Part shown: positions 1-61,730 of the stretch, piece after piece
How positions within the stretch are numbered: the first letter of the stretch is position 1
Layout of the letters: every line of letters begins with the position of its first letter
NCBI GenBank assembly: GCA_043821445.1
Contig: JBDRCT010000021.1
Span: 1 to 61,730 of the forward strand
DNA length: 61,730 bases
Direction of reading: 5' to 3'
Source: Candidatus Omnitrophota bacterium
GTDB taxonomy: Bacteria > Omnitrophota > Omnitrophia > Omnitrophales > Aquincolibacteriaceae
Program-made: the position numbers and the translations under genes
Notes under the pieces: model-generated
The model's input: the letters and a program-made list of their open reading frames with translations, nothing else
What the model was told of the DNA's origin: nothing
Databases searched by the model: none

Positions 1-140
1 ACCCCATCTCCTCGGCTTCTACACCCCCAATAACATCTCCAAAACCTCAAAGAAAGAACAAACCTTATGTCTTGTCTAAACACCCTAAAGGGGACATTTC
101 ATGTGCTAACAAAAGGGGACATCTTGACGTGCTGCCAACA
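1..140. repeat. Left copy of a perfect 140-bp terminal inverted repeat of the window
   Basis: Bases 1-140 are the exact reverse complement of 61591-61730. The repeat contains two ~22-bp direct sub-repeats (AAAGGGGACAT-N-TGTGCT). Its inner boundary reads 5'-TGTTGGCAGC outward. Confidence 0.9.
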
Positions 141-405
141 CAAAATTCTTTTTGAAGAGCTCTCTCGTTCTTGTTATACTTGCGGCCTTGTAAACCCTGA
201 TAGATCTCTTGCCCTGCCAATGCAAGGAATTTGTGGGGACATGCGAAAAACAACAGTATTGAATTTTTAGCTTGAACATTTAACCTAATCGGGAGATCTA
301 AAAAGGGGTCCACCCCGTTAGATCTTTGATTTTTTGGCTATGGCTAATTTGTATCAGTATACTGAACAATATTTTTAATGAACCTTCATCAGGAGATCTA
401 ACGGG

Positions 406-1455
406 GTGAAAAAAACCGTTCAAGAGTTCGCAAAACTTGCTGGTGGCGTCGTCATTGGCAACGGTGCTACGTTGATCGAAGGCATTACGAATTTTGAGAA
501 TCCGCTCAAGGGGCATATCTCGTTCGCACAAGATGAAAAAAGCTTCAAAGCACTTGAGGTTTCCGAGATCAGTTGCATCATCGTCCCGAAACAGATCTCC
601 CAGTCCTCCAAAGCCCTGATCCAGGTCGAATATCCCAAGCGGGCGTGGGCGCAGATCCTCCGGGAACTTTTTCCCGCCAGGAAATTTCCGGGAACGATCT
701 CTCCTCAAGCCTTGATCGCCTCGACCGCCTGTATCGGAAAAAATGTTACGATCGAGGCTTTCGTGACGATCTCGAACCACGCATCCGTCGGGGACGACGC
801 AGTCCTTTGTTCCCATGTGTTCGTCGGTGAGAACGTCAAGATCGGCCCGTACTCAGTGATCCATCCGAATGTGACCCTTTATGAGAATTGCGAATTGGGC
901 GCCCGCGTGGTGATCCATGCCGGTACTGTGGTCGGTGCTGACGGCTTCGGGTATGTCGCGACTCCGGCCGCACATGAAAAACTTCCGCAGATCGGCAACG
1001 TGGTGATCGAAGATGACGTGGAGATCGGAGCTTGCTCAACGGTCGACCGCGCGGCCATCGGATCCACACGCATCGGCCAAGGCTGCAAGATCGACAATCT
1101 CGTTCAGATCGCACACAACGTGGTGCTCGGCCCGCACACGGTCATTTCGGCCCAAACCGGCATCTCCGGGAGCTGCAAGATCGGTTCCCATGTCACGATG
1201 GGGGGAAGCGTCGGTGTGGGAGATCATGTGGAGATCGGCGACTGGACCATGGTGGGCGCCGGCGCGGGGTTCCCCTCGAACAAGAAAGTCCCCGGCAAAC
1301 AGATCGTATTCGGGCAACCTGCCCGCCCCTATGCAGAAGCCCGGCGTCAGATCGGCGCGCAGCTTCGCGCGGCCGAAACCCTGGACGATGTCAGGATGTT
1401 AAAGAAAAAAGTGGCCGAACTGGAGAAAAAACTGGAAGACGCTTCCAAAAAGTAA
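406..1455 (+). CDS. lpxD: UDP-3-O-acylglucosamine N-acyltransferase (LpxD)
   Basis: GTG start with AGGAG at 391-395. 349 aa. An LpxD-type N-terminal domain is followed by a long run of left-handed beta-helix hexapeptide repeats (IG..V.IG pattern) and a C-terminal helical tail. Confidence 0.85.
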
Positions 1456-1530
1456 TCTCCGCCGCTGCGTTACGGTTTCCTTCATTTAAAGGATTTACTT
1501 TCTTCTGACTTTAAATAGAATGTCGCCATC

Positions 1531-2682
1531 ATGTTTTCGATATTGAGTCTCTTGATCTTCCTGCTTCCCTTTTGTCTTTCGTCCGCATCAGCAGCTGAGC
1601 CCTACTCTCTCTCAAGCTTCTTCTGCCTGGTTGTGATATTGGCATTTTCAGTCCTTTGGATCATACTCCGGAGACTTCCCGTAAAAAAATTCCGTTCTAT
1701 CAAGCACCCCTTCCTTCTGACCCTCCTTTTCCTGGTGATCGCTATCGCCTGCTGCCCGGCCGCACAATTGAAAAGCCCGGAAGAGATCAGCCAGAATTTC
1801 ATCGGTTTGCTTTTGTTCGTGATCGCCGCCTCCCTATCCCAGGAAGAAAAGAACCAGCTTACTTCCGCCATTGTTTTGAGCGCTTTTTGCATCAGTCTCA
1901 TGGCTGTGTTCCAGTATTTTTTTGGTTTTAATTTCCTGACGGATTATCTCAAAGAAGCGAACATCAACGATCCCTATGTTATGGAAAAGATCGCGCAACG
2001 AAGAGTTTTCTTCCCGTTCCCGGAACCGGTCATCCTGGGCGGATATTTGGCCATGATCCTTCCTCTTGCATTTAATATAAAATGGGGAAAGTTTTTTGTG
2101 ATCCCTTTGGCTTTTGCCCTCTTGCTCACGAGGTCCCTTGGCGCCCTTTTAAGTCTTGCGATCGTTTCCGCGGTCATTTTTATCTTAGGGGACCATTCCA
2201 AAAAAAAGAAGATCCTGATCCCTCTCTTGCTCGCAGTGATCATCGGATTTGTTTTTCACATCAGGATGAGTGCCCCTGAACTCCACCTCCTGCCCACCTT
2301 TTCCGTAGGAGAACGCCTGGAATACTGGAAAGGCGCTTGGGGAATCATCCGGGCGCATCCTTGGATCGGCACGGGACTCGGAAGTTTTGATCTTCCGGGA
2401 CGCACCTATTATGCCCATAACATTTTTCTGCAATTTTGGGCCGAGGCAGGCATCGCCAGCGTCTTTTTCTTCTTCTGGCTGGTCGCCGCGATCTTGAGAA
2501 ACGGCTGGGAAAACCTTCAGAGGTTACCGGAAAAAAAGCGGCAGATCGGTTTATTCGCCGGGGCTTGCGTCTTTCTCATCCACAACCTTGTGGATTTCAC
2601 TTTTTTCCTCCCGGCGGTCAGTCTTATCTGGTGGGTCATGATGGGATTGCTGTTTTCACCCAACGAGCAAAAAGAGAAATAG
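1531..2682 (+). CDS. O-antigen ligase (Wzy_C/WaaL-like) family membrane protein
   Basis: 383 aa and polytopic (about 10 hydrophobic helices). Carries the loop motif YAHNIFLQFWAEAGI typical of the O-antigen ligase family. Confidence 0.6.
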   Translation: MFSILSLLIFLLPFCLSSASAAEPYSLSSFFCLVVILAFSVLWIILRRLPVKKFRSIKHPFLLTLLFLVIAIACCPAAQLKSPEEISQNFIGLLLFVIAASLSQEEKNQLTSAIVLSAFCISLMAVFQYFFGFNFLTDYLKEANINDPYVMEKIAQRRVFFPFPEPVILGGYLAMILPLAFNIKWGKFFVIPLAFALLLTRSLGALLSLAIVSAVIFILGDHSKKKKILIPLLLAVIIGFVFHIRMSAPELHLLPTFSVGERLEYWKGAWGIIRAHPWIGTGLGSFDLPGRTYYAHNIFLQFWAEAGIASVFFFFWLVAAILRNGWENLQRLPEKKRQIGLFAGACVFLIHNLVDFTFFLPAVSLIWWVMMGLLFSPNEQKEK

Positions 2683-2730
2683 TCGGGACCCCGCCTTCCC
2701 CGTCTTCCTTTTCCCGAGTAGCAGGTAAGA

Positions 2731-3336
2731 CTATGTTTCTCTTTTGAGCCTTATCAAACTCAGGAATTCACTGCGGGAGCGGGCGTCTTTGCGGAAAGCT
2801 CCGAGCATCGAGCTGGTGATCGTGTAGGCGTCGGATTTCCGGACGCCGCGCATGGACATGCAGAGGTGAAGGGCCTCGATCACGACCGCGACCCCTTTGG
2901 GATTGAGCGCATTCATCAGGCACTCGGCGATCTGCGTCGTGAGCCGTTCCTGGACTTGGAGCCGTTTGGAGAAGACCTCCACAAGACGCGGGATCTTGGA
3001 AAGCCCGATGATCTTCCCGTTCGGGATATAAGCGATATGAGCCTTGCCATAGAACGGCAGAAGATGATGCTCGCAAAGTGAAAAGATCTCGATGTCCTTG
3101 ACGATGACCATCTCGTCGTAGGGTTCCTTGAAGATCGCATGATTCAGGATCTCCCGGGCGTCCATATGATACCCTTGTGTCAGATACCGGAGGGATTTTG
3201 TCACACGCGCCGGCGTCCTTCCGAGACCTTCGCGCTTGGGGTTCTCCCCCAAAAGCACGAGCATCTCCTTGACCAGTCCTTCGAATTTTTCTTCTTTCTG
3301 TTCTGTTTTTTTCTTTCCCATTTTTCCCCCGGTCAT
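2731..3336 (-). CDS. folE: GTP cyclohydrolase I (FolE)
   Basis: 201 aa with signatures [30 protein letters not shown] and [13 protein letters not shown]. Confidence 0.9.
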
Positions 3337-3339
3337 ATT

Positions 3340-4359
3340 TTATTTCAATGCCCTACGGACCGCTTCCGCGATCTTCGAAAAATGCTCGCTGAGAGAACTC
3401 TTCGGATATCCGGCCACGACCGGCAATCCGGAATCCCCGCATTCCCGCACCTGAGCCTCAAGCGGTATGCCCCCGAGAAAGGGGATCTGGAACACCCCGG
3501 CCATTTTTTCGCCACCGCCTTTTCCGAAGACCGCTCCGGTCATGTTCTCAACCACGCCCAGGATCGGGACCTCGATCTGACGGAACATATTCACCGCTTT
3601 CCGAACATCGCTCAAGGCCACCTCCTGCGGCGTCGTCACTACGACCGCTCCCGACAAACTCACCCATTGCGACAAGGACAACTGAACATCCCCCGTTCCC
3701 GGCGGCAAGTCCACCACCAGATAATCAAGCTCGCCCCAATCCACGCGGTGCAAGAACTGTTCCATGGTCTTATGCAAAAGCGGTCCCCGCCAGATCACCG
3801 GTTGTTCGGGATTCGCAAAAAATCCGATCGAGATCGTCTTGACGCCATAAGCTTCCAGCGGAAGGATCTTTTCCGCGGCATTTCCCTCAGGACGTTTTTC
3901 GGTCGGGATACCGAGCATGATCGGGATATTCGGCCCGTAAATATCCGCGTCCAACAAACCCACTTTGGCGCCGTGTTGTTTCAAGGCAAGCGCCAGATTC
4001 ACGGCCACGGTGGATTTACCGACGCCGCCTTTGCCGCTTGCGACCGCGATCACATGCTTCACGCCGGGAATAGACCGGAGAACCGGGGCGTCAACCCCGG
4101 ATCCTGGTTTTCCTGAAAAATGGACCTCGCACCCGCTCGCGCCCGCCTTCTGCACGGCCTGAACGATCGCTGAACGCAATTTCTCCTGAAGACACGGATC
4201 TTCGACGGAAGATTCCAAATGAAGAAAGGCATGGTTCTTATCGATCTCGATCTCCCGCACAAGTCCAAGCGAAATAATGTCCTCGCTGAGAACAGGCTCC
4301 CGGACCTGTTTGAGACATTCGAGCACTTTCTCGCGGGTGATCTTATTGAACGTGGTCAT
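3340..4359 (-). CDS. apbC: Mrp/ApbC/NBP35-family Fe-S cluster carrier ATPase
   Basis: 339 aa. N-terminal DUF59-like segment, deviant Walker A IAVASGKGGVGKSTVAVNLA, and CxxC-region context typical of the family. Confidence 0.85.
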   Translation of the reverse strand: MTTFNKITREKVLECLKQVREPVLSEDIISLGLVREIEIDKNHAFLHLESSVEDPCLQEKLRSAIVQAVQKAGASGCEVHFSGKPGSGVDAPVLRSIPGVKHVIAVASGKGGVGKSTVAVNLALALKQHGAKVGLLDADIYGPNIPIMLGIPTEKRPEGNAAEKILPLEAYGVKTISIGFFANPEQPVIWRGPLLHKTMEQFLHRVDWGELDYLVVDLPPGTGDVQLSLSQWVSLSGAVVVTTPQEVALSDVRKAVNMFRQIEVPILGVVENMTGAVFGKGGGEKMAGVFQIPFLGGIPLEAQVRECGDSGLPVVAGYPKSSLSEHFSKIAEAVRRALK

Positions 4360-4361
4360 GC

Positions 4362-5315
4362 CTAAACCTTAGGGTCCCTCGAAGAACTCGCAGGACCTGG
4401 GGTGCCGGGTTTCAAGACCCTCCAAAAAAACCATACCATCAGCGCCAGAAAAAACCAACCCACGAGGCCGTCGTAGAGGACCTTGGACCCCCAGAATAAA
4501 GTCCTGCCCTTTTGGAATTGCAAGAAAGAGTCGTCCAGTCTTACAAAAAAGACGCACCCTGCGTGGAATCCGATCGCAGGATAAAGAGATCCGCTCCGGT
4601 AGGCCACCCCGTTAAGGGCCAGCCCGAAAAGGAAGAGACCTACTACCTCCGGCCAGAACTTCGGCCACTGAGCAAGAGAAAAAAAAGGCGCCCCGACCAA
4701 CCGTAATCCGTCGATCCAATTCGGGGACGAGTCGACAAAGATCTTTTTCATCCCGATGAAATGGATGATCGCATAGAACGAAGTCGTGATTATCACGCTC
4801 AGGAACACCCGGTCCCTCAAAAGACGCATGAGCGACCGGAAAATGAACCCCCGGAAAAAAAATTCTTCTATGAACCCGATCAGAAGGGCCGTCCCAAGCG
4901 CCAAAAAAACTTTGGCGGTCCACCCCTCCCACGAAAGGGAGTCCGGCGCGAAGACCGCCTGGCCCAAAAGGAACCGCAGGATCCCCACCGCTCCCAGGAC
5001 AAGGACACCGGCCTTAAATCCCTTCGCCAAAAGTTCCAGGCTTTGAGGCTTCCAGGCCAGACCGTAACTCGTGAGCATTTCTCTTTTGACCCGGACAAAG
5101 CACGCGACCGCGACAAGCGAAAGGATCATCACGATACGGTTGAAGATCCGTTCGAATTTATAGGGATGGAATGTTTGGAAAAAATTGAAAAAAAGCGGTG
5201 CAAGAACTGCGCTCAGGAGAAGGATCGCCGCAAACACTGCTATAAATTTGAGAAAACCTTTCATGGAAAACCTTTCTGTCCTGTTGTCATTCCGAACTCG
5301 CCGACGGCGGGCCAA
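4362..5315 (-). CDS. CPBP (CAAX) family intramembrane metalloprotease
   Basis: Multi-TM protein with motifs EEFFFRGF and IIHFIG characteristic of the CPBP family. The true start is probably the ATG at 5264 (MKGFLKF). Confidence 0.7.
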   Translation of the reverse strand: MARRRRVRNDNRTERFSMKGFLKFIAVFAAILLLSAVLAPLFFNFFQTFHPYKFERIFNRIVMILSLVAVACFVRVKREMLTSYGLAWKPQSLELLAKGFKAGVLVLGAVGILRFLLGQAVFAPDSLSWEGWTAKVFLALGTALLIGFIEEFFFRGFIFRSLMRLLRDRVFLSVIITTSFYAIIHFIGMKKIFVDSSPNWIDGLRLVGAPFFSLAQWPKFWPEVVGLFLFGLALNGVAYRSGSLYPAIGFHAGCVFFVRLDDSFLQFQKGRTLFWGSKVLYDGLVGWFFLALMVWFFWRVLKPGTPGPASSSRDPKV

Positions 5316-5372
5316 GAATCCCGAATAAGATCCTTCGCCTTTTTTAGGGCTCAGGATGACGTGAAAACCACG

Positions 5373-5831
5373 TCATTTCAATTCAAGGATAAGTTCGATT
5401 TCCACTGCGGCATTAAGCGGCAAACTGGCCACACCCACGGCAGAACGGGCATGCACCCCTTGATCCCCCATCACCTCGGCAAAAAGCTCCGAGGCCTTGT
5501 TCAGGACCGCCGGGATCTCATAAAAATCCGGCGCCGTCTGGACAAATCCGGTCATTTTCACGATACGGGCAATTTTCGCAAAGCCGATAACACTCTTCAT
5601 AATGCTTAAGACATTGAGTGCCGCAAGCCTCGCGGCTTCCTGCCCCTGCGCCAAAGAGAGGCCTCCGCCGACCTTCCCTTCCAGTGTCTTTCCCGAAGCG
5701 TCCCTGGAGACCTGTCCGCTTAAAAATGCAAGATTTCCGGATATCACACACGGCTGATAAAGCCCCGCAGGCTTGGGCGCCGGCGGTAGAGACAAACCTA
5801 ATTGTGTGATTTTTTCTTCTGGAGTCATCAT
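5373..5831 (-). CDS. ridA: RidA/YjgF/L-PSP family enamine/imine deaminase
   Basis: 152 aa. C-terminal ARSAVGVASLPLNAAVEIELILE matches the RidA family signature region. Confidence 0.8.
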   Translation of the reverse strand: MMTPEEKITQLGLSLPPAPKPAGLYQPCVISGNLAFLSGQVSRDASGKTLEGKVGGGLSLAQGQEAARLAALNVLSIMKSVIGFAKIARIVKMTGFVQTAPDFYEIPAVLNKASELFAEVMGDQGVHARSAVGVASLPLNAAVEIELILELK

Positions 5832-5838
5832 TTTGAGG

Positions 5839-6549
5839 TTATTTCGTACCTATGATAAGCGTAGCGGCGCCAAAAGCAAAGCTTTTACTCATTAAGTTGC
5901 GGTATCCAACAGCCCGCATCAGCTGGATCGTGTCTGCGGGAGACTGAAAACTCCGGACCGACCGGGACAAAAAATCATAGGCCTTCCGGCGACCCGAAAA
6001 AAGCCACCCCAAAAACGGCAGCATGAATTGGATGTACGGAAAAAAGAACAGCCGGACCCAGAAATTCCGGGGGCGCGTCAGATCCAGAAAAGCGGCTTTC
6101 CCGCCCGGGGTCAGGATGCGATGAACGCTGCTTAAAAATTCCGGAAGTTTTTGGACGCTCCGGAGCGTAAACCCCGAGATCACGAGATCAAAACTTGATT
6201 CGAGAAAAGGCAGGGCATCAAAATCCTCCTGGAGCCACATCACATTCCCCGGGATCGTCTTACGCGCCTTTTGAAGCATGGCAACCGAGAAATCCACTCC
6301 GGTCACGCTCTCCCAGGACCTGCTGCGCAGGAAACATTCCAGGAATTTCCCCGTACCGCAGCCAAGATCCAGAAGGGTCTTGGGAGAAAAGTTAGGATCG
6401 CTCAGGAGGATTTCCGACGAACGCTTACGCCAGCATCCTGCCATTCCCAAGCTCAGGATCTGATTCAGCATGTCGTATCGCGGCATGATCGAATCGAACG
6501 CGTCGCGGATAAATCCCTTGTCAGGCACGTGCATGGCTCGCCTCTTCAA
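5839..6549 (-). CDS. ubiE: Demethylmenaquinone/ubiquinone methyltransferase (UbiE/MenG)
   Basis: Has RYDMLNQILSLG (UbiE N-terminal motif) and SAM motif I LLDLGCGTGKF. Sits inside the menaquinone gene cluster. The start may be the ATG at 6534. Confidence 0.8.
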   Translation of the reverse strand: MKRRAMHVPDKGFIRDAFDSIMPRYDMLNQILSLGMAGCWRKRSSEILLSDPNFSPKTLLDLGCGTGKFLECFLRSRSWESVTGVDFSVAMLQKARKTIPGNVMWLQEDFDALPFLESSFDLVISGFTLRSVQKLPEFLSSVHRILTPGGKAAFLDLTRPRNFWVRLFFFPYIQFMLPFLGWLFSGRRKAYDFLSRSVRSFQSPADTIQLMRAVGYRNLMSKSFAFGAATLIIGTK

Positions 6550-7654
6550 AAACCTTCAGAACTTGATAATTCGTGTCGCGTTGGACGGGAATAAAACCGG
6601 CGTCCCTGATAAGACGGACAAGATCCTCACGACGCGTCCGGACCCGGATACCCGTGGGTTCCAAGACCTTGTCCTCGATCAAGGTGCCTCCCATATCATC
6701 ACACCCGAAAGCCAGCGCGATCTGCCCGAGCCTCATCCCTTCAGTAAGCCATCCGCTTTGAATATGTTCGAAATTATCAAGCATCAGACGTGAGATCGCC
6801 ACGGTTTTCAGATAATCATTTCCACCTGCGGGTTTGAAATCACCCATGCCGGGAGTGTCTTGCGACCCGTCTGAGGATCGGCGAGGCTCGCTCGAAATTC
6901 TGGGCGGCACAAAACTCCACGGGATGAAAGCCCGGAAGCCTCTCGTCTGGTCCTGCAACTCGCGAAGCCGGAGAAGATGCATGATCCGTTCTTCCTTCGT
7001 CTCCACATGCCCGAATACCATGGTGCCCGTCGTTTTAAATCCGCTCTCGTGAGCCACCCGCATCACTTCAAGCCATCGCTCCGATGAGATCTTCTTCGGG
7101 CTGATCAGCTGCCGGACGCGCTCCACGAGGATCTCGGCTCCGCCCCCCGGAAGCGAATTGAGCCCGGCTTCTTTGAATTTCCGGAAAAGTTCGGGCAACG
7201 GCATGCCGCTTTTTTGAGAGAGCACATCCATTTCGATCGCCGAAAAAGAATGAATGTGGATCTTGGGGAACTTCTCGTGGATGGCGCGAACCATATCAAG
7301 GTAGTAGTCGAGTTTAAGATCCGGGTGAATGCCTCCCTGAATGAGCACTTGCGTCCCGCCCAGGGCCTCGAGTTCTCCCACTTTTCCGAGGATCTCTTCT
7401 TGGGAGAGCACATACGCTCCGGGAGCCCTGGGGGCGCAATGAAACGCACAAAAATCGCAACCGATCGTGCAAACATTCGTGTAGCTGATATTCCGGTCTA
7501 CCACAAAAGTGACGGCGTCGGGAAGAAGCCTCGAAGTCAGCTCTTGGGCGATCTCACCCAGGCTCAAAAGATCGCAGGCATAAAGCTTCACCCCGTCTTC
7601 GAACGTCAGCCGTTCGCCCTTCAGACGTTTTTCGAGGATCTTGCCATGCCTCAC
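6521..7654 (-). CDS. Radical SAM futalosine-pathway enzyme, MqnC/MqnE family (cyclic dehypoxanthinyl futalosine synthase or aminofutalosine synthase)
   Basis: 377 aa with CTIGCDFCAF (CX3CX2C), GGTQVLIQGG, MVFGHVET.EERI.HL and GFRAFIPWSF. Lies immediately downstream of mqnA. MqnC and MqnE cannot be told apart by eye; the IPW motif leans towards MqnC. Confidence 0.75.
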   Translation of the reverse strand: MRHGKILEKRLKGERLTFEDGVKLYACDLLSLGEIAQELTSRLLPDAVTFVVDRNISYTNVCTIGCDFCAFHCAPRAPGAYVLSQEEILGKVGELEALGGTQVLIQGGIHPDLKLDYYLDMVRAIHEKFPKIHIHSFSAIEMDVLSQKSGMPLPELFRKFKEAGLNSLPGGGAEILVERVRQLISPKKISSERWLEVMRVAHESGFKTTGTMVFGHVETKEERIMHLLRLRELQDQTRGFRAFIPWSFVPPRISSEPRRSSDGSQDTPGMGDFKPAGGNDYLKTVAISRLMLDNFEHIQSGWLTEGMRLGQIALAFGCDDMGGTLIEDKVLEPTGIRVRTRREDLVRLIRDAGFIPVQRDTNYQVLKVFEEASHARA

Positions 7655-8553
7655 CTGCCCTCTCCTGACGGAAGAGGGGCGGAGATTGGGGTGGGAAGAG
7701 GGATGGGGAGAGAGAAAAATTCCAAAGGCTTCGGGGCAGGCGCAAGGCCTTCCTCATGAGCCAATTCGAAGAACCGGAGCACGCCTTCTTTCATGTCCGC
7801 ATCCAATGCGTAATGAAGGTTCCCAAGATAACCCAGCGTTTGACAGAACCGTTTGTCCGAAGGCCCGATCCCAAGCCCCTGCTTCAAGAGCCCTTCCAAG
7901 TTCGCTAAATTCTTTGAAAGATTTTCTTTCAGACTCTCCGCAAGAGCCCAGAGCCAGACCGGATGCCGGGCCGCGAAGTCCTTGCGCGCAGCCCACAGCG
8001 CGAACACGAAGGGCTTCCCCGTCCAGGAACGCCACAGCTCTCCGAGATCGTATTTATAGACCAATTCCTTGGGTTGGCAAAAAAGCGCCTGGTCTCCGAT
8101 CACAAGCGCGGCCGGATATTTTTGAAGCATGGCCTCGGGATCCTGCCCCGTCAGCTCGAACGTGTTGCGATGGCCATATTTCTTCGAGAGAAGAATGCGC
8201 ACAAGGCCGGCGGAGCTGAGGCTTTCCCGGGAAAGTGCGATCACCGAGCCGTAGAGATGCTCGATCTTTATTTTGGAAAGGAGCAGCACGCTCCGCGCGA
8301 AAAGCCGCGTCCCGATCGCAAGGTCGGGGAGGAGAAAATAATCATCTTGGTACTGGAGATATTCCAAAGAGGACACCGGTGCCACGTCGATCTCCCCTTT
8401 CTCCAGGGCTTGATTGATCTCGGATGGATAAGATTCGAAAAAACTTATTTCCGATTCTACCCCCTTTGCACGGAGCATTTCGACAAGGCCGGAATAGAAC
8501 GGAAGGCAGTTGAGATAGTGGATCTTTCCAATGCGAAGTCCTGTGTTAGTCAT
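7651..8553 (-). CDS. mqnA: Chorismate dehydratase (MqnA)
   Basis: 300 aa. N-terminal IGKIHYLNCLPFY and a periplasmic-binding-protein-like fold pattern of the MqnA (VitK2_biosynth) family. Context is next to the mqnC/E gene. Confidence 0.75.
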   Translation of the reverse strand: MTNTGLRIGKIHYLNCLPFYSGLVEMLRAKGVESEISFFESYPSEINQALEKGEIDVAPVSSLEYLQYQDDYFLLPDLAIGTRLFARSVLLLSKIKIEHLYGSVIALSRESLSSAGLVRILLSKKYGHRNTFELTGQDPEAMLQKYPAALVIGDQALFCQPKELVYKYDLGELWRSWTGKPFVFALWAARKDFAARHPVWLWALAESLKENLSKNLANLEGLLKQGLGIGPSDKRFCQTLGYLGNLHYALDADMKEGVLRFFELAHEEGLAPAPKPLEFFSLPIPLPTPISAPLPSGEGR

Positions 8554-8612
8554 TATAAAATCTCTCCCAGCTGATAGCTGTTAGGCCCAGGCCGGAAGTT
8601 ACCGACCATAGG

Positions 8613-9191
8613 CTACAGGTCACAAACTATTTTCCCAACCCAGCGAGGAAAAAGCGTGTGTGAGATACCCATTTGATCGAGAACCTTCCCCACCATAAAA
8701 TCAACGATCTCTCGGATGCTTTGCTGTCCGGAGTAGAACGCGGGCATCGCAGGCACGATCCGCACCCCGAGCCGTGAAAGCTTCAGCATATTTTCAAGAT
8801 GAATGGCACTCAGAGGCGTTTCGCGCGGCACGAGCACAAGCTTCCGCCCTTCCTTGATCGTGCAATCCGCGGCCCGGTGGATAAGATTCTGGCTCAGGCC
8901 CGAGGCGATCGCCCCGAGCGTTCCCATGCTGCACGGGATCACGACCATTCCTTCCGTGGGGTAGGAACCGCTCGCGATCGGCGCCGTGAAATCCTTAAAA
9001 TCATGGAGATGGATAAATTTTTGAGAGACGGTCTCGGCCAGATCGATCCCCATCTCCTCCCGGGCCACGATCTTGGCCGTATCCGAAAGGACCAGCTCCA
9101 CGGAGACCGACTGCTCCGCCAGCACTTGGACGAACCGCACCCCATAAATAACCCCGCTCGCCCCCGTGATCGCCACAATGTAAGGTTTCAT
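8613..9191 (-). CDS. ubiX: Flavin prenyltransferase UbiX
   Basis: 192 aa with MKPYIVAITGASGVIYGVR and VIPCSMGTLGAIASG motifs of the UbiX/Pad1 family. Confidence 0.85.
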   Translation of the reverse strand: MKPYIVAITGASGVIYGVRFVQVLAEQSVSVELVLSDTAKIVAREEMGIDLAETVSQKFIHLHDFKDFTAPIASGSYPTEGMVVIPCSMGTLGAIASGLSQNLIHRAADCTIKEGRKLVLVPRETPLSAIHLENMLKLSRLGVRIVPAMPAFYSGQQSIREIVDFMVGKVLDQMGISHTLFPRWVGKIVCDL

Positions 9192-9256
9192 TTTTCCTCT
9201 TCAAGCCTCGAATGGAAGAGTACCACCTTCCGCAAGGCGGGAACCGGGATTTCCGG

Positions 9257-9598
9257 TCATTGATACTTCTCTGCAACTTCCTTGTATTTCAGGGGCTTTT
9301 CTTCTTCCATCCGTATTTTTTCCTCGGCCTCCCGCTGAAAGGCCTCAGCCCTCAACTGATTCGAAATCTCCGTGCACTTGTCGATGCAATGCTCTTTGGA
9401 ATAAACCCTTTGGCATTCCAGCCGGCATTTTTTAACATCGATCCCGAACCGGGTCTTGTCCTCTGCAACTATTTTTTCCGCCACAGCCAGAATGTCTTGC
9501 TTGCCATCCGCCCAAGCGCTCCCCCCCGTAAGGCATAACGCCATAAAAAAGACCCCTACTGATAAACTTTTCATTTTTTTCTCCCGTTTTCCCGCCAT
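9257..9598 (-). CDS. Small secreted Cys-containing hypothetical protein
   Basis: 113 aa. N-terminal signal peptide (SVGVFFMALCLTGGSAWA-DG), four Cys (CRLEC...CIDKC) and a charged helical tail. No family recognised. Confidence 0.45.
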   Translation of the reverse strand: MAGKREKKMKSLSVGVFFMALCLTGGSAWADGKQDILAVAEKIVAEDKTRFGIDVKKCRLECQRVYSKEHCIDKCTEISNQLRAEAFQREAEEKIRMEEEKPLKYKEVAEKYQ

Positions 9599-9652
9599 GC
9601 GTCCCCGTGAGCCGATAAACTTTAGCCCCTAGCTGTGAACTATCAGCAAGGA

Positions 9653-9946
9653 TTAATCTTCCAACTTGATCGCGACTTTCTCTTTTGAAGCGGCTGTCCC
9701 CTGGTTTCCAGGCGCCGTCTTTCTTGCTGCGAAGAGCATCCAGAACGCGAGCAATAAAACGATCACAGCACCTATGGCGCTTGCCTCGGGAGAGATCGAC
9801 TTGTCCCCCACGATGATGGGAACCTTCAACACCCACCGCACCAGATGAATTTCGGCAGCCACGATAAAAACGATCCCCGCAACATTCAACGCGATTTTTT
9901 GCATGCCCCCTCCTCCTGTTTTTTGAAAGATACCAGGCCTACACAC
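9653..9946 (-). CDS. Small two-TM membrane protein, hypothetical
   Basis: Two hydrophobic helices (IALNVAGIVFIVAAEI and AIGAVIVLLLAFWMLF). The likely start is the ATG at 9904 (MQKIAL). No family recognised. Confidence 0.4.
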   Translation of the reverse strand: MCRPGIFQKTGGGGMQKIALNVAGIVFIVAAEIHLVRWVLKVPIIVGDKSISPEASAIGAVIVLLLAFWMLFAARKTAPGNQGTAASKEKVAIKLED

Positions 9947-10109
9947 CGCAGAGGGATTTTACCACGAAATTCTGACGCCCGCCTCTATCTTCGATTCCTT
10001 TACTGACCGGGAAAACCGGACAAAGGTTTGGGCGTTGCCTTAAGACGAACTTTTCCCGGATCTTCTTCTTAAGCCCGGCTAGATGCTCACTCAAAAGATC
10101 TTCGTGATG

Positions 10110-10982
10110 CTAAAGGATCACATCCAGTATGACGGCGGTGAGAAGCGTGAGGCTGACGACGGCGTTCAGGATAAAAAAGGCCTCATTCATTTTGTGAATC
10201 CCGAAAGAGCGGATCAGCTGATGCTCGCGAACGAGGAAATAAGTGACCAGAAGCAGCCCGAGACCATAAGCCCACCCCGCCCCGTTCAAAGATCCCGCCA
10301 CGGCCCAACAAAAAACGGCTAGTATATGAAGCCCTCGCGTGAGCAAAAGCGTCCGCGCCTCGCCGAACCTTACGGGGACCGAGAAAAGACCGTGCGAGCG
10401 GTCAAAATCCGTGTCCTGAAGCGCGTAGATCATGTCAAATCCCGCCACCCAACAGATCACACCCGCCGTCAGAAAAGCCGGCGCCCACGCGAACTTTCCG
10501 GTGACCGCGATCCACGCCCCGTACGGGGCAATACCAAGTACGAGTCCCAGCACAAAATGCGAGAGCCATGTGAAACGCTTGGTCAGGGGATAAATCCACG
10601 CCAGCACCACGGGGATGGGTGAAAGCCAAAGACACAGGGTCCCGAGAGTGAAAGAACTCCATTCAAAAATAAGGAGCGAGATAAACGCCGCCACCCAAAC
10701 AAAACCTTCCCGTATCTTTTTCCGCGGCAGCGCCCGGTCCTGGGTCCTCGGATTTTCAGCATCAATGCGGAGATCCAGCAGCCGGTTTAAACCCATCGCC
10801 AAAGTGCGGAAACTCACCATCGCAACCGAGATCCAGAGAAAAAGGAAAAAGCTTGGGATTTTTTTTTCCGCAAAGAAAAGGCCGAGGTAAGCGAACGGAA
10901 GTGCGAAGACCGAGTGCTTGAATTTGATCGTTTCTAGGAAAATAGAAGCTTTATTGGTAAAAGACAAAAACAAACTGCTCAT
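10110..10982 (-). CDS. UbiA-family aromatic prenyltransferase (MqnP-like in this context)
   Basis: 290 aa and polytopic. Asp-rich motif NRLLDLRIDAENPRT and second motif YALQDTDFD are typical of the UbiA superfamily. Flanked by ubiX and ubiD homologues. Confidence 0.8.
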   Translation of the reverse strand: MSSLFLSFTNKASIFLETIKFKHSVFALPFAYLGLFFAEKKIPSFFLFLWISVAMVSFRTLAMGLNRLLDLRIDAENPRTQDRALPRKKIREGFVWVAAFISLLIFEWSSFTLGTLCLWLSPIPVVLAWIYPLTKRFTWLSHFVLGLVLGIAPYGAWIAVTGKFAWAPAFLTAGVICWVAGFDMIYALQDTDFDRSHGLFSVPVRFGEARTLLLTRGLHILAVFCWAVAGSLNGAGWAYGLGLLLVTYFLVREHQLIRSFGIHKMNEAFFILNAVVSLTLLTAVILDVIL

Positions 10983-11061
10983 AAGTGGCGAACGCCCGTT
11001 TCTATTTTCCCGGGAAACGGATATCGGATGGTGGATGGAGCAGGCAATTTATCGCCATCCG

Positions 11062-12543
11062 TCATCCTTTATCCGCATTTCGGAATTTCTCATCCAACCC
11101 GTACTCGTGCCAGCGCTCTGCGACCTTTTGGCGAATGGTTTCCGTCATCACGATGTCTTCGGGCCAAGGGCGCTCCATTCCCTCTGCACTGCTTTTGCGC
11201 GTGGCATCGATCCCGATCTTGGACCCTCCGAAATCCCTGGCCGCGGCATGGTCGAGCTCATCCAAGGGCCCTTCTCCGAACACCATATCACGTTTAGGGT
11301 CCATATTATTCAGAACACGCCACGAGACTTCCTTCAAATCCTGGATATTCGTGTCGTGGTCCAGCACCACAATTATTTTGGAGAACATCATTTGCCCAAG
11401 ACCCCAAAGAGCGTGGATGATCTTTTTCCCCTGCTCGGGATAACCCTTTTTGATTGAAACGATGAGACAATTATGGAACGCGCCTTCCCATGGAAGACAG
11501 ATATCGGTGATCTCGGGAAATTGTTTCTGGATAACGGGAAGAAAGATCCTTTCGATAGCTTTTCCCATGTAGCAATCTTCCATCGGTGCGCGGCCCACGA
11601 CAGTCGTCACGTAGACCGGGTCCCTGCGATGCGTCATGCAGGTGACATGAAACACGGGGAAATCTTTCGCCCGGGAATAAAAACCCGTATGGTCTCCGAA
11701 CGGCCCCTCGAGGCGCATCTCCCCCTCCTCCACATAACCCTCCAGGACGATCTCGGCCTCGGCCGGGACTTCGAGATCGATCGTTTTGCATTTCACAAGC
11801 TCCACGGACTTTTTCCTCAAGAATCCCGCAAGCATCAGCTCATCCAAGCCGACCGGGAGCGGACACGCAGCGGCGAACATTGTCGCCGGGTCCGCGCCGA
11901 TCACACACGCGACAGGTAATCTTTTTTTGCTTCCTTTCTCCAGCTTCCGGAAATGTTCGGCGCCGTCCTTATGGATCTGCCAATGCATGCCGGTCGTCCG
12001 GTCGTCATAGACATGCATGCGGTAAAGCCCCACATTCCGTTTGTTTGTCTCCGGATCTTTGGTGATCACAAGCGGAAACGTGATGAATTTGCCTCCGTCC
12101 TTGGGCCAGCATTGGATCAAGGGAACACTGTCCAGCATCTTGCCCTCGCCCGCAAGAATGATTTTCTCCTGGCAAGGCGCATGCTTGACGAACTTGGGAA
12201 GCACGGCGTTCAGCTCCGAAAGCTTGGGGATCATTGCGAGCTTTTCAAAAAGACCCTGCGGCGGCCTGAGATCCAGAAAGGAATGGATGCGCTCCGTGAT
12301 CTCGGAAATATCGTTCACGCCAAGCGCCATCGCCATGCGTTTCTGTGAACCGAAGAGATTGATCGCAAGCGGCATGGAAGAACCCCGAATGTTTGTGAAG
12401 AGGAGCGCCGGCCCTTCCTTTTTCACCACACGGTCGTAGATCTCCGTCACCTCCAGCTCCGGATCGACCGGTGCCTTCACTTCCGCAAGTTCTCCTTCTT
12501 TGCGAAGGGCTTCCAGAAATTCCCCGAGATTCTTAAAGCCCAT
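11062..12543 (-). CDS. ubiD: UbiD-family (prenyl-FMN dependent) decarboxylase, menaquinone-type
   Basis: 493 aa with UbiD-family architecture and motifs (PLAINLFGS, GLYRMHVYD, GADP.T, EGPFGDHTGFY). Confidence 0.85.
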   Translation of the reverse strand: MGFKNLGEFLEALRKEGELAEVKAPVDPELEVTEIYDRVVKKEGPALLFTNIRGSSMPLAINLFGSQKRMAMALGVNDISEITERIHSFLDLRPPQGLFEKLAMIPKLSELNAVLPKFVKHAPCQEKIILAGEGKMLDSVPLIQCWPKDGGKFITFPLVITKDPETNKRNVGLYRMHVYDDRTTGMHWQIHKDGAEHFRKLEKGSKKRLPVACVIGADPATMFAAACPLPVGLDELMLAGFLRKKSVELVKCKTIDLEVPAEAEIVLEGYVEEGEMRLEGPFGDHTGFYSRAKDFPVFHVTCMTHRRDPVYVTTVVGRAPMEDCYMGKAIERIFLPVIQKQFPEITDICLPWEGAFHNCLIVSIKKGYPEQGKKIIHALWGLGQMMFSKIIVVLDHDTNIQDLKEVSWRVLNNMDPKRDMVFGEGPLDELDHAAARDFGGSKIGIDATRKSSAEGMERPWPEDIVMTETIRQKVAERWHEYGLDEKFRNADKG

Positions 12544-13210
12544 AACCCACCCCTTTTTTTCTTACCAAGCAAAGACATTTATCGAAGGGCGCGTGAACGA
12601 TGGCCGCAAGCCCCGAAAGCGCGGTCGCTCGGCCCAACTTCTTGAGATGGGCCATTTCATTCGGCTGAAAATGCCCGGAATGCCCGAGAAGTTTGGATGT
12701 TTTTTCCTCCACCTCCAACTCGAACGGCAGGTCAAAGATCACGAGGGCCATGACCACGATAAAGCATCCGAGCCCGAGATTTACCAGAAATCGGAGGCTG
12801 GGAAAAAAATTTCCGAGAACCAGCAGGATCCACCCCGCCAAGACCGTGAAACGGATCACAAAAGCCATCCGCTTTTTGAGGCGCACCCAAAAAGTCATAT
12901 TGGAAAGCTGGCTTTTAAGGAATGCTTGGCGCGCCGCCCGGAGGATGGAAAGAAAATCACGCCCCTCATAGACCTTGGGTTCCAGAAAAAGACCTTCCGT
13001 GGACGGATATTCCTCGGAAGGCTCGACGGGAGTCACCGGCACTTGGACGAAACCAGCCTTGTCTAGGATGAAGCGTGCGATCTCGCAGCCGGTCACAGTC
13101 GTCCTGTAGGAGGGCGTCCTATATTTCCAGAACACCCACCGCTCGTAGAGCGCAAAACCCAGCGAGACGATGACGGTTCCGATGAAAAAAAACCAATGGC
13201 CAGGGTTCAT
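12533..13210 (-). CDS. Membrane protein related to putative neutral zinc metallopeptidases (Zn_peptidase_2-like) but lacking HExxH
   Basis: 225 aa. N-terminal TM, a soluble segment with ..TGCEIARFILDKAGF.., and C-terminal TMs as in the family. The expected AAHExGHA site reads AARQAFLK. Confidence 0.4.
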   Translation of the reverse strand: MNPGHWFFFIGTVIVSLGFALYERWVFWKYRTPSYRTTVTGCEIARFILDKAGFVQVPVTPVEPSEEYPSTEGLFLEPKVYEGRDFLSILRAARQAFLKSQLSNMTFWVRLKKRMAFVIRFTVLAGWILLVLGNFFPSLRFLVNLGLGCFIVVMALVIFDLPFELEVEEKTSKLLGHSGHFQPNEMAHLKKLGRATALSGLAAIVHAPFDKCLCLVRKKGVGYGL

Positions 13211-13230
13211 AGACCCTGATTATAAGCCAA

Positions 13231-14190
13231 TCAGACCCGTGATTCAAGAAAGCGCAGGAGGTCCTGCATATCTTCGGGTAACTCGCTCGTCAAGTGGATC
13301 CACTTTTTCGTACGGGGTTGCTCAAATCCGATCGACAGGGCGTGAAGCGCTTGCCGTTTGATCGGCGGGAACTGGATCCCATACAGGGCGTCCCCCAGCA
13401 CCGGATGTCCCATGTGCGCAAAGTGCACACGGATCTGATGGGTGCGGCCCGTTTTCGGACGGATTTCCACGAAAGTCGCCTTGGGGAACCGTTTCAGTAC
13501 GCGGAAAAAAGTAACGGCATCCTTGCCGCCTGAAGGACGAACTACCACTTTTTTCCGGTTGAGAAAAGCGCGCCCAACGGGTTCTTCACACACACCTTCA
13601 TCATGTTGAACCACGCCGCGAACAACAGCGTTATAAACACGATCGATCGTGTGTTCCTTGAACTGAAGCGCAAGTTTGGCGTGCGCGTAGTCGTTCTTGG
13701 CAACTACCAGGAGCCCCGAAGTGTCCTTGTCGAGGCGATGCACGATCCCGGGCCGGACCTTGTCTTTCGCATTCCCAAGGTTCTGCACATGAAAAAGAAG
13801 CGCGTTCACCAGCGTATGACGGGGATTTCCGTGCGCCGGATGGACGACCATGCCCGCCGCTTTATTCACGACCAGGCAGTCGTTGTCTTCATAGACAATA
13901 TCGAGATGGATCGCTTCGGCAGGAAGATCCTCCTCCGGCATGTCGAGTTTCTCAACGCGGATCTGTTCGCCTTCCTTGACCGGATAATGGGGCGTCACAT
14001 TTTTTCCGTCTACGAGTACGCCGCCGTTCTTGATCATTTTTTGGAGGTGCGACCGGGAGTGTTGGTTGGACATCTTATGGGCAAGAAACACATCGAGACG
14101 TTCTTCGGCCTCCATGGATCCTACCACAAATTCCGCAAAACGGTTCTTGGGCATCTTAGGATGCTTTGCGCCGGCGGGATTGAAAAACAA
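13231..14190 (-). CDS. rluD: 23S rRNA pseudouridine synthase, RluA family (RluD-like)
   Basis: S4-like N-terminus (RLDVFLA), catalytic motif HRLDKDTSGLLVVAKN, and C-terminal GRTHQIRVH. Confidence 0.85.
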   Translation of the reverse strand: MFFNPAGAKHPKMPKNRFAEFVVGSMEAEERLDVFLAHKMSNQHSRSHLQKMIKNGGVLVDGKNVTPHYPVKEGEQIRVEKLDMPEEDLPAEAIHLDIVYEDNDCLVVNKAAGMVVHPAHGNPRHTLVNALLFHVQNLGNAKDKVRPGIVHRLDKDTSGLLVVAKNDYAHAKLALQFKEHTIDRVYNAVVRGVVQHDEGVCEEPVGRAFLNRKKVVVRPSGGKDAVTFFRVLKRFPKATFVEIRPKTGRTHQIRVHFAHMGHPVLGDALYGIQFPPIKRQALHALSIGFEQPRTKKWIHLTSELPEDMQDLLRFLESRV

Positions 14191-14893
14191 TAAAGGCAGC
14201 GATTATGATCGCGACGCTCAACCACTGGTTCGAGGTGAGCCCCATCCACATCCAGCTTGGTTCACGCACGAATTCGATCACATAACGTCCTATCCCGTAC
14301 AGAAGGAGGTAAAGAAGACTGATCTCGCCTTCGAAATGGACCCGTTTTCTGCGTACCATAAGGAATACAAAAAGCATGATGTCATAAAAAGCCTCATAAA
14401 GCTGGGTAGGATGCACCGCGTACGGAAATTCCGGGAACCGGACGGCCCAAGGCAGGTCACAGGCCTTGCCGAAACAACATCCGTTCAGAAAACATCCGAT
14501 CCGTCCAAAGGCGTGGGTCAATGCGCCGTACGGCACGAGGAAATCCAGGGTTTTCCAGAAAGGCCACTTTTTTTTCCGGGCCGTCAGCCAGAGACCCAAA
14601 AAAGCCGAGATCGCGCCGCCATAGAAGATGAGTCCCCCTTCCCAGACAGCAAAGAACTTGAGCGGCTCAGTTGCGTAATAGGAGAAGTTCTGGATCACAT
14701 AGAAGAGCCGGGCCCCGAGAAATCCCCACACCAGGACCACAAAGGGTATATCGAGCACTTCCTCGGCCCCGGGGAACCCTTCCTTCGCGGCACGGCGTCT
14801 CATGAGAAAAATAGAGAGCAGAACGCCGAGGGCAATACAGAAACCGTAGGAATAAAGGTGGATCACCCCAAAAGAGAATAAGACCGGTTTCAT
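14156..14893 (-). CDS. lgt: Prolipoprotein diacylglyceryl transferase (Lgt)
   Basis: 245 aa and polytopic, with motifs HPTQLYEA, GRIGCFLNGCCFG and YGIGRYVIEF. Confidence 0.85.
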   Translation of the reverse strand: MKPVLFSFGVIHLYSYGFCIALGVLLSIFLMRRRAAKEGFPGAEEVLDIPFVVLVWGFLGARLFYVIQNFSYYATEPLKFFAVWEGGLIFYGGAISAFLGLWLTARKKKWPFWKTLDFLVPYGALTHAFGRIGCFLNGCCFGKACDLPWAVRFPEFPYAVHPTQLYEAFYDIMLFVFLMVRRKRVHFEGEISLLYLLLYGIGRYVIEFVREPSWMWMGLTSNQWLSVAIIIAAFIVFQSRRRKAS

Positions 14894-15396
14894 GTTTTGT
14901 CCTTGGAAGTGAAAACGTGAATGAAATAAAGGCCGACGCCGATTGTGATCGCAGTGTCCGCAATGTTAAAGACCGGAAAGATCCGGAAGTCAATGAAATC
15001 GATCACGGCCCCAAAACGTAACCGGTCGATCCAGTTCCCGATCGCACCGCCCAGGATCAAGCTAAGTGCCCAACGATCCACGATCGAAGTGCCATGGACC
15101 GCTTCTCTTTCTTGCGGTGAAGAAGGCGAGCCTCCCCTCAGGCGGGCCGTTGTGCCGTGAGAACGGTTCGCAATCAGGAAGAGGCATACAAGACTAATCG
15201 TGATCACCGTAAAAAGTGCAGGCGCATAGCCGCTCAAAAGTCCGAATGCAACGCCGGAGTTCTTGACGAGCGTCAGGTCCAGGACATGCGGAATAAGGAG
15301 GACCGATGCATAAGGAGAAAGATACTGAAGGGCGAGGAATTTGGAGAGCTGGTCGATAAAAACTACGGCTCCCACAAGGGCGTAAAAGAAGATCAC
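14890..15396 (-). CDS. lspA: Lipoprotein signal peptidase II (LspA)
   Basis: Motifs NSGVAFGLL, GGAIGNWIDRL and VIDFIDF...FNIADTAI. I place the start at the GTG at 15396, a GTGA overlap with the upstream stop. That gives ~168 aa, versus 204 aa for the track ORF 14890-15504. There is an unusual ~30-aa insertion (NRSHGTTARLRGGSPSSPQEREAVHGTS). Confidence 0.8.
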   Translation of the reverse strand: MIFFYALVGAVVFIDQLSKFLALQYLSPYASVLLIPHVLDLTLVKNSGVAFGLLSGYAPALFTVITISLVCLFLIANRSHGTTARLRGGSPSSPQEREAVHGTSIVDRWALSLILGGAIGNWIDRLRFGAVIDFIDFRIFPVFNIADTAITIGVGLYFIHVFTSKDKT

Positions 15397-15869
15397 TGAA
15401 GACGTTTGTTCTTCTCCTCTTCTTCTTGGGCCCTCATCGAAAGACGGGTATAAGGCATGGCCAAAAGACGTTTCTTGGGGATCGGCGTTCCGTAGATTTC
15501 GCAAACGCCGTAAGTGCCTTCCTCGATCCTTTTGAGGGCAACATCAATGTCGTTTAAGAGCTGCTGCTCGTTGGACGCTAAACCTATATTGAGTTCCCGG
15601 TCATAATTATCGGTCGCCATATCAGCCACGTCCGAGAGCTCCCCTGAGTGGCTGGGCTGATTCCCGCTCAGCGAATCCCCTTCGATTTGTTCAAGGTCTC
15701 CAGCGATCTTCGTACGCAACTGAAGAAGCATTTTCTTATAAAGATCCAGCTCTTTCTTAGGAAGCCGTTTCACCTTCAACGTTTTGGCCGGTTTCCTGGA
15801 AGATTTTTTCACGGATCTTTTGGATGATTTTTTGGATGACTTCTTGGAAGTTTTCTTGGCTTTTGCCAT
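15393..15869 (-). CDS. DksA/TraR-family protein with Lys-rich N-terminus and degenerate zinc finger
   Basis: 158 aa. Coiled-coil region with an acidic tip, and C-terminal EGTYGVCEIYGTPIPKKRLLAMPYTRL resembling the DksA C4 finger but keeping only one Cys. The N-terminus is KKSSKKSSKRSVKK. Confidence 0.6.
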   Translation of the reverse strand: MAKAKKTSKKSSKKSSKRSVKKSSRKPAKTLKVKRLPKKELDLYKKMLLQLRTKIAGDLEQIEGDSLSGNQPSHSGELSDVADMATDNYDRELNIGLASNEQQLLNDIDVALKRIEEGTYGVCEIYGTPIPKKRLLAMPYTRLSMRAQEEEEKNKRLQ

Positions 15870-16010
15870 AAAATTTAAACCCGCTTTCCTTAGAATTGAG
15901 GCGTCTCCGTCAAACGAGATTAGCCTTCATGAGTGCCTAGAAACGAGGCGGCATTATACTGATGCTCCTCTGGGGACGCAAGCGTTAAGTCCACAAAAAT
16001 GAGGCGGGGG

Positions 16011-17285
16011 TTATTTCGCGATGTATTCGGCCAAAGAACTTGGGATCTCGCCTTTTTTCTGAAGCTCTATCCTCAAGGCCCGCAGGAAGGCATCGACCAC
16101 GACCGGATCGAACTGAGTCCCTGCGCATTTTTGGATCTCGTGGATGGCGTAATCGATCGAGTGCCCTTCCCGGTAACACCGGGACGAAACGATGGCATGA
16201 AAACTGTCCACCACGCTGATAATACGCGCTTCGATCAAGATCTCATCCCCCTTGAGACCGCGTGGATAACCGCTCCCGTCGAAACGCTCGTGATGTGCCA
16301 TGATGATCTCGCGGACTTTTTTGAAATCCGTAAGCGGTTCCAGGATCCTGGCCCCTTTTTCCACATGGGTCTTCATGATCTGCCATTCCTCCGGGGTCAG
16401 CTGTCCCGGTTTGCAAAGGATGCTATCGGGGATCCCGATCTTTCCGACGTCGTGCAGGACCAACGCGGCGGAAAGCAAGTCCTTGGCCTTCCCGGAAAGA
16501 CCGATCCCCATTTCCCGGGCGGTCATGATCCCGAGCCGCTCCACTTCCGAGATATGACTGAAAATATAGGGCTCCTTGGCGTGAACTTCTTCGGCGAGCG
16601 AACGCATGATCTCATAATAGGTCCGTTGTTCTTTAGCGCGCATCCTTTCGATCTCTTCAAGACGGTTCGCAAGTTCCTGGTTCTGCTCGATGAGATTTTG
16701 GTTGTATTCCGTGGTCTTGACGGCCATCGAACAATCATGGGCCAGTGTCTGGAAGAAAGTGACCTCTTGCGTGGTGAAGTTTCGGCCGTTCACACGCCGC
16801 CCCAACATCAGCAGTCCCACAAGCGTATCCTTGAAATAGCCTGGAACAAGTAACTCAATGTTCAGATTCTGCATCGTTTTCTGGATCCCTGCGAGAAGGT
16901 CTCCTCTGGAATTCGCCGCCATCCTGAATTCCGCGCGGGAAAGCATCTTTTTAACGTCAGAAAGGGAAAGAAAATCCTTCTGGATCGGAAGCCTTTTCTT
17001 GGACCCCGAGAACCATTGCATGAGAGGGTGATCCATATCGAATTTCACAAGGCCTACCGGAAGCCGTTTGGCCCCTTTGGAGTTCACAAAGACATAGCGG
17101 CCTTTTTTGGGGTCGAGAACGAGAAGAGAGGTATGCGTGAGACCAAATTGACGGTCAATAAAACGGGTAATGAGTTTCAGCAGGCGGTCGGGCCGCTTGA
17201 GACGCACCATGCTACGGGCCACGTCCCGCAGGACTTCTTGATAATCGAACTTTTGAATGTCTGGAGAATCCGCTTCCTTCGGCAT
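16011..17285 (-). CDS. GAF-like sensor + HD-GYP domain c-di-GMP phosphodiesterase
   Basis: 424 aa. C-terminal HDVGKIGIP...HHERFDGSGYPRGL (HD-GYP signature), with a GAF-like N-terminal region. Confidence 0.8.
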   Translation of the reverse strand: MPKEADSPDIQKFDYQEVLRDVARSMVRLKRPDRLLKLITRFIDRQFGLTHTSLLVLDPKKGRYVFVNSKGAKRLPVGLVKFDMDHPLMQWFSGSKKRLPIQKDFLSLSDVKKMLSRAEFRMAANSRGDLLAGIQKTMQNLNIELLVPGYFKDTLVGLLMLGRRVNGRNFTTQEVTFFQTLAHDCSMAVKTTEYNQNLIEQNQELANRLEEIERMRAKEQRTYYEIMRSLAEEVHAKEPYIFSHISEVERLGIMTAREMGIGLSGKAKDLLSAALVLHDVGKIGIPDSILCKPGQLTPEEWQIMKTHVEKGARILEPLTDFKKVREIIMAHHERFDGSGYPRGLKGDEILIEARIISVVDSFHAIVSSRCYREGHSIDYAIHEIQKCAGTQFDPVVVDAFLRALRIELQKKGEIPSSLAEYIAK

Positions 17286-17469
17286 AGGAACCTTCCCCTG
17301 TTCGCGGGGCTTCTTTCCGGGCCTTACCGCGTTGGCGGCAAGAACCCCATTTTTACTGTTCCGGTCATATGGATTCCGGATAAGATATGGCGCTGGCTGG
17401 CCCTGTAGACATCACCAAGGATCTCACAAAAAAAGAGCCGGGCCGCCTCTCACTTGGGTCTGTTGGCAA

Positions 17470-17844
17470 CTAAAAACCCTTGGCAAGAGTATCGATCTTG
17501 TCCTGGACATCTTTCTCCAAGTACTCAAGGCTCAAGGGCTTGGTGATGTAATTATCCGCTCCGAACCGCATCGCTTCCTCGATTTTTTCTTGCGTTTCCA
17601 CGGCGGTCACCATAATCACCTTCACCTTAGGATACGTTTCTTTGATCTTTTTCAGGACTTGGAGACCGTCCATCCCCGGCATTTGAATATCCAAAAGGAC
17701 AACCTCAGGGTGAAAAGTGACTATTTTTTCAAGGGCTTGGGACCCGCCATTGGCAACCGCGACCTCGAAATCACGATCCTCAAAGAAGGATTTTAGGAAT
17801 TCACAGATCTCGACCTCGTCATCCACGATCAATAATTTACTCAT
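17470..17844 (-). CDS. Stand-alone response regulator receiver (CheY-like)
   Basis: 124 aa with LLIVDDE, VVLLDIQMPGMDG, VIMVTA and KP motifs. Confidence 0.85.
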   Translation of the reverse strand: MSKLLIVDDEVEICEFLKSFFEDRDFEVAVANGGSQALEKIVTFHPEVVLLDIQMPGMDGLQVLKKIKETYPKVKVIMVTAVETQEKIEEAMRFGADNYITKPLSLEYLEKDVQDKIDTLAKGF

Positions 17845-17949
17845 CCTGGCATTCCTCCTTTGTGTGAGTGCAGCTCACCATTGATGAAAACCGTCTGAGA
17901 ATCCTCTGACCCGAGATATTCGAAAATTGTCTTTATTGTTTTTTTCTTA

Positions 17950-17977
17950 ATGAAAAATCAGCGGTTTAAAACCGCTG
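17950..17977 (-). terminator. Possible weak terminator/attenuator hairpin overlapping the histidine-kinase stop codon
   Basis: Palindrome CAGCGGTT-TAA-AACCGCTG (17959-17977), followed in minus sense by ATTTTTCATT. The loop is short and the U-tract is weak. Confidence 0.3.
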
Positions 17978-19529
17978 CGTCTGTTTTTGCCGATTCCTTA
18001 TCTCGCATCGCTTCCGCCACGTACGGCAGTTGAAGAATGAACATACTGCCGATCCCCGCCTGGCTTTCGACACGAATGGAGCCGCCGTACCGGTGCACGA
18101 TCTGCTTGGTCACGAAAAGCCCGAGTCCCACCGCTTCGTGATGCGTGGTGTAAAACGGATTAAACACCTTGTCAAGATGTTCGGCCGGGATCCCTTTCCC
18201 CGTGTCCGAACATACGATCTCAATCAGCTCCTCGTCCCGGCGATACTTCAGTTCCACAACGATCTTCCCTTCCACTCCTACGGCCTCCACGGCATTCAAA
18301 AGCAGATTGAGGAAGATCTCCCGGATCTCCTGCATATTTGCGAGAAAAAGCGGCAGTTCCCGATCCAGATTTCTCACGATCTCGATCTTATCAGTCGAAA
18401 CCTGGTACGCAAGCAACGAAAGCGTTTCATCCAGCACTTTTTCCAAAGAGATCCTCTCTTGCGGTCCCCGGGAATCTTGTGAATACATCAAAAGCTTCCT
18501 CGTGATATCGGCTGCCCGGTGCGTTTGCTTCACTATCGCATTGAGCGCCTCCTGGACGTTCGGTTCAAGCTGCCTGGGCCCTCTCTGCATGAGCAGGACC
18601 TGGGCCTTTCCGGAAATAATGGCCAATGGGTTATGGACCTCGTGGGCAATACCGGCGGCCAGCTTCTCAATCGCGTTCAACTTTGTCTTCTGGACCCATT
18701 GGGACTGCGAATCCTGGAGTTCAAAATTAAGCTGCCTCAGCCGCTTCACGACCATGGCGTTATGCACACAAGGAGCGATCGCAGCCGCAAATTCCCGGAA
18801 AAAATGGAAGTCCCCCTGGTCAAACACGGTGTCCGGCACAAGCGCCCCGAACGCGAGAAGCCCTGCTAGCTCCCCTTTTATGAAAAGCGGAATGATCCAG
18901 GCGGCTTGCAAAGAATCAAGGTCGCGCGCCAACGCATTCGCCTCCTGCCAGGAAAGGCTTTGGAGCACAGGCCCGCGCATTAAGACATGCGGCCCTGTCT
19001 GATGGATCATTTTCAAAAGCGGCGTGTCGGCCGCAAGACGGACCTTTTTGGAAGCCGAGATCGTCCATCCGAAAGCCGACGCGATCTCGAAATTATTCTG
19101 GAGCGGGTTCGGAACGAGCAGGGCCACGGTCTTCAATTGCAGCACCTCGCCGAACGTATTCACCACCAGGTTTGCGATCTCCTGAATATCCAAATTCACG
19201 GCCAAATCGCCCGCCAGATCCATCAGGGTCATTTGAGCGAATGTTTTTTTGTGGAAAAAGTATTTCTCAAGAAATTTTTTCACCCAGTGCTCCGTGGACT
19301 TATAGGCAAACACAAAGATCACGGTCATCACGAGGATCGGAAGCAGCGGGTGATGGACCCAAGAACCCGAAACTCCGGAAAAAGACATCAGAAACGGAAG
19401 CAGGTAAGCGACAAAAGCTCCGAAAGAAAAAAGGACGAGACCTACCAGAACTTTTTTCAGGACCATCTTCGGAGTTCTTACGTGAAACGACGCATCTTTT
19501 TTGAGATAGGGCCATCCCCTTTGTTTCAT
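17958..19529 (-). CDS. Membrane sensor histidine kinase (TM + GAF-like + HisKA + HATPase_c)
   Basis: 523 aa. Two N-terminal TM helices, H-box AHEVHNPLAIISG, N box LLLNAVEA, G boxes DTGKGI and GLGL. Confidence 0.85.
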   Translation of the reverse strand: MKQRGWPYLKKDASFHVRTPKMVLKKVLVGLVLFSFGAFVAYLLPFLMSFSGVSGSWVHHPLLPILVMTVIFVFAYKSTEHWVKKFLEKYFFHKKTFAQMTLMDLAGDLAVNLDIQEIANLVVNTFGEVLQLKTVALLVPNPLQNNFEIASAFGWTISASKKVRLAADTPLLKMIHQTGPHVLMRGPVLQSLSWQEANALARDLDSLQAAWIIPLFIKGELAGLLAFGALVPDTVFDQGDFHFFREFAAAIAPCVHNAMVVKRLRQLNFELQDSQSQWVQKTKLNAIEKLAAGIAHEVHNPLAIISGKAQVLLMQRGPRQLEPNVQEALNAIVKQTHRAADITRKLLMYSQDSRGPQERISLEKVLDETLSLLAYQVSTDKIEIVRNLDRELPLFLANMQEIREIFLNLLLNAVEAVGVEGKIVVELKYRRDEELIEIVCSDTGKGIPAEHLDKVFNPFYTTHHEAVGLGLFVTKQIVHRYGGSIRVESQAGIGSMFILQLPYVAEAMRDKESAKTDAAVLNR

Positions 19530-22354
19530 GACTTTGTTCCCCGGAGCGCTTCAACGCATTTGGGACAGAGGGACTCGTGATCGGGATCCCGGCCGAGGGG
19601 GGACGAGTAATTCCAGCAACGAGCGCATTTCGCGCCGTCCGCCCGGGTGACGAGAACCTTCAGTCCGAATTTCTTCTGGAACACCGCGGAAAGACCTTCT
19701 GCGGCCTCCATACCCTCCACGGTCTTTGTTTCCAAAACGACCTGGGAGACGACAAGAACGCGAGCAAGTTCTTTTTCATATCTATGTAATATTTCGGCCG
19801 ATTCCGGATCTTCCGAAGTAAAAATTACCTTCGCCTCGAGTCCCGCTCTGATCTCTTTGGCTTCGCGTTTTTTTTCAAGGAAAGGCGTGACCGCATTACG
19901 GACCTCGCGGAGATGTTCCCAATCCCGGAACTCCGCCCCCGGCTTCGCGCCTTGAGGAACGGGCCAAGCGCTCGCATGGACCGTCGTCACACGTTCTTCG
20001 AGCTTGTACGATCTCCAAACCTCATCGGCCGTGAACGGTAAAATGGGCGCCACGATCTTCACCATGCGTGACAGGATATAAAAAAACGCCGTTTGGGCGG
20101 AGCGACGGAGCCAGGAATCCGGCGCCGCGGTGTAGAGCGTATCCTTCAGAGCGTCCAGGTAATAAGCGCTCAAGTCGACCACGCAGAAATCGTAGACCTC
20201 GCGATAGATCTCATGGAACTCAAAGCGTTCGTAAAACTCTGTTACCGACGCGACCAAGTGATCCGTCTTGACCATCGCCCACCGGTCAAGGGGATGGAGC
20301 TTTTCATAAGGGACAGCATGTTTTGCAGGATCAAAATCATAAAGGTTAGAAAGGAAATAACGGAACGTGTTGCGGATCTTGCGATAGGTGTCCACAAGCT
20401 GTTTTAAGATCTCGTTGGAAAGCCGGACATCGAACTGGTAGTCGCAGGAAGTGACCCAGAGGCGAAGCACGTCTGCGCCAAATTCCTTCATCACATCCTG
20501 CGGCGTCACGACATTGCTCGCGGATTTCGACATCTTCTTACCCTGTCCGTCCATCACGAACCCGTGGGTCAGAACGCTCTTGAATGAACTTTTATTTTCA
20601 AGCGCCATCGCCGTCGTGAGCGCGCTTTGGAACCATCCCCGGTGCTGGTCGGAACCTTCAAGATAAAGATCCGCGGGATACCGGAGTCCCGGATGCCAGT
20701 GAAGCACGGCCTGATGGCTCACGCCCGAATCGAACCAAACATCGATGATATCGGTTTCTTTATCAAATTCATTTTTCCCGCACTTCGGACAATATGCGCC
20801 ATGCGGCATGAATGCAGCAGCCGGATGCGCAAACCACGCATCAGCTCCTTCCTTTTCGAAAAGCTCCAAGATCTTCGCCTTGGACTCTTTGACCAAGTGA
20901 ACGCCGGCACAGTGACGGCAGCGGATCACAGGGATCGGCACGCCCCAATACCGCTGACGGGAGAGGCACCACTCCGGGCGTGTTTCCACCATGGCCTTGA
21001 TGCGGTTTTTGCCCCAGTCCGGAATGAACTGAATGTCTTTTTCGATGACCTCAAGCATGCGTTTGCGAAGGTCCTTATGGTCGATCTTCATGAACCATTG
21101 TGTGGTCGCGCGAAAGATGATCGGCTTCTTGCACCGCCAGCAATGCGGATAACTGTGGGGGTGATCCTCTTCTTTAAGAAGCAATCCTTTTTCGGACAAA
21201 AGCGCCGTGATCTTCGGATTGGCTTTAAAGACATGTTCTCCGTGACAATGATGGAATTCCTCGGTGAATCTTCCCTTGGAATCCACGGGTGAAAAGATCG
21301 GCAGGCTGTTGTCCAGATGCCCGTACTGGTAGTCGTCTTCCCCATGCCCCGGAGCGATATGCACGATCCCCGTCCCGTCTTCGCTGGAAACGTAATCCGC
21401 CAGGATCACTTTCCCTTTCCGTTCCAGAAAAGGGTGCTGATATCCCAGGCCCTTGAGTTCCCGCCCCGTCACGGATCGGATGTTGCTAAAGCATCCAAGA
21501 TCGATCTTGTCTTTCAGTTTTGCCTTGAGAGCCTCGGCAAAAATGAACACCTCATGGCCTTTTTGAAAGACCCCGTATTCAAGCTCCGGATGCACGGCGA
21601 CCCCGACATTCGCCGGTAACGTCCACGGCGTGGTGGTCCACACCAGAAAAAAAGCTTCCGCCCCGGCGGGAAGCTGTAGAACATCCAAAGGATCCTCTGC
21701 GGGAAACTTTACAAAAACAGATTTCGAGATCTTATCTTCGTACTCCAGTTCGGCTTCGGCCAGCGCTGTATCGCAGTCATAGCACCACGGAACGGGTTTC
21801 AGGCGCTGCTCGATGAAACCCTCTTCATAGAGTTTAAGGAAGGACGCCGCGATCGAGGCCTGGTATCCGTAGCTCATGGTCAGATAGGGATCTTGCCATT
21901 CCCCGAAGATGCCAAGCCGTTTGAATTCTTCACGCTGGATCTCGATGAATTTTTCCGCGTATTTCCGTGCTTGTTTGCGGAATTCGACCCGATCCACTTC
22001 TTCTTTGCGCTTGCCCATTTCCTTCAAACAGGCGTGTTCGATCGGCAGGCCGTGGCAGTCCCATCCCGGGACATAGAGCGCGTCATGACCGCGCATGGTC
22101 TGGTACTTCACGATGAGGTCTTTGAGAACTTTATTGAGCGCGTGACCGATATGGATATGGCCGTTCGCGTAAGGCGGCCCGTCATGGAGAAGGTACTTGG
22201 GCTTACCCGCGGACTTCGCACGGATCGCAGGATACACGCCTTCCATCTCCCATGCTTTGAGCATCTCCGGCTCACGCTGAGCCAGATTTGCTTTCATGGA
22301 GAAAGAGGTCTGTGGAAGGTTCAGAGTGTCTTTGTAATTTTTGGGTTCAGTCAT
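19526..22354 (-). CDS. ileS: Isoleucyl-tRNA synthetase (IleS), zinc-finger C-terminus
   Basis: HIGH motif (ANGHIHIGHALN), KMSKS, and C-terminal CARCW...CPKC. The track ORF starts at the TTG at 22375. The ATG at 22354 (MTEPKNYKDTLNLPQT) fits the family N-terminus better. Confidence 0.92.
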   Translation of the reverse strand: MTEPKNYKDTLNLPQTSFSMKANLAQREPEMLKAWEMEGVYPAIRAKSAGKPKYLLHDGPPYANGHIHIGHALNKVLKDLIVKYQTMRGHDALYVPGWDCHGLPIEHACLKEMGKRKEEVDRVEFRKQARKYAEKFIEIQREEFKRLGIFGEWQDPYLTMSYGYQASIAASFLKLYEEGFIEQRLKPVPWCYDCDTALAEAELEYEDKISKSVFVKFPAEDPLDVLQLPAGAEAFFLVWTTTPWTLPANVGVAVHPELEYGVFQKGHEVFIFAEALKAKLKDKIDLGCFSNIRSVTGRELKGLGYQHPFLERKGKVILADYVSSEDGTGIVHIAPGHGEDDYQYGHLDNSLPIFSPVDSKGRFTEEFHHCHGEHVFKANPKITALLSEKGLLLKEEDHPHSYPHCWRCKKPIIFRATTQWFMKIDHKDLRKRMLEVIEKDIQFIPDWGKNRIKAMVETRPEWCLSRQRYWGVPIPVIRCRHCAGVHLVKESKAKILELFEKEGADAWFAHPAAAFMPHGAYCPKCGKNEFDKETDIIDVWFDSGVSHQAVLHWHPGLRYPADLYLEGSDQHRGWFQSALTTAMALENKSSFKSVLTHGFVMDGQGKKMSKSASNVVTPQDVMKEFGADVLRLWVTSCDYQFDVRLSNEILKQLVDTYRKIRNTFRYFLSNLYDFDPAKHAVPYEKLHPLDRWAMVKTDHLVASVTEFYERFEFHEIYREVYDFCVVDLSAYYLDALKDTLYTAAPDSWLRRSAQTAFFYILSRMVKIVAPILPFTADEVWRSYKLEERVTTVHASAWPVPQGAKPGAEFRDWEHLREVRNAVTPFLEKKREAKEIRAGLEAKVIFTSEDPESAEILHRYEKELARVLVVSQVVLETKTVEGMEAAEGLSAVFQKKFGLKVLVTRADGAKCARCWNYSSPLGRDPDHESLCPKCVEALRGTKS

Positions 22355-22363
22355 TTCAACTTG

Positions 22364-22432
22364 CGCAACGGTCAACGCTCAACGCGCAACGAAAAAAATC
22401 TTTTCGTCGAACGTTGCGCTTTGCGCGTTGTG
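22364..22432. repeat. Heptamer-periodic palindromic element, copy A (intergenic, punA-ileS)
   Basis: Left arm CGCAACG GTCAACG CTCAACG CGCAACG, a 20-nt loop, and right arm CGTTGCG CTTTGCG CGTTGTG. About 17/19 bases can pair. Confidence 0.8.
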
Positions 22433-22437
22433 CTCCT

Positions 22438-23286
22438 TTAGAATTTTCCGATGGCGGCCGTGATGAATTTATCAAGCTTCGGCCCGGCTTCATTCGCGGT
22501 CTTGATGATCTCTTGAATATCACAGGGTTCCAAGTGGTCCGGATCGCAAGTATCCGTCACCACGCTTACTCCCAGCACCTCCATGCCCATCTGAGCGGCC
22601 ACGATCACTTCCGGCACCGTGGACATTCCGACAAGGTCCGCGCCCCATTGCCGCATCATGCGGTACTCCGCGCGTGTTTCAAGACAAGGACCCGTCACGC
22701 CGATGTAAACACCCCGGTTGATCAGGATCTTCGCTTCCTTCGCCGCAAGTCCGGCCAATTCGAGCAGCCGTTTTGAATACGGTTCACACATGTCCGGGAA
22801 CCGGGGCCCGAGCTTCTCCTCATTCGGCCCCACCAGCGGGTTCACCCCCATAAAATTAATATGATCCGTGATCGTCACGATCTCGCCTTTTTTGTAGCTA
22901 AGGTTCAAACCTCCCGCGGCGTTTGAAACGACCAGGATCCTCGTCCCTAACTGCCGGAGCACTCTGACCGGGAACGTCACTTCCGCGAGCGAATAGCCTT
23001 CGTAGAAATGGAAACGCCCCTCCATGGCCGCGACTTTCTTGCCTCCCAATTCGCCGAGGATCAGCTTACCGCTATGCGACTGGACCGTGGTCCTTGGGAA
23101 AAAAGGAAGTTCCTCGTATTTGAAGACCTTTTCGGCTTTGATCCGTTTCGCGAGATCTCCGAGCCCCGTCCCGAGGATCAATGCGACCTCGGGCTTAAAA
23201 GAAGTCCTTCGGCGGATATAGGCCAAACATTTTTCAATATGTTCCATAAGCGGATTTTTTTTCTTGCGAAAAGGCTTCATCGGCAT
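22438..23286 (-). CDS. punA: Purine nucleoside phosphorylase, trimeric PNP-I family (PunA)
   Basis: 282 aa with GRFHFYEGYS, NAAGGLN and VGMSTVPEV motifs. Confidence 0.85.
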   Translation of the reverse strand: MPMKPFRKKKNPLMEHIEKCLAYIRRRTSFKPEVALILGTGLGDLAKRIKAEKVFKYEELPFFPRTTVQSHSGKLILGELGGKKVAAMEGRFHFYEGYSLAEVTFPVRVLRQLGTRILVVSNAAGGLNLSYKKGEIVTITDHINFMGVNPLVGPNEEKLGPRFPDMCEPYSKRLLELAGLAAKEAKILINRGVYIGVTGPCLETRAEYRMMRQWGADLVGMSTVPEVIVAAQMGMEVLGVSVVTDTCDPDHLEPCDIQEIIKTANEAGPKLDKFITAAIGKF

Positions 23287-23305
23287 TGCTGTTTTTCTCC
23301 TGTGA

Positions 23306-23602
23306 TTATTGGAATTGATAAGCGATCCTTAAAAGAATGGCAACAAGGATCTGGTTCGTGAGATAGATGATGAAAAAAGCGAGCATCGGTGTAAGATCCA
23401 GCATTCCGATGCGGAGCGGCAGCCGTCTTAAAGGCTCTAGAATTGGGTCTGTTACCTGGTTCAGAAATTGCACCGGGCTCGAAAAAGGATCCACGGGCAG
23501 CCACGAAATAATGATCCTCGCGAAGATCAGCCAATAGAGGATCGTACAGATCCCGTTCACAAGCATGGCCAAACCCTGAAGAACGGTCCCAATGATAAAC
23601 AT
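23306..23602 (-). CDS. yggT: YggT-family membrane protein
   Basis: 98 aa with two TM helices. Sits in the conserved yggS-proC-yggT neighbourhood. Confidence 0.7.
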   Translation of the reverse strand: MFIIGTVLQGLAMLVNGICTILYWLIFARIIISWLPVDPFSSPVQFLNQVTDPILEPLRRLPLRIGMLDLTPMLAFFIIYLTNQILVAILLRIAYQFQ

Positions 23603-23646
23603 CTTTACCTCCTCCGTAGGCGCAAGGCATCCATGATTGCCTTGCG

Positions 23647-24462
23647 TTAATTCATTTTTCTTAGTTCCCTACTCCGGTTCATGGCCGCTTGAAGCGCTTG
23701 CTGAAAAACTTTCTTGAATTTTCCGCGTTGTAAAATCTTGATCGCTGCTTCCGTCGTCCCCTTTTTCGAAGTCACTCTCTGCCGCAACTCCGCACAAGAC
23801 TCCGGTGAGCCCTTCGCCAAAAGCGCGGCTCCCAGTCCTGTTTGAACGGCCAAAACTTCGGCAACCTCGGGCCGAAGCCCCTGCTTCACGCCGAAATCCA
23901 CCAAGAGTTCCATTAAATTGAAAAAATAGGCCGGCCCGCTGCCGCTTATCGCGGTCACAAGGTCCAGCATCTTTTCCGGAAGCGTTAGAACCTCGCCGCA
24001 TCCTTCAAAAAGTTTTTTGGCAAAAGAAAGCGCGGTTTTATTTTTTCCGCAGATCACGGTCATGGACTGGCCTGCCTTCGCTCCAAGATTCGGCATCGCC
24101 CGGACGATCGTAATGTTTTTGCCGACGGCTCGCGCGATCTTTTCTGTCGTCATCCCGGCAAGGATCGAGATGACGCATTGCCCCCGTCTGAAGGAAGACC
24201 GGTGCTCCAGAGCAAAGCTTGCAAGATCCTGGGGCTTCATGGCCAGCAGCACCACATCCGTTTTTTTTAGTAATTCTGTAACTGAAGGCGCTCTGCGCAC
24301 GTGAAGCCGGCAGGCAAAAGACCTGGCCTTATTCACGGATTTATCATAAACCCATACGTTGGAAGGAGTTACGAGCCTCCGGGTGAGCACGCCTTCCAGG
24401 ATCGAGGCGCCCATATTTCCCACGCCGACGGCGCCGATTTTCTTATTTCCCAATGTTTTCAT
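23647..24462 (-). CDS. proC: Pyrroline-5-carboxylate reductase (ProC)
   Basis: 271 aa. N-terminal Rossmann motif IGAVGVGNMGASI and C-terminal VTSKKGTTEAAI motif. Confidence 0.88.
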   Translation of the reverse strand: MKTLGNKKIGAVGVGNMGASILEGVLTRRLVTPSNVWVYDKSVNKARSFACRLHVRRAPSVTELLKKTDVVLLAMKPQDLASFALEHRSSFRRGQCVISILAGMTTEKIARAVGKNITIVRAMPNLGAKAGQSMTVICGKNKTALSFAKKLFEGCGEVLTLPEKMLDLVTAISGSGPAYFFNLMELLVDFGVKQGLRPEVAEVLAVQTGLGAALLAKGSPESCAELRQRVTSKKGTTEAAIKILQRGKFKKVFQQALQAAMNRSRELRKMN

Positions 24463-25160
24463 TTTTTGACACCCCTCGGAAAGACTAAAGAGCCAATTCT
24501 AAGCATATTTGCGCCTTCTTCAATAGCTATTCTGTAGTCGGCCGACATTCCCATGGAAAGGACGTCCCAATCATATTGAGAGAATTCCTTCTTCAGAGCC
24601 TCCCAAAGTTCCCGTGTTTTCCTGAAACACTCGCGGATCTCCCCTTCGTCTTCCGTCAACGGCCCAATGCTCATAAGCCCGCGGATCCTGATCGAGGATC
24701 TCAAGGGCATTTGCCTTACAAAATCCGCAACGCGGACGGGGTCAAGACCGGACTTGCTTTCTTCTCCGGACATATTCACCTGGATAAGACACGGCACTTC
24801 GGCGATCCCTTTGGATCTCGCTTGCTTTTCGATCTCGTCCGCAAGCTCGAGCCGGTCGAGGGAATGAAGGAGCTCGACCTGACCGATCACATGCTTCACT
24901 TTGTTCGTCTGCAGATGCCCGATCAGATGCCAGTGGATATCTTTCGGGAGCGTGTCTTTTTTTTCCCGCCACTCCTGGACACGATTTTCCCCGAAGTCCC
25001 TTTCTCCCGTTTGATAGGCTTCCAGGATCCTTTCCGGCGAGATCGTCTTGGTAACGATCACGAGCTGGATCGATCCCGGCTCCCGGTTCGCGCTGACCGC
25101 GGTTTTATGGATCGAGCGCCTCAGATCTTGGATGCTCTCTTTTATAGTCATCGATTCCAT
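24459..25160 (-). CDS. yggS: YggS-family pyridoxal-phosphate homeostasis protein
   Basis: 233 aa with VTKT, WHLIGHLQTNK, LMSIGP and SMGMS.DY..AIEEGA..LRIG motifs. Confidence 0.88.
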   Translation of the reverse strand: MESMTIKESIQDLRRSIHKTAVSANREPGSIQLVIVTKTISPERILEAYQTGERDFGENRVQEWREKKDTLPKDIHWHLIGHLQTNKVKHVIGQVELLHSLDRLELADEIEKQARSKGIAEVPCLIQVNMSGEESKSGLDPVRVADFVRQMPLRSSIRIRGLMSIGPLTEDEGEIRECFRKTRELWEALKKEFSQYDWDVLSMGMSADYRIAIEEGANMLRIGSLVFPRGVKK

Positions 25161-25190
25161 GGCTCAGTTCGGCTCACAGCATGATAAGCT

Positions 25191-26186
25191 TCAAACTTGG
25201 ACCTTTGGGCTCAGATCTTTGGTCTCAAGTTTTGGCTCCGTTGCCTGGATCTTCCGTATGAGATCAAAAAAACCCACCACGTTCAAGCGATCCACAAAAA
25301 AAACGACATCCTCGCCTTCGAGAAATCCGTAATAGGCGTTCTGCTCCGGAACTTCATTGCCAAAATAAAACGTTGTCCTCTTTTTGTCTTCGGACTCGAC
25401 CCAGATACAGTCATGGATCATGAAAAACCCGAGCTCGGCCCTGGACTTCTTATTGGCGTCCAGAAATTCTCTCGCGTGAAGGCTCTGGAGCCCTTCCAGT
25501 ACAAAATTCATACGCTCCCTTGCGATCTTCTGGCCGAATTTCTCTACAGGCTCGATCCAATACCAATCGTCGCCGTCTTTCTTCCACTCGCAGCTGTATT
25601 TCCCCATTTCCACGTAGATCTTTCGGATCTTGTCGACCGGAGTGCGGAACAAACGCTTTTGGCGAAGCCCGTAGACGCTCTGGCGGAACATGGCCTTCAT
25701 CTCCACAGGCAGAAGGAAAAATCCGCGTTCCTCCGCCCACCGGGCAAAAACCGCTTTCCCGACAGGCGTCTGAGCGCCTATCAAAAGTGTCGCCGTTTTT
25801 TTGCCCTGAAGATCGAACAGGATCTCGAACTCCGGCTTCGCAAGCCCATACTCTTCCCATTCTTTCTCAGCCCGCAAACGGGGCTGTTGGGACGCCATCC
25901 GGGCCGCGGTCACAAATCCCTCCGCGATCGGGCCCTCTGCCGGATAGTGAACGGGAGCCTCGATCATCCACGCCCCGTTCGTTCTTTGAAGTACGATCTT
26001 CGTCTTTTGGGCCGGATTGCGCAATTCCACACGGGTTATCGGATCGTTCTTTGAGATCGCGACAATCCTGTTCACTTCGTCGGGAACGATCTTGAGGGCC
26101 TGTTGGGTCAGGTGTGCCTGGAAAAGATAAACCGCCCCCGCAACGGCAAAGAGAAGAATAAAAACGATCGTCCTGACGAGCTTCAT
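25191..26186 (-). CDS. DUF4340-like membrane-anchored protein (partner of GldG-type ABC systems)
   Basis: About 331 aa from the ATG at 26186 (MKLVRTIVFILLFAVA). Single N-terminal TM, positioned directly after the gldG-like gene as is usual for DUF4340. The track start at 26195 is a TTG. Confidence 0.55.
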   Translation of the reverse strand: MKLVRTIVFILLFAVAGAVYLFQAHLTQQALKIVPDEVNRIVAISKNDPITRVELRNPAQKTKIVLQRTNGAWMIEAPVHYPAEGPIAEGFVTAARMASQQPRLRAEKEWEEYGLAKPEFEILFDLQGKKTATLLIGAQTPVGKAVFARWAEERGFFLLPVEMKAMFRQSVYGLRQKRLFRTPVDKIRKIYVEMGKYSCEWKKDGDDWYWIEPVEKFGQKIARERMNFVLEGLQSLHAREFLDANKKSRAELGFFMIHDCIWVESEDKKRTTFYFGNEVPEQNAYYGFLEGEDVVFFVDRLNVVGFFDLIRKIQATEPKLETKDLSPKVQV

Positions 26187-26240
26187 GACGCCCAAGTCTC
26201 TTTATTTCTTTTTTGGAATGGCGACTTGGACAACCATGAT
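26183..26240. repeat. 58-bp palindromic intergenic element, copy 1
   Basis: TCATGACGCCCAAGTC - T-rich loop (TCTTTATTTCTTTTTTGGAATGGC) - GACTTGGACAACCATGA. The arm overlaps the ATG of the DUF4340 gene. Confidence 0.75.
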
Positions 26241-26268
26241 TTCCAATTCATTTTTCGATTAAGGAGGA

Positions 26269-26325
26269 TCATGACGCCCAAGTCTTTATTTTCTTTTCCA
26301 GAACGGCGACTTGGACAGTCATGAT
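26269..26325. repeat. 57-bp palindromic intergenic element, copy 2
   Basis: TCATGACGCCCAAGTC - TTTATTTTCTTTTCCAGAACGGC - GACTTGGACAGTCATGA. A direct repeat of copy 1, 86 bp away. A third TCATGACG half-site overlaps the gldG stop codon (26355). Confidence 0.75.
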
Positions 26326-26354
26326 TCTCATTATTAAAGAAAATGAACGAGTAA

Positions 26355-27764
26355 TCATGACGTCCTGGAACGGATCCCGAGATAGATCCCGCCGAGAATG
26401 AAGACCGTGAGCGGATAAACGCCAAATAAAAAGATCATCAGCTGAGTTCGGTGCGGCACATCGAGTAAGAGCGGCTTAAAGCGAAGCTCAGGACGTTTCA
26501 CGTCCATGAAGCGGTCATCGCTGGCGAGCCATCGCACCATATTCAGTCCCAGTTCTTTGTTCCCGGAAAGGTCCAGATATCCGTTCGTCAAAAAATCCCC
26601 GTCCCCCACGATGATCATCCTACCGCCGGTCCATGACTCATGGTCCACACTCTGCCGTCGCTTTTCGTCTGTCTTCTGTAATCTCTGGTCTGTGGTCTGT
26701 TGCACAGCAACGGCGATCGGTAAGGGACCTGCGACATCCGCTTTCAAGTCAAACTCCGCATTGCCGTTCTCCAACGCCGGAAGATCCGTTTCTCCCCAGC
26801 TCCCTTCTCCGGTCATGGCGATCGGCATCACGTCAAGCCCGGGAACTACATCCGTCGACGGCTGGACCGTACGCACTAACGGGAAAAAAGTCGCTTGTTT
26901 CAGGGACTTCGTGACCGGATGCGTCACCAGATAACGGCTGACGAGCGGCATTAAAAAATCCCCTCCTACCATACGGCTGACCTTATCCACGACTACGTTC
27001 TGCCCGAGCGCCACGCCGTGTTTTTGGGCGAACTCCAGGAACGCGCCTCCCTGACCCGGATCCATCGGATCGATCAAAAGAAGAACCCCTTTTCCTTCTT
27101 GAAAAGCCTTGTCCAGGTCCGCGAACTCTTCGGCCGTCAGATCCCACCTGGGACCGCCCACGACCACCACCTGGCAAGTATCCGGCACATGATCGCGCGT
27201 GAGCACGATCCCGTGGACCCTGGCGTTATACCCTTGGAGGGAGTCTCTGAAACGCCGGTACCCACCCGTCGCATCATCATCGAGGTCAACCTCCCCGTGC
27301 CCCGTCACAAAACAGACATCCAGGTCCCTGGGATGAAGAAGCCTCAGGAACGCGTTCGTAAAGGCTTCTTCGGTCGGTCCGACCAAACGCTCTTCGCGGT
27401 CTCCGGAGCGGAAGATCACCGTCTTGGCGGCCGAAACGTTGAACTTGCGCGCAAGCTGCGGCCGCCGGTTCGGATCATAGAAGTCATAATGGAAATCAGA
27501 ATGGTGGCGGCTGCATTCCTTGAGAAAAACCTCCAGTCCCTGTCGTGCGGGGTCGTCCTGCGCAAAAAAGAGAAGTAGATTGATCCTGCGGCCTCGCAGG
27601 TCCGACAAAACTCCGGTGGTCGCGGGTGGAAGCGAATAGACCTTGTCCTGGGTCAGGTCCCACCGCTCATGGAAAGGCTGGATCACCACGTAGACCAGCG
27701 TGAGCGTCGCCAAAAGGATCGCGGCCTCGAACAAGAGCTGAAACTTCAAAAAGAATTGTTTCAT
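26355..27764 (-). CDS. GldG-like auxiliary component of an ABC-2 transport system
   Basis: 469 aa. N- and C-terminal TM anchors flank a large soluble domain. Follows the ABC-2 permease and ATPase genes in the operon. Confidence 0.7.
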   Translation of the reverse strand: MKQFFLKFQLLFEAAILLATLTLVYVVIQPFHERWDLTQDKVYSLPPATTGVLSDLRGRRINLLLFFAQDDPARQGLEVFLKECSRHHSDFHYDFYDPNRRPQLARKFNVSAAKTVIFRSGDREERLVGPTEEAFTNAFLRLLHPRDLDVCFVTGHGEVDLDDDATGGYRRFRDSLQGYNARVHGIVLTRDHVPDTCQVVVVGGPRWDLTAEEFADLDKAFQEGKGVLLLIDPMDPGQGGAFLEFAQKHGVALGQNVVVDKVSRMVGGDFLMPLVSRYLVTHPVTKSLKQATFFPLVRTVQPSTDVVPGLDVMPIAMTGEGSWGETDLPALENGNAEFDLKADVAGPLPIAVAVQQTTDQRLQKTDEKRRQSVDHESWTGGRMIIVGDGDFLTNGYLDLSGNKELGLNMVRWLASDDRFMDVKRPELRFKPLLLDVPHRTQLMIFLFGVYPLTVFILGGIYLGIRSRTS

Positions 27765-27772
27765 ATTAGTCC

Positions 27773-27806
27773 AGAGTCATGAGTTCGGAGTTCAGAGTTC
27801 GGAGGA
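27773..27806. repeat. Heptamer array (NGAGTTC)n immediately 3' of the four-helix-bundle pseudogene
   Basis: AGAGTCA TGAGTTC GGAGTTC AGAGTTC GGAGGAT fills most of the 27765-27806 spacer. Confidence 0.7.
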
Positions 27807-28160
27807 TCATATAGCTTTGAGCAATCCGCTGAGCATTTTTGATAATTCCGAAGCCCTTTCCCGTGACTTTTCCTCATTCTTTTCAGATAGATAATCCCTT
27901 CTTCTTGCGAGAGTTGCGCAAACAATACACTCCCTTACCGATCGTCTGGCTATCTTTATAAAATGCTGGAATTCGGCCTTGCTGCCGCCGCTTCCCTCCC
28001 CGATATTCAAAGCAATCGACTGTGCTGCCCGCTGAAACTAGCTTGTCAGCCCGAATTTCTCTTCCTTCGGAAATTCCTTGGTCCATTCATAAACACAATC
28101 CACATAATCCAGCGCCTTCCTGTAAACCAGTAGATTCTCGAATGAAAATTTTTCCTTCAC
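27807..28160 (-). pseudogene. Four-helix-bundle protein (23S rRNA intervening-sequence-protein family) with an in-frame TAG at codon 41
   Basis: Reading from the GTG at 28160 gives VKEKFSFENLLVYRKALDYVDCVYEWTKEFPKEEKFGLTS-TAG(28040-28038)-FQRAAQSIALNIGEGSGGSKAEFQHFIKIARRSVRECIVCATLARRRDYL... This is a full-length (117-codon) family-typical sequence interrupted by one amber codon. Confidence 0.75.
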
Positions 28161-28167
28161 GCTTCAG

Positions 28168-28202
28168 CCTCCATCTCCCAACTCCCGGCTCCAAACTCCA
28201 GG
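28168..28202. repeat. Heptamer array (CTCCNNN)n immediately 5' of the four-helix-bundle pseudogene, inverted relative to 27773-27806
   Basis: CCTCCAT CTCCCAA CTCCCGG CTCCAAA CTCCAGG. The AACTCC units are complementary to the GGAGTT units of the other array. Confidence 0.7.
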
Positions 28203-28210
28203 CTGACTAT

Positions 28211-28987
28211 TCAGCTTTTCCAGTTCCTTGTTTCGATCGAGCGAAGCGTCAAAAAAAGAAAATAGAAGAAAAAGAAGCAGAAAAAGACCACGTCTTGAAC
28301 GTCCAGGATCCCCAGTGTGAAATTTTTGTAATGAGCAAGTGGCGAAAGTTCGGAAAAAATATGCGCCCAGGGCCCCGTCGCGATGTCCTTCACCCAATCG
28401 AATATCCAGAACACGAGCAGAATGCTGAAAGTCCCGAGAGCGCTGACGATCGGACTTTTGGTCAGACTTGAGATAAAAACTCCCGCCGCCAGATACGCCG
28501 ATCCCAAAAGCCAGAACCCGAGGAATCCTAGCAATACGGGAAACCATTCAAATTCCCCGCCGATCGAACGGAACACTGCCAAATATCCCGAAAGAGGCAG
28601 GAGAAGCGCCGCAAAGAAGCAAAGGATCCCCAGCTGTTTGCCGGCCACGATCTCGAAATCGGACAAGGGGTACGTGAAAAGAAGTTCCAGCGTTTCCTGC
28701 CGTTTTTCCTCCGAAAAAGAACGCATGGTGAGGATCGGCGTCAGAAAAAGAAGCATGATGCTCAGATTGGAAAAAAAAGAGCCGAGGATATATTGCGTTT
28801 GATTGATCCCCGAGAAATTCGAAAGCCCGTACTGCTGCGGATTCATGGAGATCTTGGAGTAGCTCAACACCAGGATCACAAAAAAAACGCCCGAGGCCAA
28901 AAAGAAGAACGTCGCCATCAACACCCCCAGCCAGGAATGGAAACAGCTGCTGAACTCTTTTCGCGCGATCGTCAGGACTTTTCTCAT
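28211..28987 (-). CDS. ABC-2 type transporter permease (GldF-like)
   Basis: 258 aa with six hydrophobic helices. 4-nt overlap with the upstream ATPase gene. Confidence 0.75.
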   Translation of the reverse strand: MRKVLTIARKEFSSCFHSWLGVLMATFFFLASGVFFVILVLSYSKISMNPQQYGLSNFSGINQTQYILGSFFSNLSIMLLFLTPILTMRSFSEEKRQETLELLFTYPLSDFEIVAGKQLGILCFFAALLLPLSGYLAVFRSIGGEFEWFPVLLGFLGFWLLGSAYLAAGVFISSLTKSPIVSALGTFSILLVFWIFDWVKDIATGPWAHIFSELSPLAHYKNFTLGILDVQDVVFFCFFFFYFLFLTLRSIETRNWKS

Positions 28988-29979
28988 GAGAACCGCCTTT
29001 CGAGCTTCCCATTCTTCAAAAGACCGAGAAAAATATCCTCCAGCGTGAGCTGCTGGCGTTGGATCTCTGCAAGCGAAATGCCCTGTTCCACGAAGAGCTT
29101 CATGATGCGGGGCCTGAGATCCAACTCCGGCGAAGTTTCGAAAGAAATAAAAATCTCGCCTCTGACCTCCTCCTCAACCTTCAGGGCCTCGACCTCAGGG
29201 ATCGAACCCAGGAGCTTGAGCGCGAGATCTTGATCTTTCTTGTCCAGGATCCTGATGTGGATCGCCTCGCGATCTTTCAAACATGAGGCAAGTTCCGGAA
29301 CGGTCCCGCTCGCCAGGATCTGCCCTTGATTGATCATCATGACGCGGTCACAAACCATCGAAACCTCAGGCAAAATATGCGTCGAAAGGATCACGGCGCG
29401 GTTCTGCCCCAGGGCGCGGATCAGTTCACGGATCTCTTTGATCTGCGACGGATCAAGTCCTGTCGTCGGTTCATCCAGGATCAGGACCGGCGGATCGGCC
29501 ACGAGGGCCTGGGCGAGCCCGACGCGCTGCCGGTAACCTTTGGAAAGCCGTCCGATCAAACGATGCCCTGAGTCGAGCAGGCCGCAAAACGACATTTTGC
29601 TCCGCAGGTGCCCCTGCAATTCATACGCCGGTACGCCCTTGAGTTTTGCGACGAAGCGCAAATATTCGATCACCTTCATATCGGGATAGAGACTCACGGT
29701 CTCCGGAAGATAGCCGATGGCCCGCTTTGCTTCATGGGGATATTTGAACATATCGACACCGCGAATGAACACCCGCCCGCTTGTGGGAGGAAAAAATCCG
29801 GAAAGAATGCGCATGGCTGTCGTCTTGCCCGCGCCGTTCGGCCCCAAGAATCCGACGATCTCCCCTTCTTTGATCTCGAAGGAAACATCGAGAAGCGCGT
29901 GAAAAGCGCCATATTTCTTGGAAACATTCTCGAACTGGATAAGAGTGGAGGGATCAGGATTATTCATGGACATCGTCAT
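28984..29979 (-). CDS. ABC transporter ATP-binding protein (GldA-like)
   Basis: Walker A GPNGAGKTT, signature LSKGYRQR, Walker B VLILDEP, plus a C-terminal regulatory extension. Confidence 0.88.
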   Translation of the reverse strand: MTMSMNNPDPSTLIQFENVSKKYGAFHALLDVSFEIKEGEIVGFLGPNGAGKTTAMRILSGFFPPTSGRVFIRGVDMFKYPHEAKRAIGYLPETVSLYPDMKVIEYLRFVAKLKGVPAYELQGHLRSKMSFCGLLDSGHRLIGRLSKGYRQRVGLAQALVADPPVLILDEPTTGLDPSQIKEIRELIRALGQNRAVILSTHILPEVSMVCDRVMMINQGQILASGTVPELASCLKDREAIHIRILDKKDQDLALKLLGSIPEVEALKVEEEVRGEIFISFETSPELDLRPRIMKLFVEQGISLAEIQRQQLTLEDIFLGLLKNGKLERRFS

Positions 29980-29991
29980 GCGACATGCTAT

Positions 29992-31209
29992 TTACGACAT
30001 ACTGCTTTGGATTTTTACGAATTTACGTTTGCCGCACTGCAGGACAAAGGGTGCACCGATCGTGATGACCGCCTTCGGGTCCGTGATCTTCTCGTGGCCG
30101 ATCTTCACCCCGCCCTGTTCCATAAGGCGGCGGGCCTCGGATTTGCTTGCCACGAGCTTTGCCTCGACCAAAAGACCCACGATATCGATCGTCTTCTGAG
30201 CAATCTTGACGGTGGGGATCTCATCCGGCATTCCTTTGTTCTTGAAGATCTCATCGAATTCTTCTCTCGCTTTCACGCTCGCTTCGGGACCATAAAAAAA
30301 AGCTACGATCTTCTGTCCCAAATCCGCTTTGCCATCACGAGGATGAAGATCTCCCGATTCTAAATCTTGTTCAAACTGGTTCGCTTCTTCGATCGTGCTG
30401 CCGGTCGTGGCACGATAATACTTAGCCGTCAATTTGTCTGGGATCGACATCACCTTGCCAAACATCTCCCGCGGGCTGTCCTTGAGCGCAATATGATTGC
30501 CCAGGCTTTTGGACATCTTCTGCACGCCATCCAACCCTTCGATCAGAGGCAATGTCATCACGACCTGGGGCTCCTGGCCGTCGATCTTTTGAAGTTCACG
30601 CCCCACCAGCAGATTGAACTTTTGATCTGTCCCGCCGATCTCGATATCGGACTTGATCTCCACGGAATCATGCCCCTGCATCAAGGGATAGAGAAGCTCC
30701 ACCACCGAAATGGGTTCACCTGCTTTGTAGCGCTTCGAGAAGTCGTCGCGCTCCAGGATGCGCGCCACGGTGTACTGCGCCGTGAGTTTGAGAAAATCCT
30801 CAGGCCGCATGATCCCCAGCCATTCTGAATTGTAATGGAGTTCGGTCTTTTTCTTGTCGAGGATGCGGAACACCTGCTCCTGATAGGTCTTAGCGTTCGC
30901 CCGGACCTGCTCTTCGGTAAGCAGAGGCCGCGTCTCGGACCTCCCGGAAGGATCGCCGATCCGCGCCGTGAAATCACCGATAATGAAAACAACGGTATGC
31001 CCCAAGTCCTGAAGCGAACGGAGCTTGCGAAGCGGGACCGTATGGCCGAGGTGAAGGTCCGGCGCCGAAGGGTCGGCCCCGTATTTAATGCGAAGAGGAC
31101 GTTTACTTTTAAAAGAGGCTTCGAGCTTGGCTGTGAGCTCACGTTCGGAAATGAGCTCGACGAGATTTTCCTTAAAAACTTCCAGCTGTTCCTTGACGGG
31201 TAAGAACAT
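29992..31209 (-). CDS. tyrS: Tyrosyl-tRNA synthetase (TyrS) with S4-like C-terminal domain
   Basis: 405 aa with HLGH, IGDPSG and KMSKS motifs and a C-terminal S4 domain (SKSEARRLMEQGGVKI). Confidence 0.92.
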   Translation of the reverse strand: MFLPVKEQLEVFKENLVELISERELTAKLEASFKSKRPLRIKYGADPSAPDLHLGHTVPLRKLRSLQDLGHTVVFIIGDFTARIGDPSGRSETRPLLTEEQVRANAKTYQEQVFRILDKKKTELHYNSEWLGIMRPEDFLKLTAQYTVARILERDDFSKRYKAGEPISVVELLYPLMQGHDSVEIKSDIEIGGTDQKFNLLVGRELQKIDGQEPQVVMTLPLIEGLDGVQKMSKSLGNHIALKDSPREMFGKVMSIPDKLTAKYYRATTGSTIEEANQFEQDLESGDLHPRDGKADLGQKIVAFFYGPEASVKAREEFDEIFKNKGMPDEIPTVKIAQKTIDIVGLLVEAKLVASKSEARRLMEQGGVKIGHEKITDPKAVITIGAPFVLQCGKRKFVKIQSSMS

Positions 31210-31300
31210 TTCCTAAGTCCCAAGTTGGAAAAGAGTTAGAAGATAAAGAGCATTCTAACAGGGTGAGCGAGAGCCGTCAATTTAATGAACTTGAAATGAT

Positions 31301-34300
31301 CTATGCGGCTTTGCCGACTGCGGATTGGGCGAGGTATTGCTGCACGACGGCGCCGAGGATAGAAAGTGAGCCATCTGCATTGGCTTGGAACATTCCCCCG
31401 ATCCCGAAAAAGGCTTCGAGTTGTGTCTTGAGCCATGCCGCCGTCACCGGACCGTCTTCTTTTTTACGCTCCGCGATTAGCTCCGCCATATGAAGGAGCG
31501 TCACGGCAAGGAGAAGTTCCAGGTGATCCCGCATCAGTACGTCATCAGGCGTGTTGCCCGCTTTAAAAGCCACGGAAAGAGGACGGAACCCGAAATCGAC
31601 CATGGAAATGGCCGCCTTCTCCGCCGCCGCATCAAACCCCAGGGGAACCTGCGCATTGGAACCCAGGACCGTTAAGGTGCCTTTCACGGACTTCGGATCG
31701 AGCGGGTGTTCTCTATAAAGACCGGCGGACGCCCTGAGTTCCGGGGTATTCAAGAGCGCGGAATCTGCGATCAATTCTACTTTTCTCCGGCCTGCATAAG
31801 TTTTCAAAACTTGCGCAAAGCGGGACAGGAACGGTTGGTTGGTCTTTTCATCCATCATCAGAGCAACTGAAATACCGGCTTCTTTGGAATCCGCCGGCCT
31901 TGCGGCCCATTTCCGGAAAATCTCCTCTTGGTATTCCTTGATGCGGTCATAAAGTTTCCCGGCTTGAACGGATCTTTGAGCCATTTGTTCTTCCGCCGCT
32001 GTTTTCAACACTTGGATCAACGCTGGCAAGTCTTTCCGTGCTAATTCATAGACAGCGAGAACTTCCGACGTATCCAAGACGACACCCTTCCGTGACGGCT
32101 CCAGCACATTCGCAAGTTTTTCGACCACGAGCGGGACAAGCTGCACCTTTTGAGCGCGAACCTCGCTTCTCCCCGGAACTACAGGTTTGAATAATTTGCT
32201 AAGCGTTTCCACGACTTGATTTTTCCTGACCACCGCGATCCCCAATTGATGGGCCAGATCATTCCGGTTATCAATGTCCTCGCGGGTCGCCATGACGATC
32301 GATATCTCCGGTTTGATCGCTTGGACCTTCCGAATCAGTTCGGCGCCGCTCATTTCCGGCATATGGGCATCCGTCACAACCGCATCCACATCCCTTTTCC
32401 CTAATATTTCCAAGGCTGTTTTCCCGTCGGCGACAGATAAGACCTCGGCTCCCGCTCTTTCAAGAGAACTTTGTATATTCGCCCGGTCCGCAGGATCATC
32501 ATCCACATGCAAGATCACCCGGCCTTTCAGCATTTCCGTTGTCCCGCTTCTTGTTTCGGATCGCTTTTCTTGCGGCACCGCGACCGGGAGCACCTGTCGG
32601 AAATGACGAAGAATCCCCTCTTCACCGGCCTGGGAACGCACCCGCCCATCAACCGATCGGACAAACTTGGCGGCATCTTCAGCCTTCAAACTCCAATAGA
32701 TGCTATTTTCTCCGGGTTCTTTATTGAGCCCGTAAGGACGCAAGGCATCATAGAACCGTTCGGCATCAGGATCTTGCTTTCGGGATGCAAAACGAATCGC
32801 CCCGCGGGTCCTTGCGTCGCTTTGGCTCAGCAAGACTGCCAGCTGGATCAGCCGGGTCCCGACATATTTGAGATTCCTTGCCACGCCCGACGTTCTCTGA
32901 TTATCATCCTGGGCGAGGACATTACCGATCTCCAAAAAGACTTCTTCTCCGGATTGTTTTACTGAAAAAATGAAATGTCCTTCCACGGTCCCTTCGCCAT
33001 CTTTCAGAGCAGCTTCCAGGATCGCGATACCGTCATCGACCTGCTTCTTTTCCCTTGAAAATTCATGCGGCAGGCCTTCATAAAAATAGGGGGCTTCTTC
33101 GATGGGAAGGATCCGGGCGCTCACCGGAACCTTTTGCCCATCCGCCGCTTTAAGAACAAAAGTTTCGTAATGAAAACCAGTCGAGATCCTGCTTTCTGGC
33201 TCAGAGCTCTGATACAGCTCCCGGATTGTACTTTGCGTACCGTTCGCCGCATTAATGGCTGCGGCCCGCATTTCGGAACGAATACCCGTTGCCGCCGCGG
33301 ATACCCGACGAAGAATCACGATCTTGGCTTTGTGAGGTTCGTCACTAACCTCATCGAGAACCTCAAACCCCGCATTCTCGTAATCCTCCTTCGTCACGGG
33401 AAAATCAAGCGTATCCAGGACTTCGTGAATACTGATTCCTCCGGAATTCGTTAAAGCGGCCAGATTAGCCAGCATTCGCCGCCCCAATTCCCGATGCCTA
33501 GCTTGTTTTATTCCCGGAACCAAATCTGTCTCATCGTACTCCCTAAACTGTCCGTCGAAAGTCACATCATCCAAAACATCAAGAACCTGACGACTGAAAG
33601 TCACGTCGTATTTTCCTGGAAGACTTCGCGGCAAATCCAGAATCGATCCCAGAAACACACTCAACCCTTCCCTCTTTCCGAAAGACACCATCTTCGGAGC
33701 AATCTCCAATCCGTCACAACTCATTCCCAATTCTCGCAACGCCATAAGAAAATATCCCTCACGGCTCCCGATCTCCAGCATGCGCTTGGATGACAATGGG
33801 CCCGCATATTTTTTCAACATGCTAAGCAGGGTAGCATATGCCACAGCATTCCCCAGCTCGGCATCGCTTTCTTCAGTTGCGAAATTCAATGTTTCCTTCA
33901 GCTTTTCTTCAATTTGCATAAGCCGTTTAGCGATCTCGTATTGATTTAAAGAAAGCCGGTCGATCTCCGCCAAACCTCGCATTTCGGAACGTTGCTCTTC
34001 CTCAGAGGTTATCTGCCCCATTTCACGATCAAGACTAAAACTCCCGGAAATATCGAGAACATCTGTTCCTGCGTTCACTATTTTGATCGTGGTGCCTTCC
34101 CCCTTGATCCAAAAATCGATCTGTTCCAGGCCCCGGGAGTACGGCCGGGCATGAATGTCCTTGAATTCGTCTTCCTGCGACGGTTCTCCGACATAAACCG
34201 TTTTTCCGCTAACGAGGGTCCTCCCTATTTGCCGGCCGGCCGGGTTAAATTCAAGAACAACATATTTTTGGTCGATGCCGCGCTCAATGCGGAATTGCAT

Positions 34301-37300
34301 CCCGTCCTTACCCCGCACCGAAATATGGATAACGTTTCCGGCTCCGGGACGCAGGTAAAAGGTTTCTTCATTGATTCCGTGATTCGAATCAGGAATTTCT
34401 ACCTTCCTGGAGGAAACTCTCGCCTCTGACCGTACCCCAGGTACAGCCGGAGCTAGGGATTGGCCGCCAAGGTTCTGCAGAATAACGTTAACCTCTCCAT
34501 AGCCCGTCTGACGAAGTGCTTCTGTCAATTCTGCATCACCCTCCAAAGCATCCCGGACATTGAATCCAAATTCCTGAAGGACTTTTACCAATTCTTTTTT
34601 GCGGGGATGATAACGAAAATCCGCATCGGGCCAGTAATGGTCGTCCACGATCCAAAACCCGTTTTCCTTGACCCGGACCTGATCGATAAAATGATCATAA
34701 AAATGCCCCAGGCTTTGTCCGCCATTCTGAAAATAGGCATCGAATTCTCTTCCCATGATCTTTGTCAGCTGTGGGTTCCCGGTCGACTGAAACATGCCCG
34801 GCTCCGTCAAATTTCCGGATCTGACGAAATAAAAGCGTACGTTCCTGTTTTTTCCCGCAGGAAAAGGTTTCTCGAATTCGATGAACAGGATCCCGTTCTC
34901 GTTCGTTCCCCAAGACATCCGGTCAACACCCATGGACCTCAGCGCAGCCCATAACGACAAGGGCAAGCTGACTCCGTAAAGTTCATCTTCCCGGGTAAAA
35001 CCTCGAGTGGCTTTCGTGCGAACAAGGTCGGCCGATTGCTCCGCCAGGTCCGCCACAGAATGAATGGCCGTCTCTTTGGAAAAATCCCCTTTGAACCACC
35101 GGTCGACCCGTTCGACGTCTTCTTTCATAACTCCCTTACTGTCGACCATGACCACCTCGTCCGCGCCCGTGGTCACAAGAACATTCGGCAAATCAATGCC
35201 GGCACCAAAATAAAGGACGCTGTACGGATCACCCTCTGTAATGCCAGACTTTATAAGATTAACTTTTTCACGGATCCGCGAGGCGCGGGAAAATCGTTCG
35301 AACGACATAGACGGCTGAACTTGTTCTTCCGCCACCCCTATCCCTTTTTTAGCTCCCGGAAAAACTTGCTCATACTTCGCTTCTTTTTTTTGCGCCTCGA
35401 CACTCAATTGGAAAGTGTCATCCTCCACGGAGGCGTCATATCCTTTTTCCATCCATACTTTTTTAATGGAAAATCCGGCTTTTTCCGCGACTTTTGCAAG
35501 GAATGTCTTTTTGAAAAGTTCCGCCAGGGACGTCAAACCATCGTTCTGTTCCATAGTTTCCTGATACCGGTACAGCAAAGGAAGGATATCCACGAACAGA
35601 TCTTCTTCATCATCAAGATCCATTCCTTCCGGTAATCCGTCCAGTAAAGACTCGAACTCCTCCAAAAGCGTGTCTGCCTGTGGCAGTTTTTTCAATTGCT
35701 CCACAGCCATACGGGACATTTCAACCAAGGCTGTGGAATTGGTCAGAGGTAAGAACCAGAGAGAAGTCCCCGGATCGAGGCTCTTCAGAAAACCGGTGCG
35801 GATCCCCTGTCCACGATCTACATGGTCCTCGATATGCATATCCGTCAAGATAAGCCTGTGTCCCTGCCATCCTTCCCCAAACGGCGTTCCGGGGAACGGC
35901 GCAAGGGCCATCCATCCTACCGAGCGAGTTCCATTTTTATAAATTTCAAAAAAATGCACAGTTATATCTGCTCCTGGGAAAAGCCCATAGCGTTGGGGAA
36001 TAAGACTGCCCGTAAAAACAAAATTGTAGAGAGCTTGATTATTCCCCGTCACTTGGATCGCTTCGATCTTTTTTATGAGCGCTTCATCCCGCATTTCGGA
36101 GCGGGCTGCATCAAGTCCAGCCTCGGGATACATTTGATGAAGTCCGAAATCGGCTACAATGGCCCGAAGATCTTCCCCGGCTTTGACATCCCCTTCGTAC
36201 CTGACTAACCTCTCTAGAAGCACTGCCGCCTCTTCAAACACCGGATCAATCCTTCGCAGATCCTCAATGACCTGTACCAGGGGAGACGACTCGTGAAAAA
36301 CCTCCTCCGGGTAAGCCAACTGAGCCCAGAATTCATCCGCAAACTTAACCTGATCCTCCCGGCCTATCTTGACACGTTCAATATCCTCGGCAACCTGATC
36401 GTCATACGAAGATTTATTTTTGAGAAAAAATTCCCGCAACACCTTCGGCCCGTTCGCCGATCTGAGGAACGCAACATAGCCTTTTTTCAACGTCTCCCTA
36501 TCCGCCGGATTGGCTTTAACGCGCAGTGCCCAATGAGCCCTCTCATGGCGGAGCACCCACTCCAATTCCGGCTGGCGCACTGTATCATCGGAAACCTGAA
36601 CAGCGGTTGTCCCAATAAATCTGCTTAGCAGATCATCGGGTGTGGACGGCTCCCTTCGCTGGGTCCACCGTGCCAACCCATTCTTGAGTCGTTCGGCCTC
36701 TTTATGCGGTAGTTTTTCCAATAACAATTTTCCTAGCCTATAAAATAAAATTGACAAGCCTTGCGCTCCGGTTTCCAGATTGCTCGCTCCTGCATCTTTT
36801 GCGTGCCAGAATGCCGCTACATTCCCACCATTCCGCCCCGTTCGAAACAGGTGAACAATGTTTCGTTCTCTGCTATTATCCGCCTTGATCGGATCGCCAA
36901 AATTTAACACCGTTTCCCGAAGATCCCGATCAGCGGCGATCCTTTGGAGAAGGGTCATATAGACAAAGAATAAACGGTCAACGACCATCAGGTCTGGTGC
37001 CATCATCTTCCACGCCCCCGGCAGCACGACACGGACAGGTAACGAAATACGATTAGCGCTTCGCAGCTGCCCGCCTGCATCCCGCATTTCAGAACGACCA
37101 GCGAACGGCAGAGAACCTCCCCGCAATGCGGGCTGGTCAAAGGGAATGGCAATCGGAACGCTTTCATTTTGTGATCCGTCACCGAAAAGGTCACTGGGAA
37201 AATTGAATGGGCGAAACTGCACGCCTTCCTCAAGTAAAGTCTGCTGTTGCGTCTGGAATATCCTGTGTTCGATCTGCGGTGTACTCCCTTGAACCAAAAG

Positions 37301-40300
37301 AGTGGCCGCTTCGAGCGGAAGCATCGCTGTCCGGACAGCATTGATCTTTCTATCGATCGTGGCCAACCGGGGGCCAAAAACCCGGGCCGAATCATCCGAC
37401 ATGAAACGTACCCAATCAGCCAGATTCGTACTCTTATTATCGGTGAATTGTCGTAAGATCAATTCCCGCGGGACCATGGCACCGTTGACTTTCTGCAGAA
37501 TCATGAGCTTCAAAACAGGAAATTCCTTTGTCCTTCCGGTAGGGTACCTGACCCCCAGGATATAAAGGCCTCCTTCATCTAGTTTCTCGGTAGACTGCCT
37601 GACAATATCCGCGACTTCATCGGGCCTGTAAAACTGCATGACATTGAATAAAATGATGACCTTAACCCTCAGGGGCCTTCCCCCTTTGTCCGCAAAATCA
37701 AAACCAAGAAGACGCTGGTCCGCTTTCTTCAGTACGATCTTGTCGGAAGGATGAAGTGTGATCGCAACACCGCTCGGTTCCTTCGGGTCGACAGCGTAAA
37801 TATACGGCGCCGGAAATGCCTCGTGAAGGTCCAGAGCACCGTAACCGGTGCTCGTCCCAAGATCCACGATGGCGGTTTGCTCCGTCAGTTCACTCGCCGG
37901 AAGATAAAGATTGCCCTCTCCCTTGATCCATTGGATAATTGGCGCATACCGGCCGGGCAAATTTAATGTCTCGATTTCCGCAATCTTGTCTTGTAATTCT
38001 CTTTCGCTTAAGGACCCCACGACAGGTTTTTCCTCCCGTGATTCGGACCGTTGACCTGCAGAAGATGTGAAAACGGAATAGGAATTCTTGAACCTTGGCT
38101 GATCGATCCTTGCCGAAGGAAAACCAAACGCCGCCAGCACGCCTCCCTCCGGCTTTGGAGACGTTCCTTCCCATGGTTTATCGATCGTCCGTGCGACCCA
38201 CCACCCCTTGCGCGCAAAAAAACGTTCGGGAATATAGTCCACCATAAAGCTTAGAGAATCTCCCCATCGAGGGCGGGTCCCGTCATCCTGTTGCCCATCA
38301 AGGATCACTTCCAAACCCTTCTCAAAACTTCTCACCGTCATGATGACCGATGTATTGCCTTTGTCCCGCATCGATTCCAAAGTTCTCTCAACCCCCCGGA
38401 CGAGCTGCTCGACATCCGAAAGCACATTGCTTAAAGGATCGATCCACGTCACCAAACCACTGCGTTCGCTTTCACGGTAAATGAGGTCGATGATCCGGTC
38501 CATATCCCTGACCGAAACCCTGTAACTTTGTTCGCCCAGGCGCTTGCCGTAGATCTCAGGAGAAACAAAACTGAAAGAAGATCCTGTTGCCGATCGCTTT
38601 AACGGCGGAGAGAATGAAGGAATGTCTGTCAAAACGAGGTCATAGATAGACCGGGGAGCGTCTTTGAACATCCGGTACGTTTCTTTATGAGGAGCGATGC
38701 CGCCATCGCGGACCAATGCCCTCAATCTCGACTGCTCGACCGGGGAATCCAAGAGAACATCGACGATATGGTCTTCATATCCCGTCAAAAAATTCGGCGT
38801 ATAAACCCCCGAAATGATCACCAGCCGCTTGCCTTGCGTGAGAAGCGCATCCAGATCATCCTTAAAAAAATCCAACTTGAACGGTGTCTCATGGGACCAA
38901 CTGCCCAAATAATCGTCTGTTTCCATAAAAGCAATGTCTTCCGGACCGTATTCCCCCACCCCCTGACTTTGAAGAAGTTTGGCGATCTCGGTCTTGCCGT
39001 TACCCGAAGCACCCACAAGGATCAGGATCTGGTAATCCTGTCCGTTCCTTCTCTCCGCCAATTTTTCGCCGATAGGTTCCATGACCTTTGCCCGGAATTC
39101 GGGATCCACCGCATCGGACGAACGAATCTCAGAACGCAACCGGGCCATCGCTTCCTTGACCAGAGCCGCCCGGTCCATGCCGACCTCCTGGTCCTCCACC
39201 AATCTCTTAAATGTTCCATAACCATACTGGTGGACCGAAGGGGTGAAAAACACGACGTGTTCATAAGGCGCTTCGATTGCCAAAAGGTCATGGATCGTTC
39301 CCGGCTGAACGAACGCGGCATCGCCCGGCCGGAGATACAGTATCTCGGGGCGATAATGACCCGTTGGATCTTTGATAAAATACACGAGCGCAGCCGCGCC
39401 TCGGGTGACCACATAGGTCTCGACCAGCTCCCAGTTCCCGTTCAAAATAGGATGTTCATGCAGATTTTCGGCGGTCCTGAGATCATGAAAAGAAAATACC
39501 CCTGAATGTTCGGGATATTCGACGCGGGAAACCCCAACAATAGGGGGGAACCGACTCCGGGGAAAACGCTGGGTGGTTGAATCCGTGATCCAGCCCATCT
39601 CACCTTCGACGCCGTTCTTGAGGTCGTACCAATTTTTCCTGTCCCGGTGCCGGTAGACCACCACACCGCCTTTTTCCCAAGCTTTTCCGGTAACATTTTT
39701 CCCGGAATCTTCTTCCCGCCACTCATACCAGGCCGGAGATTTGTCCAGCGTGATCACCACGATATCTCCCCGGGTGACCGCCACGGAAGCCGTTGTGTGA
39801 TGGCTCATTCCAATCACGCCGGGTTCGGAAAGCTTAAAAGACTCGCCTTCTGTCGTCACGATCGCCTCAGCGCCCGCCGGAACGACCACCTGGGTTTCGT
39901 GTTCAAAAACATTTGTTCTTTTTAAAAATTCTTTCGCTGTCGCCCCTTGATACATAACCGTCCGGGTCTTGCTCGCCTCGCCCACAAAATCGTCCACATG
40001 ATAACCGCCATCCGCATGAGGCGTAAGCAGCTCCTTCCCCGTTGACGTCAGCCGCACCACCCCCGGGCCGGGTTGTGAGACGGTGACGTCCCGCACTTCC
40101 GCCCGATTTGGAGAATCAGGACGGATCCGTCCTTCGCTTTGCGAAGGCGGATCGGAACGGCGATTTTCTGTCTCCTGCAGATTTGTAGCAGGTGGAAATG
40201 CTTTCTTTAAAAATTCTTCGGTCAATGCCATAAATTCAGACTCGCCGATACCCGCGGACCCTGTCCTGTCTGCCTCTGCAAACGCGCGCTCCGCATCGGC

Positions 40301-43300
40301 CACGAGCCCTGGATCCCGCAACAGAAGCCGCAAATACGCTTCGCCGAAATAGGGGCGCCGCACCGCATAGCTCAAAGAACCCGAAACGGGAACCGGCAAG
40401 TTCGCGATTTTATGGACCATGGCTTGAAAAAAACGATTGGGGTAGTCACGCCAATCGGCAAACAACTGCCGGGCACCTTCTTCGCCGTCAAAAGACTTCA
40501 CACTATCAACGCTCGTGTCGATCATCTGCATTAACGGCCCATAATTGTCCGTTATATTGGAGCTACGAGTGCGGTTTCTTTTCGTAACCCACAGGGCACG
40601 AAGATTCGAAGCCATATTCTCCATGAGATAACGCAACACAATATCATCAAGACCTTCCCGGCTTTCTTTCTGGAAAAGCTCCTGGTAGGAGGCCTCCATC
40701 AGATCATGATCCGCCCAGACCGGAAGAGGCCCGTAGGACTCGCTGACTAACCCGGCCAAACGGTTCGTGTCGAAAGACATCCGAACGGAGTACCAAGTCT
40801 GTTGCCACTTCGTTGCTATAAGTTCAGGGAGTGTGAGAGCATTAAAAAGTCTGGAAGAGTAAACCGTATCCGCCAAGAGTTGGGCCCCTTCCCGCCGAAG
40901 CATCGCGTCCATACCTTTTGCAAAAGACGCTTCCCTGCCCGTTGCGCCGACCCCACCGCCCACACGGGAGGCAGTACCGGTGACCTTTTTATAATCTGCG
41001 CCCGGGATGTACACCATTTTCCTATCGAGTCCGGCCAGAGCATCCGGAGTCACTACGCTTGTAAGAAACGACGCCGCTCCGACACCCTTAAACTCAATCG
41101 TCGCGGCCACTTTGAGGCGAACTTTGCCTTGTCCGGCCAGACGTTTGAGGATCATTCCCGCATTATTTCGTGTCACTTTTTCACCAGCAAGTTCACTGAT
41201 CTCATCGAATGTCGAGAGAATTCGGATGCCGATTCCTTCTTCCACATAGGGCACGACCCAAGGACCCGGCAGGGCAAAAACACGGTTTCCCGTAACCAGC
41301 ATTTTGACCCGTACAGGTTCTCCCGAAGCATTGAATACTTTTTTTAACCCGGCAAATTTCAGTTCTTGTTCCGATAAAACGCTCCCATTGGGATGGTAGA
41401 TCCCATCTCCCGCGATCGGGATGTAGCGCTCGTCGAACCATAAGAGATTTGATTCGTGAGCATCTATCTTTTCGTATAATTCAGCCTCTATGACGCGGAT
41501 CGGCATCATTTCAAAAGGATGCTGCTGCGCCAGGGGATGCTTCCATAGATAGGAAGAGACCATGTGACCGTTCAGAGGATTGATCCCAAGACCGTTTATG
41601 GGATTTTTTTCTAAAATATTCAAACGGCGATTAAAATCCGGCAAACTATCTGGGGTAAACCTCAAAAATCCCTCATCCAATAATCTCAAACCCTCGGGAG
41701 TGTGATCCTCCCGGATCTCGGAGCGAGGTCGTGTCAATAAGGCACCGGCTTTGACATCCATGGCAAAGGTCGCGTCCGGATGTCCTTGCAAGAAGGACGC
41801 GGACACTTCGGAACTCGCCGGCTCCTGTGTGGCTTTTTTGACTGCATCCGCTTTATTTTCTCCAAAAGCCAGGACCGCGATCTTCGCCGCCCTCCGGAAA
41901 GTTTCCGGGCCGATCGTGAGCGCCTGCAAAGGCATTTCCTTGATGCGCGAAAAATCACGCATGTTATCAATGATCGTCGGGACGGCCAGCTCAACGCGCC
42001 GCGTTCGCATGGCCGAAGGTTTTTCCTGTGACAGGACGACCTGGACCGGTCTTCCCAAGGACCGTTCCACCTGCGCTTTGATCTCAGCGAGCTGTTCTTT
42101 CCTTTCATTCGTGATCTCATCCACATAAAAGATCACCTTCTGCCCAAGCAATCCCCGGATCAGTCCGTCCAAGTCCCCGAGATCCTCCGGACCCCACGAA
42201 TCCTTTTTCATCGAAGCCTTCAGAGTCCCCTGAAGTTCCTCGCGAAATTCATTGCTTGTGCGAATGTGGAAATGGTTCGCCAAAGCCATGGTGACGGCTT
42301 GATCAAAATCGACGTCTTGCTCAAGAAGGAATTCGTTGAAATCGGCGAATTTCTTCTCCCATTCGCGCACTTGATCTCCGGACAATTTTTTTCGTATAAG
42401 ATCATTGCCGATAATAATGATCGGTTCATTAAAAGCGATGTGCCCGTCGCGGCCGATACCGCCGAAGCCAAGATCGATACGTCCCGGAAAAGAATTTTCA
42501 TAGCGCCGGCATTCTGCTTCAAAATCTTCCGCATTCCCGTTCAGGAAATGAATGTTCGCGTCCTTAAAGCCAAATTTACGGAGATGCTTGAACAACTTGT
42601 CTTCCATGAACGCACGAAAACTATGGATGTCTTCGGCCCAAACAGGCCCCTTCGCCGTCGGGACAAATCTTTTCATCAAGGATCCGACCACGGTGCTGAC
42701 CGCGGAAGACAAAAAGCCCGCCTGCTTAACCGCTATTGCCGGCACTAGCTTTTTCATCGCCGCACCGGGATAATATTCATCCATGTTGAATGTGTGAAGG
42801 CGGGAAAGATCGATCCGCTCGCTTGCGACGATCCTGATGAACGCATCGTACAATTCGATGGGCGTGCTCCCTGTCGGCAGAATGTATGTCGTATCCCTAT
42901 CGTACCGATTATTGTCCAGAATCGTGTCGGCCATAAGACGGGCGTACTGCTCCACGGCCCGCCGTGTATCACCGTACTCTTCGATGAACAAACCCTGTGA
43001 CGTTTTAAATGCCGCCACCCGGGCCTCGGAGCGGCGTTGGCTTGAGGATCTCCCCGGCACAATGTGGGATTTCACTGTACGCCCTCGGATCTTTTCCGCC
43101 ATGGCTCTTGCCAGCACAGCACCGATTTCTTGCTGGAGTGCAACTCCGTGAAGGTCCCCCCATTTCAAGACCCGCACCAGTTCCTGGGAAGTCTGTTGGG
43201 AACTCTCCAGGTTCGGGAAGAAGGAGACCATCCCTTCAAGAACGCCTCTTGTCTCCGGCGACAGGCCTGAAAGAAGATCACTGCCCAGGATAAGATTAAA

Positions 43301-46300
43301 CAGCCCGTCGGTCACGTTGCTGTCCGGAACATCCACGGCCGCAGCACCTTCGGCCCCCTTCGTGAAAATGTAAAAAGGAGTGGCGGAACTATAATCTCCT
43401 TCCACGCTAACGGAGAACAACCGGGAACCACTCTGCTTTTTATAATTTTTTTCAAGTAGGGCCACGGTATCTTCGGCATACATTCTTAAGGCATAAGGCT
43501 TGATGTAGATCTTTCCGCCATCTTTGAGTTTATCGATGGGACCCTTGTCCGCCAGGAACCTCGCCAGCGGCTCCGGATCGGAATGGAGCAGGACCAGGGC
43601 ATCCAATGTCCTGTCCGGGACGGCCTTGAGAAGTTCCTGAAAATCTTTATTCAGAAGAACAAGGTTGGGCCGGAAAACAGCCTCCCGTTGGATCGTCAGA
43701 TCGTTGCGGAAGAACCGTTCATGGTAATCGCGATATTCCACGCCGTAAGTGTCCGCCGCCACGACCGCGCGGTGCGGATCCCGCGTGATCTCCGCTTCAA
43801 ACTTCCCATCACCCGGTCCGATGGAAAAAATAACTTCTTCGATCTCTCTTCGCGCTCTTTCCGCGGGATCCATCAGTAAAGCGAAACGTTCCATCATTTC
43901 CGTTTCTGGAACACCCGCGGATGATCGTGCTTCGGAGCGGGAAGCCGGGGCCACCAGAGGCAGACCGGGCCGGGTGGTGCCCAGGACCGCGTGAACACGC
44001 ACGATCGTGTTTCCTTTTTTATAGGGGGTTTTTTTCGTTCTGTCGAAATGGATCCACGCCCCAAGGTTATCGTCATTGGGGTTGGAAGATTCCGCGATCC
44101 AACCCTGGGCCGAAAAATCGGACGGAGTGCTGTCCGGAAGCATTTGTATAAAAACGGTCGGCCGGTACCCCCACGAAGAAGGTTTTTCGTTAGTCAAATA
44201 CACCAAGCCATGTTCGAGCGGCTGCGGTTGCGGGACAATGAACCTGTTTTTCCCGGCCGTCGGACTCCGGACCATGGCTTTATTTTCACCCTGATAAATG
44301 GCAAAGTCCGCATCATGCGCCGTGCCGATATTCATGGAGCTGAACTGCAGAACTTTGAACCCTTCATGATTGGCAGCACGATCAGCATCAATCGAAAAGT
44401 TCCGCCTCGCCTTCAACGTAAACGATACCTCCGCCTCAACGCTCTCCTTGAGAGGTTTCCTGAAGATCATTTTAAAATCCTTGGACTGAAAAGCCTCTTT
44501 TTTATCTTCCATGACACCGCTCAAGACGACCGTGCCGTCCTTCCCGGACTTGAACTTCGCCTGGGTAATCCTGGGATTGTGAGAATAAACGCCCTCGCTC
44601 CAATACCCCGGCAGCACAAAGCTGGTCCCCCAATCCACACGCTCCTCGTTCGGCCCGCGATAATTTGCCGGAAGAACACCGCGGAGATAACCGTTCCCTT
44701 TCACGCTGAATATCTGATCACCTTTATAGACGATCTTGATCTCCGTGAAAGTCCCGTGGGGCGTTCGGATCGGCCTGGCCCCCGGACCGCTATCCGTCGC
44801 ACCAATGATCTTCCAATCCCTCGCCGCAAAGATCGTTCTTTCGGAACTCTGCGCTAGTACAACTGATGGCAAGCCTGCGACTGAGGCGAAGGCGAAAGAT
44901 TTCAGACAAAGCCCCAGAAAATATCTCCGGGAGGAACCTTGTAAACGGTTGTCGCGGGCCTCCGAACGAGTTTTTCGCATCTCGGAGCGTCCGGATATTT
45001 GGGAGAGTTGAAAGACCTCCTCCAAAATACGGTCGATATCCTGCTCACCCCGGTAGACCCCCTTGATCTCTGCCGTTCTCTTTTTTGCTCCTTTTTTCAA
45101 GCCATACTCGGCCATCTCCAAGCTCCGTGAGGTAGTAATGTCCCGTTGAATGGCAAATAATCGCGGCAGAACGGAACGGTTTATAAAATTATTTTGGATC
45201 ATATTTTTATCCCCGGATGAGACAATATCTTGAGGGCGATTTGCATCGGGAGGATGGTTATGTAACGCAACCGCATTTTGCAAGGTCATCCAGGGAAAAC
45301 CTCCTACCGTCCCTCCGTCTCCGCACATGACGAAATACCGCTGTTTTCCTGCCCAGAAAGATGTGGTGAGGGTCACTTCAAATTCAAAGTCCGGCAGGGA
45401 TTTGATCAGTTGAAGGAACTGTTCCCGCCCTAAACGTTCCGCCTCGATCACGGCAACCTTTCCGGGGCGTGCCTCTAACGCCCATTTCCGGAACTTCCTG
45501 AGGTCGGCAAGCCTCGCCTTGCCTCTGCAATATTGATCCAAGACATGTTGCTCTTCGTCCGGATGTCCGGCGAGGATCAGTGCTATAAGAGACAGAATGT
45601 CGCCATTGGATCCGACGAGATCTCGAGCCCGTTCCCGGTCCAATTGGATGAGCGCCGGCACGAATTCGGTCCACCGTAATATTCTTACAAGTTGACGGGA
45701 AACGGGATCATTGCCTCGGATGTCGGCAAGCACGCTTTTCAGGGCGGCCCCTTTTTGTCCCAGGTAGACCAGAACATGGTCGAGCCTTTTCTGATTTTCC
45801 CAGTCGCCCTCTTTTTTTCGGACCCGAAGCAGCTGCGGCAAATATTTCAGAAGGTTTTGTTTTATCTCATCATCATTTTTTTCTGCCAACGCTTCCAGAC
45901 TTTCGGTCGCCCACGACCTAACGGCACGAACCGGGTGCTGCGCTCCCGGCACCAAAAGCTCAGGATCTTCGATCGAACCGAATAATTCAGTTGCATGGCT
46001 GATAAAAACACGAAGCATCCACTCCTCTTCTTTTTTCACATTTCCAAGCACATAGCGAAGCAGAAGTTCCTGTTCGGAAAGGGTCAACGGGGACAGGACT
46101 TCGATCTTTTCCTGGGGATCTCTTAGGGCCCGAAGCTCTTCTTGGATCTTTTCAATCAACCTCTCCGCATCCGTCGCACGCACTTCAGAGCGTGGTACCG
46201 AAAGAGGCCATCTGATTTCTGCTCCCGGCACAAGAACGCTGGCGAGGACCGGTTCGGCGGTGGTAATGGATTTGAGGAGTTGGGCGATGCCGGATTCGCT

Positions 46301-48211
46301 AAGTTTGCCTGCGGCCTGAAGTTTCTTAAGGCCATTCCCGAAATGCTCGATGTTGGCGAGCCATTTTTCTTTTAAGTTCGGAGTCTGGAGTCCGGAGTCC
46401 GGAGAAAGCTCGTCGATGAAGCGGGTGTAGCCGGACGCTTCGGCGATCCGTCCCTGCTCCGCCAGGTCGCGGATGATCTGGTCGCGCCATTGCTTGCGCA
46501 CGGAACTCGGAACTCGGGACTCGAGGTTCGTTAAGCCATTCGTATGCAAAAGCTTGTCCCTGGTAGCACGGACAAAAGCATCGTAGAGATTCACTTTGCC
46601 GTTTTTGACCTCGAAGTAGTTCTTCCAGGAAACGTCGCCCTCCATGTGCTCGCGATAAAGCGATTGTTCGGGAAGACGATCGATCTGGGGCACCACAAGA
46701 ATGTACGAGATCCCCTTCTCTTTGAATGTCTGTGTCAGCCCTCCGGTGTGGAAGCCCCCAGCTACAAGGATCGCTGTGTTTGCAGTGCGGGGCTCGTTTT
46801 TTTTCATTAGATCATTCAAATTTTTATAAAAAACTTCGTCGCGCTGCTCGGCAATGCGATAGAAACGAAGGTGGGGCTCGAGTTTTGTCCGCAATTCAGG
46901 ATCAGGGGTCCATGGCTTCACCATGGTCTTCTTCAGGATCGTCCAATCCTCAAAACTGAGTTCCAGCTTGGCGAGGCGTCCCAGAAGCGCCAGTTCTTGG
47001 GTTCGGACATTCAATTGCCGGATCGAGTCCCGGGTTGCGAGCTCCGAGTCTCCGATCATTTTTTCCGTTACCGCTTTCGTATAACGCTCGAAGTCTTCAA
47101 ACAGGCGCGTGCCTTCGATGTCCCGCAATTTCTTTTGATCTTCCACCAGGGAGGCGAGCTCACGGGAGACTTTGATCTTCACATTCTGTTGCTTCGCGAG
47201 GTCCTTCAGGAATAAGGCAAAGGCCTGCGGTGTCAACTGTGATGTCTGGTATTCCTGCCGCTTTCCGTAGAATGCTTGGAGTTCATGTTCAAGCTCCGGC
47301 GAGGCAGATCGACTCTTGAGAACCGACTCCATTTGTTCCGCGATCTTTTTGACTTCGATCGAAAGACTCTGTTCTGTTGTTTCTTGTCTCTTGTCTCTTG
47401 CTTCTTGCTTTTGGTTGATCTGAATTTCTCCAAGCAATACCGCGAGTTCCGAACCTTCGGGAGGCAGCAGGTATTGACTTAGCCCGCTCAGGACTTGCGC
47501 AAGGTCGGTCTTATTTTCGCCGAACTGCGCAAGAAGACGGTCGACCTTAAGAAGATCTCCGGGGTAAATCGCCTCTTTTTCCCGTTCTAGGTCGATGATC
47601 CGTTGCTGGAGCAATGCCGTGACTTCACCTTCTGTTTTCATGGCTTCTAAGAAGTTGGCGATCCCTTTTTCGTAAAGTTCCCAATCTTCGATGCCTTGAA
47701 AGATCGTTGTGTTTCCGCCAGAGGCGGATCCGCCTCCGGCGGAGAACAAAGCGGCCGCTGTCCCGCCGGTAAGCTCGCCTTTTTCGGAATAATCATCGAA
47801 CGTCTTACGGAGCAGTCCCTGATCCGGAAAACTCCGGAAGATCTGCGGGTCCAGCCTTTCCGAAGCTCCTTCAAGTCCGACGAGAGTGACCCCGTACTCT
47901 TTTTGAAAAAGATCAATAGCAGACTGGATACTGCGTTGGGCATCAGGAACGGAGTGGGCGTCCTGGATCAAGATCACTGTTTTGTCGCTTGCCCCACGGT
48001 AGATTTCCCGGATCTTTCCAATCTCAGCGGGGAGCGAGATATCCATCAAATCCTTAAACGGTGTGACAGGATCCGGACGGACAGAAGACACCGTATTCGC
48101 ATAGGCAGAAGGCATCGTCCATGTCACACTCGTGAGTGTGAACATAAAGACCACCCCCCAAACGATGGCTCGCAAAGCGGCGCCGTAGTTTTTCTTACTT
48201 TTTATGGTCAT
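31301..48211 (-). CDS. Giant modular ORF 1 (5,636 aa): signal peptide + conserved N-module + ~15 cargo modules + conserved C-module
   Basis: Uninterrupted 16,911-nt ORF. Sec-type N-terminus (MTIKSKK..AIVWGVVFMFTLTSV..AYA-N). Contains 15 RSExR junction motifs plus 1 RAEVR. Recognisable internal domains are listed as separate features. The terminal modules are paralogous to the neighbouring giant ORF. Confidence 0.85.
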   Translation of the reverse strand: MTIKSKKNYGAALRAIVWGVVFMFTLTSVTWTMPSAYANTVSSVRPDPVTPFKDLMDISLPAEIGKIREIYRGASDKTVILIQDAHSVPDAQRSIQSAIDLFQKEYGVTLVGLEGASERLDPQIFRSFPDQGLLRKTFDDYSEKGELTGGTAAALFSAGGGSASGGNTTIFQGIEDWELYEKGIANFLEAMKTEGEVTALLQQRIIDLEREKEAIYPGDLLKVDRLLAQFGENKTDLAQVLSGLSQYLLPPEGSELAVLLGEIQINQKQEARDKRQETTEQSLSIEVKKIAEQMESVLKSRSASPELEHELQAFYGKRQEYQTSQLTPQAFALFLKDLAKQQNVKIKVSRELASLVEDQKKLRDIEGTRLFEDFERYTKAVTEKMIGDSELATRDSIRQLNVRTQELALLGRLAKLELSFEDWTILKKTMVKPWTPDPELRTKLEPHLRFYRIAEQRDEVFYKNLNDLMKKNEPRTANTAILVAGGFHTGGLTQTFKEKGISYILVVPQIDRLPEQSLYREHMEGDVSWKNYFEVKNGKVNLYDAFVRATRDKLLHTNGLTNLESRVPSSVRKQWRDQIIRDLAEQGRIAEASGYTRFIDELSPDSGLQTPNLKEKWLANIEHFGNGLKKLQAAGKLSESGIAQLLKSITTAEPVLASVLVPGAEIRWPLSVPRSEVRATDAERLIEKIQEELRALRDPQEKIEVLSPLTLSEQELLLRYVLGNVKKEEEWMLRVFISHATELFGSIEDPELLVPGAQHPVRAVRSWATESLEALAEKNDDEIKQNLLKYLPQLLRVRKKEGDWENQKRLDHVLVYLGQKGAALKSVLADIRGNDPVSRQLVRILRWTEFVPALIQLDRERARDLVGSNGDILSLIALILAGHPDEEQHVLDQYCRGKARLADLRKFRKWALEARPGKVAVIEAERLGREQFLQLIKSLPDFEFEVTLTTSFWAGKQRYFVMCGDGGTVGGFPWMTLQNAVALHNHPPDANRPQDIVSSGDKNMIQNNFINRSVLPRLFAIQRDITTSRSLEMAEYGLKKGAKKRTAEIKGVYRGEQDIDRILEEVFQLSQISGRSEMRKTRSEARDNRLQGSSRRYFLGLCLKSFAFASVAGLPSVVLAQSSERTIFAARDWKIIGATDSGPGARPIRTPHGTFTEIKIVYKGDQIFSVKGNGYLRGVLPANYRGPNEERVDWGTSFVLPGYWSEGVYSHNPRITQAKFKSGKDGTVVLSGVMEDKKEAFQSKDFKMIFRKPLKESVEAEVSFTLKARRNFSIDADRAANHEGFKVLQFSSMNIGTAHDADFAIYQGENKAMVRSPTAGKNRFIVPQPQPLEHGLVYLTNEKPSSWGYRPTVFIQMLPDSTPSDFSAQGWIAESSNPNDDNLGAWIHFDRTKKTPYKKGNTIVRVHAVLGTTRPGLPLVAPASRSEARSSAGVPETEMMERFALLMDPAERARREIEEVIFSIGPGDGKFEAEITRDPHRAVVAADTYGVEYRDYHERFFRNDLTIQREAVFRPNLVLLNKDFQELLKAVPDRTLDALVLLHSDPEPLARFLADKGPIDKLKDGGKIYIKPYALRMYAEDTVALLEKNYKKQSGSRLFSVSVEGDYSSATPFYIFTKGAEGAAAVDVPDSNVTDGLFNLILGSDLLSGLSPETRGVLEGMVSFFPNLESSQQTSQELVRVLKWGDLHGVALQQEIGAVLARAMAEKIRGRTVKSHIVPGRSSSQRRSEARVAAFKTSQGLFIEEYGDTRRAVEQYARLMADTILDNNRYDRDTTYILPTGSTPIELYDAFIRIVASERIDLSRLHTFNMDEYYPGAAMKKLVPAIAVKQAGFLSSAVSTVVGSLMKRFVPTAKGPVWAEDIHSFRAFMEDKLFKHLRKFGFKDANIHFLNGNAEDFEAECRRYENSFPGRIDLGFGGIGRDGHIAFNEPIIIIGNDLIRKKLSGDQVREWEKKFADFNEFLLEQDVDFDQAVTMALANHFHIRTSNEFREELQGTLKASMKKDSWGPEDLGDLDGLIRGLLGQKVIFYVDEITNERKEQLAEIKAQVERSLGRPVQVVLSQEKPSAMRTRRVELAVPTIIDNMRDFSRIKEMPLQALTIGPETFRRAAKIAVLAFGENKADAVKKATQEPASSEVSASFLQGHPDATFAMDVKAGALLTRPRSEIREDHTPEGLRLLDEGFLRFTPDSLPDFNRRLNILEKNPINGLGINPLNGHMVSSYLWKHPLAQQHPFEMMPIRVIEAELYEKIDAHESNLLWFDERYIPIAGDGIYHPNGSVLSEQELKFAGLKKVFNASGEPVRVKMLVTGNRVFALPGPWVVPYVEEGIGIRILSTFDEISELAGEKVTRNNAGMILKRLAGQGKVRLKVAATIEFKGVGAASFLTSVVTPDALAGLDRKMVYIPGADYKKVTGTASRVGGGVGATGREASFAKGMDAMLRREGAQLLADTVYSSRLFNALTLPELIATKWQQTWYSVRMSFDTNRLAGLVSESYGPLPVWADHDLMEASYQELFQKESREGLDDIVLRYLMENMASNLRALWVTKRNRTRSSNITDNYGPLMQMIDTSVDSVKSFDGEEGARQLFADWRDYPNRFFQAMVHKIANLPVPVSGSLSYAVRRPYFGEAYLRLLLRDPGLVADAERAFAEADRTGSAGIGESEFMALTEEFLKKAFPPATNLQETENRRSDPPSQSEGRIRPDSPNRAEVRDVTVSQPGPGVVRLTSTGKELLTPHADGGYHVDDFVGEASKTRTVMYQGATAKEFLKRTNVFEHETQVVVPAGAEAIVTTEGESFKLSEPGVIGMSHHTTASVAVTRGDIVVITLDKSPAWYEWREEDSGKNVTGKAWEKGGVVVYRHRDRKNWYDLKNGVEGEMGWITDSTTQRFPRSRFPPIVGVSRVEYPEHSGVFSFHDLRTAENLHEHPILNGNWELVETYVVTRGAAALVYFIKDPTGHYRPEILYLRPGDAAFVQPGTIHDLLAIEAPYEHVVFFTPSVHQYGYGTFKRLVEDQEVGMDRAALVKEAMARLRSEIRSSDAVDPEFRAKVMEPIGEKLAERRNGQDYQILILVGASGNGKTEIAKLLQSQGVGEYGPEDIAFMETDDYLGSWSHETPFKLDFFKDDLDALLTQGKRLVIISGVYTPNFLTGYEDHIVDVLLDSPVEQSRLRALVRDGGIAPHKETYRMFKDAPRSIYDLVLTDIPSFSPPLKRSATGSSFSFVSPEIYGKRLGEQSYRVSVRDMDRIIDLIYRESERSGLVTWIDPLSNVLSDVEQLVRGVERTLESMRDKGNTSVIMTVRSFEKGLEVILDGQQDDGTRPRWGDSLSFMVDYIPERFFARKGWWVARTIDKPWEGTSPKPEGGVLAAFGFPSARIDQPRFKNSYSVFTSSAGQRSESREEKPVVGSLSERELQDKIAEIETLNLPGRYAPIIQWIKGEGNLYLPASELTEQTAIVDLGTSTGYGALDLHEAFPAPYIYAVDPKEPSGVAITLHPSDKIVLKKADQRLLGFDFADKGGRPLRVKVIILFNVMQFYRPDEVADIVRQSTEKLDEGGLYILGVRYPTGRTKEFPVLKLMILQKVNGAMVPRELILRQFTDNKSTNLADWVRFMSDDSARVFGPRLATIDRKINAVRTAMLPLEAATLLVQGSTPQIEHRIFQTQQQTLLEEGVQFRPFNFPSDLFGDGSQNESVPIAIPFDQPALRGGSLPFAGRSEMRDAGGQLRSANRISLPVRVVLPGAWKMMAPDLMVVDRLFFVYMTLLQRIAADRDLRETVLNFGDPIKADNSRERNIVHLFRTGRNGGNVAAFWHAKDAGASNLETGAQGLSILFYRLGKLLLEKLPHKEAERLKNGLARWTQRREPSTPDDLLSRFIGTTAVQVSDDTVRQPELEWVLRHERAHWALRVKANPADRETLKKGYVAFLRSANGPKVLREFFLKNKSSYDDQVAEDIERVKIGREDQVKFADEFWAQLAYPEEVFHESSPLVQVIEDLRRIDPVFEEAAVLLERLVRYEGDVKAGEDLRAIVADFGLHQMYPEAGLDAARSEMRDEALIKKIEAIQVTGNNQALYNFVFTGSLIPQRYGLFPGADITVHFFEIYKNGTRSVGWMALAPFPGTPFGEGWQGHRLILTDMHIEDHVDRGQGIRTGFLKSLDPGTSLWFLPLTNSTALVEMSRMAVEQLKKLPQADTLLEEFESLLDGLPEGMDLDDEEDLFVDILPLLYRYQETMEQNDGLTSLAELFKKTFLAKVAEKAGFSIKKVWMEKGYDASVEDDTFQLSVEAQKKEAKYEQVFPGAKKGIGVAEEQVQPSMSFERFSRASRIREKVNLIKSGITEGDPYSVLYFGAGIDLPNVLVTTGADEVVMVDSKGVMKEDVERVDRWFKGDFSKETAIHSVADLAEQSADLVRTKATRGFTREDELYGVSLPLSLWAALRSMGVDRMSWGTNENGILFIEFEKPFPAGKNRNVRFYFVRSGNLTEPGMFQSTGNPQLTKIMGREFDAYFQNGGQSLGHFYDHFIDQVRVKENGFWIVDDHYWPDADFRYHPRKKELVKVLQEFGFNVRDALEGDAELTEALRQTGYGEVNVILQNLGGQSLAPAVPGVRSEARVSSRKVEIPDSNHGINEETFYLRPGAGNVIHISVRGKDGMQFRIERGIDQKYVVLEFNPAGRQIGRTLVSGKTVYVGEPSQEDEFKDIHARPYSRGLEQIDFWIKGEGTTIKIVNAGTDVLDISGSFSLDREMGQITSEEEQRSEMRGLAEIDRLSLNQYEIAKRLMQIEEKLKETLNFATEESDAELGNAVAYATLLSMLKKYAGPLSSKRMLEIGSREGYFLMALRELGMSCDGLEIAPKMVSFGKREGLSVFLGSILDLPRSLPGKYDVTFSRQVLDVLDDVTFDGQFREYDETDLVPGIKQARHRELGRRMLANLAALTNSGGISIHEVLDTLDFPVTKEDYENAGFEVLDEVSDEPHKAKIVILRRVSAAATGIRSEMRAAAINAANGTQSTIRELYQSSEPESRISTGFHYETFVLKAADGQKVPVSARILPIEEAPYFYEGLPHEFSREKKQVDDGIAILEAALKDGEGTVEGHFIFSVKQSGEEVFLEIGNVLAQDDNQRTSGVARNLKYVGTRLIQLAVLLSQSDARTRGAIRFASRKQDPDAERFYDALRPYGLNKEPGENSIYWSLKAEDAAKFVRSVDGRVRSQAGEEGILRHFRQVLPVAVPQEKRSETRSGTTEMLKGRVILHVDDDPADRANIQSSLERAGAEVLSVADGKTALEILGKRDVDAVVTDAHMPEMSGAELIRKVQAIKPEISIVMATREDIDNRNDLAHQLGIAVVRKNQVVETLSKLFKPVVPGRSEVRAQKVQLVPLVVEKLANVLEPSRKGVVLDTSEVLAVYELARKDLPALIQVLKTAAEEQMAQRSVQAGKLYDRIKEYQEEIFRKWAARPADSKEAGISVALMMDEKTNQPFLSRFAQVLKTYAGRRKVELIADSALLNTPELRASAGLYREHPLDPKSVKGTLTVLGSNAQVPLGFDAAAEKAAISMVDFGFRPLSVAFKAGNTPDDVLMRDHLELLLAVTLLHMAELIAERKKEDGPVTAAWLKTQLEAFFGIGGMFQANADGSLSILGAVVQQYLAQSAVGKAA
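31304..32155 (-). other. ORF1 C-terminal module (aa 5353-5636), related to the ORF2 C-terminal module
   Basis: Similar length to, and loosely alignable with, ORF2 aa 3951-4220. The extreme tails are similar: ...GAVVQQYLAQSAVGKAA versus ...LTSFIAAQKAMGASA. Confidence 0.5.
32171..32548 (-). other. ORF1 module aa 5222-5347: response-regulator receiver (REC) domain
   Basis: Has VILHVDDDPADR, DAVVTDAHMPEMSGAELI (phospho-acceptor Asp context) and ISIVMATRE. Bounded on both sides by RSETR/RSEVR. Confidence 0.7.
33281..33976 (-). other. ORF1 module aa 4746-4977: class I SAM-dependent methyltransferase domain
   Basis: Motif I MLEIGSREGYF, motif II CDGLEIAPKM, then YDVTFSRQVLD and GGISIHEV. Confidence 0.55.
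37097..38035 (-). other. ORF1 module aa 3393-3705: class I SAM-methyltransferase-like fold
   Basis: Motif I-like IVDLGTSTGYGALDL, followed by YIYAVDP and ILFNVMQF, then EGGLYILG. Confidence 0.4.
38051..39121 (-). other. ORF1 module aa 3031-3387: P-loop NTPase/kinase-like domain plus unknown C-terminal half
   Basis: Walker A ILILVGASGNGKTEIA followed by an acidic ETDDY and a hydrophobic strand LVIISG. Resembles small-molecule kinases of the uridine kinase/PRK type. Confidence 0.45.
39137..40090 (-). other. ORF1 module aa 2708-3025: cupin-fold domain in the C-terminal half (possible sugar-phosphate isomerase type)
   Basis: Cupin motif 1 ENLHEHPILNGNWELVETYVVTRG (HxH...E...G) and motif 2 GDAAFVQPGTIHDLLA (G..P.G..H). 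Confidence 0.5.
41726..43018 (-). other. ORF1 module aa 1732-2162: glucosamine-6-phosphate deaminase / 6-phosphogluconolactonase (NagB/Pgl) fold with two large insertions
   Basis: Motifs in canonical order: YILPTGSTPIELY, HTFNMDEYY, IHFLNGNAEDFEAECRRYE, GFGGIGRDGHIAFNEP, ALTIGPETF..AKIAVLAFGENKA. Insertions of about 40 aa and about 130 aa. Confidence 0.7.
46381..46404. repeat. Heptamer array (GAGTCYG)x3.4 inside giant ORF1
   Basis: gagtctg gagtccg gagtccg gag. It is the reverse complement of the CGGACTC family. Confidence 0.75.
46501..46521. repeat. Heptamer array (CGGRACT)x3 inside giant ORF1, inverted relative to 46381-46404
   Basis: cggaact cggaact cgggact. Same unit family as the ORF2 (CGGGACT)4. 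Confidence 0.75.
47383..47410. repeat. Heptamer array (CTTGTCT)2(CTTGCTT)2 inside giant ORF1
   Basis: cttgtct cttgtct cttgctt cttgctt. Encodes part of NQKQEARDKRQETTEQ. Confidence 0.8.
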
Positions 48212-48470
48212 AAGATATGTGACTTTTTATACTCCAAAAGTTAGGCTCCAATCCCCTATTCTTGTCTCTACAGAAACTTTGCCATAGGAACTAAGATATT
48301 TCAAGAGCCTTAAAGTATTTATTTGGATGTCTTTGACTATATTTTGCTATAAAAAGATAGTTTTGCTATTTATTGCTAATATCAATAATGCAAACGAAGT
48401 GGCTTTTTGATTTTCAAAGAGAGCCATCTCGCCCGTTCTTTTACAGTCCCGAAGACCGGGTATCGGGATT
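48212..48470 (-). promoter_or_regulatory. AT-rich inter-giant spacer, presumed promoter/leader of giant ORF1
   Basis: Markedly AT-rich compared with flanking coding DNA. TATAAA (minus sense, 48226-48231) lies 14 nt upstream of the ATG. TTTTGCTAT is directly repeated. No clear Shine-Dalgarno sequence. Confidence 0.3.
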
Positions 48471-48507
48471 AAAAACAAAAAAGCCATCGCCGTTTCCAAC
48501 GATGGCT
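48471..48507 (-). terminator. Rho-independent terminator downstream of giant ORF2
   Basis: Minus-sense AGCCATCG-TTGGAAACGG-CGATGGCT followed by TTTTTTGTTTTT. Lies 31 nt after the ORF2 stop codon. Confidence 0.7.
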
Positions 48508-48537
48508 TTTTTGTCTTGAGCGTTGCCGAGCGGTACG

Positions 48538-51500
48538 TTACGCTGAGGCCCCCATGGCTTTCTGAGCCGCGATAAAACTCGTTAGATTGGCCATTAACTC
48601 GCCTAACCGGCCTTCCCTGTCCAACATCGCAATAGCAATGAACGGAATCATACCTTCCAAGGAACCCAGGAGCTTGTCCGCCGCCAAAAGCGCCGAGGCG
48701 GTTTGCTTGAGCGGACTCGTTGCATCCCCGATCACGCTCAAAAGATACTTGCGACCGCCGATCTTGGCCTGCACCGCAGGATCTTCCTGGTCCATAACGA
48801 GCGCTACCGCTGTACCGCGAGGAGCGGCATCATTATAGAACGCCGTGAATTGAACGTTAAAGTCGGATGCGTTCGAAACCGCATTCACCTTGAAATTTTT
48901 TCCGAGGACATCGCCAGCACCCACGGCAAGAGCCTTCTCGAAGGCTTTGACATCATCGACATGCGCGATCAGCGCCAGTGTCACCTGGGCTCTCGGGTTA
49001 TAGCGTGCAAAAGCTACCAATGGCAGGACACTCGCCACATCCGGAACTCCGTGGCGTAAATCAACCAAGAGTCTTTCCTTGGAAGCCCTCGCGGAATGGG
49101 ACAAGATCGTTTTGAAAATGGTCCACTTGCTGAACGCCGCAGGAATGGCCGGCACTGTGCTGAAATGTTCAGGAAAAAGTTTTTGAGCGATCCCGGTAGC
49201 GACCCCCGCAGCAAACACCTTCGCTGCGGTCGCGATTGAAAGGATACGCGCGGTCACTTTCTCGGCCGTGATCAACGCGGCTTCAAGCGTCGGATTCCGC
49301 TCAAGAGAGATTTGTCCTATCGAAATGTTCAAGTCCCCGATGACCGCTTCCCGCACTTCCGAGCGGGAGGCTTCCCCTTGATCTTGTGGGATTGCGGGTG
49401 TAGCCGGAGTTTCGGATTGCACAACAGGAGTCGTGGGACTCACTTTTGCCGGTTTTTGACGCTCAAGCACCCGTTGGACTGCAAAAGCGGTGGAAGCGGT
49501 CAATCCTGCTGTTGCAATTTCTTTTACCCCTTGCAAAAGCGGTAGGATCATTTTTGCCAAGACCTTCCCCAGTTCCACGCCCCACTGATCGAAACTGAAA
49601 ATATTGAGGATGAACCCCTCCGCGGCAACCTGATGCTCATACATGGCGATCAATTTTCCGAGCATATAGGGAGTCAACTCATCGATCAAGATCAAATTAG
49701 TGGGTTTGCTCCCCTCAAAGGTCTTGTGTCTTGCCAACCATAGGAAATCTTCCTCCGTCCAATTTTCATATTTCTTTGGATTTTTTGCCTGGTCCGCTTT
49801 GAGTTCCGCTAAAACTTGAGTCGTGGACTTCCCGACCGCAAGGGCTTCCGTCTGACCCAAAAGGTTTGACAGGAGCACTTGATGATGCCCCGGCACCGTA
49901 TGCGAAGGATTGATGAAACCGATGAAGTCCTCTGGTATCACATCCCCCTGATGCGGTTGCTGTTGGTAAGCATGTTGACCGTTTGTCATGGCTTCCCCAA
50001 AAACCGAAGAGCTCGTGCTATACGTCACACGTTTGCCATTACGGTCAATGCTTTTGCCGTTCGACTCCATGAACAATTGCTGAAGATAGGCCCCCAGACG
50101 GCTTAAAAGCTGGGAGTACGGCGCCACAATAAAAACCGTCATCTTCAGAAAAATACGGTTCCAGATATCCAGAAGGGCCTTCAGTACCGGGATGTTTTTG
50201 GCGAACGGTGCCGTCCGGAAATGCACATCCATCTCATGGGCGCCGGCGAGCATTTGGAAGAAATTCTCCGGCCCGATTGCGAGCATGATCGGAAGACCGA
50301 TCGCCGACCACATGGAGTAACGACCGCCGACCCAATCCCAAAATTCAAACATATTCGCCGTATCGATCCCGAATGCTTTGACCAATTCTTCCGCTGTTGA
50401 GACCGCCATAAAATGACTCGCGACCGCCCTCTCGTCGCCTTGGTAATGTTTCAGGAGCCAATTTTTGGTCGTAACGGCGTTCATAATGGTTTCTTGTGTC
50501 GTATAGGTCTTGGACAACACAAGAACAAGCGTTTCTTCGGGATCAAGTTCCTGCGGCACGCCCGGCATTTGCCCCGTAACCTTGCTTGCGACATCCGCGC
50601 CATCAACGTTAGCAACGAAATAGAATTTCATACCTGTCACCCGGGATGCCTCCAAGGCCAAAACTGCCATCTCAGGCCCAAGATAAGAACCGCCGATCCC
50701 TTCGACTACAACATTTTTAAATTGCTTGCCGGTATATCCTTTCCGTGCTCCGGAATGGATTTCACGGACGAATTGGGCCATTTTATTGAGAACTTTCAGC
50801 ACGTCCGGCATCACGTCTTTGCCGTTGACGATCATCGGCCCTGCAGAGATCCATTCTCCGGTCGCTTCATCTTTCTTGATATTACGCAAAGCTGAATGAA
50901 AAACCGGCCGTTTTTCCGTTTCGTTGATCGGAGCTCCGGCGAACATGAGATCGATCGACTTCCGAAGTCCCGTTTTCCCGGCAAGCTTGACCAAGAGATT
51001 AAGGACCTGCTTTGTGATAAGGTTCTTGGACCCGTCAAAATAAAAGTCCCCGAGATCCACGGAGAAGTTCTCACGTCGTGTAGGATCTTTCTCGTACGCT
51101 TTCGCGATGTTCATTCTTTTCACGAACGGAGCAAAAATCTTGAGCGTCATCCATTCCCACGATCTTGACGGATTGACGCGCGGCAATATGCCCTCGCGGA
51201 CCTCAGAGCGGGTTTGACCGGACCGGAGTTCCTTCACTTGGGCCTCAAGCTTTTGGATTTGCTGTTCGAAACTGGCCAGACTGGCCTTCGCCTGCTCGCG
51301 TTGCGATGTTCCGCCTGGCAACAATTCCGGCTGGTCCGTATAGGCAGACACTATCAAGTTCCCCATTGCCTCTTGCAATATCCGGATCTGGGCCAAGAGC
51401 CCTGGGATCCGTGCATCGGTTCTCGCTTCGGAGCGCGCAGACTGAAGTTTTTTGAGCGTTCCCTGGAGCCGTTTAACGCGGCTCGGAATATCCACCAACA

Positions 51501-54500
51501 ACCGGGTCTTTGCTTGAGGGTCCACATCTGCCACTGGTTCCAGTTTTTGGGCCGCCGCCTCCAAACGCGCGATCTTGCGTTCCAGGCTGATGATCTTCGG
51601 ATTTTTTTCCCTTGCTTCCGAGCGACGTTCTCTTGCTTGACGATTGCCATCAAGGATCTGTTGCGCCTCACCGGCCTTTCGATCGAGCCACGCCTGAGCA
51701 TGTTTCAGAATAGATTTCGAACGCGCCAGTGTTTCCGCCTTATCTTGTCCATTTCTCCAGCCCAAATAGAATCCAGGCAAAGCACCGTTAGAGACATCGG
51801 TTTTGTGATAAACCCATGCACGAACGTCCGCGTTTGCAAACTGCTTCTGGAGATAGGATTCCAAATCCAACCACAAGAGATAGCTCTGGCCAAAACTTCT
51901 CCAATTTCCATCAAAAAGGTCTGAAAGACGTTTTAGCCGGATCATTTGAAACCCCTCGACCGGCTGGTTTTGCCTCCATCTGGAATCTTTCACGTTTTTC
52001 ACTTGCAAATCTTCTTTCAAGGCGTGAATCACGGCCAAGACAGAACGCGGCCTGACCTGCTCGCCTCCGTAAATCGACATTGTCTCAGCTCTCACCTCGG
52101 AACGCTTTTCCACTTGAAGCGTTATCGATTCGAAAGGCTTACCTTCAGTAAGCGTGACCTGCAGGTCCGTACCGGACACATTGTGAGGAACATTCTTGGT
52201 CAACCAGGTTCTCGGAAGCTCGGTGACCTTTTCTCCGGAAAATCTCACTTCAAATCCATTATCCTTACTAAAAGAACCCGTTGCCTCGATGGTCAGGCCC
52301 TGGACCGTCGTCCGGACGTTGCGGAAGACTCCCTTTCTCGCCGGCATGTCAAGCTTCACGACACGGACTCTCCCCGTCAGCCTGTCTAAAACCCATAAAA
52401 CTCCTCTTCCCAAAAGAAACTTCTCCAAAATGGTACGCAGGATGTTTCCCAGCCCGGGACGGGAAAGACCGAAGTACTTCCTCACGGACGGAGGAAGATC
52501 CTTATCGGCAACGATGTAGCCCACAAAATGGGATTGGTCCTGGGAGGCTAAATTGATTTTAAGATTGACGGGTTGCACTTGCTCTTCGTGAGCTGCCGGC
52601 TGCCTTTCCTGGCGGACATAGATCTTCCCGTTATCAAAATCAATGTGCGTGACCCCGGAAAACGGATACGACCTGTTTACCCTTGCGGAATATATTTCGA
52701 GATCCCCCGGGATACCTTGGTGCATCCGGAAGACAATGGAGGGGAGGGATCTTATCCCCAGTTGATCGAGTCGCTGCCCGATCGCTTTGCTGCTCATGAA
52801 TTTCGTTGCCACTGATGCCGCAATCGTTCCTTCCGTGAAAAGGCTGCTACGGACCTCGGAACGGGCGACCATGGCCGTATTGGCAGCATTCGCCATCGAA
52901 ACGGCCTCTTGAAGCAACGTGTGGGGCGGCGCAACGATGATCTCTACTTGACTTTGACGGACAAATTCCTCGCCCGCTAATCCCGTGATGAATGGATCGA
53001 GGTTGTCCCTTTTTGCCGACGGCTCCGCCTTCCAATTGGCCGCGAGGACGAGTGTCCTTCCGTTCCCTTTGTCCCCTGTTGCGCTTATGATCCGGCCCAT
53101 CTTGGAAAAACTTTCCAATTTCAGGCTCGCGCCCCCGACCAGGAATCCGTCGATATCGGGCTGGATCGAAAGACCGCCAACATTGTCCGGCTTCGCCGAA
53201 CCGCCGTAGAGGATCCTCATATGCGCCGCGAGTTCCGGAGAGTAGGTCCTTGCAAGCCAATTCCGGATCGCTTGATGCACCTCCTGAGCCTCTGCCGGCG
53301 TAGCATTCAAACCGGTGTTGATGGCCCAGATCGGCTCATAAGCGATCATGCTCACCGCCTTTGCGACATCTTCTTGGCTCATGCCATGGAGCGCCTCTCC
53401 GAGCTGACGAAGAACAAACAAAATGTGATTTCCGGCGTCTCTTACGCTCCGGGGTTCGCCCACGCAAAGCAATTGCACCGGAGCTGCACCCTTGGCTGCC
53501 CATTGCAACTTTTCATTGATGACTTCGTCGGTATCCCCGAATTGTTCGTACGTCCTCAGAAGTTGCCCGAATGCGGGCGAACTTTTGTCGGTACCGTACA
53601 CTTCCACCATCCGGTGCCGTCGCTCGCTGTGACCGGTCAGTGATGCTGTGACACCGACCTCTTGAAGATGCTCATAATTGACCGAACCTGTCGCTGCGCC
53701 CGTTTTAAGTGAAAAATGCTGGGCAAATATCTTGATCGGCCTCGCTTCCGCCCGCGCTTCCGAGCGGGCGGGTTGGATCGCTGTAGCGAGGGCTTGCGGC
53801 ATAGCCGGAAGCGGGGCCACATGGCCGAGCGCATACTGCTGAAAATAACGGCGACTGTCCTTTGCACCCAAAAGGCCGTACACCTTGACCTGCCAGTCAT
53901 TCAAACGCTCGATCACTTCCTTTTCCGTGGCCTCCGGCATCCTTGTCAGATAAGGAAGCAACGGCGCGCAAAGGTACTTCACGAGATCTTTCAACTTGCT
54001 GCGGGCCTCTCCGGGGACATCATTACTGTCCGAAACCATCATCAGAAGAACCCTGCGACGATCTTCGGTTTTGTTGACATCAAGACCGCGTTCGGCATTT
54101 ACTACTTGAATAAAACGATCCCACTTCGGAGGCAGCATTGCGCCGGTCTTCTTATCTTTCTCCGGCTGTCCGAACTTTACAGTATTGCTTTGGATCCCTA
54201 CCGCATACGCTAAAAGATCTTTCGGCTCGATCTTCAATGCCGCAGCATAATCCTTCAATACCGGGGTCAGGCTCTCCTCGACCGGCTTCATGAACAGCAC
54301 CAAGAGATCCCACATCACATCCGCCATGGCCGGGTCTTTCTGCGCCACGGCCTCAAGAACGATGTTCTGGAGCTGTGTCGCAAGGTGCACTTCCCCCACC
54401 CGGTGTTTCTGCAGGATCGGAAATTGATCGTCCGTCAGTTTCGAGGCGCCGTGCTGCACACCCTGGACTTTCAGAAGTTTCTCGTGGATGCGGAAGACGA

Positions 54501-57500
54501 TCGTGTTCACGCGCCGGCCCGCCACCCCATGGGCCGTCCCAGTCTGATAACTGATCTTGTCCAAACCCGCGATATCCACCCCGTACTTCGCCTTAAATGC
54601 AGCATTCCGGACCGCAAGCCCTTCCTTAACGCCCGCAATGAACGCAAGCGTCCCTTCCACTTCACTCGGCTTATCGGCCAACACCTCATCATCAATATGA
54701 CGTTCCTCACCGCCGATCAAGGTGACCGTCCCGCGTGCCATCAGTCCCTTGCTCTTGAGCTCTTCATCATGCGCGCGGATCTTCACGATCTGATCCACCG
54801 TCGCGGCGATCGTATGCTTATGGATTTCGCGGTACCGTTCGATGCGGCCCTGGTCCACCCAGTTCCAAAGTTCCGGCTCCGGCATGTCATCGATCCAATG
54901 ACCGATCGATTCAAGCGTTTCCCCGGCTTCCAAACGCTTCCGGACCTCATTCATGAGCTTGGACAGACCTGTCGGGTTGTCCGGCGTGACGGATTCCGCG
55001 TACAGTTTGGACAATAAAATAGTATCCACGGCCGTGGATGGATCAAGATCGATATGATAACCGCGGGCCGTGATCATATCGCGGATCTCAGCCTCGAATT
55101 TATCAAACGCTTTCTTGCGCTTGGCAAGGTCCACGTACGGTTCGCGTTCATCCAAGGTCATCGCTTTAAACTTCTTCGCGAACGTTTCCGGATCTTCGCC
55201 GGCAGGGATCTTCGTCTTATCCAAGCCGAAAATGTCATCCAGCTTCAGCTGACGGTGGTCCGCCTGGGCGATGATCGGAACTTTCGAGCCCACGAACGCG
55301 TGCGCAATTTGCGCGGCCGCAAGGAACATCTCATTCGTTTTAAGGCCGGAATAACCTTTTTCACTCGCGGCGAGTTCCGCGATCCCGCCGGCGTTCAGCC
55401 GGTCCAGCGACTCAAAGAAAGAGATCAGTTGGATGATGCCGCCCGCGCGCATGTTGGTGGCGGGGATCACCCACACCTTATCTAGATTTGCTTTCTCACG
55501 ATAAAGCGAAGCCGCGGACATCATTTCGACACCCCGGGCATTGGTGATGGCGCTCGCGATCCAATAAGCGGCATGATTGACATCCGCATTGGGATTGTCT
55601 GTCAGTTCACGCGTTAGATCAAAAAGACGGCGATTCCCTTTCAACCCCTGCAAGATCTCAACGCCGTTTTCGTTCACACGAACAATATCCGAAAAATTCT
55701 GCAGCAGCTCACTCACCGACCCCGACAACGCCGGCATTTCCTGCATCTTCACCATCCGCACTTCGGAGCGGGCAATGGCTTCCTTCACGCTGACGAGCGA
55801 AGCGACCGGAATACCGCCTTCCTCCAAGAATTGAGGGGCGATCCCCTGCATGCTTCCAAGATAGACCTTTCTTTGAGAGACCATCGCGATGATCCCCGTA
55901 ACGGTCTGGGTCTCCGGTTGTCCAAACGGCCTCCATTCCAATACCACGGGGACCGCAGAGTTTCTGTAGGCCTCAAGGGAGGTTTCATGGAACGAATCCC
56001 TCAGAAGCGCATAATAGTCCGTCCAAAAAACAAGATTGGTCGTGATGTTGGTCTGGGCCCCGAAGAGCTGCTCGTGTCCCCGCAAAGCCAGCACGGTCCC
56101 GGTAGCGTTATCGATCGTAGAAAACACAGAGACGCTCTTTCCTGCCGGCAATACGACACCGTTCGCAGACACACGGATCCCGTGGGATTCCAACTCACTT
56201 TGGTGCGCCTTGAGATATTCCTGATCGATCAGTCCTGCCAGGTATTTTTGGATCGCGGTCACCTGCTCTGCGGCGGTCCTTGCTTCCGAACGGTGAAAAG
56301 ACACTTGAACGCCGGTCCCATTGGGCTGCATTTGGGCTGTCGCCGAGATCCTGATCGGCCGGAGGATCCCATTCGTCCCGTTGTTCCGGCGAAGGACCAT
56401 CTGAAAGGCACTGAGTTGTTCGGACTGTAACCCCAAATGGAAGAATACGCGATCCTCATGGTTGCGTCTCTTCAAAAGAAAACCCACAAGCTGCCAAGGT
56501 TTGTCCGGAAATTTGGCCACGACGGCGGACGGAACCTCAAGATCCTGGGGCAGCTGATGTTCGTGGATCGTTTCAGAGAGAACTTCCTTCAGAGCAAATC
56601 TCTGGACCGCATCGGGGATCGAAACGACACCCCACTCCAAATGTGACGCCGAGACGCGCACCGTGGGACGTCCCGGGAACTGTTGCAACGAGCTTTCTTG
56701 GTCACCCGTTTGTTCTTTTTTCTCGTTCAAACGCTCGAGCTCCTCCATGGCAAGGTCCAGGTTCAGACTAACATTCCGAATTTCTGAACGGTATGCGGCA
56801 AATTCGATCGATCCTGTCCACGTAAAGGATTCTTGAGTCGTCGTTCCACGATCAGCACCGAAAGCTGGATATTTTCGGGCAGAAGCTGGGGTCCGTGTGG
56901 TCATTTGCCAATCGATCGCAACCTCTTCCCCCTGAGAAACGAACTGGATACCCGGATCCTCACCTTGTTCGAGCGCCATTTCAATAAAAGTGAGTTTGTC
57001 TTCGGGAACCGAACGCCAATCGACACGGATGGAGGGCCCTTTGCTGAGATAAGTGCCCCCTTGGCTTCCTACGGTCGTCGGTAGAACCCCGACGTTTTCC
57101 TGGGCATACTGTATGAGCAATTCATTGATCCTTTTCACCGCCTGAGGGAAACGGCCAAGTTTTTGGTGGGTCTGCCATGCTCTGAAAGCCACAAAACCCG
57201 TAACCGAAAGAGCGATTCCGCCTGCGACTGCCGGTAACCACGACCGCGTCTCTGAACGACCTGCCTTGGCATTCCTGACCTTCTGGGAAGGATGAGGACG
57301 TTTTGTGTTGGGTCCGTGAAGCGCCGTAATTTTTTTATGATCTTTGGTCCTTTGCACATTTTTCGTTGCCGCTTTTGCCCTCTCTCTCGCAACTTGCTCC
57401 TTCTGATTCGCTTGTTGGCGCTGGCTATCCGTATTACGAATTTCCGAACGGACAATTCCTTGTCGAGCGTTGCTAAAAACTACATTAAATCGAAAATCAT

Positions 57501-60500
57501 GTGCCGCTCGTAAACCGACTAAATAGGCTTCTATCCCCGACGCACCTTGTCCTTCAAAGGAAAGAACCATGGGGGGATATCCCGGCTTCATCACTTCCCA
57601 CCGAAACGTTCTTAACGTCTTTAAACCGATGCTGGGAAATATTTTCCGGTCCAAAACTTGCGGTTGTGCGTCATGAGCCTGTTGGAAGGTTTCGACTATA
57701 GTTTGATCTTCCCGCACCGTTAACTTTACCATTTTAATTTGATTTGCTTCAACCCCAGGCAACGGTACCGGCAATCCATATCTACGCTGCTCAAGGATTA
57801 ACTCTTGGCCGGAATTGGAAATCTTTATCCGTTCGCGAATGCCATCATCAAAACCCACATTGGGACCAAAAACGAGTTGCTTTTCCGAATTTTCAACTTG
57901 GAATAGGGCCCTCAAAAAACCAACGAGTTTTTCCGCCCCATCTTGCTGGCTAAAGTCAAACGTGATAGCGCCGCCGCGCATCTCCGAGCGTTTCCGAGCA
58001 TCGGACGAAGACAACAACCCAATTTGCGCATCTAAGATACCCTCCACAACCGCGTCCGGGGCCATCGCCCCCATAGTAAACATCCCTTTTGCTCCGCGAA
58101 GCGCCGCCGCTTGAACCGTGCGAACAGTAGAATGAAATTTCGCTATCTCCGCGCGAAGGGCTTTCATAGCCTCCGGATTAGCAATTGCGGTTTCATTGAC
58201 GCGGTCAAGAACAGCCTGAAGTGCCCCTAATTGCTTTCGGCCCTCTTCTTCGGTTATGGTCGGATCGCTTATGAGGAGCCCACCCACTCTTATCTTCCAC
58301 GGTTCGGTTATTGCTTGACGTGCTTCCGAACGGCCAGCGACCTGCAAAGAACTGAGAATGTCAATTGCTTGCTGAAGATCAGGAGGAAGGTGATCTGTTC
58401 TGACCTTTGTTGCAAGAAATGCACTGACGCTTCGAATTGTAGGAATAGCTTTATCGAATTCTGCCAGCCGGATTTGTTCTATGGCATACGAGAGCGATCG
58501 ACTGTAAGAGCTTGAAACGGAATCCACATCCCAGATCAAATCGCGCACTCTGTCTACTAATTCTATAGCCTTGTCTATTTTTGCCCCCGCACTTTTTCCC
58601 AGCCTTTCGAAACGGCGAAGTACCGCTTCACCCAATTGATTCATTTCTGCCGCTGAATTTCCAGAATAGAACTCTCGAAAAAAAGCCTGCAAGGCCTCTA
58701 AGGCTTCAGGACGTGACATAACCCCTTTTTCCAGATCGATCAGAACCTTTTCGGGTTGCACCGTTCGCGCCTCTGAACGACTGGCCTTCGCATTCCTGTC
58801 CTTCTGTGACGGCTGATGGGCTTTGGTGTTGGGTCCGTGAAGTGCCGGAATGATCGCATGATCCCTGGTTTTTGGCACATTCTTCGTTATCGCCTCCGCC
58901 CTCCTGATCCGGGCCTGTTCTCGCTCAAACGTTTTTTTACGCTGACTATCCGTATCACGAACTTCCGAACGGCCGTTTCGGGTTCCGCTGTTTGCATTAT
59001 CGAGCCGGCTATCAATCGGAGCAATTGAAGACCGATTCCCGTCAATAATATGCCCAGATCTGTCCCGTTGCGGAGTCACTTTGTTCCCTCTTCTGTCAAC
59101 AAGTTCTCCGTTTCTCCCCACGCTAACAGTTGTTCGATATCCCCTATCATTCGTAATCTCAAAACTCCGTGCCTCCGAACGGCCCGCCTTGGCATTCCTT
59201 ACCTTCTGTGACGAATGAGACTGTTTTGTGTTGGGTCCATGAGTCGCCGGGATGATCGTATGATCTTTGGGCCTTAGTACATTTCTCGTCGCCGCCATTG
59301 CGCTTTCGCGTCTGCGCTGTTGTTCCAAGGCGGCTTCGCGATCGACTGGGCCTCTAGTGGGAGCAGAAGGGACTACATTAAGTTTCTTAAGAGCGGAACC
59401 AGAGAACGCCAAAGAAAGAGCATCACGAATCATGGCCGGTTGTGTCAAAATTAAACCGGTAATAACATCACCAACTTTGGCCAGAAAATTGCGAACTTCC
59501 GACCGCGAAAAAACGGTTTCCATCGCGGTGGGATCCGAACCAAGGACGGCGCTCATCTGCGAAGTTTCGAATTCACGGGCACCAAGAATGGAACGCAAAT
59601 AAACTTCATGGTCGCGCTTGGTGACTTCGGTGATGCGCGGCGTGATCTGAAGATAAGAACAGTTTTTGGCGGCAGCGAGTTTTTTCAGACCATCGGTGTG
59701 GAACCCTCCGGTAACGATCACGGCGCGGTTTTCTTTTAGTTCACCCATTTTTTGGAGAGCGTTGGTAAACATGTGCTTTTCACGGACAACTGCAGTGGAG
59801 TAGAAATTCATGGCCTGCTTAAAAACACCTTGGATTTTCGGCTCAACGCTCAAAGCGCAAAGCGCAACGTCCTTTTTTGGATTTTCTCGTTGTGCGTTGA
59901 CCGTTGTACGTTGCGCGAGGTTCAATTCTTCATACTCACCTCTTGTTAACTCTAACTGGAAAAGTTTTCTAAGAAGACGCAGTTGACGGGCCTGGGCGAG
60001 ATATGCTTTTTCATCCGGAATTTGGGCCAAGGTGTCCTGGATGCGCTCTTGTAACCGCAAGGTCTCTGTATGGAGCCCTTTGCCTTCCAGTTCCTGCATC
60101 AGGATGATGTGTTGGGCATAAAGCGTCCAGCTCGGCCATGATTTCATGGAAAAGTCTTTGGGGAGTTTTTCGAACGCAAGATCGAAAGCGCGGCGCAACG
60201 GGGAGTACTCGCCTGCGGCACGGGACTCGGGACTCGGGACTCGGGACTCGCGCAGAAGCACTTTAAAACTACTGACGACGTCTGCTGAGATCCCCCGTTT
60301 TTCTAGTACCTTGATGAAAGCTTCCGCTTCCTGGTGCGCCTTTTCATGATCGATCTTGGAACCGATCGCCTGCAAGCGTTCATAACGGACAAGAAAAGGA
60401 TATTCGTTCTGATGGAAAGCATCGGCAAGGTCCAGCTTCAGGTGTTCTTTGCTCGCTTGGGCGAGGACTTTGAGCCATCCTTCAAAAGAAAGCGTCCCTG

Positions 60501-61200
60501 AATCCAGTGCCGTTTCCTGACGGACAAGTGCTAAGAGGTTCTTATTGAGTTTCGTTGTGAATCGACGTTCAAGGACGCTGCGGAGTTCGCGTAAAGAAGC
60601 CTGCGCGGCTTTATCTGCTTTTACCACCGCAATGAACGCTTCGCGGTCTTTTTTGTAGGAATCTAGGTTCTCGACCCCAAAGGCCTCGAACCCGCTCAAC
60701 GCACTACGCTCAACGTTCAACGATCCTTTCTTTTCCGTTGCGCGTTGTCCGTTGCGCGTTGCGCTATTGTGATTAATCAGAAAATTCTCCGGGCCGGTGA
60801 GATATCCTTCCTGCATGAGCTTATCCGTGACCTTGCGGTTGAAGTCCGGATGATCGGGAAACATACGAAAGAGTTCAGGCTGGAGTTTGTTCGCTGCACC
60901 TTCAAGGAGCATGAGACGAACCTTGGAATTTTGCTCGATGTAACCGAGGAGTTTTTCGATGTTTTTCTCGGCCTCATAATTGCCGTGCGCGGACTGGATA
61001 TGGATGAGGGCCGGAGCTGTGGGGTCGCCCACGATCGTGTCCGTCACCTGCCCGAATTCAGCGGGGATCTCGAGCGTCTTAAACGGGACAAGAGACACTT
61101 CGGCCTTTGGCATGCTTGCGTAACCCATGGGGTTGAGGTTCGTCACCACAAAAATGAAGACAATAAAACCCGACACCATTTTCAATAAACGAACATTCAT
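48538..61200 (-). CDS. Giant modular ORF 2 (4,220 aa): signal peptide + conserved N-module + ~17 cargo modules (aldolase-like, TPI, PGI) + conserved C-module
   Basis: Uninterrupted 12,663-nt ORF. ATG at 61200 with an AGGGGGA Shine-Dalgarno 7 nt upstream (61208-61214). Sec-type N-terminus ([19 protein letters not shown]..GYA-S). Contains 18 RSExR junction motifs. Confidence 0.85.
   Translation of the reverse strand: [4220 protein letters not shown]
48541..49350 (-). other. ORF2 C-terminal module (aa 3951-4220), related to the ORF1 C-terminal module
   Basis: See feature 31304-32155. Follows the last RSEVR junction. Confidence 0.5.
49366..51195 (-). other. ORF2 module aa 3336-3945: full-length glucose-6-phosphate isomerase (PGI)
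   Basis: Collinear with canonical PGI: [91 protein letters not shown]. Confidence 0.9.
52864..53751 (-). other. ORF2 module aa 2484-2779: triosephosphate isomerase, circularly permuted (beta3-beta8 first, beta1-beta2 last)
   Basis: Order found: [50 protein letters not shown], then [10 protein letters not shown] (nt 53029-53037 = NWK) and [10 protein letters not shown]. Confidence 0.8.
53767..55755 (-). other. ORF2 module aa 1816-2478: class II (metal-dependent) fructose/tagatose-bisphosphate aldolase-like domain with a long C-terminal extension
   Basis: Family-ordered motifs: [20 protein letters not shown] (DH), [45 protein letters not shown]. The three His positions used as Zn ligands in class II aldolases appear retained. 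Confidence 0.55.
57259..57435 (-). repeat. ORF2 intragenic basic repeat module, copy 3 (aa 1256-1314)
   Basis: [59 protein letters not shown], bounded by RSEIR and RSETR. DNA-level similarity to copies 1 and 2 is visible. Confidence 0.8.
58780..58956 (-). repeat. ORF2 intragenic basic repeat module, copy 2 (aa 749-807)
   Basis: [59 protein letters not shown], bounded by RSEVR and RSEAR. Confidence 0.8.
59182..59340 (-). repeat. ORF2 intragenic basic repeat module, copy 1 (aa ~621-673)
   Basis: ...[37 protein letters not shown] followed by RSEAR. Confidence 0.75.
59842..59915. repeat. Heptamer-periodic palindromic element, copy B (in frame inside giant ORF2)
   Basis: CTCAACG CTCAAAG CGCAAAG CGCAACG - loop TCCTTTTTTGGATTTTCT - CGTTGTG CGTTGAC CGTTGTA CGTTGCG. 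Encodes [27 protein letters not shown], which is absent from the ORF1 paralogue. Confidence 0.8.
60221..60248. repeat. Perfect heptanucleotide tandem repeat (CGGGACT)x4 inside giant ORF2
   Basis: Direct reading gives cgggact cgggact cgggact cgggact. Lies in the coding region for aa ~318-327 (RVPSPESR). Confidence 0.9.
60695..60763. repeat. Heptamer-periodic palindromic element, copy C (in frame inside giant ORF2)
   Basis: CTCAACG CACTACG CTCAACG TTCAACG - loop ATCCTTTCTTTTC - CGTTGCG CGTTGTC CGTTGCG CGTTGCG. Encodes [26 protein letters not shown]. Confidence 0.8.
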
Positions 61201-61330
61201 GCTATGTTCCCCCTTTAGTAAATGGATTTTAAAACAGATTTTAAAATGAATTTTAAAAAGCTATCCAAAAGGTAGCATGGGTTCTTTAAAAAGCAAGGGT
61301 TGGCTATTAAAAATTTTCAATTTTTCCACG
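61201..61330 (-). promoter_or_regulatory. AT-rich leader/promoter region of giant ORF2 with three phased GATTTTAAAA repeats
   Basis: SD AGGGGGA at 61208-61214. GATTTTAAAA at 61225-61234 and 61237-61246, and GAATTTTAAAAA at 61248-61259, with 12-bp phasing. Confidence 0.3.
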
Positions 61331-61590
61331 GTCATGCGCTTCACTCATGATTCGACATTGTTACCGGTAGACACTTTCGAACGGCTGGTATTTCAATTGT
61401 TATATAATGTTATAAAATGATATGCAGTGAGTAAAATTTTACATCAAAAGATTCATGGCTGGTTGGAAGCGTCTCACCGTTCGGACCTAAATAAAACCCT
61501 GCATTTTATGAACACCTAGTAAAACTCGTAGGGCGGGTGACGATCCCCCTCTATATATCCCGGAGAGGGTTGGGGTGATTTGAATTTGTA

Positions 61591-61730
61591 TGTTGGCAGC
61601 ACGTCAAGATGTCCCCTTTTGTTAGCACATGAAATGTCCCCTTTAGGGTGTTTAGACAAGACATAAGGTTTGTTCTTTCTTTGAGGTTTTGGAGATGTTA
61701 TTGGGGGTGTAGAAGCCGAGGAGATGGGGT
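61591..61730. repeat. Right copy of the perfect 140-bp terminal inverted repeat
   Basis: Exact reverse complement of 1-140. Sub-repeats AGCACGTCAAGATGTCCCCTTT (about 61598-61619) and AGCACATGAAATGTCCCCTTT (about 61624-61644). The inner end starts TGT. Confidence 0.9.

Follow-up and report, generated by a model that had tools for sequence, protein, structure and literature searches.

Viral polyproteins carry short junction motifs that are cut by a cognate protease (e.g., the picornavirus 3C sites), and the gingipain/HagA polyproteins of Porphyromonas gingivalis are Arg-X-processed. The MARTX toxins of Vibrio combine conserved N- and C-terminal regions with variable, independently folding cargo, which is freed at short inter-module sites; they have RTX-type repeats and a built-in cysteine protease domain, are cut after leucine, and deliver toxins into eukaryotic cells. 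A simpler arrangement is found in PGK-TPI of Thermotoga (NF010569), an uncleaved two-enzyme fusion with canonical TPI topology. In Omnitrophota, giant multi-domain proteins have been described as "Archaeovorins" (West-Roberts et al. 2023; 10.1101/2023.11.21.568195) and "multi-enzyme metabolic clusters" (Nielsen and Lui 2026; 10.64898/2026.06.07.730766). The former study lists TPI, glucose-phosphate isomerase, FBPase, PGM, and FBP-aldolase domains, asks whether the proteins are cleaved, and states that the cleavage points are not known; in the latter, internal signal-peptide calls were discarded as artefacts. As glycolytic domains in giant Omnitrophota proteins were thus already reported, the bare finding of such domains is not new. 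New are an R-S-E-x-R delimiter motif, its clade-wide enrichment, shared head and tail modules, and a predicted, helix-based placement of the enzymes in the cytoplasm; delimiter and head/tail modules are described in neither of the two studies.

The window analysed here, i.e., the whole stretch of 61,730 nucleotides of a Candidatus Omnitrophota bacterium (GCA_043821445.1 JBDRCT010000021.1:1-61730), contains on its minus strand ORF2, with 4,220 codons without interruption, and the neighbouring giant ORF1 (Table 1). We put the chance that both are polyprotein-type giant genes at about even. With the MARTX toxins, ORF2 shares conserved ends, variable cargo, and short inter-module sites, which here are candidate cleavage sites; in contrast to them, none of the MARTX RTX or protease domains was found in ORF1 and ORF2, and the cargo of ORF2 consists of housekeeping-type enzymes predicted to be cytoplasmic. 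As in viral and gingipain polyproteins, one long product has a short conserved motif at each junction, but protease and cleavage are putative in ORF2 and the cargo is central-metabolic or regulatory rather than virion, replicase, or adhesin. Like Thermotoga PGK-TPI, ORF2 links TPI to a glycolytic enzyme in one ORF, but it has 19 modules, specific delimiters, and a circularly permuted TPI. With the Archaeovorins and the multi-enzyme metabolic clusters it shares the phylum and the tiling of one chain by many unrelated Pfam enzymes, with an N-terminal signal peptide and/or transmembrane (TM) helices. It differs in that dockerin, C39, S8, and SecA domains are absent (Pfam) and in being far shorter, its 4,220 aa contrasting with proteins of 30,000 aa or more in the set of West-Roberts et al. 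(2023).

Table 1 Features of ORF1 and ORF2; positions are counted from the first letter of the window
Feature	Position	Strand	Extent	Description and basis
Signal peptide, Sec-type	61114..61200	minus	aa 1-29	MNVRLLKMVSGFIVFIFVVTNLNPMGYA/S; Kyte-Doolittle peak aa 1-26
Head module m01	59506..61200	minus	aa 1-565	First module, conserved among giant ORFs of Omnitrophota
ORF2	48538..61200	minus	4,220 aa	19 modules, 18 R-S-E-x-R motifs; ORF list, translation, module table
Hydrophobic helix	57175..57240	minus	aa 1321-1342	Predicted stop-transfer/anchor, start of m09
RSEVR delimiter	55756..55770	minus		Upstream of aldolase-like module; codons CGC TCC GAA GTG CGG
Aldolase-like module m12	53767..55755	minus	aa 1816-2478, 663 aa	Divergent class-II ketose-bisphosphate-aldolase superfamily enzyme with insertions
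RSEAR delimiter	53752..53766	minus		Aldolase-like/TPI; motif positions, codons
TPI module	52864..53751	minus		Pfam PF00121
TPI part 1	53086..53751	minus	Module aa 1-222	TIM ~57-250; phmmer to 1b9b, 8v0a
TPI part 2	52864..53058	minus	Module aa 232-296	TIM ~3-58; phmmer
RSEVR delimiter	52849..52863	minus		3' of TPI module; motif positions, codons
m14-m17	51211..52848	minus	248, 155, 58, 70 aa	
RSExR motifs around m14-m17	Starts 52104, 51624, 51435, 51210	minus		
PGI module m18	49366..51195	minus	aa 3336-3945	Full-length PGI with Pro/Thr-rich C-terminal linker
RSEVR delimiter	49351..49365	minus		PGI/tail module; motif positions, codons
Tail module m19	48541..49350	minus	aa 3951-4220	Conserved C-terminal module of ORF2-type giant ORFs
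ORF1	31301..48211	minus	5,636 aa	Signal peptide and head, 15 RSExR motifs, cargo

Two features of ORF2 are far beyond chance: the stop-free frame of 12.6 kb and the 18 copies of a five-residue motif. R-S-E-x-R stands exactly at every module border, and splitting ORF2 at the motif reproduces the module coordinates of the first-pass annotation as well as its four modules between TPI and PGI (m14-m17), for which Pfam and NCBIfam searches gave no assignment. Locus L006 has a module with 78% identity to the C-terminal half of m14, and RSEVR then follows at the same place in both. Modules m16 and m17 have a coiled-coil-like appearance.

The conserved parts of the giant ORFs are their ends, the head being shared among them and the tail among those of the ORF2 type, with variable cargo in between. 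At the N-terminus of ORF2, a basic n-region and a 15-residue hydrophobic core are followed by G-Y-A/S, all head homologues keep a cleavable-looking signal peptide, and A-x-A follows the hydrophobic core at the same place in homologues (AFA/N, ALA/A, AFA/G). By this rule of thumb, the Sec signal peptide already proposed for the 4,220-aa protein is supported; the AF2 model has a helix at residues 3-20 and then a disordered stretch. The head modules of ORF2 and ORF1 are 32% identical over 139 aa (E=6e-16), and 254 m01-related loci, nearly all from Omnitrophota, were found in GTDB genomes, where m01 heads long ORFs. Residues H67, Q69, H72, N74, and E100 are invariant, and GGFH (498-501) occurs in at least 90% of the sequences. 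Eight of ten family members match PF04187 weakly (best E=0.0023, below the gathering score), and EreC, BcR135, ChaN, and HopBA1 are among the non-significant Foldseek matches; neither Foldseek nor a PDB sequence search gave a significant match to Tiki/ChaN. Module m01 is a weak candidate for the ChaN/Tiki superfamily. Not all members of the Tiki superfamily are proteases. The tail m19 matches the last ~220-270 aa of the giant ORFs at L062, L018, L059, L013, L002, L019 (by tblastn only), L007, and L021 with 36-48% identity (44-48% in six of seven aligned loci), mostly with an R[SA]ExR-type motif upstream, and has no detectable relation to the last module of ORF1. Its AF2 model (pLDDT 52.6) is uninformative, with a generic Rossmann-like core.

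Shuffling gave expected numbers of 0.09 R-S-E-x-R copies for ORF2 (18 observed) and 0.14 for ORF1 (15 observed), with a maximum of two copies in 2,000 shuffles of ORF2; in the rest of the window the motif is at chance level. Because this excess is accompanied by synonymous variation of the codons (Arg CGN/AGR, Ser TCN/AGC, Glu GAA/GAG), the motif, in which x is A, V, M, I, or T, is selected at the protein level. In 80 giant ORFs of related genomes, R[SA]ExR occurs 235 times versus 12.6 expected (~19-fold), compared with 12 versus 5 in ordinary ORFs, and in L006 its positions are kept while the flanks diverge. None of 23 R[SA]ExR copies in L012 and L009 lies inside a Pfam envelope, and the bounded modules of these loci are one whole enzyme each (a two-domain GT4 glycosyltransferase, PMI+cupin, an epimerase, adenylate kinase). 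Likewise, PGI sets in 8 residues past a motif, with position 6 of the 544 in its NCBIfam profile, and a receiver domain is the whole content of one 126-aa motif-bounded module. L001 and L019 encode the head as a gene of its own, with the stop two codons past RAELR, so a gene border can coincide with the delimiter. Some modules start with a targeting signal of their own right after the motif: a Tat-like SRRYFLG with hydrophobic core in m04 of ORF1, the TM helix in m09 of ORF2, VRRSFVKS in L015, and signal-peptide-like starts in L011 and L018; overall, hydrophobic starts are modestly enriched after the motif (5.7% vs 3.1% background, n=13). Other lineages use other motifs: ASSP[VIL] flanks the FBPase, TIM, GAPDH, and aldolase-like modules of P0038, and AxSLG recurs in giant ORFs of two genomes (loci L028, L029, L034, L084). 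Lineage-specific short motifs in the same role are the pattern expected for protease sites that co-evolve with their protease.

ORF2 is best read, with roughly balanced chances of being right, as a membrane-inserted polyprotein processed at R-S-E-x-R, a reading in which topology, cleavage, protease identity, and enzyme activity are all predictions. Signal peptide and conserved head would start the chain, followed by the cargo as a run of unrelated, individually complete modules and by the conserved tail. Led by the signal peptide, the N-terminal ~1,300 residues with the head would cross the inner membrane until the helix at aa 1321-1342 halts transfer, and the ~2,900 remaining residues, including the aldolase-like, TPI, and PGI modules, would stay in the cytoplasm. 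R-S-E-x-R would provide the recognition sites of a dedicated endopeptidase freeing the modules as separate proteins. The ChaN/Tiki-like head is a weak candidate for this endopeptidase; it is predicted to be periplasmic, whereas most R-S-E-x-R sites would be cytoplasmic. Once freed, the three would serve the F6P/FBP/triose-phosphate node in the cytoplasm as ordinary enzymes. Among the options raised in the first-pass annotation, module release is thus the best supported one, by motif borders, whole-enzyme modules, and modules with their own targeting signals, with cleavage still putative. The dedicated upper-glycolysis metabolon also considered there is weakened because four unrelated modules separate TPI and PGI and because the cargo differs greatly between related genomes.

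The chain might also stay uncleaved as an inner-membrane-tethered multi-enzyme protein whose enzymes work while tethered, with R-S-E-x-R as a conserved element linking domains or serving for docking or modification (e.g., through a phospho-acceptor serine); we regard this as rather doubtful. Working fusions of glycolytic enzymes are known, and the top NCBIfam match of the TPI module is NF010569, a bifunctional PGK/TPI model. In P0014 (4,828 aa), which contains the closest relative of the aldolase-like module, no recurrent delimiter was found, and L025 is a PEPCK-TPI fusion without the motif, so delimiters are not obligatory for such fusions. Moreover, the protease is putative here, and the class of proteins with TM helix but no signal peptide has been read as membrane-anchored with cytoplasmic domains (Nielsen and Lui 2026). 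However, a flexible linker needs no four invariant residues, and many loci with heads of only 25-74% identity have R[SA]ExR as their most enriched 5-mer. Functionally unrelated cargo, swapped between close relatives, argues against a co-operating assembly, and internal Tat-like or signal-like starts would make little sense in an uncleaved chain. Tethering is also hard to reconcile with PGI and TPI being obligate dimers.

A MARTX-like delivery of the whole chain or of freed modules to the periplasm, the cell surface, or prey, where the enzymes would act on sugars or interfere with host metabolism, is unlikely. It would fit the signal peptides of the heads, the predators and episymbionts among Omnitrophota, and the parallel to MARTX toxins in conserved ends, variable cargo, and inter-module sites. 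Such glycolytic domains were also predicted to be extracellular (West-Roberts et al. 2023), a prediction that, as that study warns, a missed TM helix could reverse. In ORF2, a Kyte-Doolittle scan identified a single strong internal helix (aa 1321-1342; 1.70 over 19 residues) in the context RSETR-SWLPAVAGGIALSVTGFVAFRAW-QTHQKLGRFPQAVKR, with positive charges C-terminal of it (R, H, K, R, K, R). According to the positive-inside rule, these charges would return the chain to the cytoplasm upstream of all three enzymes, which are therefore probably not exported, contrary to the export considered as one option in the first-pass annotation. ORF1 has the same order of signal peptide, ~1,100 aa, hydrophobic segment, and cytoplasm-type cargo, the latter including a 6PGL/NagB-like module, a P-loop module, a SAM methyltransferase, and a receiver domain. 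The substrates of the three enzymes are cytoplasmic sugar phosphates, and the sister cargo of giant ORFs (kinases, receiver domain, SAM methyltransferase) needs ATP, SAM, or phosphorelay partners. RTX repeats, a CPD domain, dockerin, and adhesin domains were not found in ORF1 and ORF2 by Pfam.

Judged by catalytic motifs, profile scores, and conserved positions, the enzyme modules of the putative polyprotein look functional. Assignment and signatures of PGI hold: m18 matches PF00342 (E=1.4e-171) and the NCBIfam equivalog NF001211 (651 bits, cut-off 492; profile positions 6-540 of 544), and its best PDB match is 6bzb (E=3e-147) with GGRYS, MESNGK, GQHA, and FDQWGVELGK aligned. It lies on a long branch with about 49% identity to all nearest PGIs and keeps 155 of 193 clade-conserved positions, 38 being lost (e.g., FYQLIHQG to YQQQPHQG). 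The TPI assignment with intact NWK, GHSERR, and YEP motifs also stands, but a circular permutation had been missed. The match to PF00121 (E=6e-57) covers profile positions 43-241 only, and phmmer against 1b9b yields three collinear pieces in permuted order: module residues 3-46 correspond to TIM 57-101 (GHSERR), 71-222 to TIM 103-250 (YEPIWAI, YGGS, GGASL), and 232-290 to TIM 3-58 (NWK), so that the module is a circular permutant. Part 1 carries the GHSERR histidine, the YEPIWAI glutamate, YGGS, and GGASL, with a ~24-aa insertion after GHSERRH; part 2 is the relocated N-terminal beta1-alpha1-beta2 unit with the NWK lysine. Once the permutation is undone, 49 of the 51 positions with at least 95% conservation among 113 ordinary TPIs are retained; an unusual Gly to Asn exchange is present in the loop-6 motif WAIGTG. 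For m12, the reported DH, TAHG, and QHGAS motifs were confirmed, whereas the aldolase assignment holds at the superfamily level only: PF01116 is matched with 28.2 bits (cut-off 25.5) at profile positions 129-272 only, and the family profile matches AgaY and KbaY (E=2e-5). Only 94 relatives occur among 1.84 billion representative proteins, mostly within long proteins, and the stand-alone ones (430-470 aa) match PF01116 with E down to 8e-17. In the family alignment, D-H, the GGE glutamate, the TAHG histidine, and the QHGAS histidine are invariant (catalytic Asp-His and other metal ligands), and m12-type modules accompany TIM, GAPDH, or FBPase in three other multi-module proteins (P0014, P0015, P0038). 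That the modules are captured, decaying copies, non-functional passengers in a cell served by stand-alone genes elsewhere, is very improbable: the long PGI branch with 20% of clade-conserved positions changed, the rearranged TPI with its loop-6 exchange, a search that found no close orthologue of either module, and stand-alone TPI genes in some Omnitrophota (P0199) would agree with it, but no catalytic or substrate-binding motif is disrupted, PGI scores 159 bits above the equivalog cut-off, TPI retains nearly all near-invariant positions, a stop-free frame of this length is not expected for decaying sequence, and other giant proteins independently show the aldolase-like/TIM/GAPDH/FBPase combination.

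The R-S-E-x-R motifs represent the first concrete candidates for cleavage sites in the giant proteins of the Omnitrophota, which have been much debated.

The two giant ORFs of the window stand in tandem on a segment of bacterial chromosome (G+C about 52%) that also carries ordinary housekeeping genes, namely those for TyrRS, IleRS, Lgt, an RluD-like protein, futalosine-pathway menaquinone genes and an ABC transporter. ORF1 has the same build as ORF2, with a signal peptide, a homologous head module and cargo modules divided by 15 copies of the delimiter motif RSExR. Its cargo includes a glucosamine-6-P isomerase/6-phosphogluconolactonase-like module, i.e. another hexose-phosphate enzyme, a P-loop module, a SAM methyltransferase and a receiver domain of stand-alone size; no relatedness was detectable between its last module and the tail of ORF2. 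Scanned for promoters and terminators, the ORF2-ORF1 spacer gave nothing exceeding the shuffle background. ORF2 also contains three copies of a short, very basic module of about 59 aa (58780-58956, 57259-57435 and the end of module m02 at about 59182-59300, all on the minus strand) with the consensus ...RDHxIIPALHGPNTKxHxPSQKxRNAKAG, each closed by the delimiter. Several copies are kept in the related locus L006, and no family match was obtained for those of ORF2.

Coordinates of the two giant ORFs and of the three enzyme modules encoded in ORF2
Feature	Position	Strand	Remarks
ORF2	48538-61200	minus	4,220 aa; giant ORF, tandem with ORF1
ORF1	31301-48211	minus	5,636 aa; giant ORF directly downstream of ORF2
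Aldolase-like module	53767-55755	minus	PF01116; class II fructose/tagatose-bisphosphate aldolase-related
TPI module	52864-53751	minus	PF00121 / TIGR00419; circularly permuted order
PGI module	49366-51195	minus	full length; Pfam PF00342, E=1.4e-171; NF001211

Among the enzyme modules of ORF2, the glucose-6-phosphate isomerase (PGI) reaches 651 bits with the NCBIfam equivalog NF001211 (cut-off 492), covers profile positions 6-540 of 544 and aligns to PDB entry 6bzb (E=3e-147) with all catalytic and phosphate-binding motifs (GIGGSxLGP, SKTFTTxET, GGRYS, the Glu of ESNGK, the His of GQHA and the Lys of FDQWGVELGK). Substitutions of the F/Y and D/Y type are confined to positions neighbouring these motifs. 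The module sits on a long branch, with residues retained at 155 out of 193 positions showing at least 95% conservation in its nearest relatives; these are, in metagenomic data, ordinary stand-alone PGIs of at most 50% identity, and close orthologues, sought for a dN/dS estimate, were not found, the best matches again being stand-alone genes at or below this identity. At aa ~396-418 of the module, a conserved 24-letter stretch reads SSSVFGEAMTNGQHAYQQQPHQGD, in which the catalytic His is retained and several adjacent near-invariant residues differ.

The triosephosphate isomerase (TPI) module is circularly permuted: TIM residues ~57-250 come first and are followed by a 9-residue linker and by TIM residues ~3-58, and the canonical beta1-to-beta8 order is absent. 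This order explains why Pfam coverage is limited to profile positions 43-241 and why the NCBIfam equivalog cut-offs are missed, either narrowly (TIGR00419, 125.5 versus 130.6) or, for the remaining models, by far. Alignments to 1b9b and 8v0a locate the Lys of NWK, the His of GHSERR, the Glu of YEPIWAI and the YGGS and GGASL motifs, and after de-permutation 49 of 51 positions near-invariant in a reference set of 113 ordinary TPIs are kept, the two exceptions being M-to-H and a G-to-N exchange within WAIGTG, by which loop 6 reads WAINTG. The permutation was seen in none of the best 120 database matches; close orthologues, sought for dN/dS and for tracing the permutation, were not found (best matches ordinary proteins of ~250 aa, at most 48% identity), and the literature searched did not describe a naturally occurring circular permutant of TPI. 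In the related locus L025, the giant ORF at 3-5246 has nine RSELR motifs and encodes a GTP-type PEP carboxykinase-like region, recognized by eye from the translation, which is fused to a canonical, non-permuted TPI, the delimiter being absent between the two.

The aldolase-like module is more divergent, with 28.2 bits for PF01116 (cut-off 25.5) over profile positions 129-272 only and 15-20 bits for the NCBIfam equivalogs, whose cut-offs are 215-542. It belongs to a rare family (94 matches in 1.84 billion representative proteins, mostly within long proteins). Its stand-alone members (430-470 aa) are recognized by the Pfam model for class II aldolases at E-values as low as 8e-17, and AgaY and KbaY were retrieved at E=2e-5 with a profile built from the family. 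QADH, GGEE, TAHG and QHGAS are invariant in 16 family members including the module of ORF2, and the catalytic Asp-His, a Glu and two further His metal ligands are invariant across the family. The module recurs beside TIM, GAPDH, FBPase, isocitrate lyase and malate synthase in three other multi-module proteins (P0014, P0015 and P0038), and this co-occurrence ties it to triose-phosphate metabolism. The first-pass annotation had seen these three enzyme modules inside giant ORF2, and the profile and alignment evidence confirms this; its reading of the catalytic signatures as intact is likewise borne out, by the NF001211 score and 6bzb alignment for the full-length PGI, by the 1b9b and 8v0a alignments for the TPI (NWK, GHSERR, YEP) and by invariance across the 16 members for the aldolase-like module (DH, TAHG, QHGAS).

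The modules are separated by the pentapeptide R-S-E-x-R, with 18 copies in ORF2 (0.09 expected from shuffles) and 15 in ORF1 (0.14 expected). Position x is A, V, M, I, T or S, the preceding residue is mostly G, A or S, and synonymous codons vary at all four fixed residues, so that the peptide rather than DNA or RNA is constrained. The motif is strictly junctional: the PGI begins 8 residues past one copy, a 126-aa motif-bounded module of ORF1 corresponds to exactly one receiver domain, and the module coordinates of the first-pass annotation coincide with cuts at R-S-E-x-R. Two related giant ORFs contain 23 motifs between them, all outside Pfam envelopes, and the motif-bounded segments comprise one whole enzyme each, two-domain enzymes included (a GT4 glycosyltransferase, a phosphomannose isomerase with its cupin, an epimerase/dehydratase and an adenylate kinase). 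The wider form R[SA]ExR was counted 235 times versus 12.6 expected in 80 giant ORFs of the window and related loci (241,000 residues), and 12 times versus 5 expected in the ordinary ORFs of the same loci. An in-frame RSETR inside the TyrRS gene (aa 90-94; 30928-30942, minus strand) and three out-of-frame matches are compatible with chance. An origin of the motif at the level of DNA or RNA, as internal ribosome-binding sites or a repeat element, was rejected: its codons are synonymously variable and do not resemble a Shine-Dalgarno sequence, a start codon is missing past the motif in most modules, and an Rfam search of the window gave no matches. A literature search for the motif strings returned noise only, and no paper joining Omnitrophota with a polyprotein was found.

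Head and tail modules frame a highly variable cargo. Homologues of the first 565 residues of ORF2 bear the name 'Candidatus Omnitrophica/Omnitrophota'; with one genome per GTDB species, 254 loci encoding the head were found, almost all in Omnitrophota MAGs (best 74% identical), and in most of the 80 loci inspected the head begins a long ORF. The last 270 residues of ORF2 form a tail module that is C-terminal in giant ORFs of eight loci, usually just past R[SA]ExR. Between head and tail the cargo differs strongly even where the head is 69% identical: what L006 and ORF2 have in common is limited to the head region, the short basic repeats and one half of module m14, with the delimiter in the same place. 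All head homologues have a signal-peptide-like N-terminus with A-x-A, and the head contains invariant His/Gln/His/Asn, Glu and GGFH motifs. Eight of ten members of the head family give sub-threshold matches to the ChaN/Tiki Pfam family. An AF2 model of the head (pLDDT 72.7) had no significant Foldseek match, and a profile search retrieved no relevant PDB sequence; the non-significant Foldseek matches included erythromycin esterase, BcR135, ChaN and HopBA1, all of which we take to be ChaN/Tiki-superfamily proteins. Membership of the head in this superfamily is a lead, not an assignment. The tail has no Pfam, NCBIfam or PDB match, and its poor AF2 model gave generic Rossmann-like matches only. 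In one head-bearing subfamily an upstream gene cluster looks conserved, comprising in L050 (2244-9125) a cNMP-binding patatin-like phospholipase, a thiolase, an acyl-CoA synthetase and an S33 hydrolase; these assignments come from Pfam on L050 alone, and conservation in L015, L043, L053, L061, L075 and L083 was derived from matching ORF sizes. This gene content points to lipid metabolism rather than secretion, and a secretion-system neighbourhood was therefore rejected.

Giant proteins of other lineages carry different junction motifs. In P0038, ASSP[VIL] flanks the FBPase, TIM, GAPDH and aldolase-like modules; AxSLG recurs in giant ORFs of two genomes (L028, L029, L034, L084), GEKxYPA in those of another (L044), and [GRK][RK]STDM[SA] and KEGRGLP in two further proteins (P0094 and P0076), and some giant proteins, e.g. 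P0014, have no such motif. In a related species (loci L001, L002, L003 and L019; position ~11948, in L019 11894) the head is a separate 649-aa gene ending in ...RAELRQD-TAG, and past this single TAG the next giant ORF goes on in the same frame, with identical sequence in independent assemblies; the stop may mark an ordinary boundary between genes or be a site of read-through. In L001 and L019 the gene boundary lies two codons past RAELR. Stop read-through or recoding between modules was rejected as a general explanation, the single in-frame stops between long ORFs of related loci being TAA or TAG at a frequency that fits chance frame sharing.

Apart from its signal peptide, ORF2 shows a single strongly hydrophobic segment (aa 1321-1342), directly past a delimiter and followed by six basic residues, and ORF1 has an analogous, also Tat-signal-like segment at aa 1101-1119 (SRRYFLG). 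The latter lies near the start of module m04, in the region aa 1087-1125 (44837-44953, minus strand), where SSRRYFLGL, a hydrophobic core and VLAQS begin 10 residues past RSEAR; RR-type or signal-like starts past delimiters also occur in L015, L018 and L011. Such internal signal peptides would make sense only after cleavage. The simplest topology predicted from these segments has the head and the first ~1,100-1,300 residues outside and the remainder inside, by which the three enzyme modules (aldolase-like, TPI and PGI) would be cytoplasmic, in keeping with the phosphorylated substrates of these enzymes and with a sister cargo that depends on ATP, SAM and phosphorelay.

We consider that ORF2 has about an even chance of being a processed polyprotein, judging from the sequence: a head-cargo-tail precursor would be cut at R-S-E-x-R by a putative dedicated protease, and the modules would be released. 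ORF2 resembles processed polyproteins in that a short motif conserved at the protein level recurs at every junction. Processing is favoured because the specificity and conservation of this motif exceed what a passive linker would call for, because it marks the borders of complete proteins, because motifs differ by lineage, as expected if sites co-evolve with a protease, because some modules start with their own targeting signal and because of the gene boundary next to RAELR in L001 and L019. Domain searches of ORF1 and ORF2 revealed no protease domain; the sole protease-family gene seen in the window encodes an Rce1-like CAAX/CPBP intramembrane protease (4362-5315, minus strand), 26 kb away from the giant ORFs. 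The main rival, an uncleaved, membrane-tethered multi-enzyme chain in which R-S-E-x-R serves as a docking or modification site, is rather unlikely. Export or delivery of the cargo is less probable than such a chain: the first-pass annotation had proposed module release or enzymes acting outside the cytoplasm, and the junctional motif makes the former plausible, whereas the segment at aa 1321-1342 and the phosphorylated substrates and sister cargo leave the exported enzymes unlikely and this reading unsupported. That the enzyme modules are decaying passenger copies is very improbable, and also less likely than the uncleaved chain. The broader proposal that Omnitrophota giant ORFs are genuine cellular polyproteins is more tentative than processing of ORF2 and falls somewhat short of an even chance; in it, lineage-specific motifs (R-S-E-x-R, ASSP[VIL], AxSLG, GEKxYPA) would be cut by a co-evolving protease, central-metabolic enzymes (PGI, permuted TPI, aldolase), kinases and regulators would be made by release rather than from separate genes, and cargo would be shuffled module by module between genomes.

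Giant ORFs with few annotated domains have been described across the phylum (Seymour et al. 2023), and TPI, glucose-phosphate isomerase, FBPase, PGM and FBP-aldolase domains have been listed in giant Omnitrophota proteins (West-Roberts et al. 2023, bioRxiv 10.1101/2023.11.21.568195), so that the enzyme set of the first-pass annotation represents a further, smaller member of a described class. ORF1 and ORF2 share with this class the Omnitrophota host, many unrelated enzyme domains and an N-terminal signal peptide or TM helix; a signal peptide or TM helix is reported for 94% of long proteins in a study that defined a 'multi-enzyme metabolic cluster' class and suppressed internal signal-peptide calls as artefacts (Nielsen and Lui 2026, bioRxiv 10.64898/2026.06.07.730766). 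In contrast to the published size classes (at least 30,000 aa in West-Roberts et al. 2023; ORFs of at least 20 kb in Seymour et al. 2023), they have only 4,220 aa (ORF2) and 5,636 aa (ORF1), and unlike MARTX toxins they lack RTX-type repeats and a cysteine protease domain by Pfam. The papers describing such giants treat it as the key open question whether each works as one chain or is divided into many proteins; West-Roberts et al. (2023) left cleavage open, noted that the absence of known cleavage points blocked module-wise analysis and pointed out that a missed TM helix could reverse a predicted extracellular location. Term searches of the available text of these three studies gave no mention of the junction motif or of head and tail modules; we could not find the delimiter, the head-cargo-tail build or the permuted TPI described earlier and regard them as additions.

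The R-S-E-x-R motifs are explicit candidate cut sites that can be checked in existing metaproteomes, which makes the cleavage question directly testable, and the delimiter allows giant ORFs to be split into tractable units for structure prediction. For TIM-barrel folding, the permuted TPI would offer a naturally occurring test case. Other examples of the polyprotein strategy come, to our knowledge, from viruses and a small number of secreted virulence factors; if processing is confirmed, a free-living bacterium would make housekeeping glycolysis enzymes from a polyprotein. G6P isomerase is reported as called in only 67 of 176 complete genomes, and metabolic reconstructions of the phylum would change if the processing reading is correct.

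Follow-up and report, generated by a model that had tools for sequence, protein, structure and literature searches.

Three short palindromes composed of tandem heptamers are present in the window, the whole 61,730-nt stretch of DNA analysed here. One of them is located between two genes, and two are located in frame within a giant gene. The question raised by this locus is whether they represent nucleotide-level insertions tolerated in a protein, as described for the palindromic elements of Rickettsia (RPEs) and as proposed in the original prediction. Comparison with other genomes supports this reading, in which the three elements, E1, E2 and E3, are nucleotide-level heptamer-array elements tolerated in an RPE-like manner, with a probability of roughly 0.7. 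Further copies were found (at least 117 loci in a genome scan for CAACG elements), and the inserted peptides are not conserved in homologues.

All three elements are encoded on the minus strand as CAACG-type stem-loops of 4+4 units. E1 (22364..22432, 13-nt loop) separates the purine-nucleoside phosphorylase gene (PNP) from ileS, E2 (59842..59915, 18-nt loop) corresponds to residues 429-453 of ORF2 (site C), and E3 (60695..60763, 13-nt loop) to residues 146-169 of the same protein (site A). The left arm of E1 consists of CGCAACG, GTCAACG, CTCAACG and CGCAACG, followed by the loop AAAAAAATCTTTT and by CGTCGAA, CGTTGCG, CTTTGCG and CGTTGTG. E2 possesses CTCAACG, CTCAAAG, CGCAAAG and CGCAACG, the loop TCCTTTTTTGGATTTTCT, and CGTTGTG, CGTTGAC, CGTTGTA and CGTTGCG. 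E3 possesses CTCAACG, CACTACG, CTCAACG and TTCAACG, the loop ATCCTTTCTTTTC, and CGTTGCG, CGTTGTC, CGTTGCG and CGTTGCG. The common plan of four NNCAACG units, a loop and four CGTTGNN units, 69-74 nt in each element, is that of the original prediction; the loop, given there as 13-20 nt, measures 13-18 nt, and the right arm, given as three to four heptamers, has four. The pattern CAACGNNCAACGNNCAACGN{8,38}CGTTG matched the window three times, at E1, E2 and E3, versus 0 matches in 100 shuffles, which confirms one intergenic and two coding palindromes. Heptamer-phased CAACG/CGTTG runs of at least three units were found in the window only in E1-E3 and at 20273. The run at 20273 has three CAACG-like units and is unpaired. 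Ten period-7 arrays were detected in the window versus 0.1 in shuffles; tandem periods of 5, 6 and 8-12 remained at background, and the enrichment is restricted to period 7.

The predicted RNA hairpins of E1-E3 are imperfect in that helices of 5 bp alternate with internal loops of 2 nt, and the stem of about 25 bp expected earlier is not continuous. Stable folding was obtained for E3 (-33.4 kcal/mol, z -4.9 versus shuffles) and E1 (-33.8 kcal/mol, z -3.0), and not for E2, whose fold is weak (-25.8 kcal/mol, z -1.4) and no better than shuffles. Complementarity of the NN spacer bases was 48% in register versus 49-54% out of register; as there is no in-register excess, no base-pair-specific covariation backs a selected hairpin. 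The loops of E2 and E3 are A-rich on the sense strand. The loop of E1, A7TCT4, is nearly self-complementary and the polarity of E1 is therefore ambiguous; the common orientation claimed for all three elements stands for E2 and E3 but not for E1. Rfam searches at gathering thresholds could not detect any family in the window or in eight of the loci, and in E-value mode gave matches at chance level only. No rRNA is present in the 61.7-kb window, and exact-match queries with two of its proteins gave no hit.

ORF2 (48538..61200, minus strand) encodes an uninterrupted protein of 4220 aa, with a signal peptide and an N-terminal module of about 560 aa that contains E2, E3 and a perfect (GGGACTC)x4 array (60221..60250, minus strand; in frame, site B, residues ~319-331) with no clear second arm. 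Both coding elements keep the frame, as predicted. In relatives, the N-module is found as a separate protein of 650-690 aa or fused to the downstream giant gene. No Pfam family was detected for the module, and a Foldseek search with its model revealed nothing significant, with weak EreC/ChaN-like matches (E ~0.8-3). According to the AlphaFold model, E2 and E3 occupy predicted disordered loops: pLDDT is below 50 at residues 149-168 (E3, site A) and at 319-331 (site B), and confidence is low at 431-460 (E2, site C), with pLDDT below 50 at 442-447.

The E2 and E3 segments have no counterpart in the paralogue ORF1 by alignment, as had been proposed. Sites A, B and C are empty in part of the orthologues; site A is empty in P0005, P0006, P0007, P0009 and ORF1. 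Other orthologues possess palindromes at the loop sites of the module, namely GTACG in L120, CAGCGAC, GGGACTC and CAGAC in L146, and CAACG in L108 and L077, and site B holds CAACG, GTACG or GGGACTC palindromes. At site C, an orthologous CAACG element is present in L108 and in P0007, the latter known as protein sequence only. Additional in-frame copies were found in L016, L077, L108, L120 and L146. Presence, absence and replacement at fixed orthologous sites are directly documented here, and the presence/absence comparison in relatives agrees with the original prediction: homologous sites are empty or filled with other nucleotide families, rather than conserving these peptides with different nucleotides.

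E1 occupies the 83-nt spacer from the PNP stop to the ileS start. The PNP TAA (22438-22440) is 5 nt from one end of the element and the ileS ATG (22354-22352) is 9 nt from the other. A palindrome is present in this spacer in 5/5 relatives, with the cores CAACG, CCACG, AAACG and GTACG; four close relatives possess another or a decayed heptamer palindrome at this spot. The spacers of L148 (z -0.5) and L150 (z -1.4) fold no better than shuffles. E1 was also considered as an intrinsic terminator and rejected, since it has no T-tail and was missed by the terminator scan.

The window also contains heptamer arrays of other families, all on the minus strand. Inverted GGAGTCC/GGAACTC arrays (46373..46531) are separated by about 85 nt of coding spacer, in frame in ORF1. 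An unpaired (TCTCTTG)n array (47370..47416) is in frame in the N-module of ORF1, and an (NNACAGA)n array (26675..26702) is in frame in the ABC_transp_aux gene, around residue 354, at an indel-variable site. A cassette at 27773..28199, also on the minus strand, possesses a PF05635 gene (27807-28160) flanked by two heptamer arrays in inverted orientation, (GAGTTCG)n (27773-27804) and (CCAACTC)n (28171-28199). The arms at 46373..46531 belong to the same family as the arms of this cassette. PF05635 is the protein of 23S rRNA intervening sequences (IVSs), a four-helix bundle; the gene in the window has an in-frame TAG at 28038-28040. The cassette site is full in L123-L125, empty in L149 and L151, and occupied by a deletion derivative in L150, in which the 3' end of the ORF and one arm are left. 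No target-site duplication was seen in the single comparison of a filled with an empty cassette site, and no transposase or other mobilising enzyme was found among the scanned ORFs of the 61.7-kb window. These arrays and the bracketed PF05635 gene had been missed earlier, and they place the elements in a different, broader class.

At about 25 other loci, PF05635 genes are with few exceptions flanked by inverted heptamer arrays; this applies to 9/9 metagenome loci, 6/6 loci from IMG/VR and the majority of the eight plasmid loci. A lag of 7 was the top periodicity in 16 out of 17 downstream flanks. Some loci (L139, L143 and L144) have period-8 arrays, or direct instead of inverted ones. L141 is a genuine 23S rRNA IVS with inverted heptamer arms. 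Among the 117 CAACG loci listed, the PF05635 HMM search matched L072, whose gene has CAACG-type arrays on both sides, and L036, which has no clear CAACG-type arms; a PF05635 gene with CAACG arms was not found in an Omnitrophota genome. In Coxiella, the IVS contains heptameric repeats that vary in number between strains, and RNase III cuts within the stem (PMC4990558). Our literature search found no paper that extends the link between heptamer arrays and PF05635 beyond Coxiella.

Since inverted arrays of this kind enclose PF05635 genes, as they do in 23S rRNA IVSs, E1-E3 are best read as miniature, ORF-less IVS-like stem-loop elements, at about even odds. The class comprises small stem-loops with about four tandem 7-nt units per arm, inverted around a short A-rich loop, and the families CAACG, GTACG, CCACG, GGAGTYC/GGGACTC, CAGAC and CAGCGAC coexist in Omnitrophota genomes. 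Two niches are occupied, both in transcribed DNA: intercistronic operon spacers, usually a few bases past the stop and about 10 nt ahead of the next start, and disordered surface loops of proteins, where in-frame copies are tolerated. Unit number would change by replication slippage, with selection restoring the frame in coding copies, and hairpin-templated conversion may uphold arm complementarity within families. The transcribed hairpin might act as an RNase III or mRNA-stability determinant, by analogy with IVSs, and spread could involve the PF05635 protein. In a more far-reaching proposal, which we put forward tentatively and consider doubtful, inverted heptamer arrays are the cis-acting parts of a selfish element of the IVS type with a wide distribution. 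Its full form would encode a pentameric PF05635 protein (S23p/Avd-like) that binds the 7-nt repeats and aids the spread or persistence of hairpins in transcribed DNA, and E1-E3 would be miniature derivatives. About one subunit would bind per unit, matching the 4-6 units per arm, and the target DNA would include rRNA helices, operon spacers and protein loops.

The elements might instead be microsatellites that arose in situ by slippage and hairpin-templated conversion, with no transposition, the tie to PF05635 reflecting a shared mutational bias. Among long SSRs, heptanucleotide repeats show the strongest over-representation in many bacteria, which is ascribed to polymerase slippage (Mrazek 2007, as reported in PMC4679880 and PMC4692102). 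The unit number also differs between orthologous copies, with four left units and an 18-nt loop at site C in ORF2 versus three units and a 13-nt loop in L108, and the NN positions show no covariation in register. The cores in the PNP-ileS spacer are one or two bases apart between relatives, so that concerted evolution in situ fits there as well as re-insertion. However, the non-repeat loops resemble each other, in both length and sequence, between unrelated sites and genomes (E3 and L108B, 9/13 identical; E1 and L016, 10/13), and the 28-nt array at 26675 is 25/28 identical to the left arm of L146 site C, in an unrelated protein of another genome. The PF05635 cassette is found in some genomes and missing from others, at a site that otherwise spans 6 nt or overlaps, and arrays around PF05635 genes are far commoner than expected from the background density of arrays, about 10 per 62 kb. 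We regard an origin purely as microsatellites as unlikely.

Selection for cis-acting RNA or DNA signals, either protein sites of 7-nt repeats or hairpins tuning the neighbouring cistrons, seems quite improbable; the coding copies would then be regulatory as well, for example in pausing or mRNA cleavage. Intercistronic copies are placed tightly, 1-20 nt past the stop codon and 8-15 nt ahead of the next ATG. Several relatives have kept a hairpin at the PNP-ileS junction, and the loops have a sense-strand bias, with the motif N-AAAA-R on the sense strand in 10 out of 13 Omnitrophota copies. Cold-shock proteins, which bind one per heptamer, are a precedent for 7-nt-periodic recognition (PMC4679880). 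Nevertheless, many unrelated cores occur at the same sites, so that a single reader protein does not fit. The decayed copies in L148 and L150, sites that are empty in other orthologues, the lack of a match to an Rfam family and the fact that E1 is not terminator-like also argue against such signals.

It is very unlikely that the arrays are contingency switches, in which adding or removing a single 7-nt unit would shift the frame and toggle the expensive giant surface protein. Seven is not divisible by three, all heptamer arrays of both giant ORFs are located within the first ~610 codons, with none in the remaining ~27 kb, and heptamer number varies between Coxiella strains (PMC4990558). However, arrays of only four imperfect units are expected to have low slippage rates, and the same elements are found in housekeeping operon spacers and in the ABC-transporter gene. 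Among the near-identical proteins of two clusters, no unit-number polymorphism was found; the differences there correspond to start-codon calls and one gene fusion. The palindromic pairing would also be left unexplained.

Mobilisation of the palindromes by a tyrosine or DDE transposase, as REP/RAYT or MITE elements, is highly improbable. Similar to REPs and BIMEs, the elements are imperfect palindromes that mostly lie downstream of coding regions and between genes in co-directional or convergent arrangement; part of them lie within ORFs, in some cases at a site shared by related species. REPs within ORFs are documented, and REPs are palindromes of 20-40 bp with a terminal tetranucleotide tag, GTAG or CGTC, on one side (PMC3733652). 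The ends of E1-E3 (CGCAACG/CTCAACG on one side, CGTTGTG/CGTTGCG on the other) have no terminal GTAG or CGTC, and REP/RAYT membership was rejected on this basis. No RAYT (IS200/IS605-like Y1 transposase) was found among the scanned ORFs of the window. The arms of E1-E3 are tandem heptamers, and we know of no description of such arms in REPs or MITEs. Of the features of MITEs, inverted arms are present, but the window contains no IS and no duplication is evident at the cassette site. Selection for protein-level repeats or linkers was rejected on the orthologue comparison and is close to negligible, for although the E2 and E3 segments are hydrophilic and in frame and the site C peptide is similar in ORF2, L108 and P0007, non-coding spacers show the same nucleotide architecture, the corresponding sites of orthologues hold peptides that are unrelated or none at all, the likeness at site C comes with CAACG heptamers retained in the DNA of ORF2 and L108 (P0007 being protein only), and, as argued earlier, the 7-nt period yields no peptide repeat within four units.

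Taking E1-E3 again as tolerated nucleotide-level elements, they are not REPs and probably not RPEs, and the resemblance to RPEs is one of behaviour only. RPEs are short palindromes found between genes and in frame in ORFs that stay open, to which they add a tolerated peptide (behaviour as summarised in PMC3733652). E1-E3 differ in that they occur in another phylum and their arms are tandem 7-nt units, an architecture that spans many sequence families and also brackets PF05635 genes. RPEs are longer than the 69-74 nt of E1-E3 and, to our knowledge, have no heptamer periodicity. The heptamer repeats of Xanthomonas (GGGAATC) and cyanobacteria are likewise tandem, often convergent paired arrays capable of forming stem-loops, mostly intergenic, with a paired type that relatives share and a unit number in which they differ (PMC4692102). 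E1-E3 have such pairs, 4+4 units set 13-18 nt apart, but their core is CAACG, they include in-frame coding copies and they belong to other phyla; NNCAACG units have no G-tract, and G-quadruplexes are therefore not possible. A link to PF05635 is absent from PMC4692102. The GGACCGG repeats of Geobacter metallireducens (PMC2700814) consist of four tandem heptanucleotides and, like E1-E3, have no known function; they differ in core, were described as arrays occurring singly and as a putative regulatory RNA, and come without an orthologue comparison. The 23S rRNA IVSs of Coxiella and Leptospira have a terminal inverted-repeat stem with variable tandem heptamers and a loop that optionally holds an S23p/PF05635 ORF prone to decay, and behave as selfish elements (PMC4990558). 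E1-E3 similarly consist of a stem and a short loop, and the cassette at 27773-28199 carries the PF05635 ORF; they differ in being ORF-less and located in mRNA (operon spacer, coding ORF) instead of helix 25/45 of 23S rRNA. Whether E1-E3 are related to IVSs is, in our judgement, evenly balanced.

In-frame palindromic insertions were known mainly from Rickettsia and from part of the REPs, and are now found in Omnitrophota with a heptamer-array build. Change of occupancy is documented for three loops of one module, one operon spacer and one ABC-transporter loop. Segments of the E2/E3 type are not domains, and alignments and structure predictions of giant Omnitrophota proteins should mask them. 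The bracketing of PF05635 genes spans several phyla as well as a true 23S rRNA IVS, and offers a testable handle on the over-representation of 7-nt repeats in bacteria and on the role of the IVS-protein family. If the proposal of an IVS-type selfish element with a repeat-binding PF05635 protein were true, it would explain both the heptanucleotide excess (cyanobacterial, Xanthomonas GGGAATC and Geobacter GGACCGG) and the function of PF05635.

The CAACG family is not confined to Omnitrophota. Among the loci listed, by our own count, 59 are labelled Verrucomicrobiota, 13 Acidobacteriota, nine Gemmatimonadota and five Planctomycetota. Full CAACG elements are wedged between co-directional genes in about 24 out of 55 cases (our own count, among the matches listed). 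Nine of the listed loci are labelled Omnitrophota, or 12 with unlabelled look-alikes, and several Omnitrophota MAGs possess two to three of the listed matches each. With a stricter pattern, two loci (L001 and L002) were found in viral contigs.

Three CAACG-type heptamer stem-loops are present in the window, and re-reading of the sequence matched their predicted coordinates and architecture exactly. E1 (22364-22432) is intergenic and reads CGCAACG GTCAACG CTCAACG CGCAACG, AAAAAAATCTTTT, CGTCGAA CGTTGCG CTTTGCG CGTTGTG. E2 (59842-59915) reads CTCAACG CTCAAAG CGCAAAG CGCAACG, TCCTTTTTTGGATTTTCT, CGTTGTG CGTTGAC CGTTGTA CGTTGCG, and E3 (60695-60763) reads CTCAACG CACTACG CTCAACG TTCAACG, ATCCTTTCTTTTC, CGTTGCG CGTTGTC CGTTGCG CGTTGCG. 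The pattern CAACGNNCAACGNNCAACGN{8,38}CGTTG matches the window at these three elements only, with 0 matches in 100 dinucleotide-preserving shuffles. As RNA they form imperfect hairpins, in which 5-bp helices are separated by 2-nt internal loops. Folding energy relative to shuffled sequence (z) was -4.9 for E3, -3.0 for E1 and a weak -1.4 for E2; of the predicted hairpins of ~25 bp, the folding thus stands, weakly for E2, and the continuous stem does not.

The window is chromosomal and carries housekeeping genes, including ileS, tyrS, and genes for menaquinone synthesis and ABC transport. E1 occupies the spacer that runs from the TAA of a purine-nucleoside phosphorylase (PNP) gene (22438-22440), whose homologues at 83-93% identity are assigned to Candidatus Omnitrophota, to the ATG of ileS (22354-22352), 5 nt off the PNP stop and 9 nt off the ileS start. 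ORF2, a giant gene (48538-61200, minus strand, 4220 aa), holds E2 and E3 in its N-terminal module (N-module), where they encode aa 429-453 and aa 146-169, respectively. A second giant minus-strand gene, ORF1, has a paralogue of this module at its N-terminus. An AT-rich 24-nt tandem repeat (about 2 copies) was found at 61220-61270, directly upstream of the ORF2 start codon.

With a probability of about 0.7, these are nucleotide-level heptamer-array elements resembling Rickettsia palindromic elements (RPEs), as the original prediction proposed; neither of the two outcomes named beforehand as refuting this reading appeared, as further copies exist elsewhere and homologues do not conserve the peptides at orthologous sites. 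A scan of 185,579 species genomes returned at least 117 CAACG-family loci, versus about 34 by a uniform-random estimate. Among the loci listed, 59 are labelled Verrucomicrobiota, 13 Acidobacteriota, 9 Gemmatimonadota, 9 Omnitrophota (plus 3 unlabelled look-alikes) and 5 Planctomycetota. Among the loci listed, 52 elements have both arms in full, each of 3-9 units, which makes 55 with those of the window. By our own count of the matches listed, with genes in the fetched loci called crudely from ORFs, about 24 of the 55 sit tightly between co-directional neighbours: a stop codon lies 1-20 nt off one end, and the ATG of the following gene is usually 8-15 nt off the other. A convergent setting was counted once and a divergent one about three times, and five to eight elements lie in coding sequence. 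In the Omnitrophota copies the loop starts with N-AAAA-R on one strand, and for 10 of 13 copies that strand is the sense strand of the mRNA. Loops are also alike at unrelated sites, E3 sharing 9 of 13 bases with locus L108B and E1 10 of 13 with locus L016. Complementarity of the NN bases between cores was 48% in register versus 49-54% out of register, and the arms match at the level of families rather than of single base pairs.

The 7-nt periodicity extends beyond E1-E3 and characterises the genome. Among tandem four-unit arrays with a self-match of at least 75% (TRF was also run), ten period-7 arrays were detected in the window versus 0.1 in shuffles, while periods 5, 6 and 8-12 were at background level. 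Every heptamer array of the giant ORFs falls within the first ~610 codons. ORF2 carries a perfect in-frame (GGGACTC)x4 with one arm evident (60221-60250), and the N-module of ORF1 has both an inverted GGAGTCC/GGAACTC pair enclosing a ~85-nt coding spacer (46373-46531) and an unpaired (TCTCTTG)n array (47370-47416). Elsewhere, (GAGTTCG)n at 27773-27804 has a weaker partner, (CCAACTC)n at 28171-28199, picked up by TRF, and (NNACAGA)n lies in frame in an ABC_transp_aux gene (26675-26702). This last array is identical at 25 of 28 positions to the arm (3864-3898) at site C (see below) of the N-module encoded by a giant gene in L146, and both encode QTTDQRLQ in unrelated genes of unrelated genomes. 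At the same place in the ABC_transp_aux protein (aa ~354), a CCACG palindrome is found in the relative L150 and a short loop in L151.

The PNP-ileS spacer was compared between the window and four syntenic relatives, L148-L151. It measures 72-98 nt in all of these and contains a different or decayed palindrome in each, namely the CAACG type (E1) in the window, a decayed CAACG-like remnant in L148 (z -0.5), a GTAC type in L149 (z -6.95), a CCACG/CGTGG type in L150 and a weaker, GGAAACG-like one in L151. The recognisable cores CAACG, CCACG, GTACG and AAACG are one or two bases apart, which hints at concerted in-situ change. Purely in-situ microsatellite turnover, the main rival explanation, accounts for such cores; however, we consider it unlikely, as it leaves unexplained why loops are shared, why unrelated genes have a near-identical array, and why a cassette formed by a PF05635 gene and its bracketing arrays (27773-28199) is present or absent. 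The cassette is full in L123-L125, and its site is empty in L149 and L151, where the neighbouring genes are 6 nt apart or overlap at their stop and start codons. In L150 only the final ~20 nt of the ORF remain, together with the right arm, the latter now with 8 units; this remnant is direct evidence that cassettes with an ORF decay into heptamer arrays without one. The comparisons show that the elements are two-armed structures of period 7 at the nucleotide level, and that fixed permissive sites gain them, lose them or exchange one for another.

For the N-module, an alignment with the fourteen homologues retrieved revealed three indel-hypervariable sites: A (after GPENFLIN), B (before GYSPLR) and C (after LELTRxEYEEL). 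ORF2 holds E3 at A, the GGGACTC array at B and E2 at C. L108 (56% identity) has no clear array at A and CAACG arrays at B and C, and L077 (30% identity) has CAACG at B, empty sites A and C, and a GTACG-type array at a fourth site. GTACG arrays occupy all three sites in L120 (P0001), CAGCGAC, GGGACTC and CAGAC arrays occupy A, B and C in L146 (P0004), and L121 (P0005) and L147 (P0006) are without arrays there. Site A is empty in P0005, P0006, P0007, P0009, P0011-13 and also in ORF1, in agreement with the predicted lack of a counterpart in that paralogue. Arrays at site B in orthologues are CAACG, GTACG or GGGACTC palindromes. AlphaFold2 modelled aa 1-560 with a mean pLDDT of 76, and the internal segments at pLDDT <50 (149-168, 319-331 and 442-447) coincide exactly with sites A, B and C. 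ORF2 and L108 have orthologous elements at site C, which differ by one heptamer and 5 loop bases; as this amounts to 12 nt, the frame is kept. Since the sites are empty or hold other array families in homologues, with no peptide conserved across differing nucleotides, peptide-level selection on the coding copies is excluded. As had been predicted, the coding copies are nucleotide-level inserts tolerated in a protein; they lie in disordered loops and vary in presence among relatives.

Some relatives carry the N-module as a separate gene of ~650 aa, and others as a fusion with the giant gene that lies downstream (L121/L122, P0018-P0020, L149, L150). Precomputed Pfam domains in the giant genes beside it include cytidylate/guanylate kinase, CofD, PGI, hexokinase and glutamate dehydrogenase.

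Arrays may grow and shrink by slippage, the explanation offered for the general heptanucleotide-repeat excess (Mrazek 2007, as cited in PMC4679880 and PMC4692102). No transposase was found among the ORFs scanned within the 61.7-kb window, and no target duplication was seen between filled and empty cassette sites, the only comparison. In coding copies, selection would preserve the frame and keep stop codons out; E3 has a single off-consensus unit, CGTAGTG, and it is read in the frame in which CGTTGAx would yield TGA. Arm complementarity could be upheld by hairpin-templated conversion, and the transcribed hairpins may act like the stems of intervening sequences (IVS) or like REPs, as determinants of processing or stability.

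E1-E3 belong to the heptamer-array palindromes, now extended to in-frame coding copies with well-documented re-use of sites. In behaviour they match RPEs and REPs inside ORFs (PMC3733652), but they lack the GTAG/CGTC tag of REPs. In architecture, the nearest described elements are inverted pairs of GGGAATC heptamers in Xanthomonas (PMC4692102) and Geobacter elements made of four heptanucleotides, which occur both within genes and between them (PMC2700814). Heptamer repeats directly upstream of start codons are described in Beggiatoaceae (PMC4679880). The literature search, which covered few subscription journals, found no report of CAACG arrays, of such arrays in Omnitrophota or Verrucomicrobiota, or of a general PF05635-heptamer association.

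The heptamer elements share their architecture with cassettes of PF05635, the 23S rRNA IVS protein family, and within the window also an arm family. The PF05635/TIGR02436 gene of the window (27807-28160, minus strand), encoding an Avd-like four-helix bundle with one in-frame TAG (28038-28040), lies inside a 446-nt spacer between two ABC-transporter genes, with inverted heptamer arrays on both sides. In a sample of about 25 loci picked by similarity to this one protein, arrays were found at 9/9 metagenome loci (33-90% identity; cores GGAGTTC, TAGTTCN or CAGCCNA), at 6/6 IMG/VR loci, each with another core, and at most of 8 plasmid loci, mainly cyanobacterial. Of 17 downstream flanks, 16 had lag 7 as their strongest periodicity, and inverted-alignment scores were 12-31 versus about 9.5 for random pairs. 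The PF05635 genes of L123-L145 and L072, Omnitrophota genes among them, are nearly always bracketed by short tandem arrays, mostly inverted and of period 7, whose core changes as the protein diverges; exceptions are period 8 in L139 and L144 and direct arrays in L143 and L144. CAACG-type arrays bracket the gene in L072 (Ca. Udaeobacter), and the stem of L141, a genuine 23S rRNA IVS of Azospirillum, is built of such heptamer arrays. The tie between heptamer palindromes and IVS-protein cassettes was unexpected and is probably under-appreciated. One precedent was found in the literature: upstream of the S23p ORF of the Coxiella IVS lie 2-3 copies of a heptamer, GACAGAT, strain-variable in number, and RNase III cleaves the stem at the first of them; the Xanthomonas S23p protein is a homopentameric ring (PMC4990558). 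In the cyanobacterial plasmids L139, L140 and L143, the four-helix-bundle gene was found inside cas operons, co-oriented with the operon, in the cas10/cmr3 or cas6/cas4 interval.
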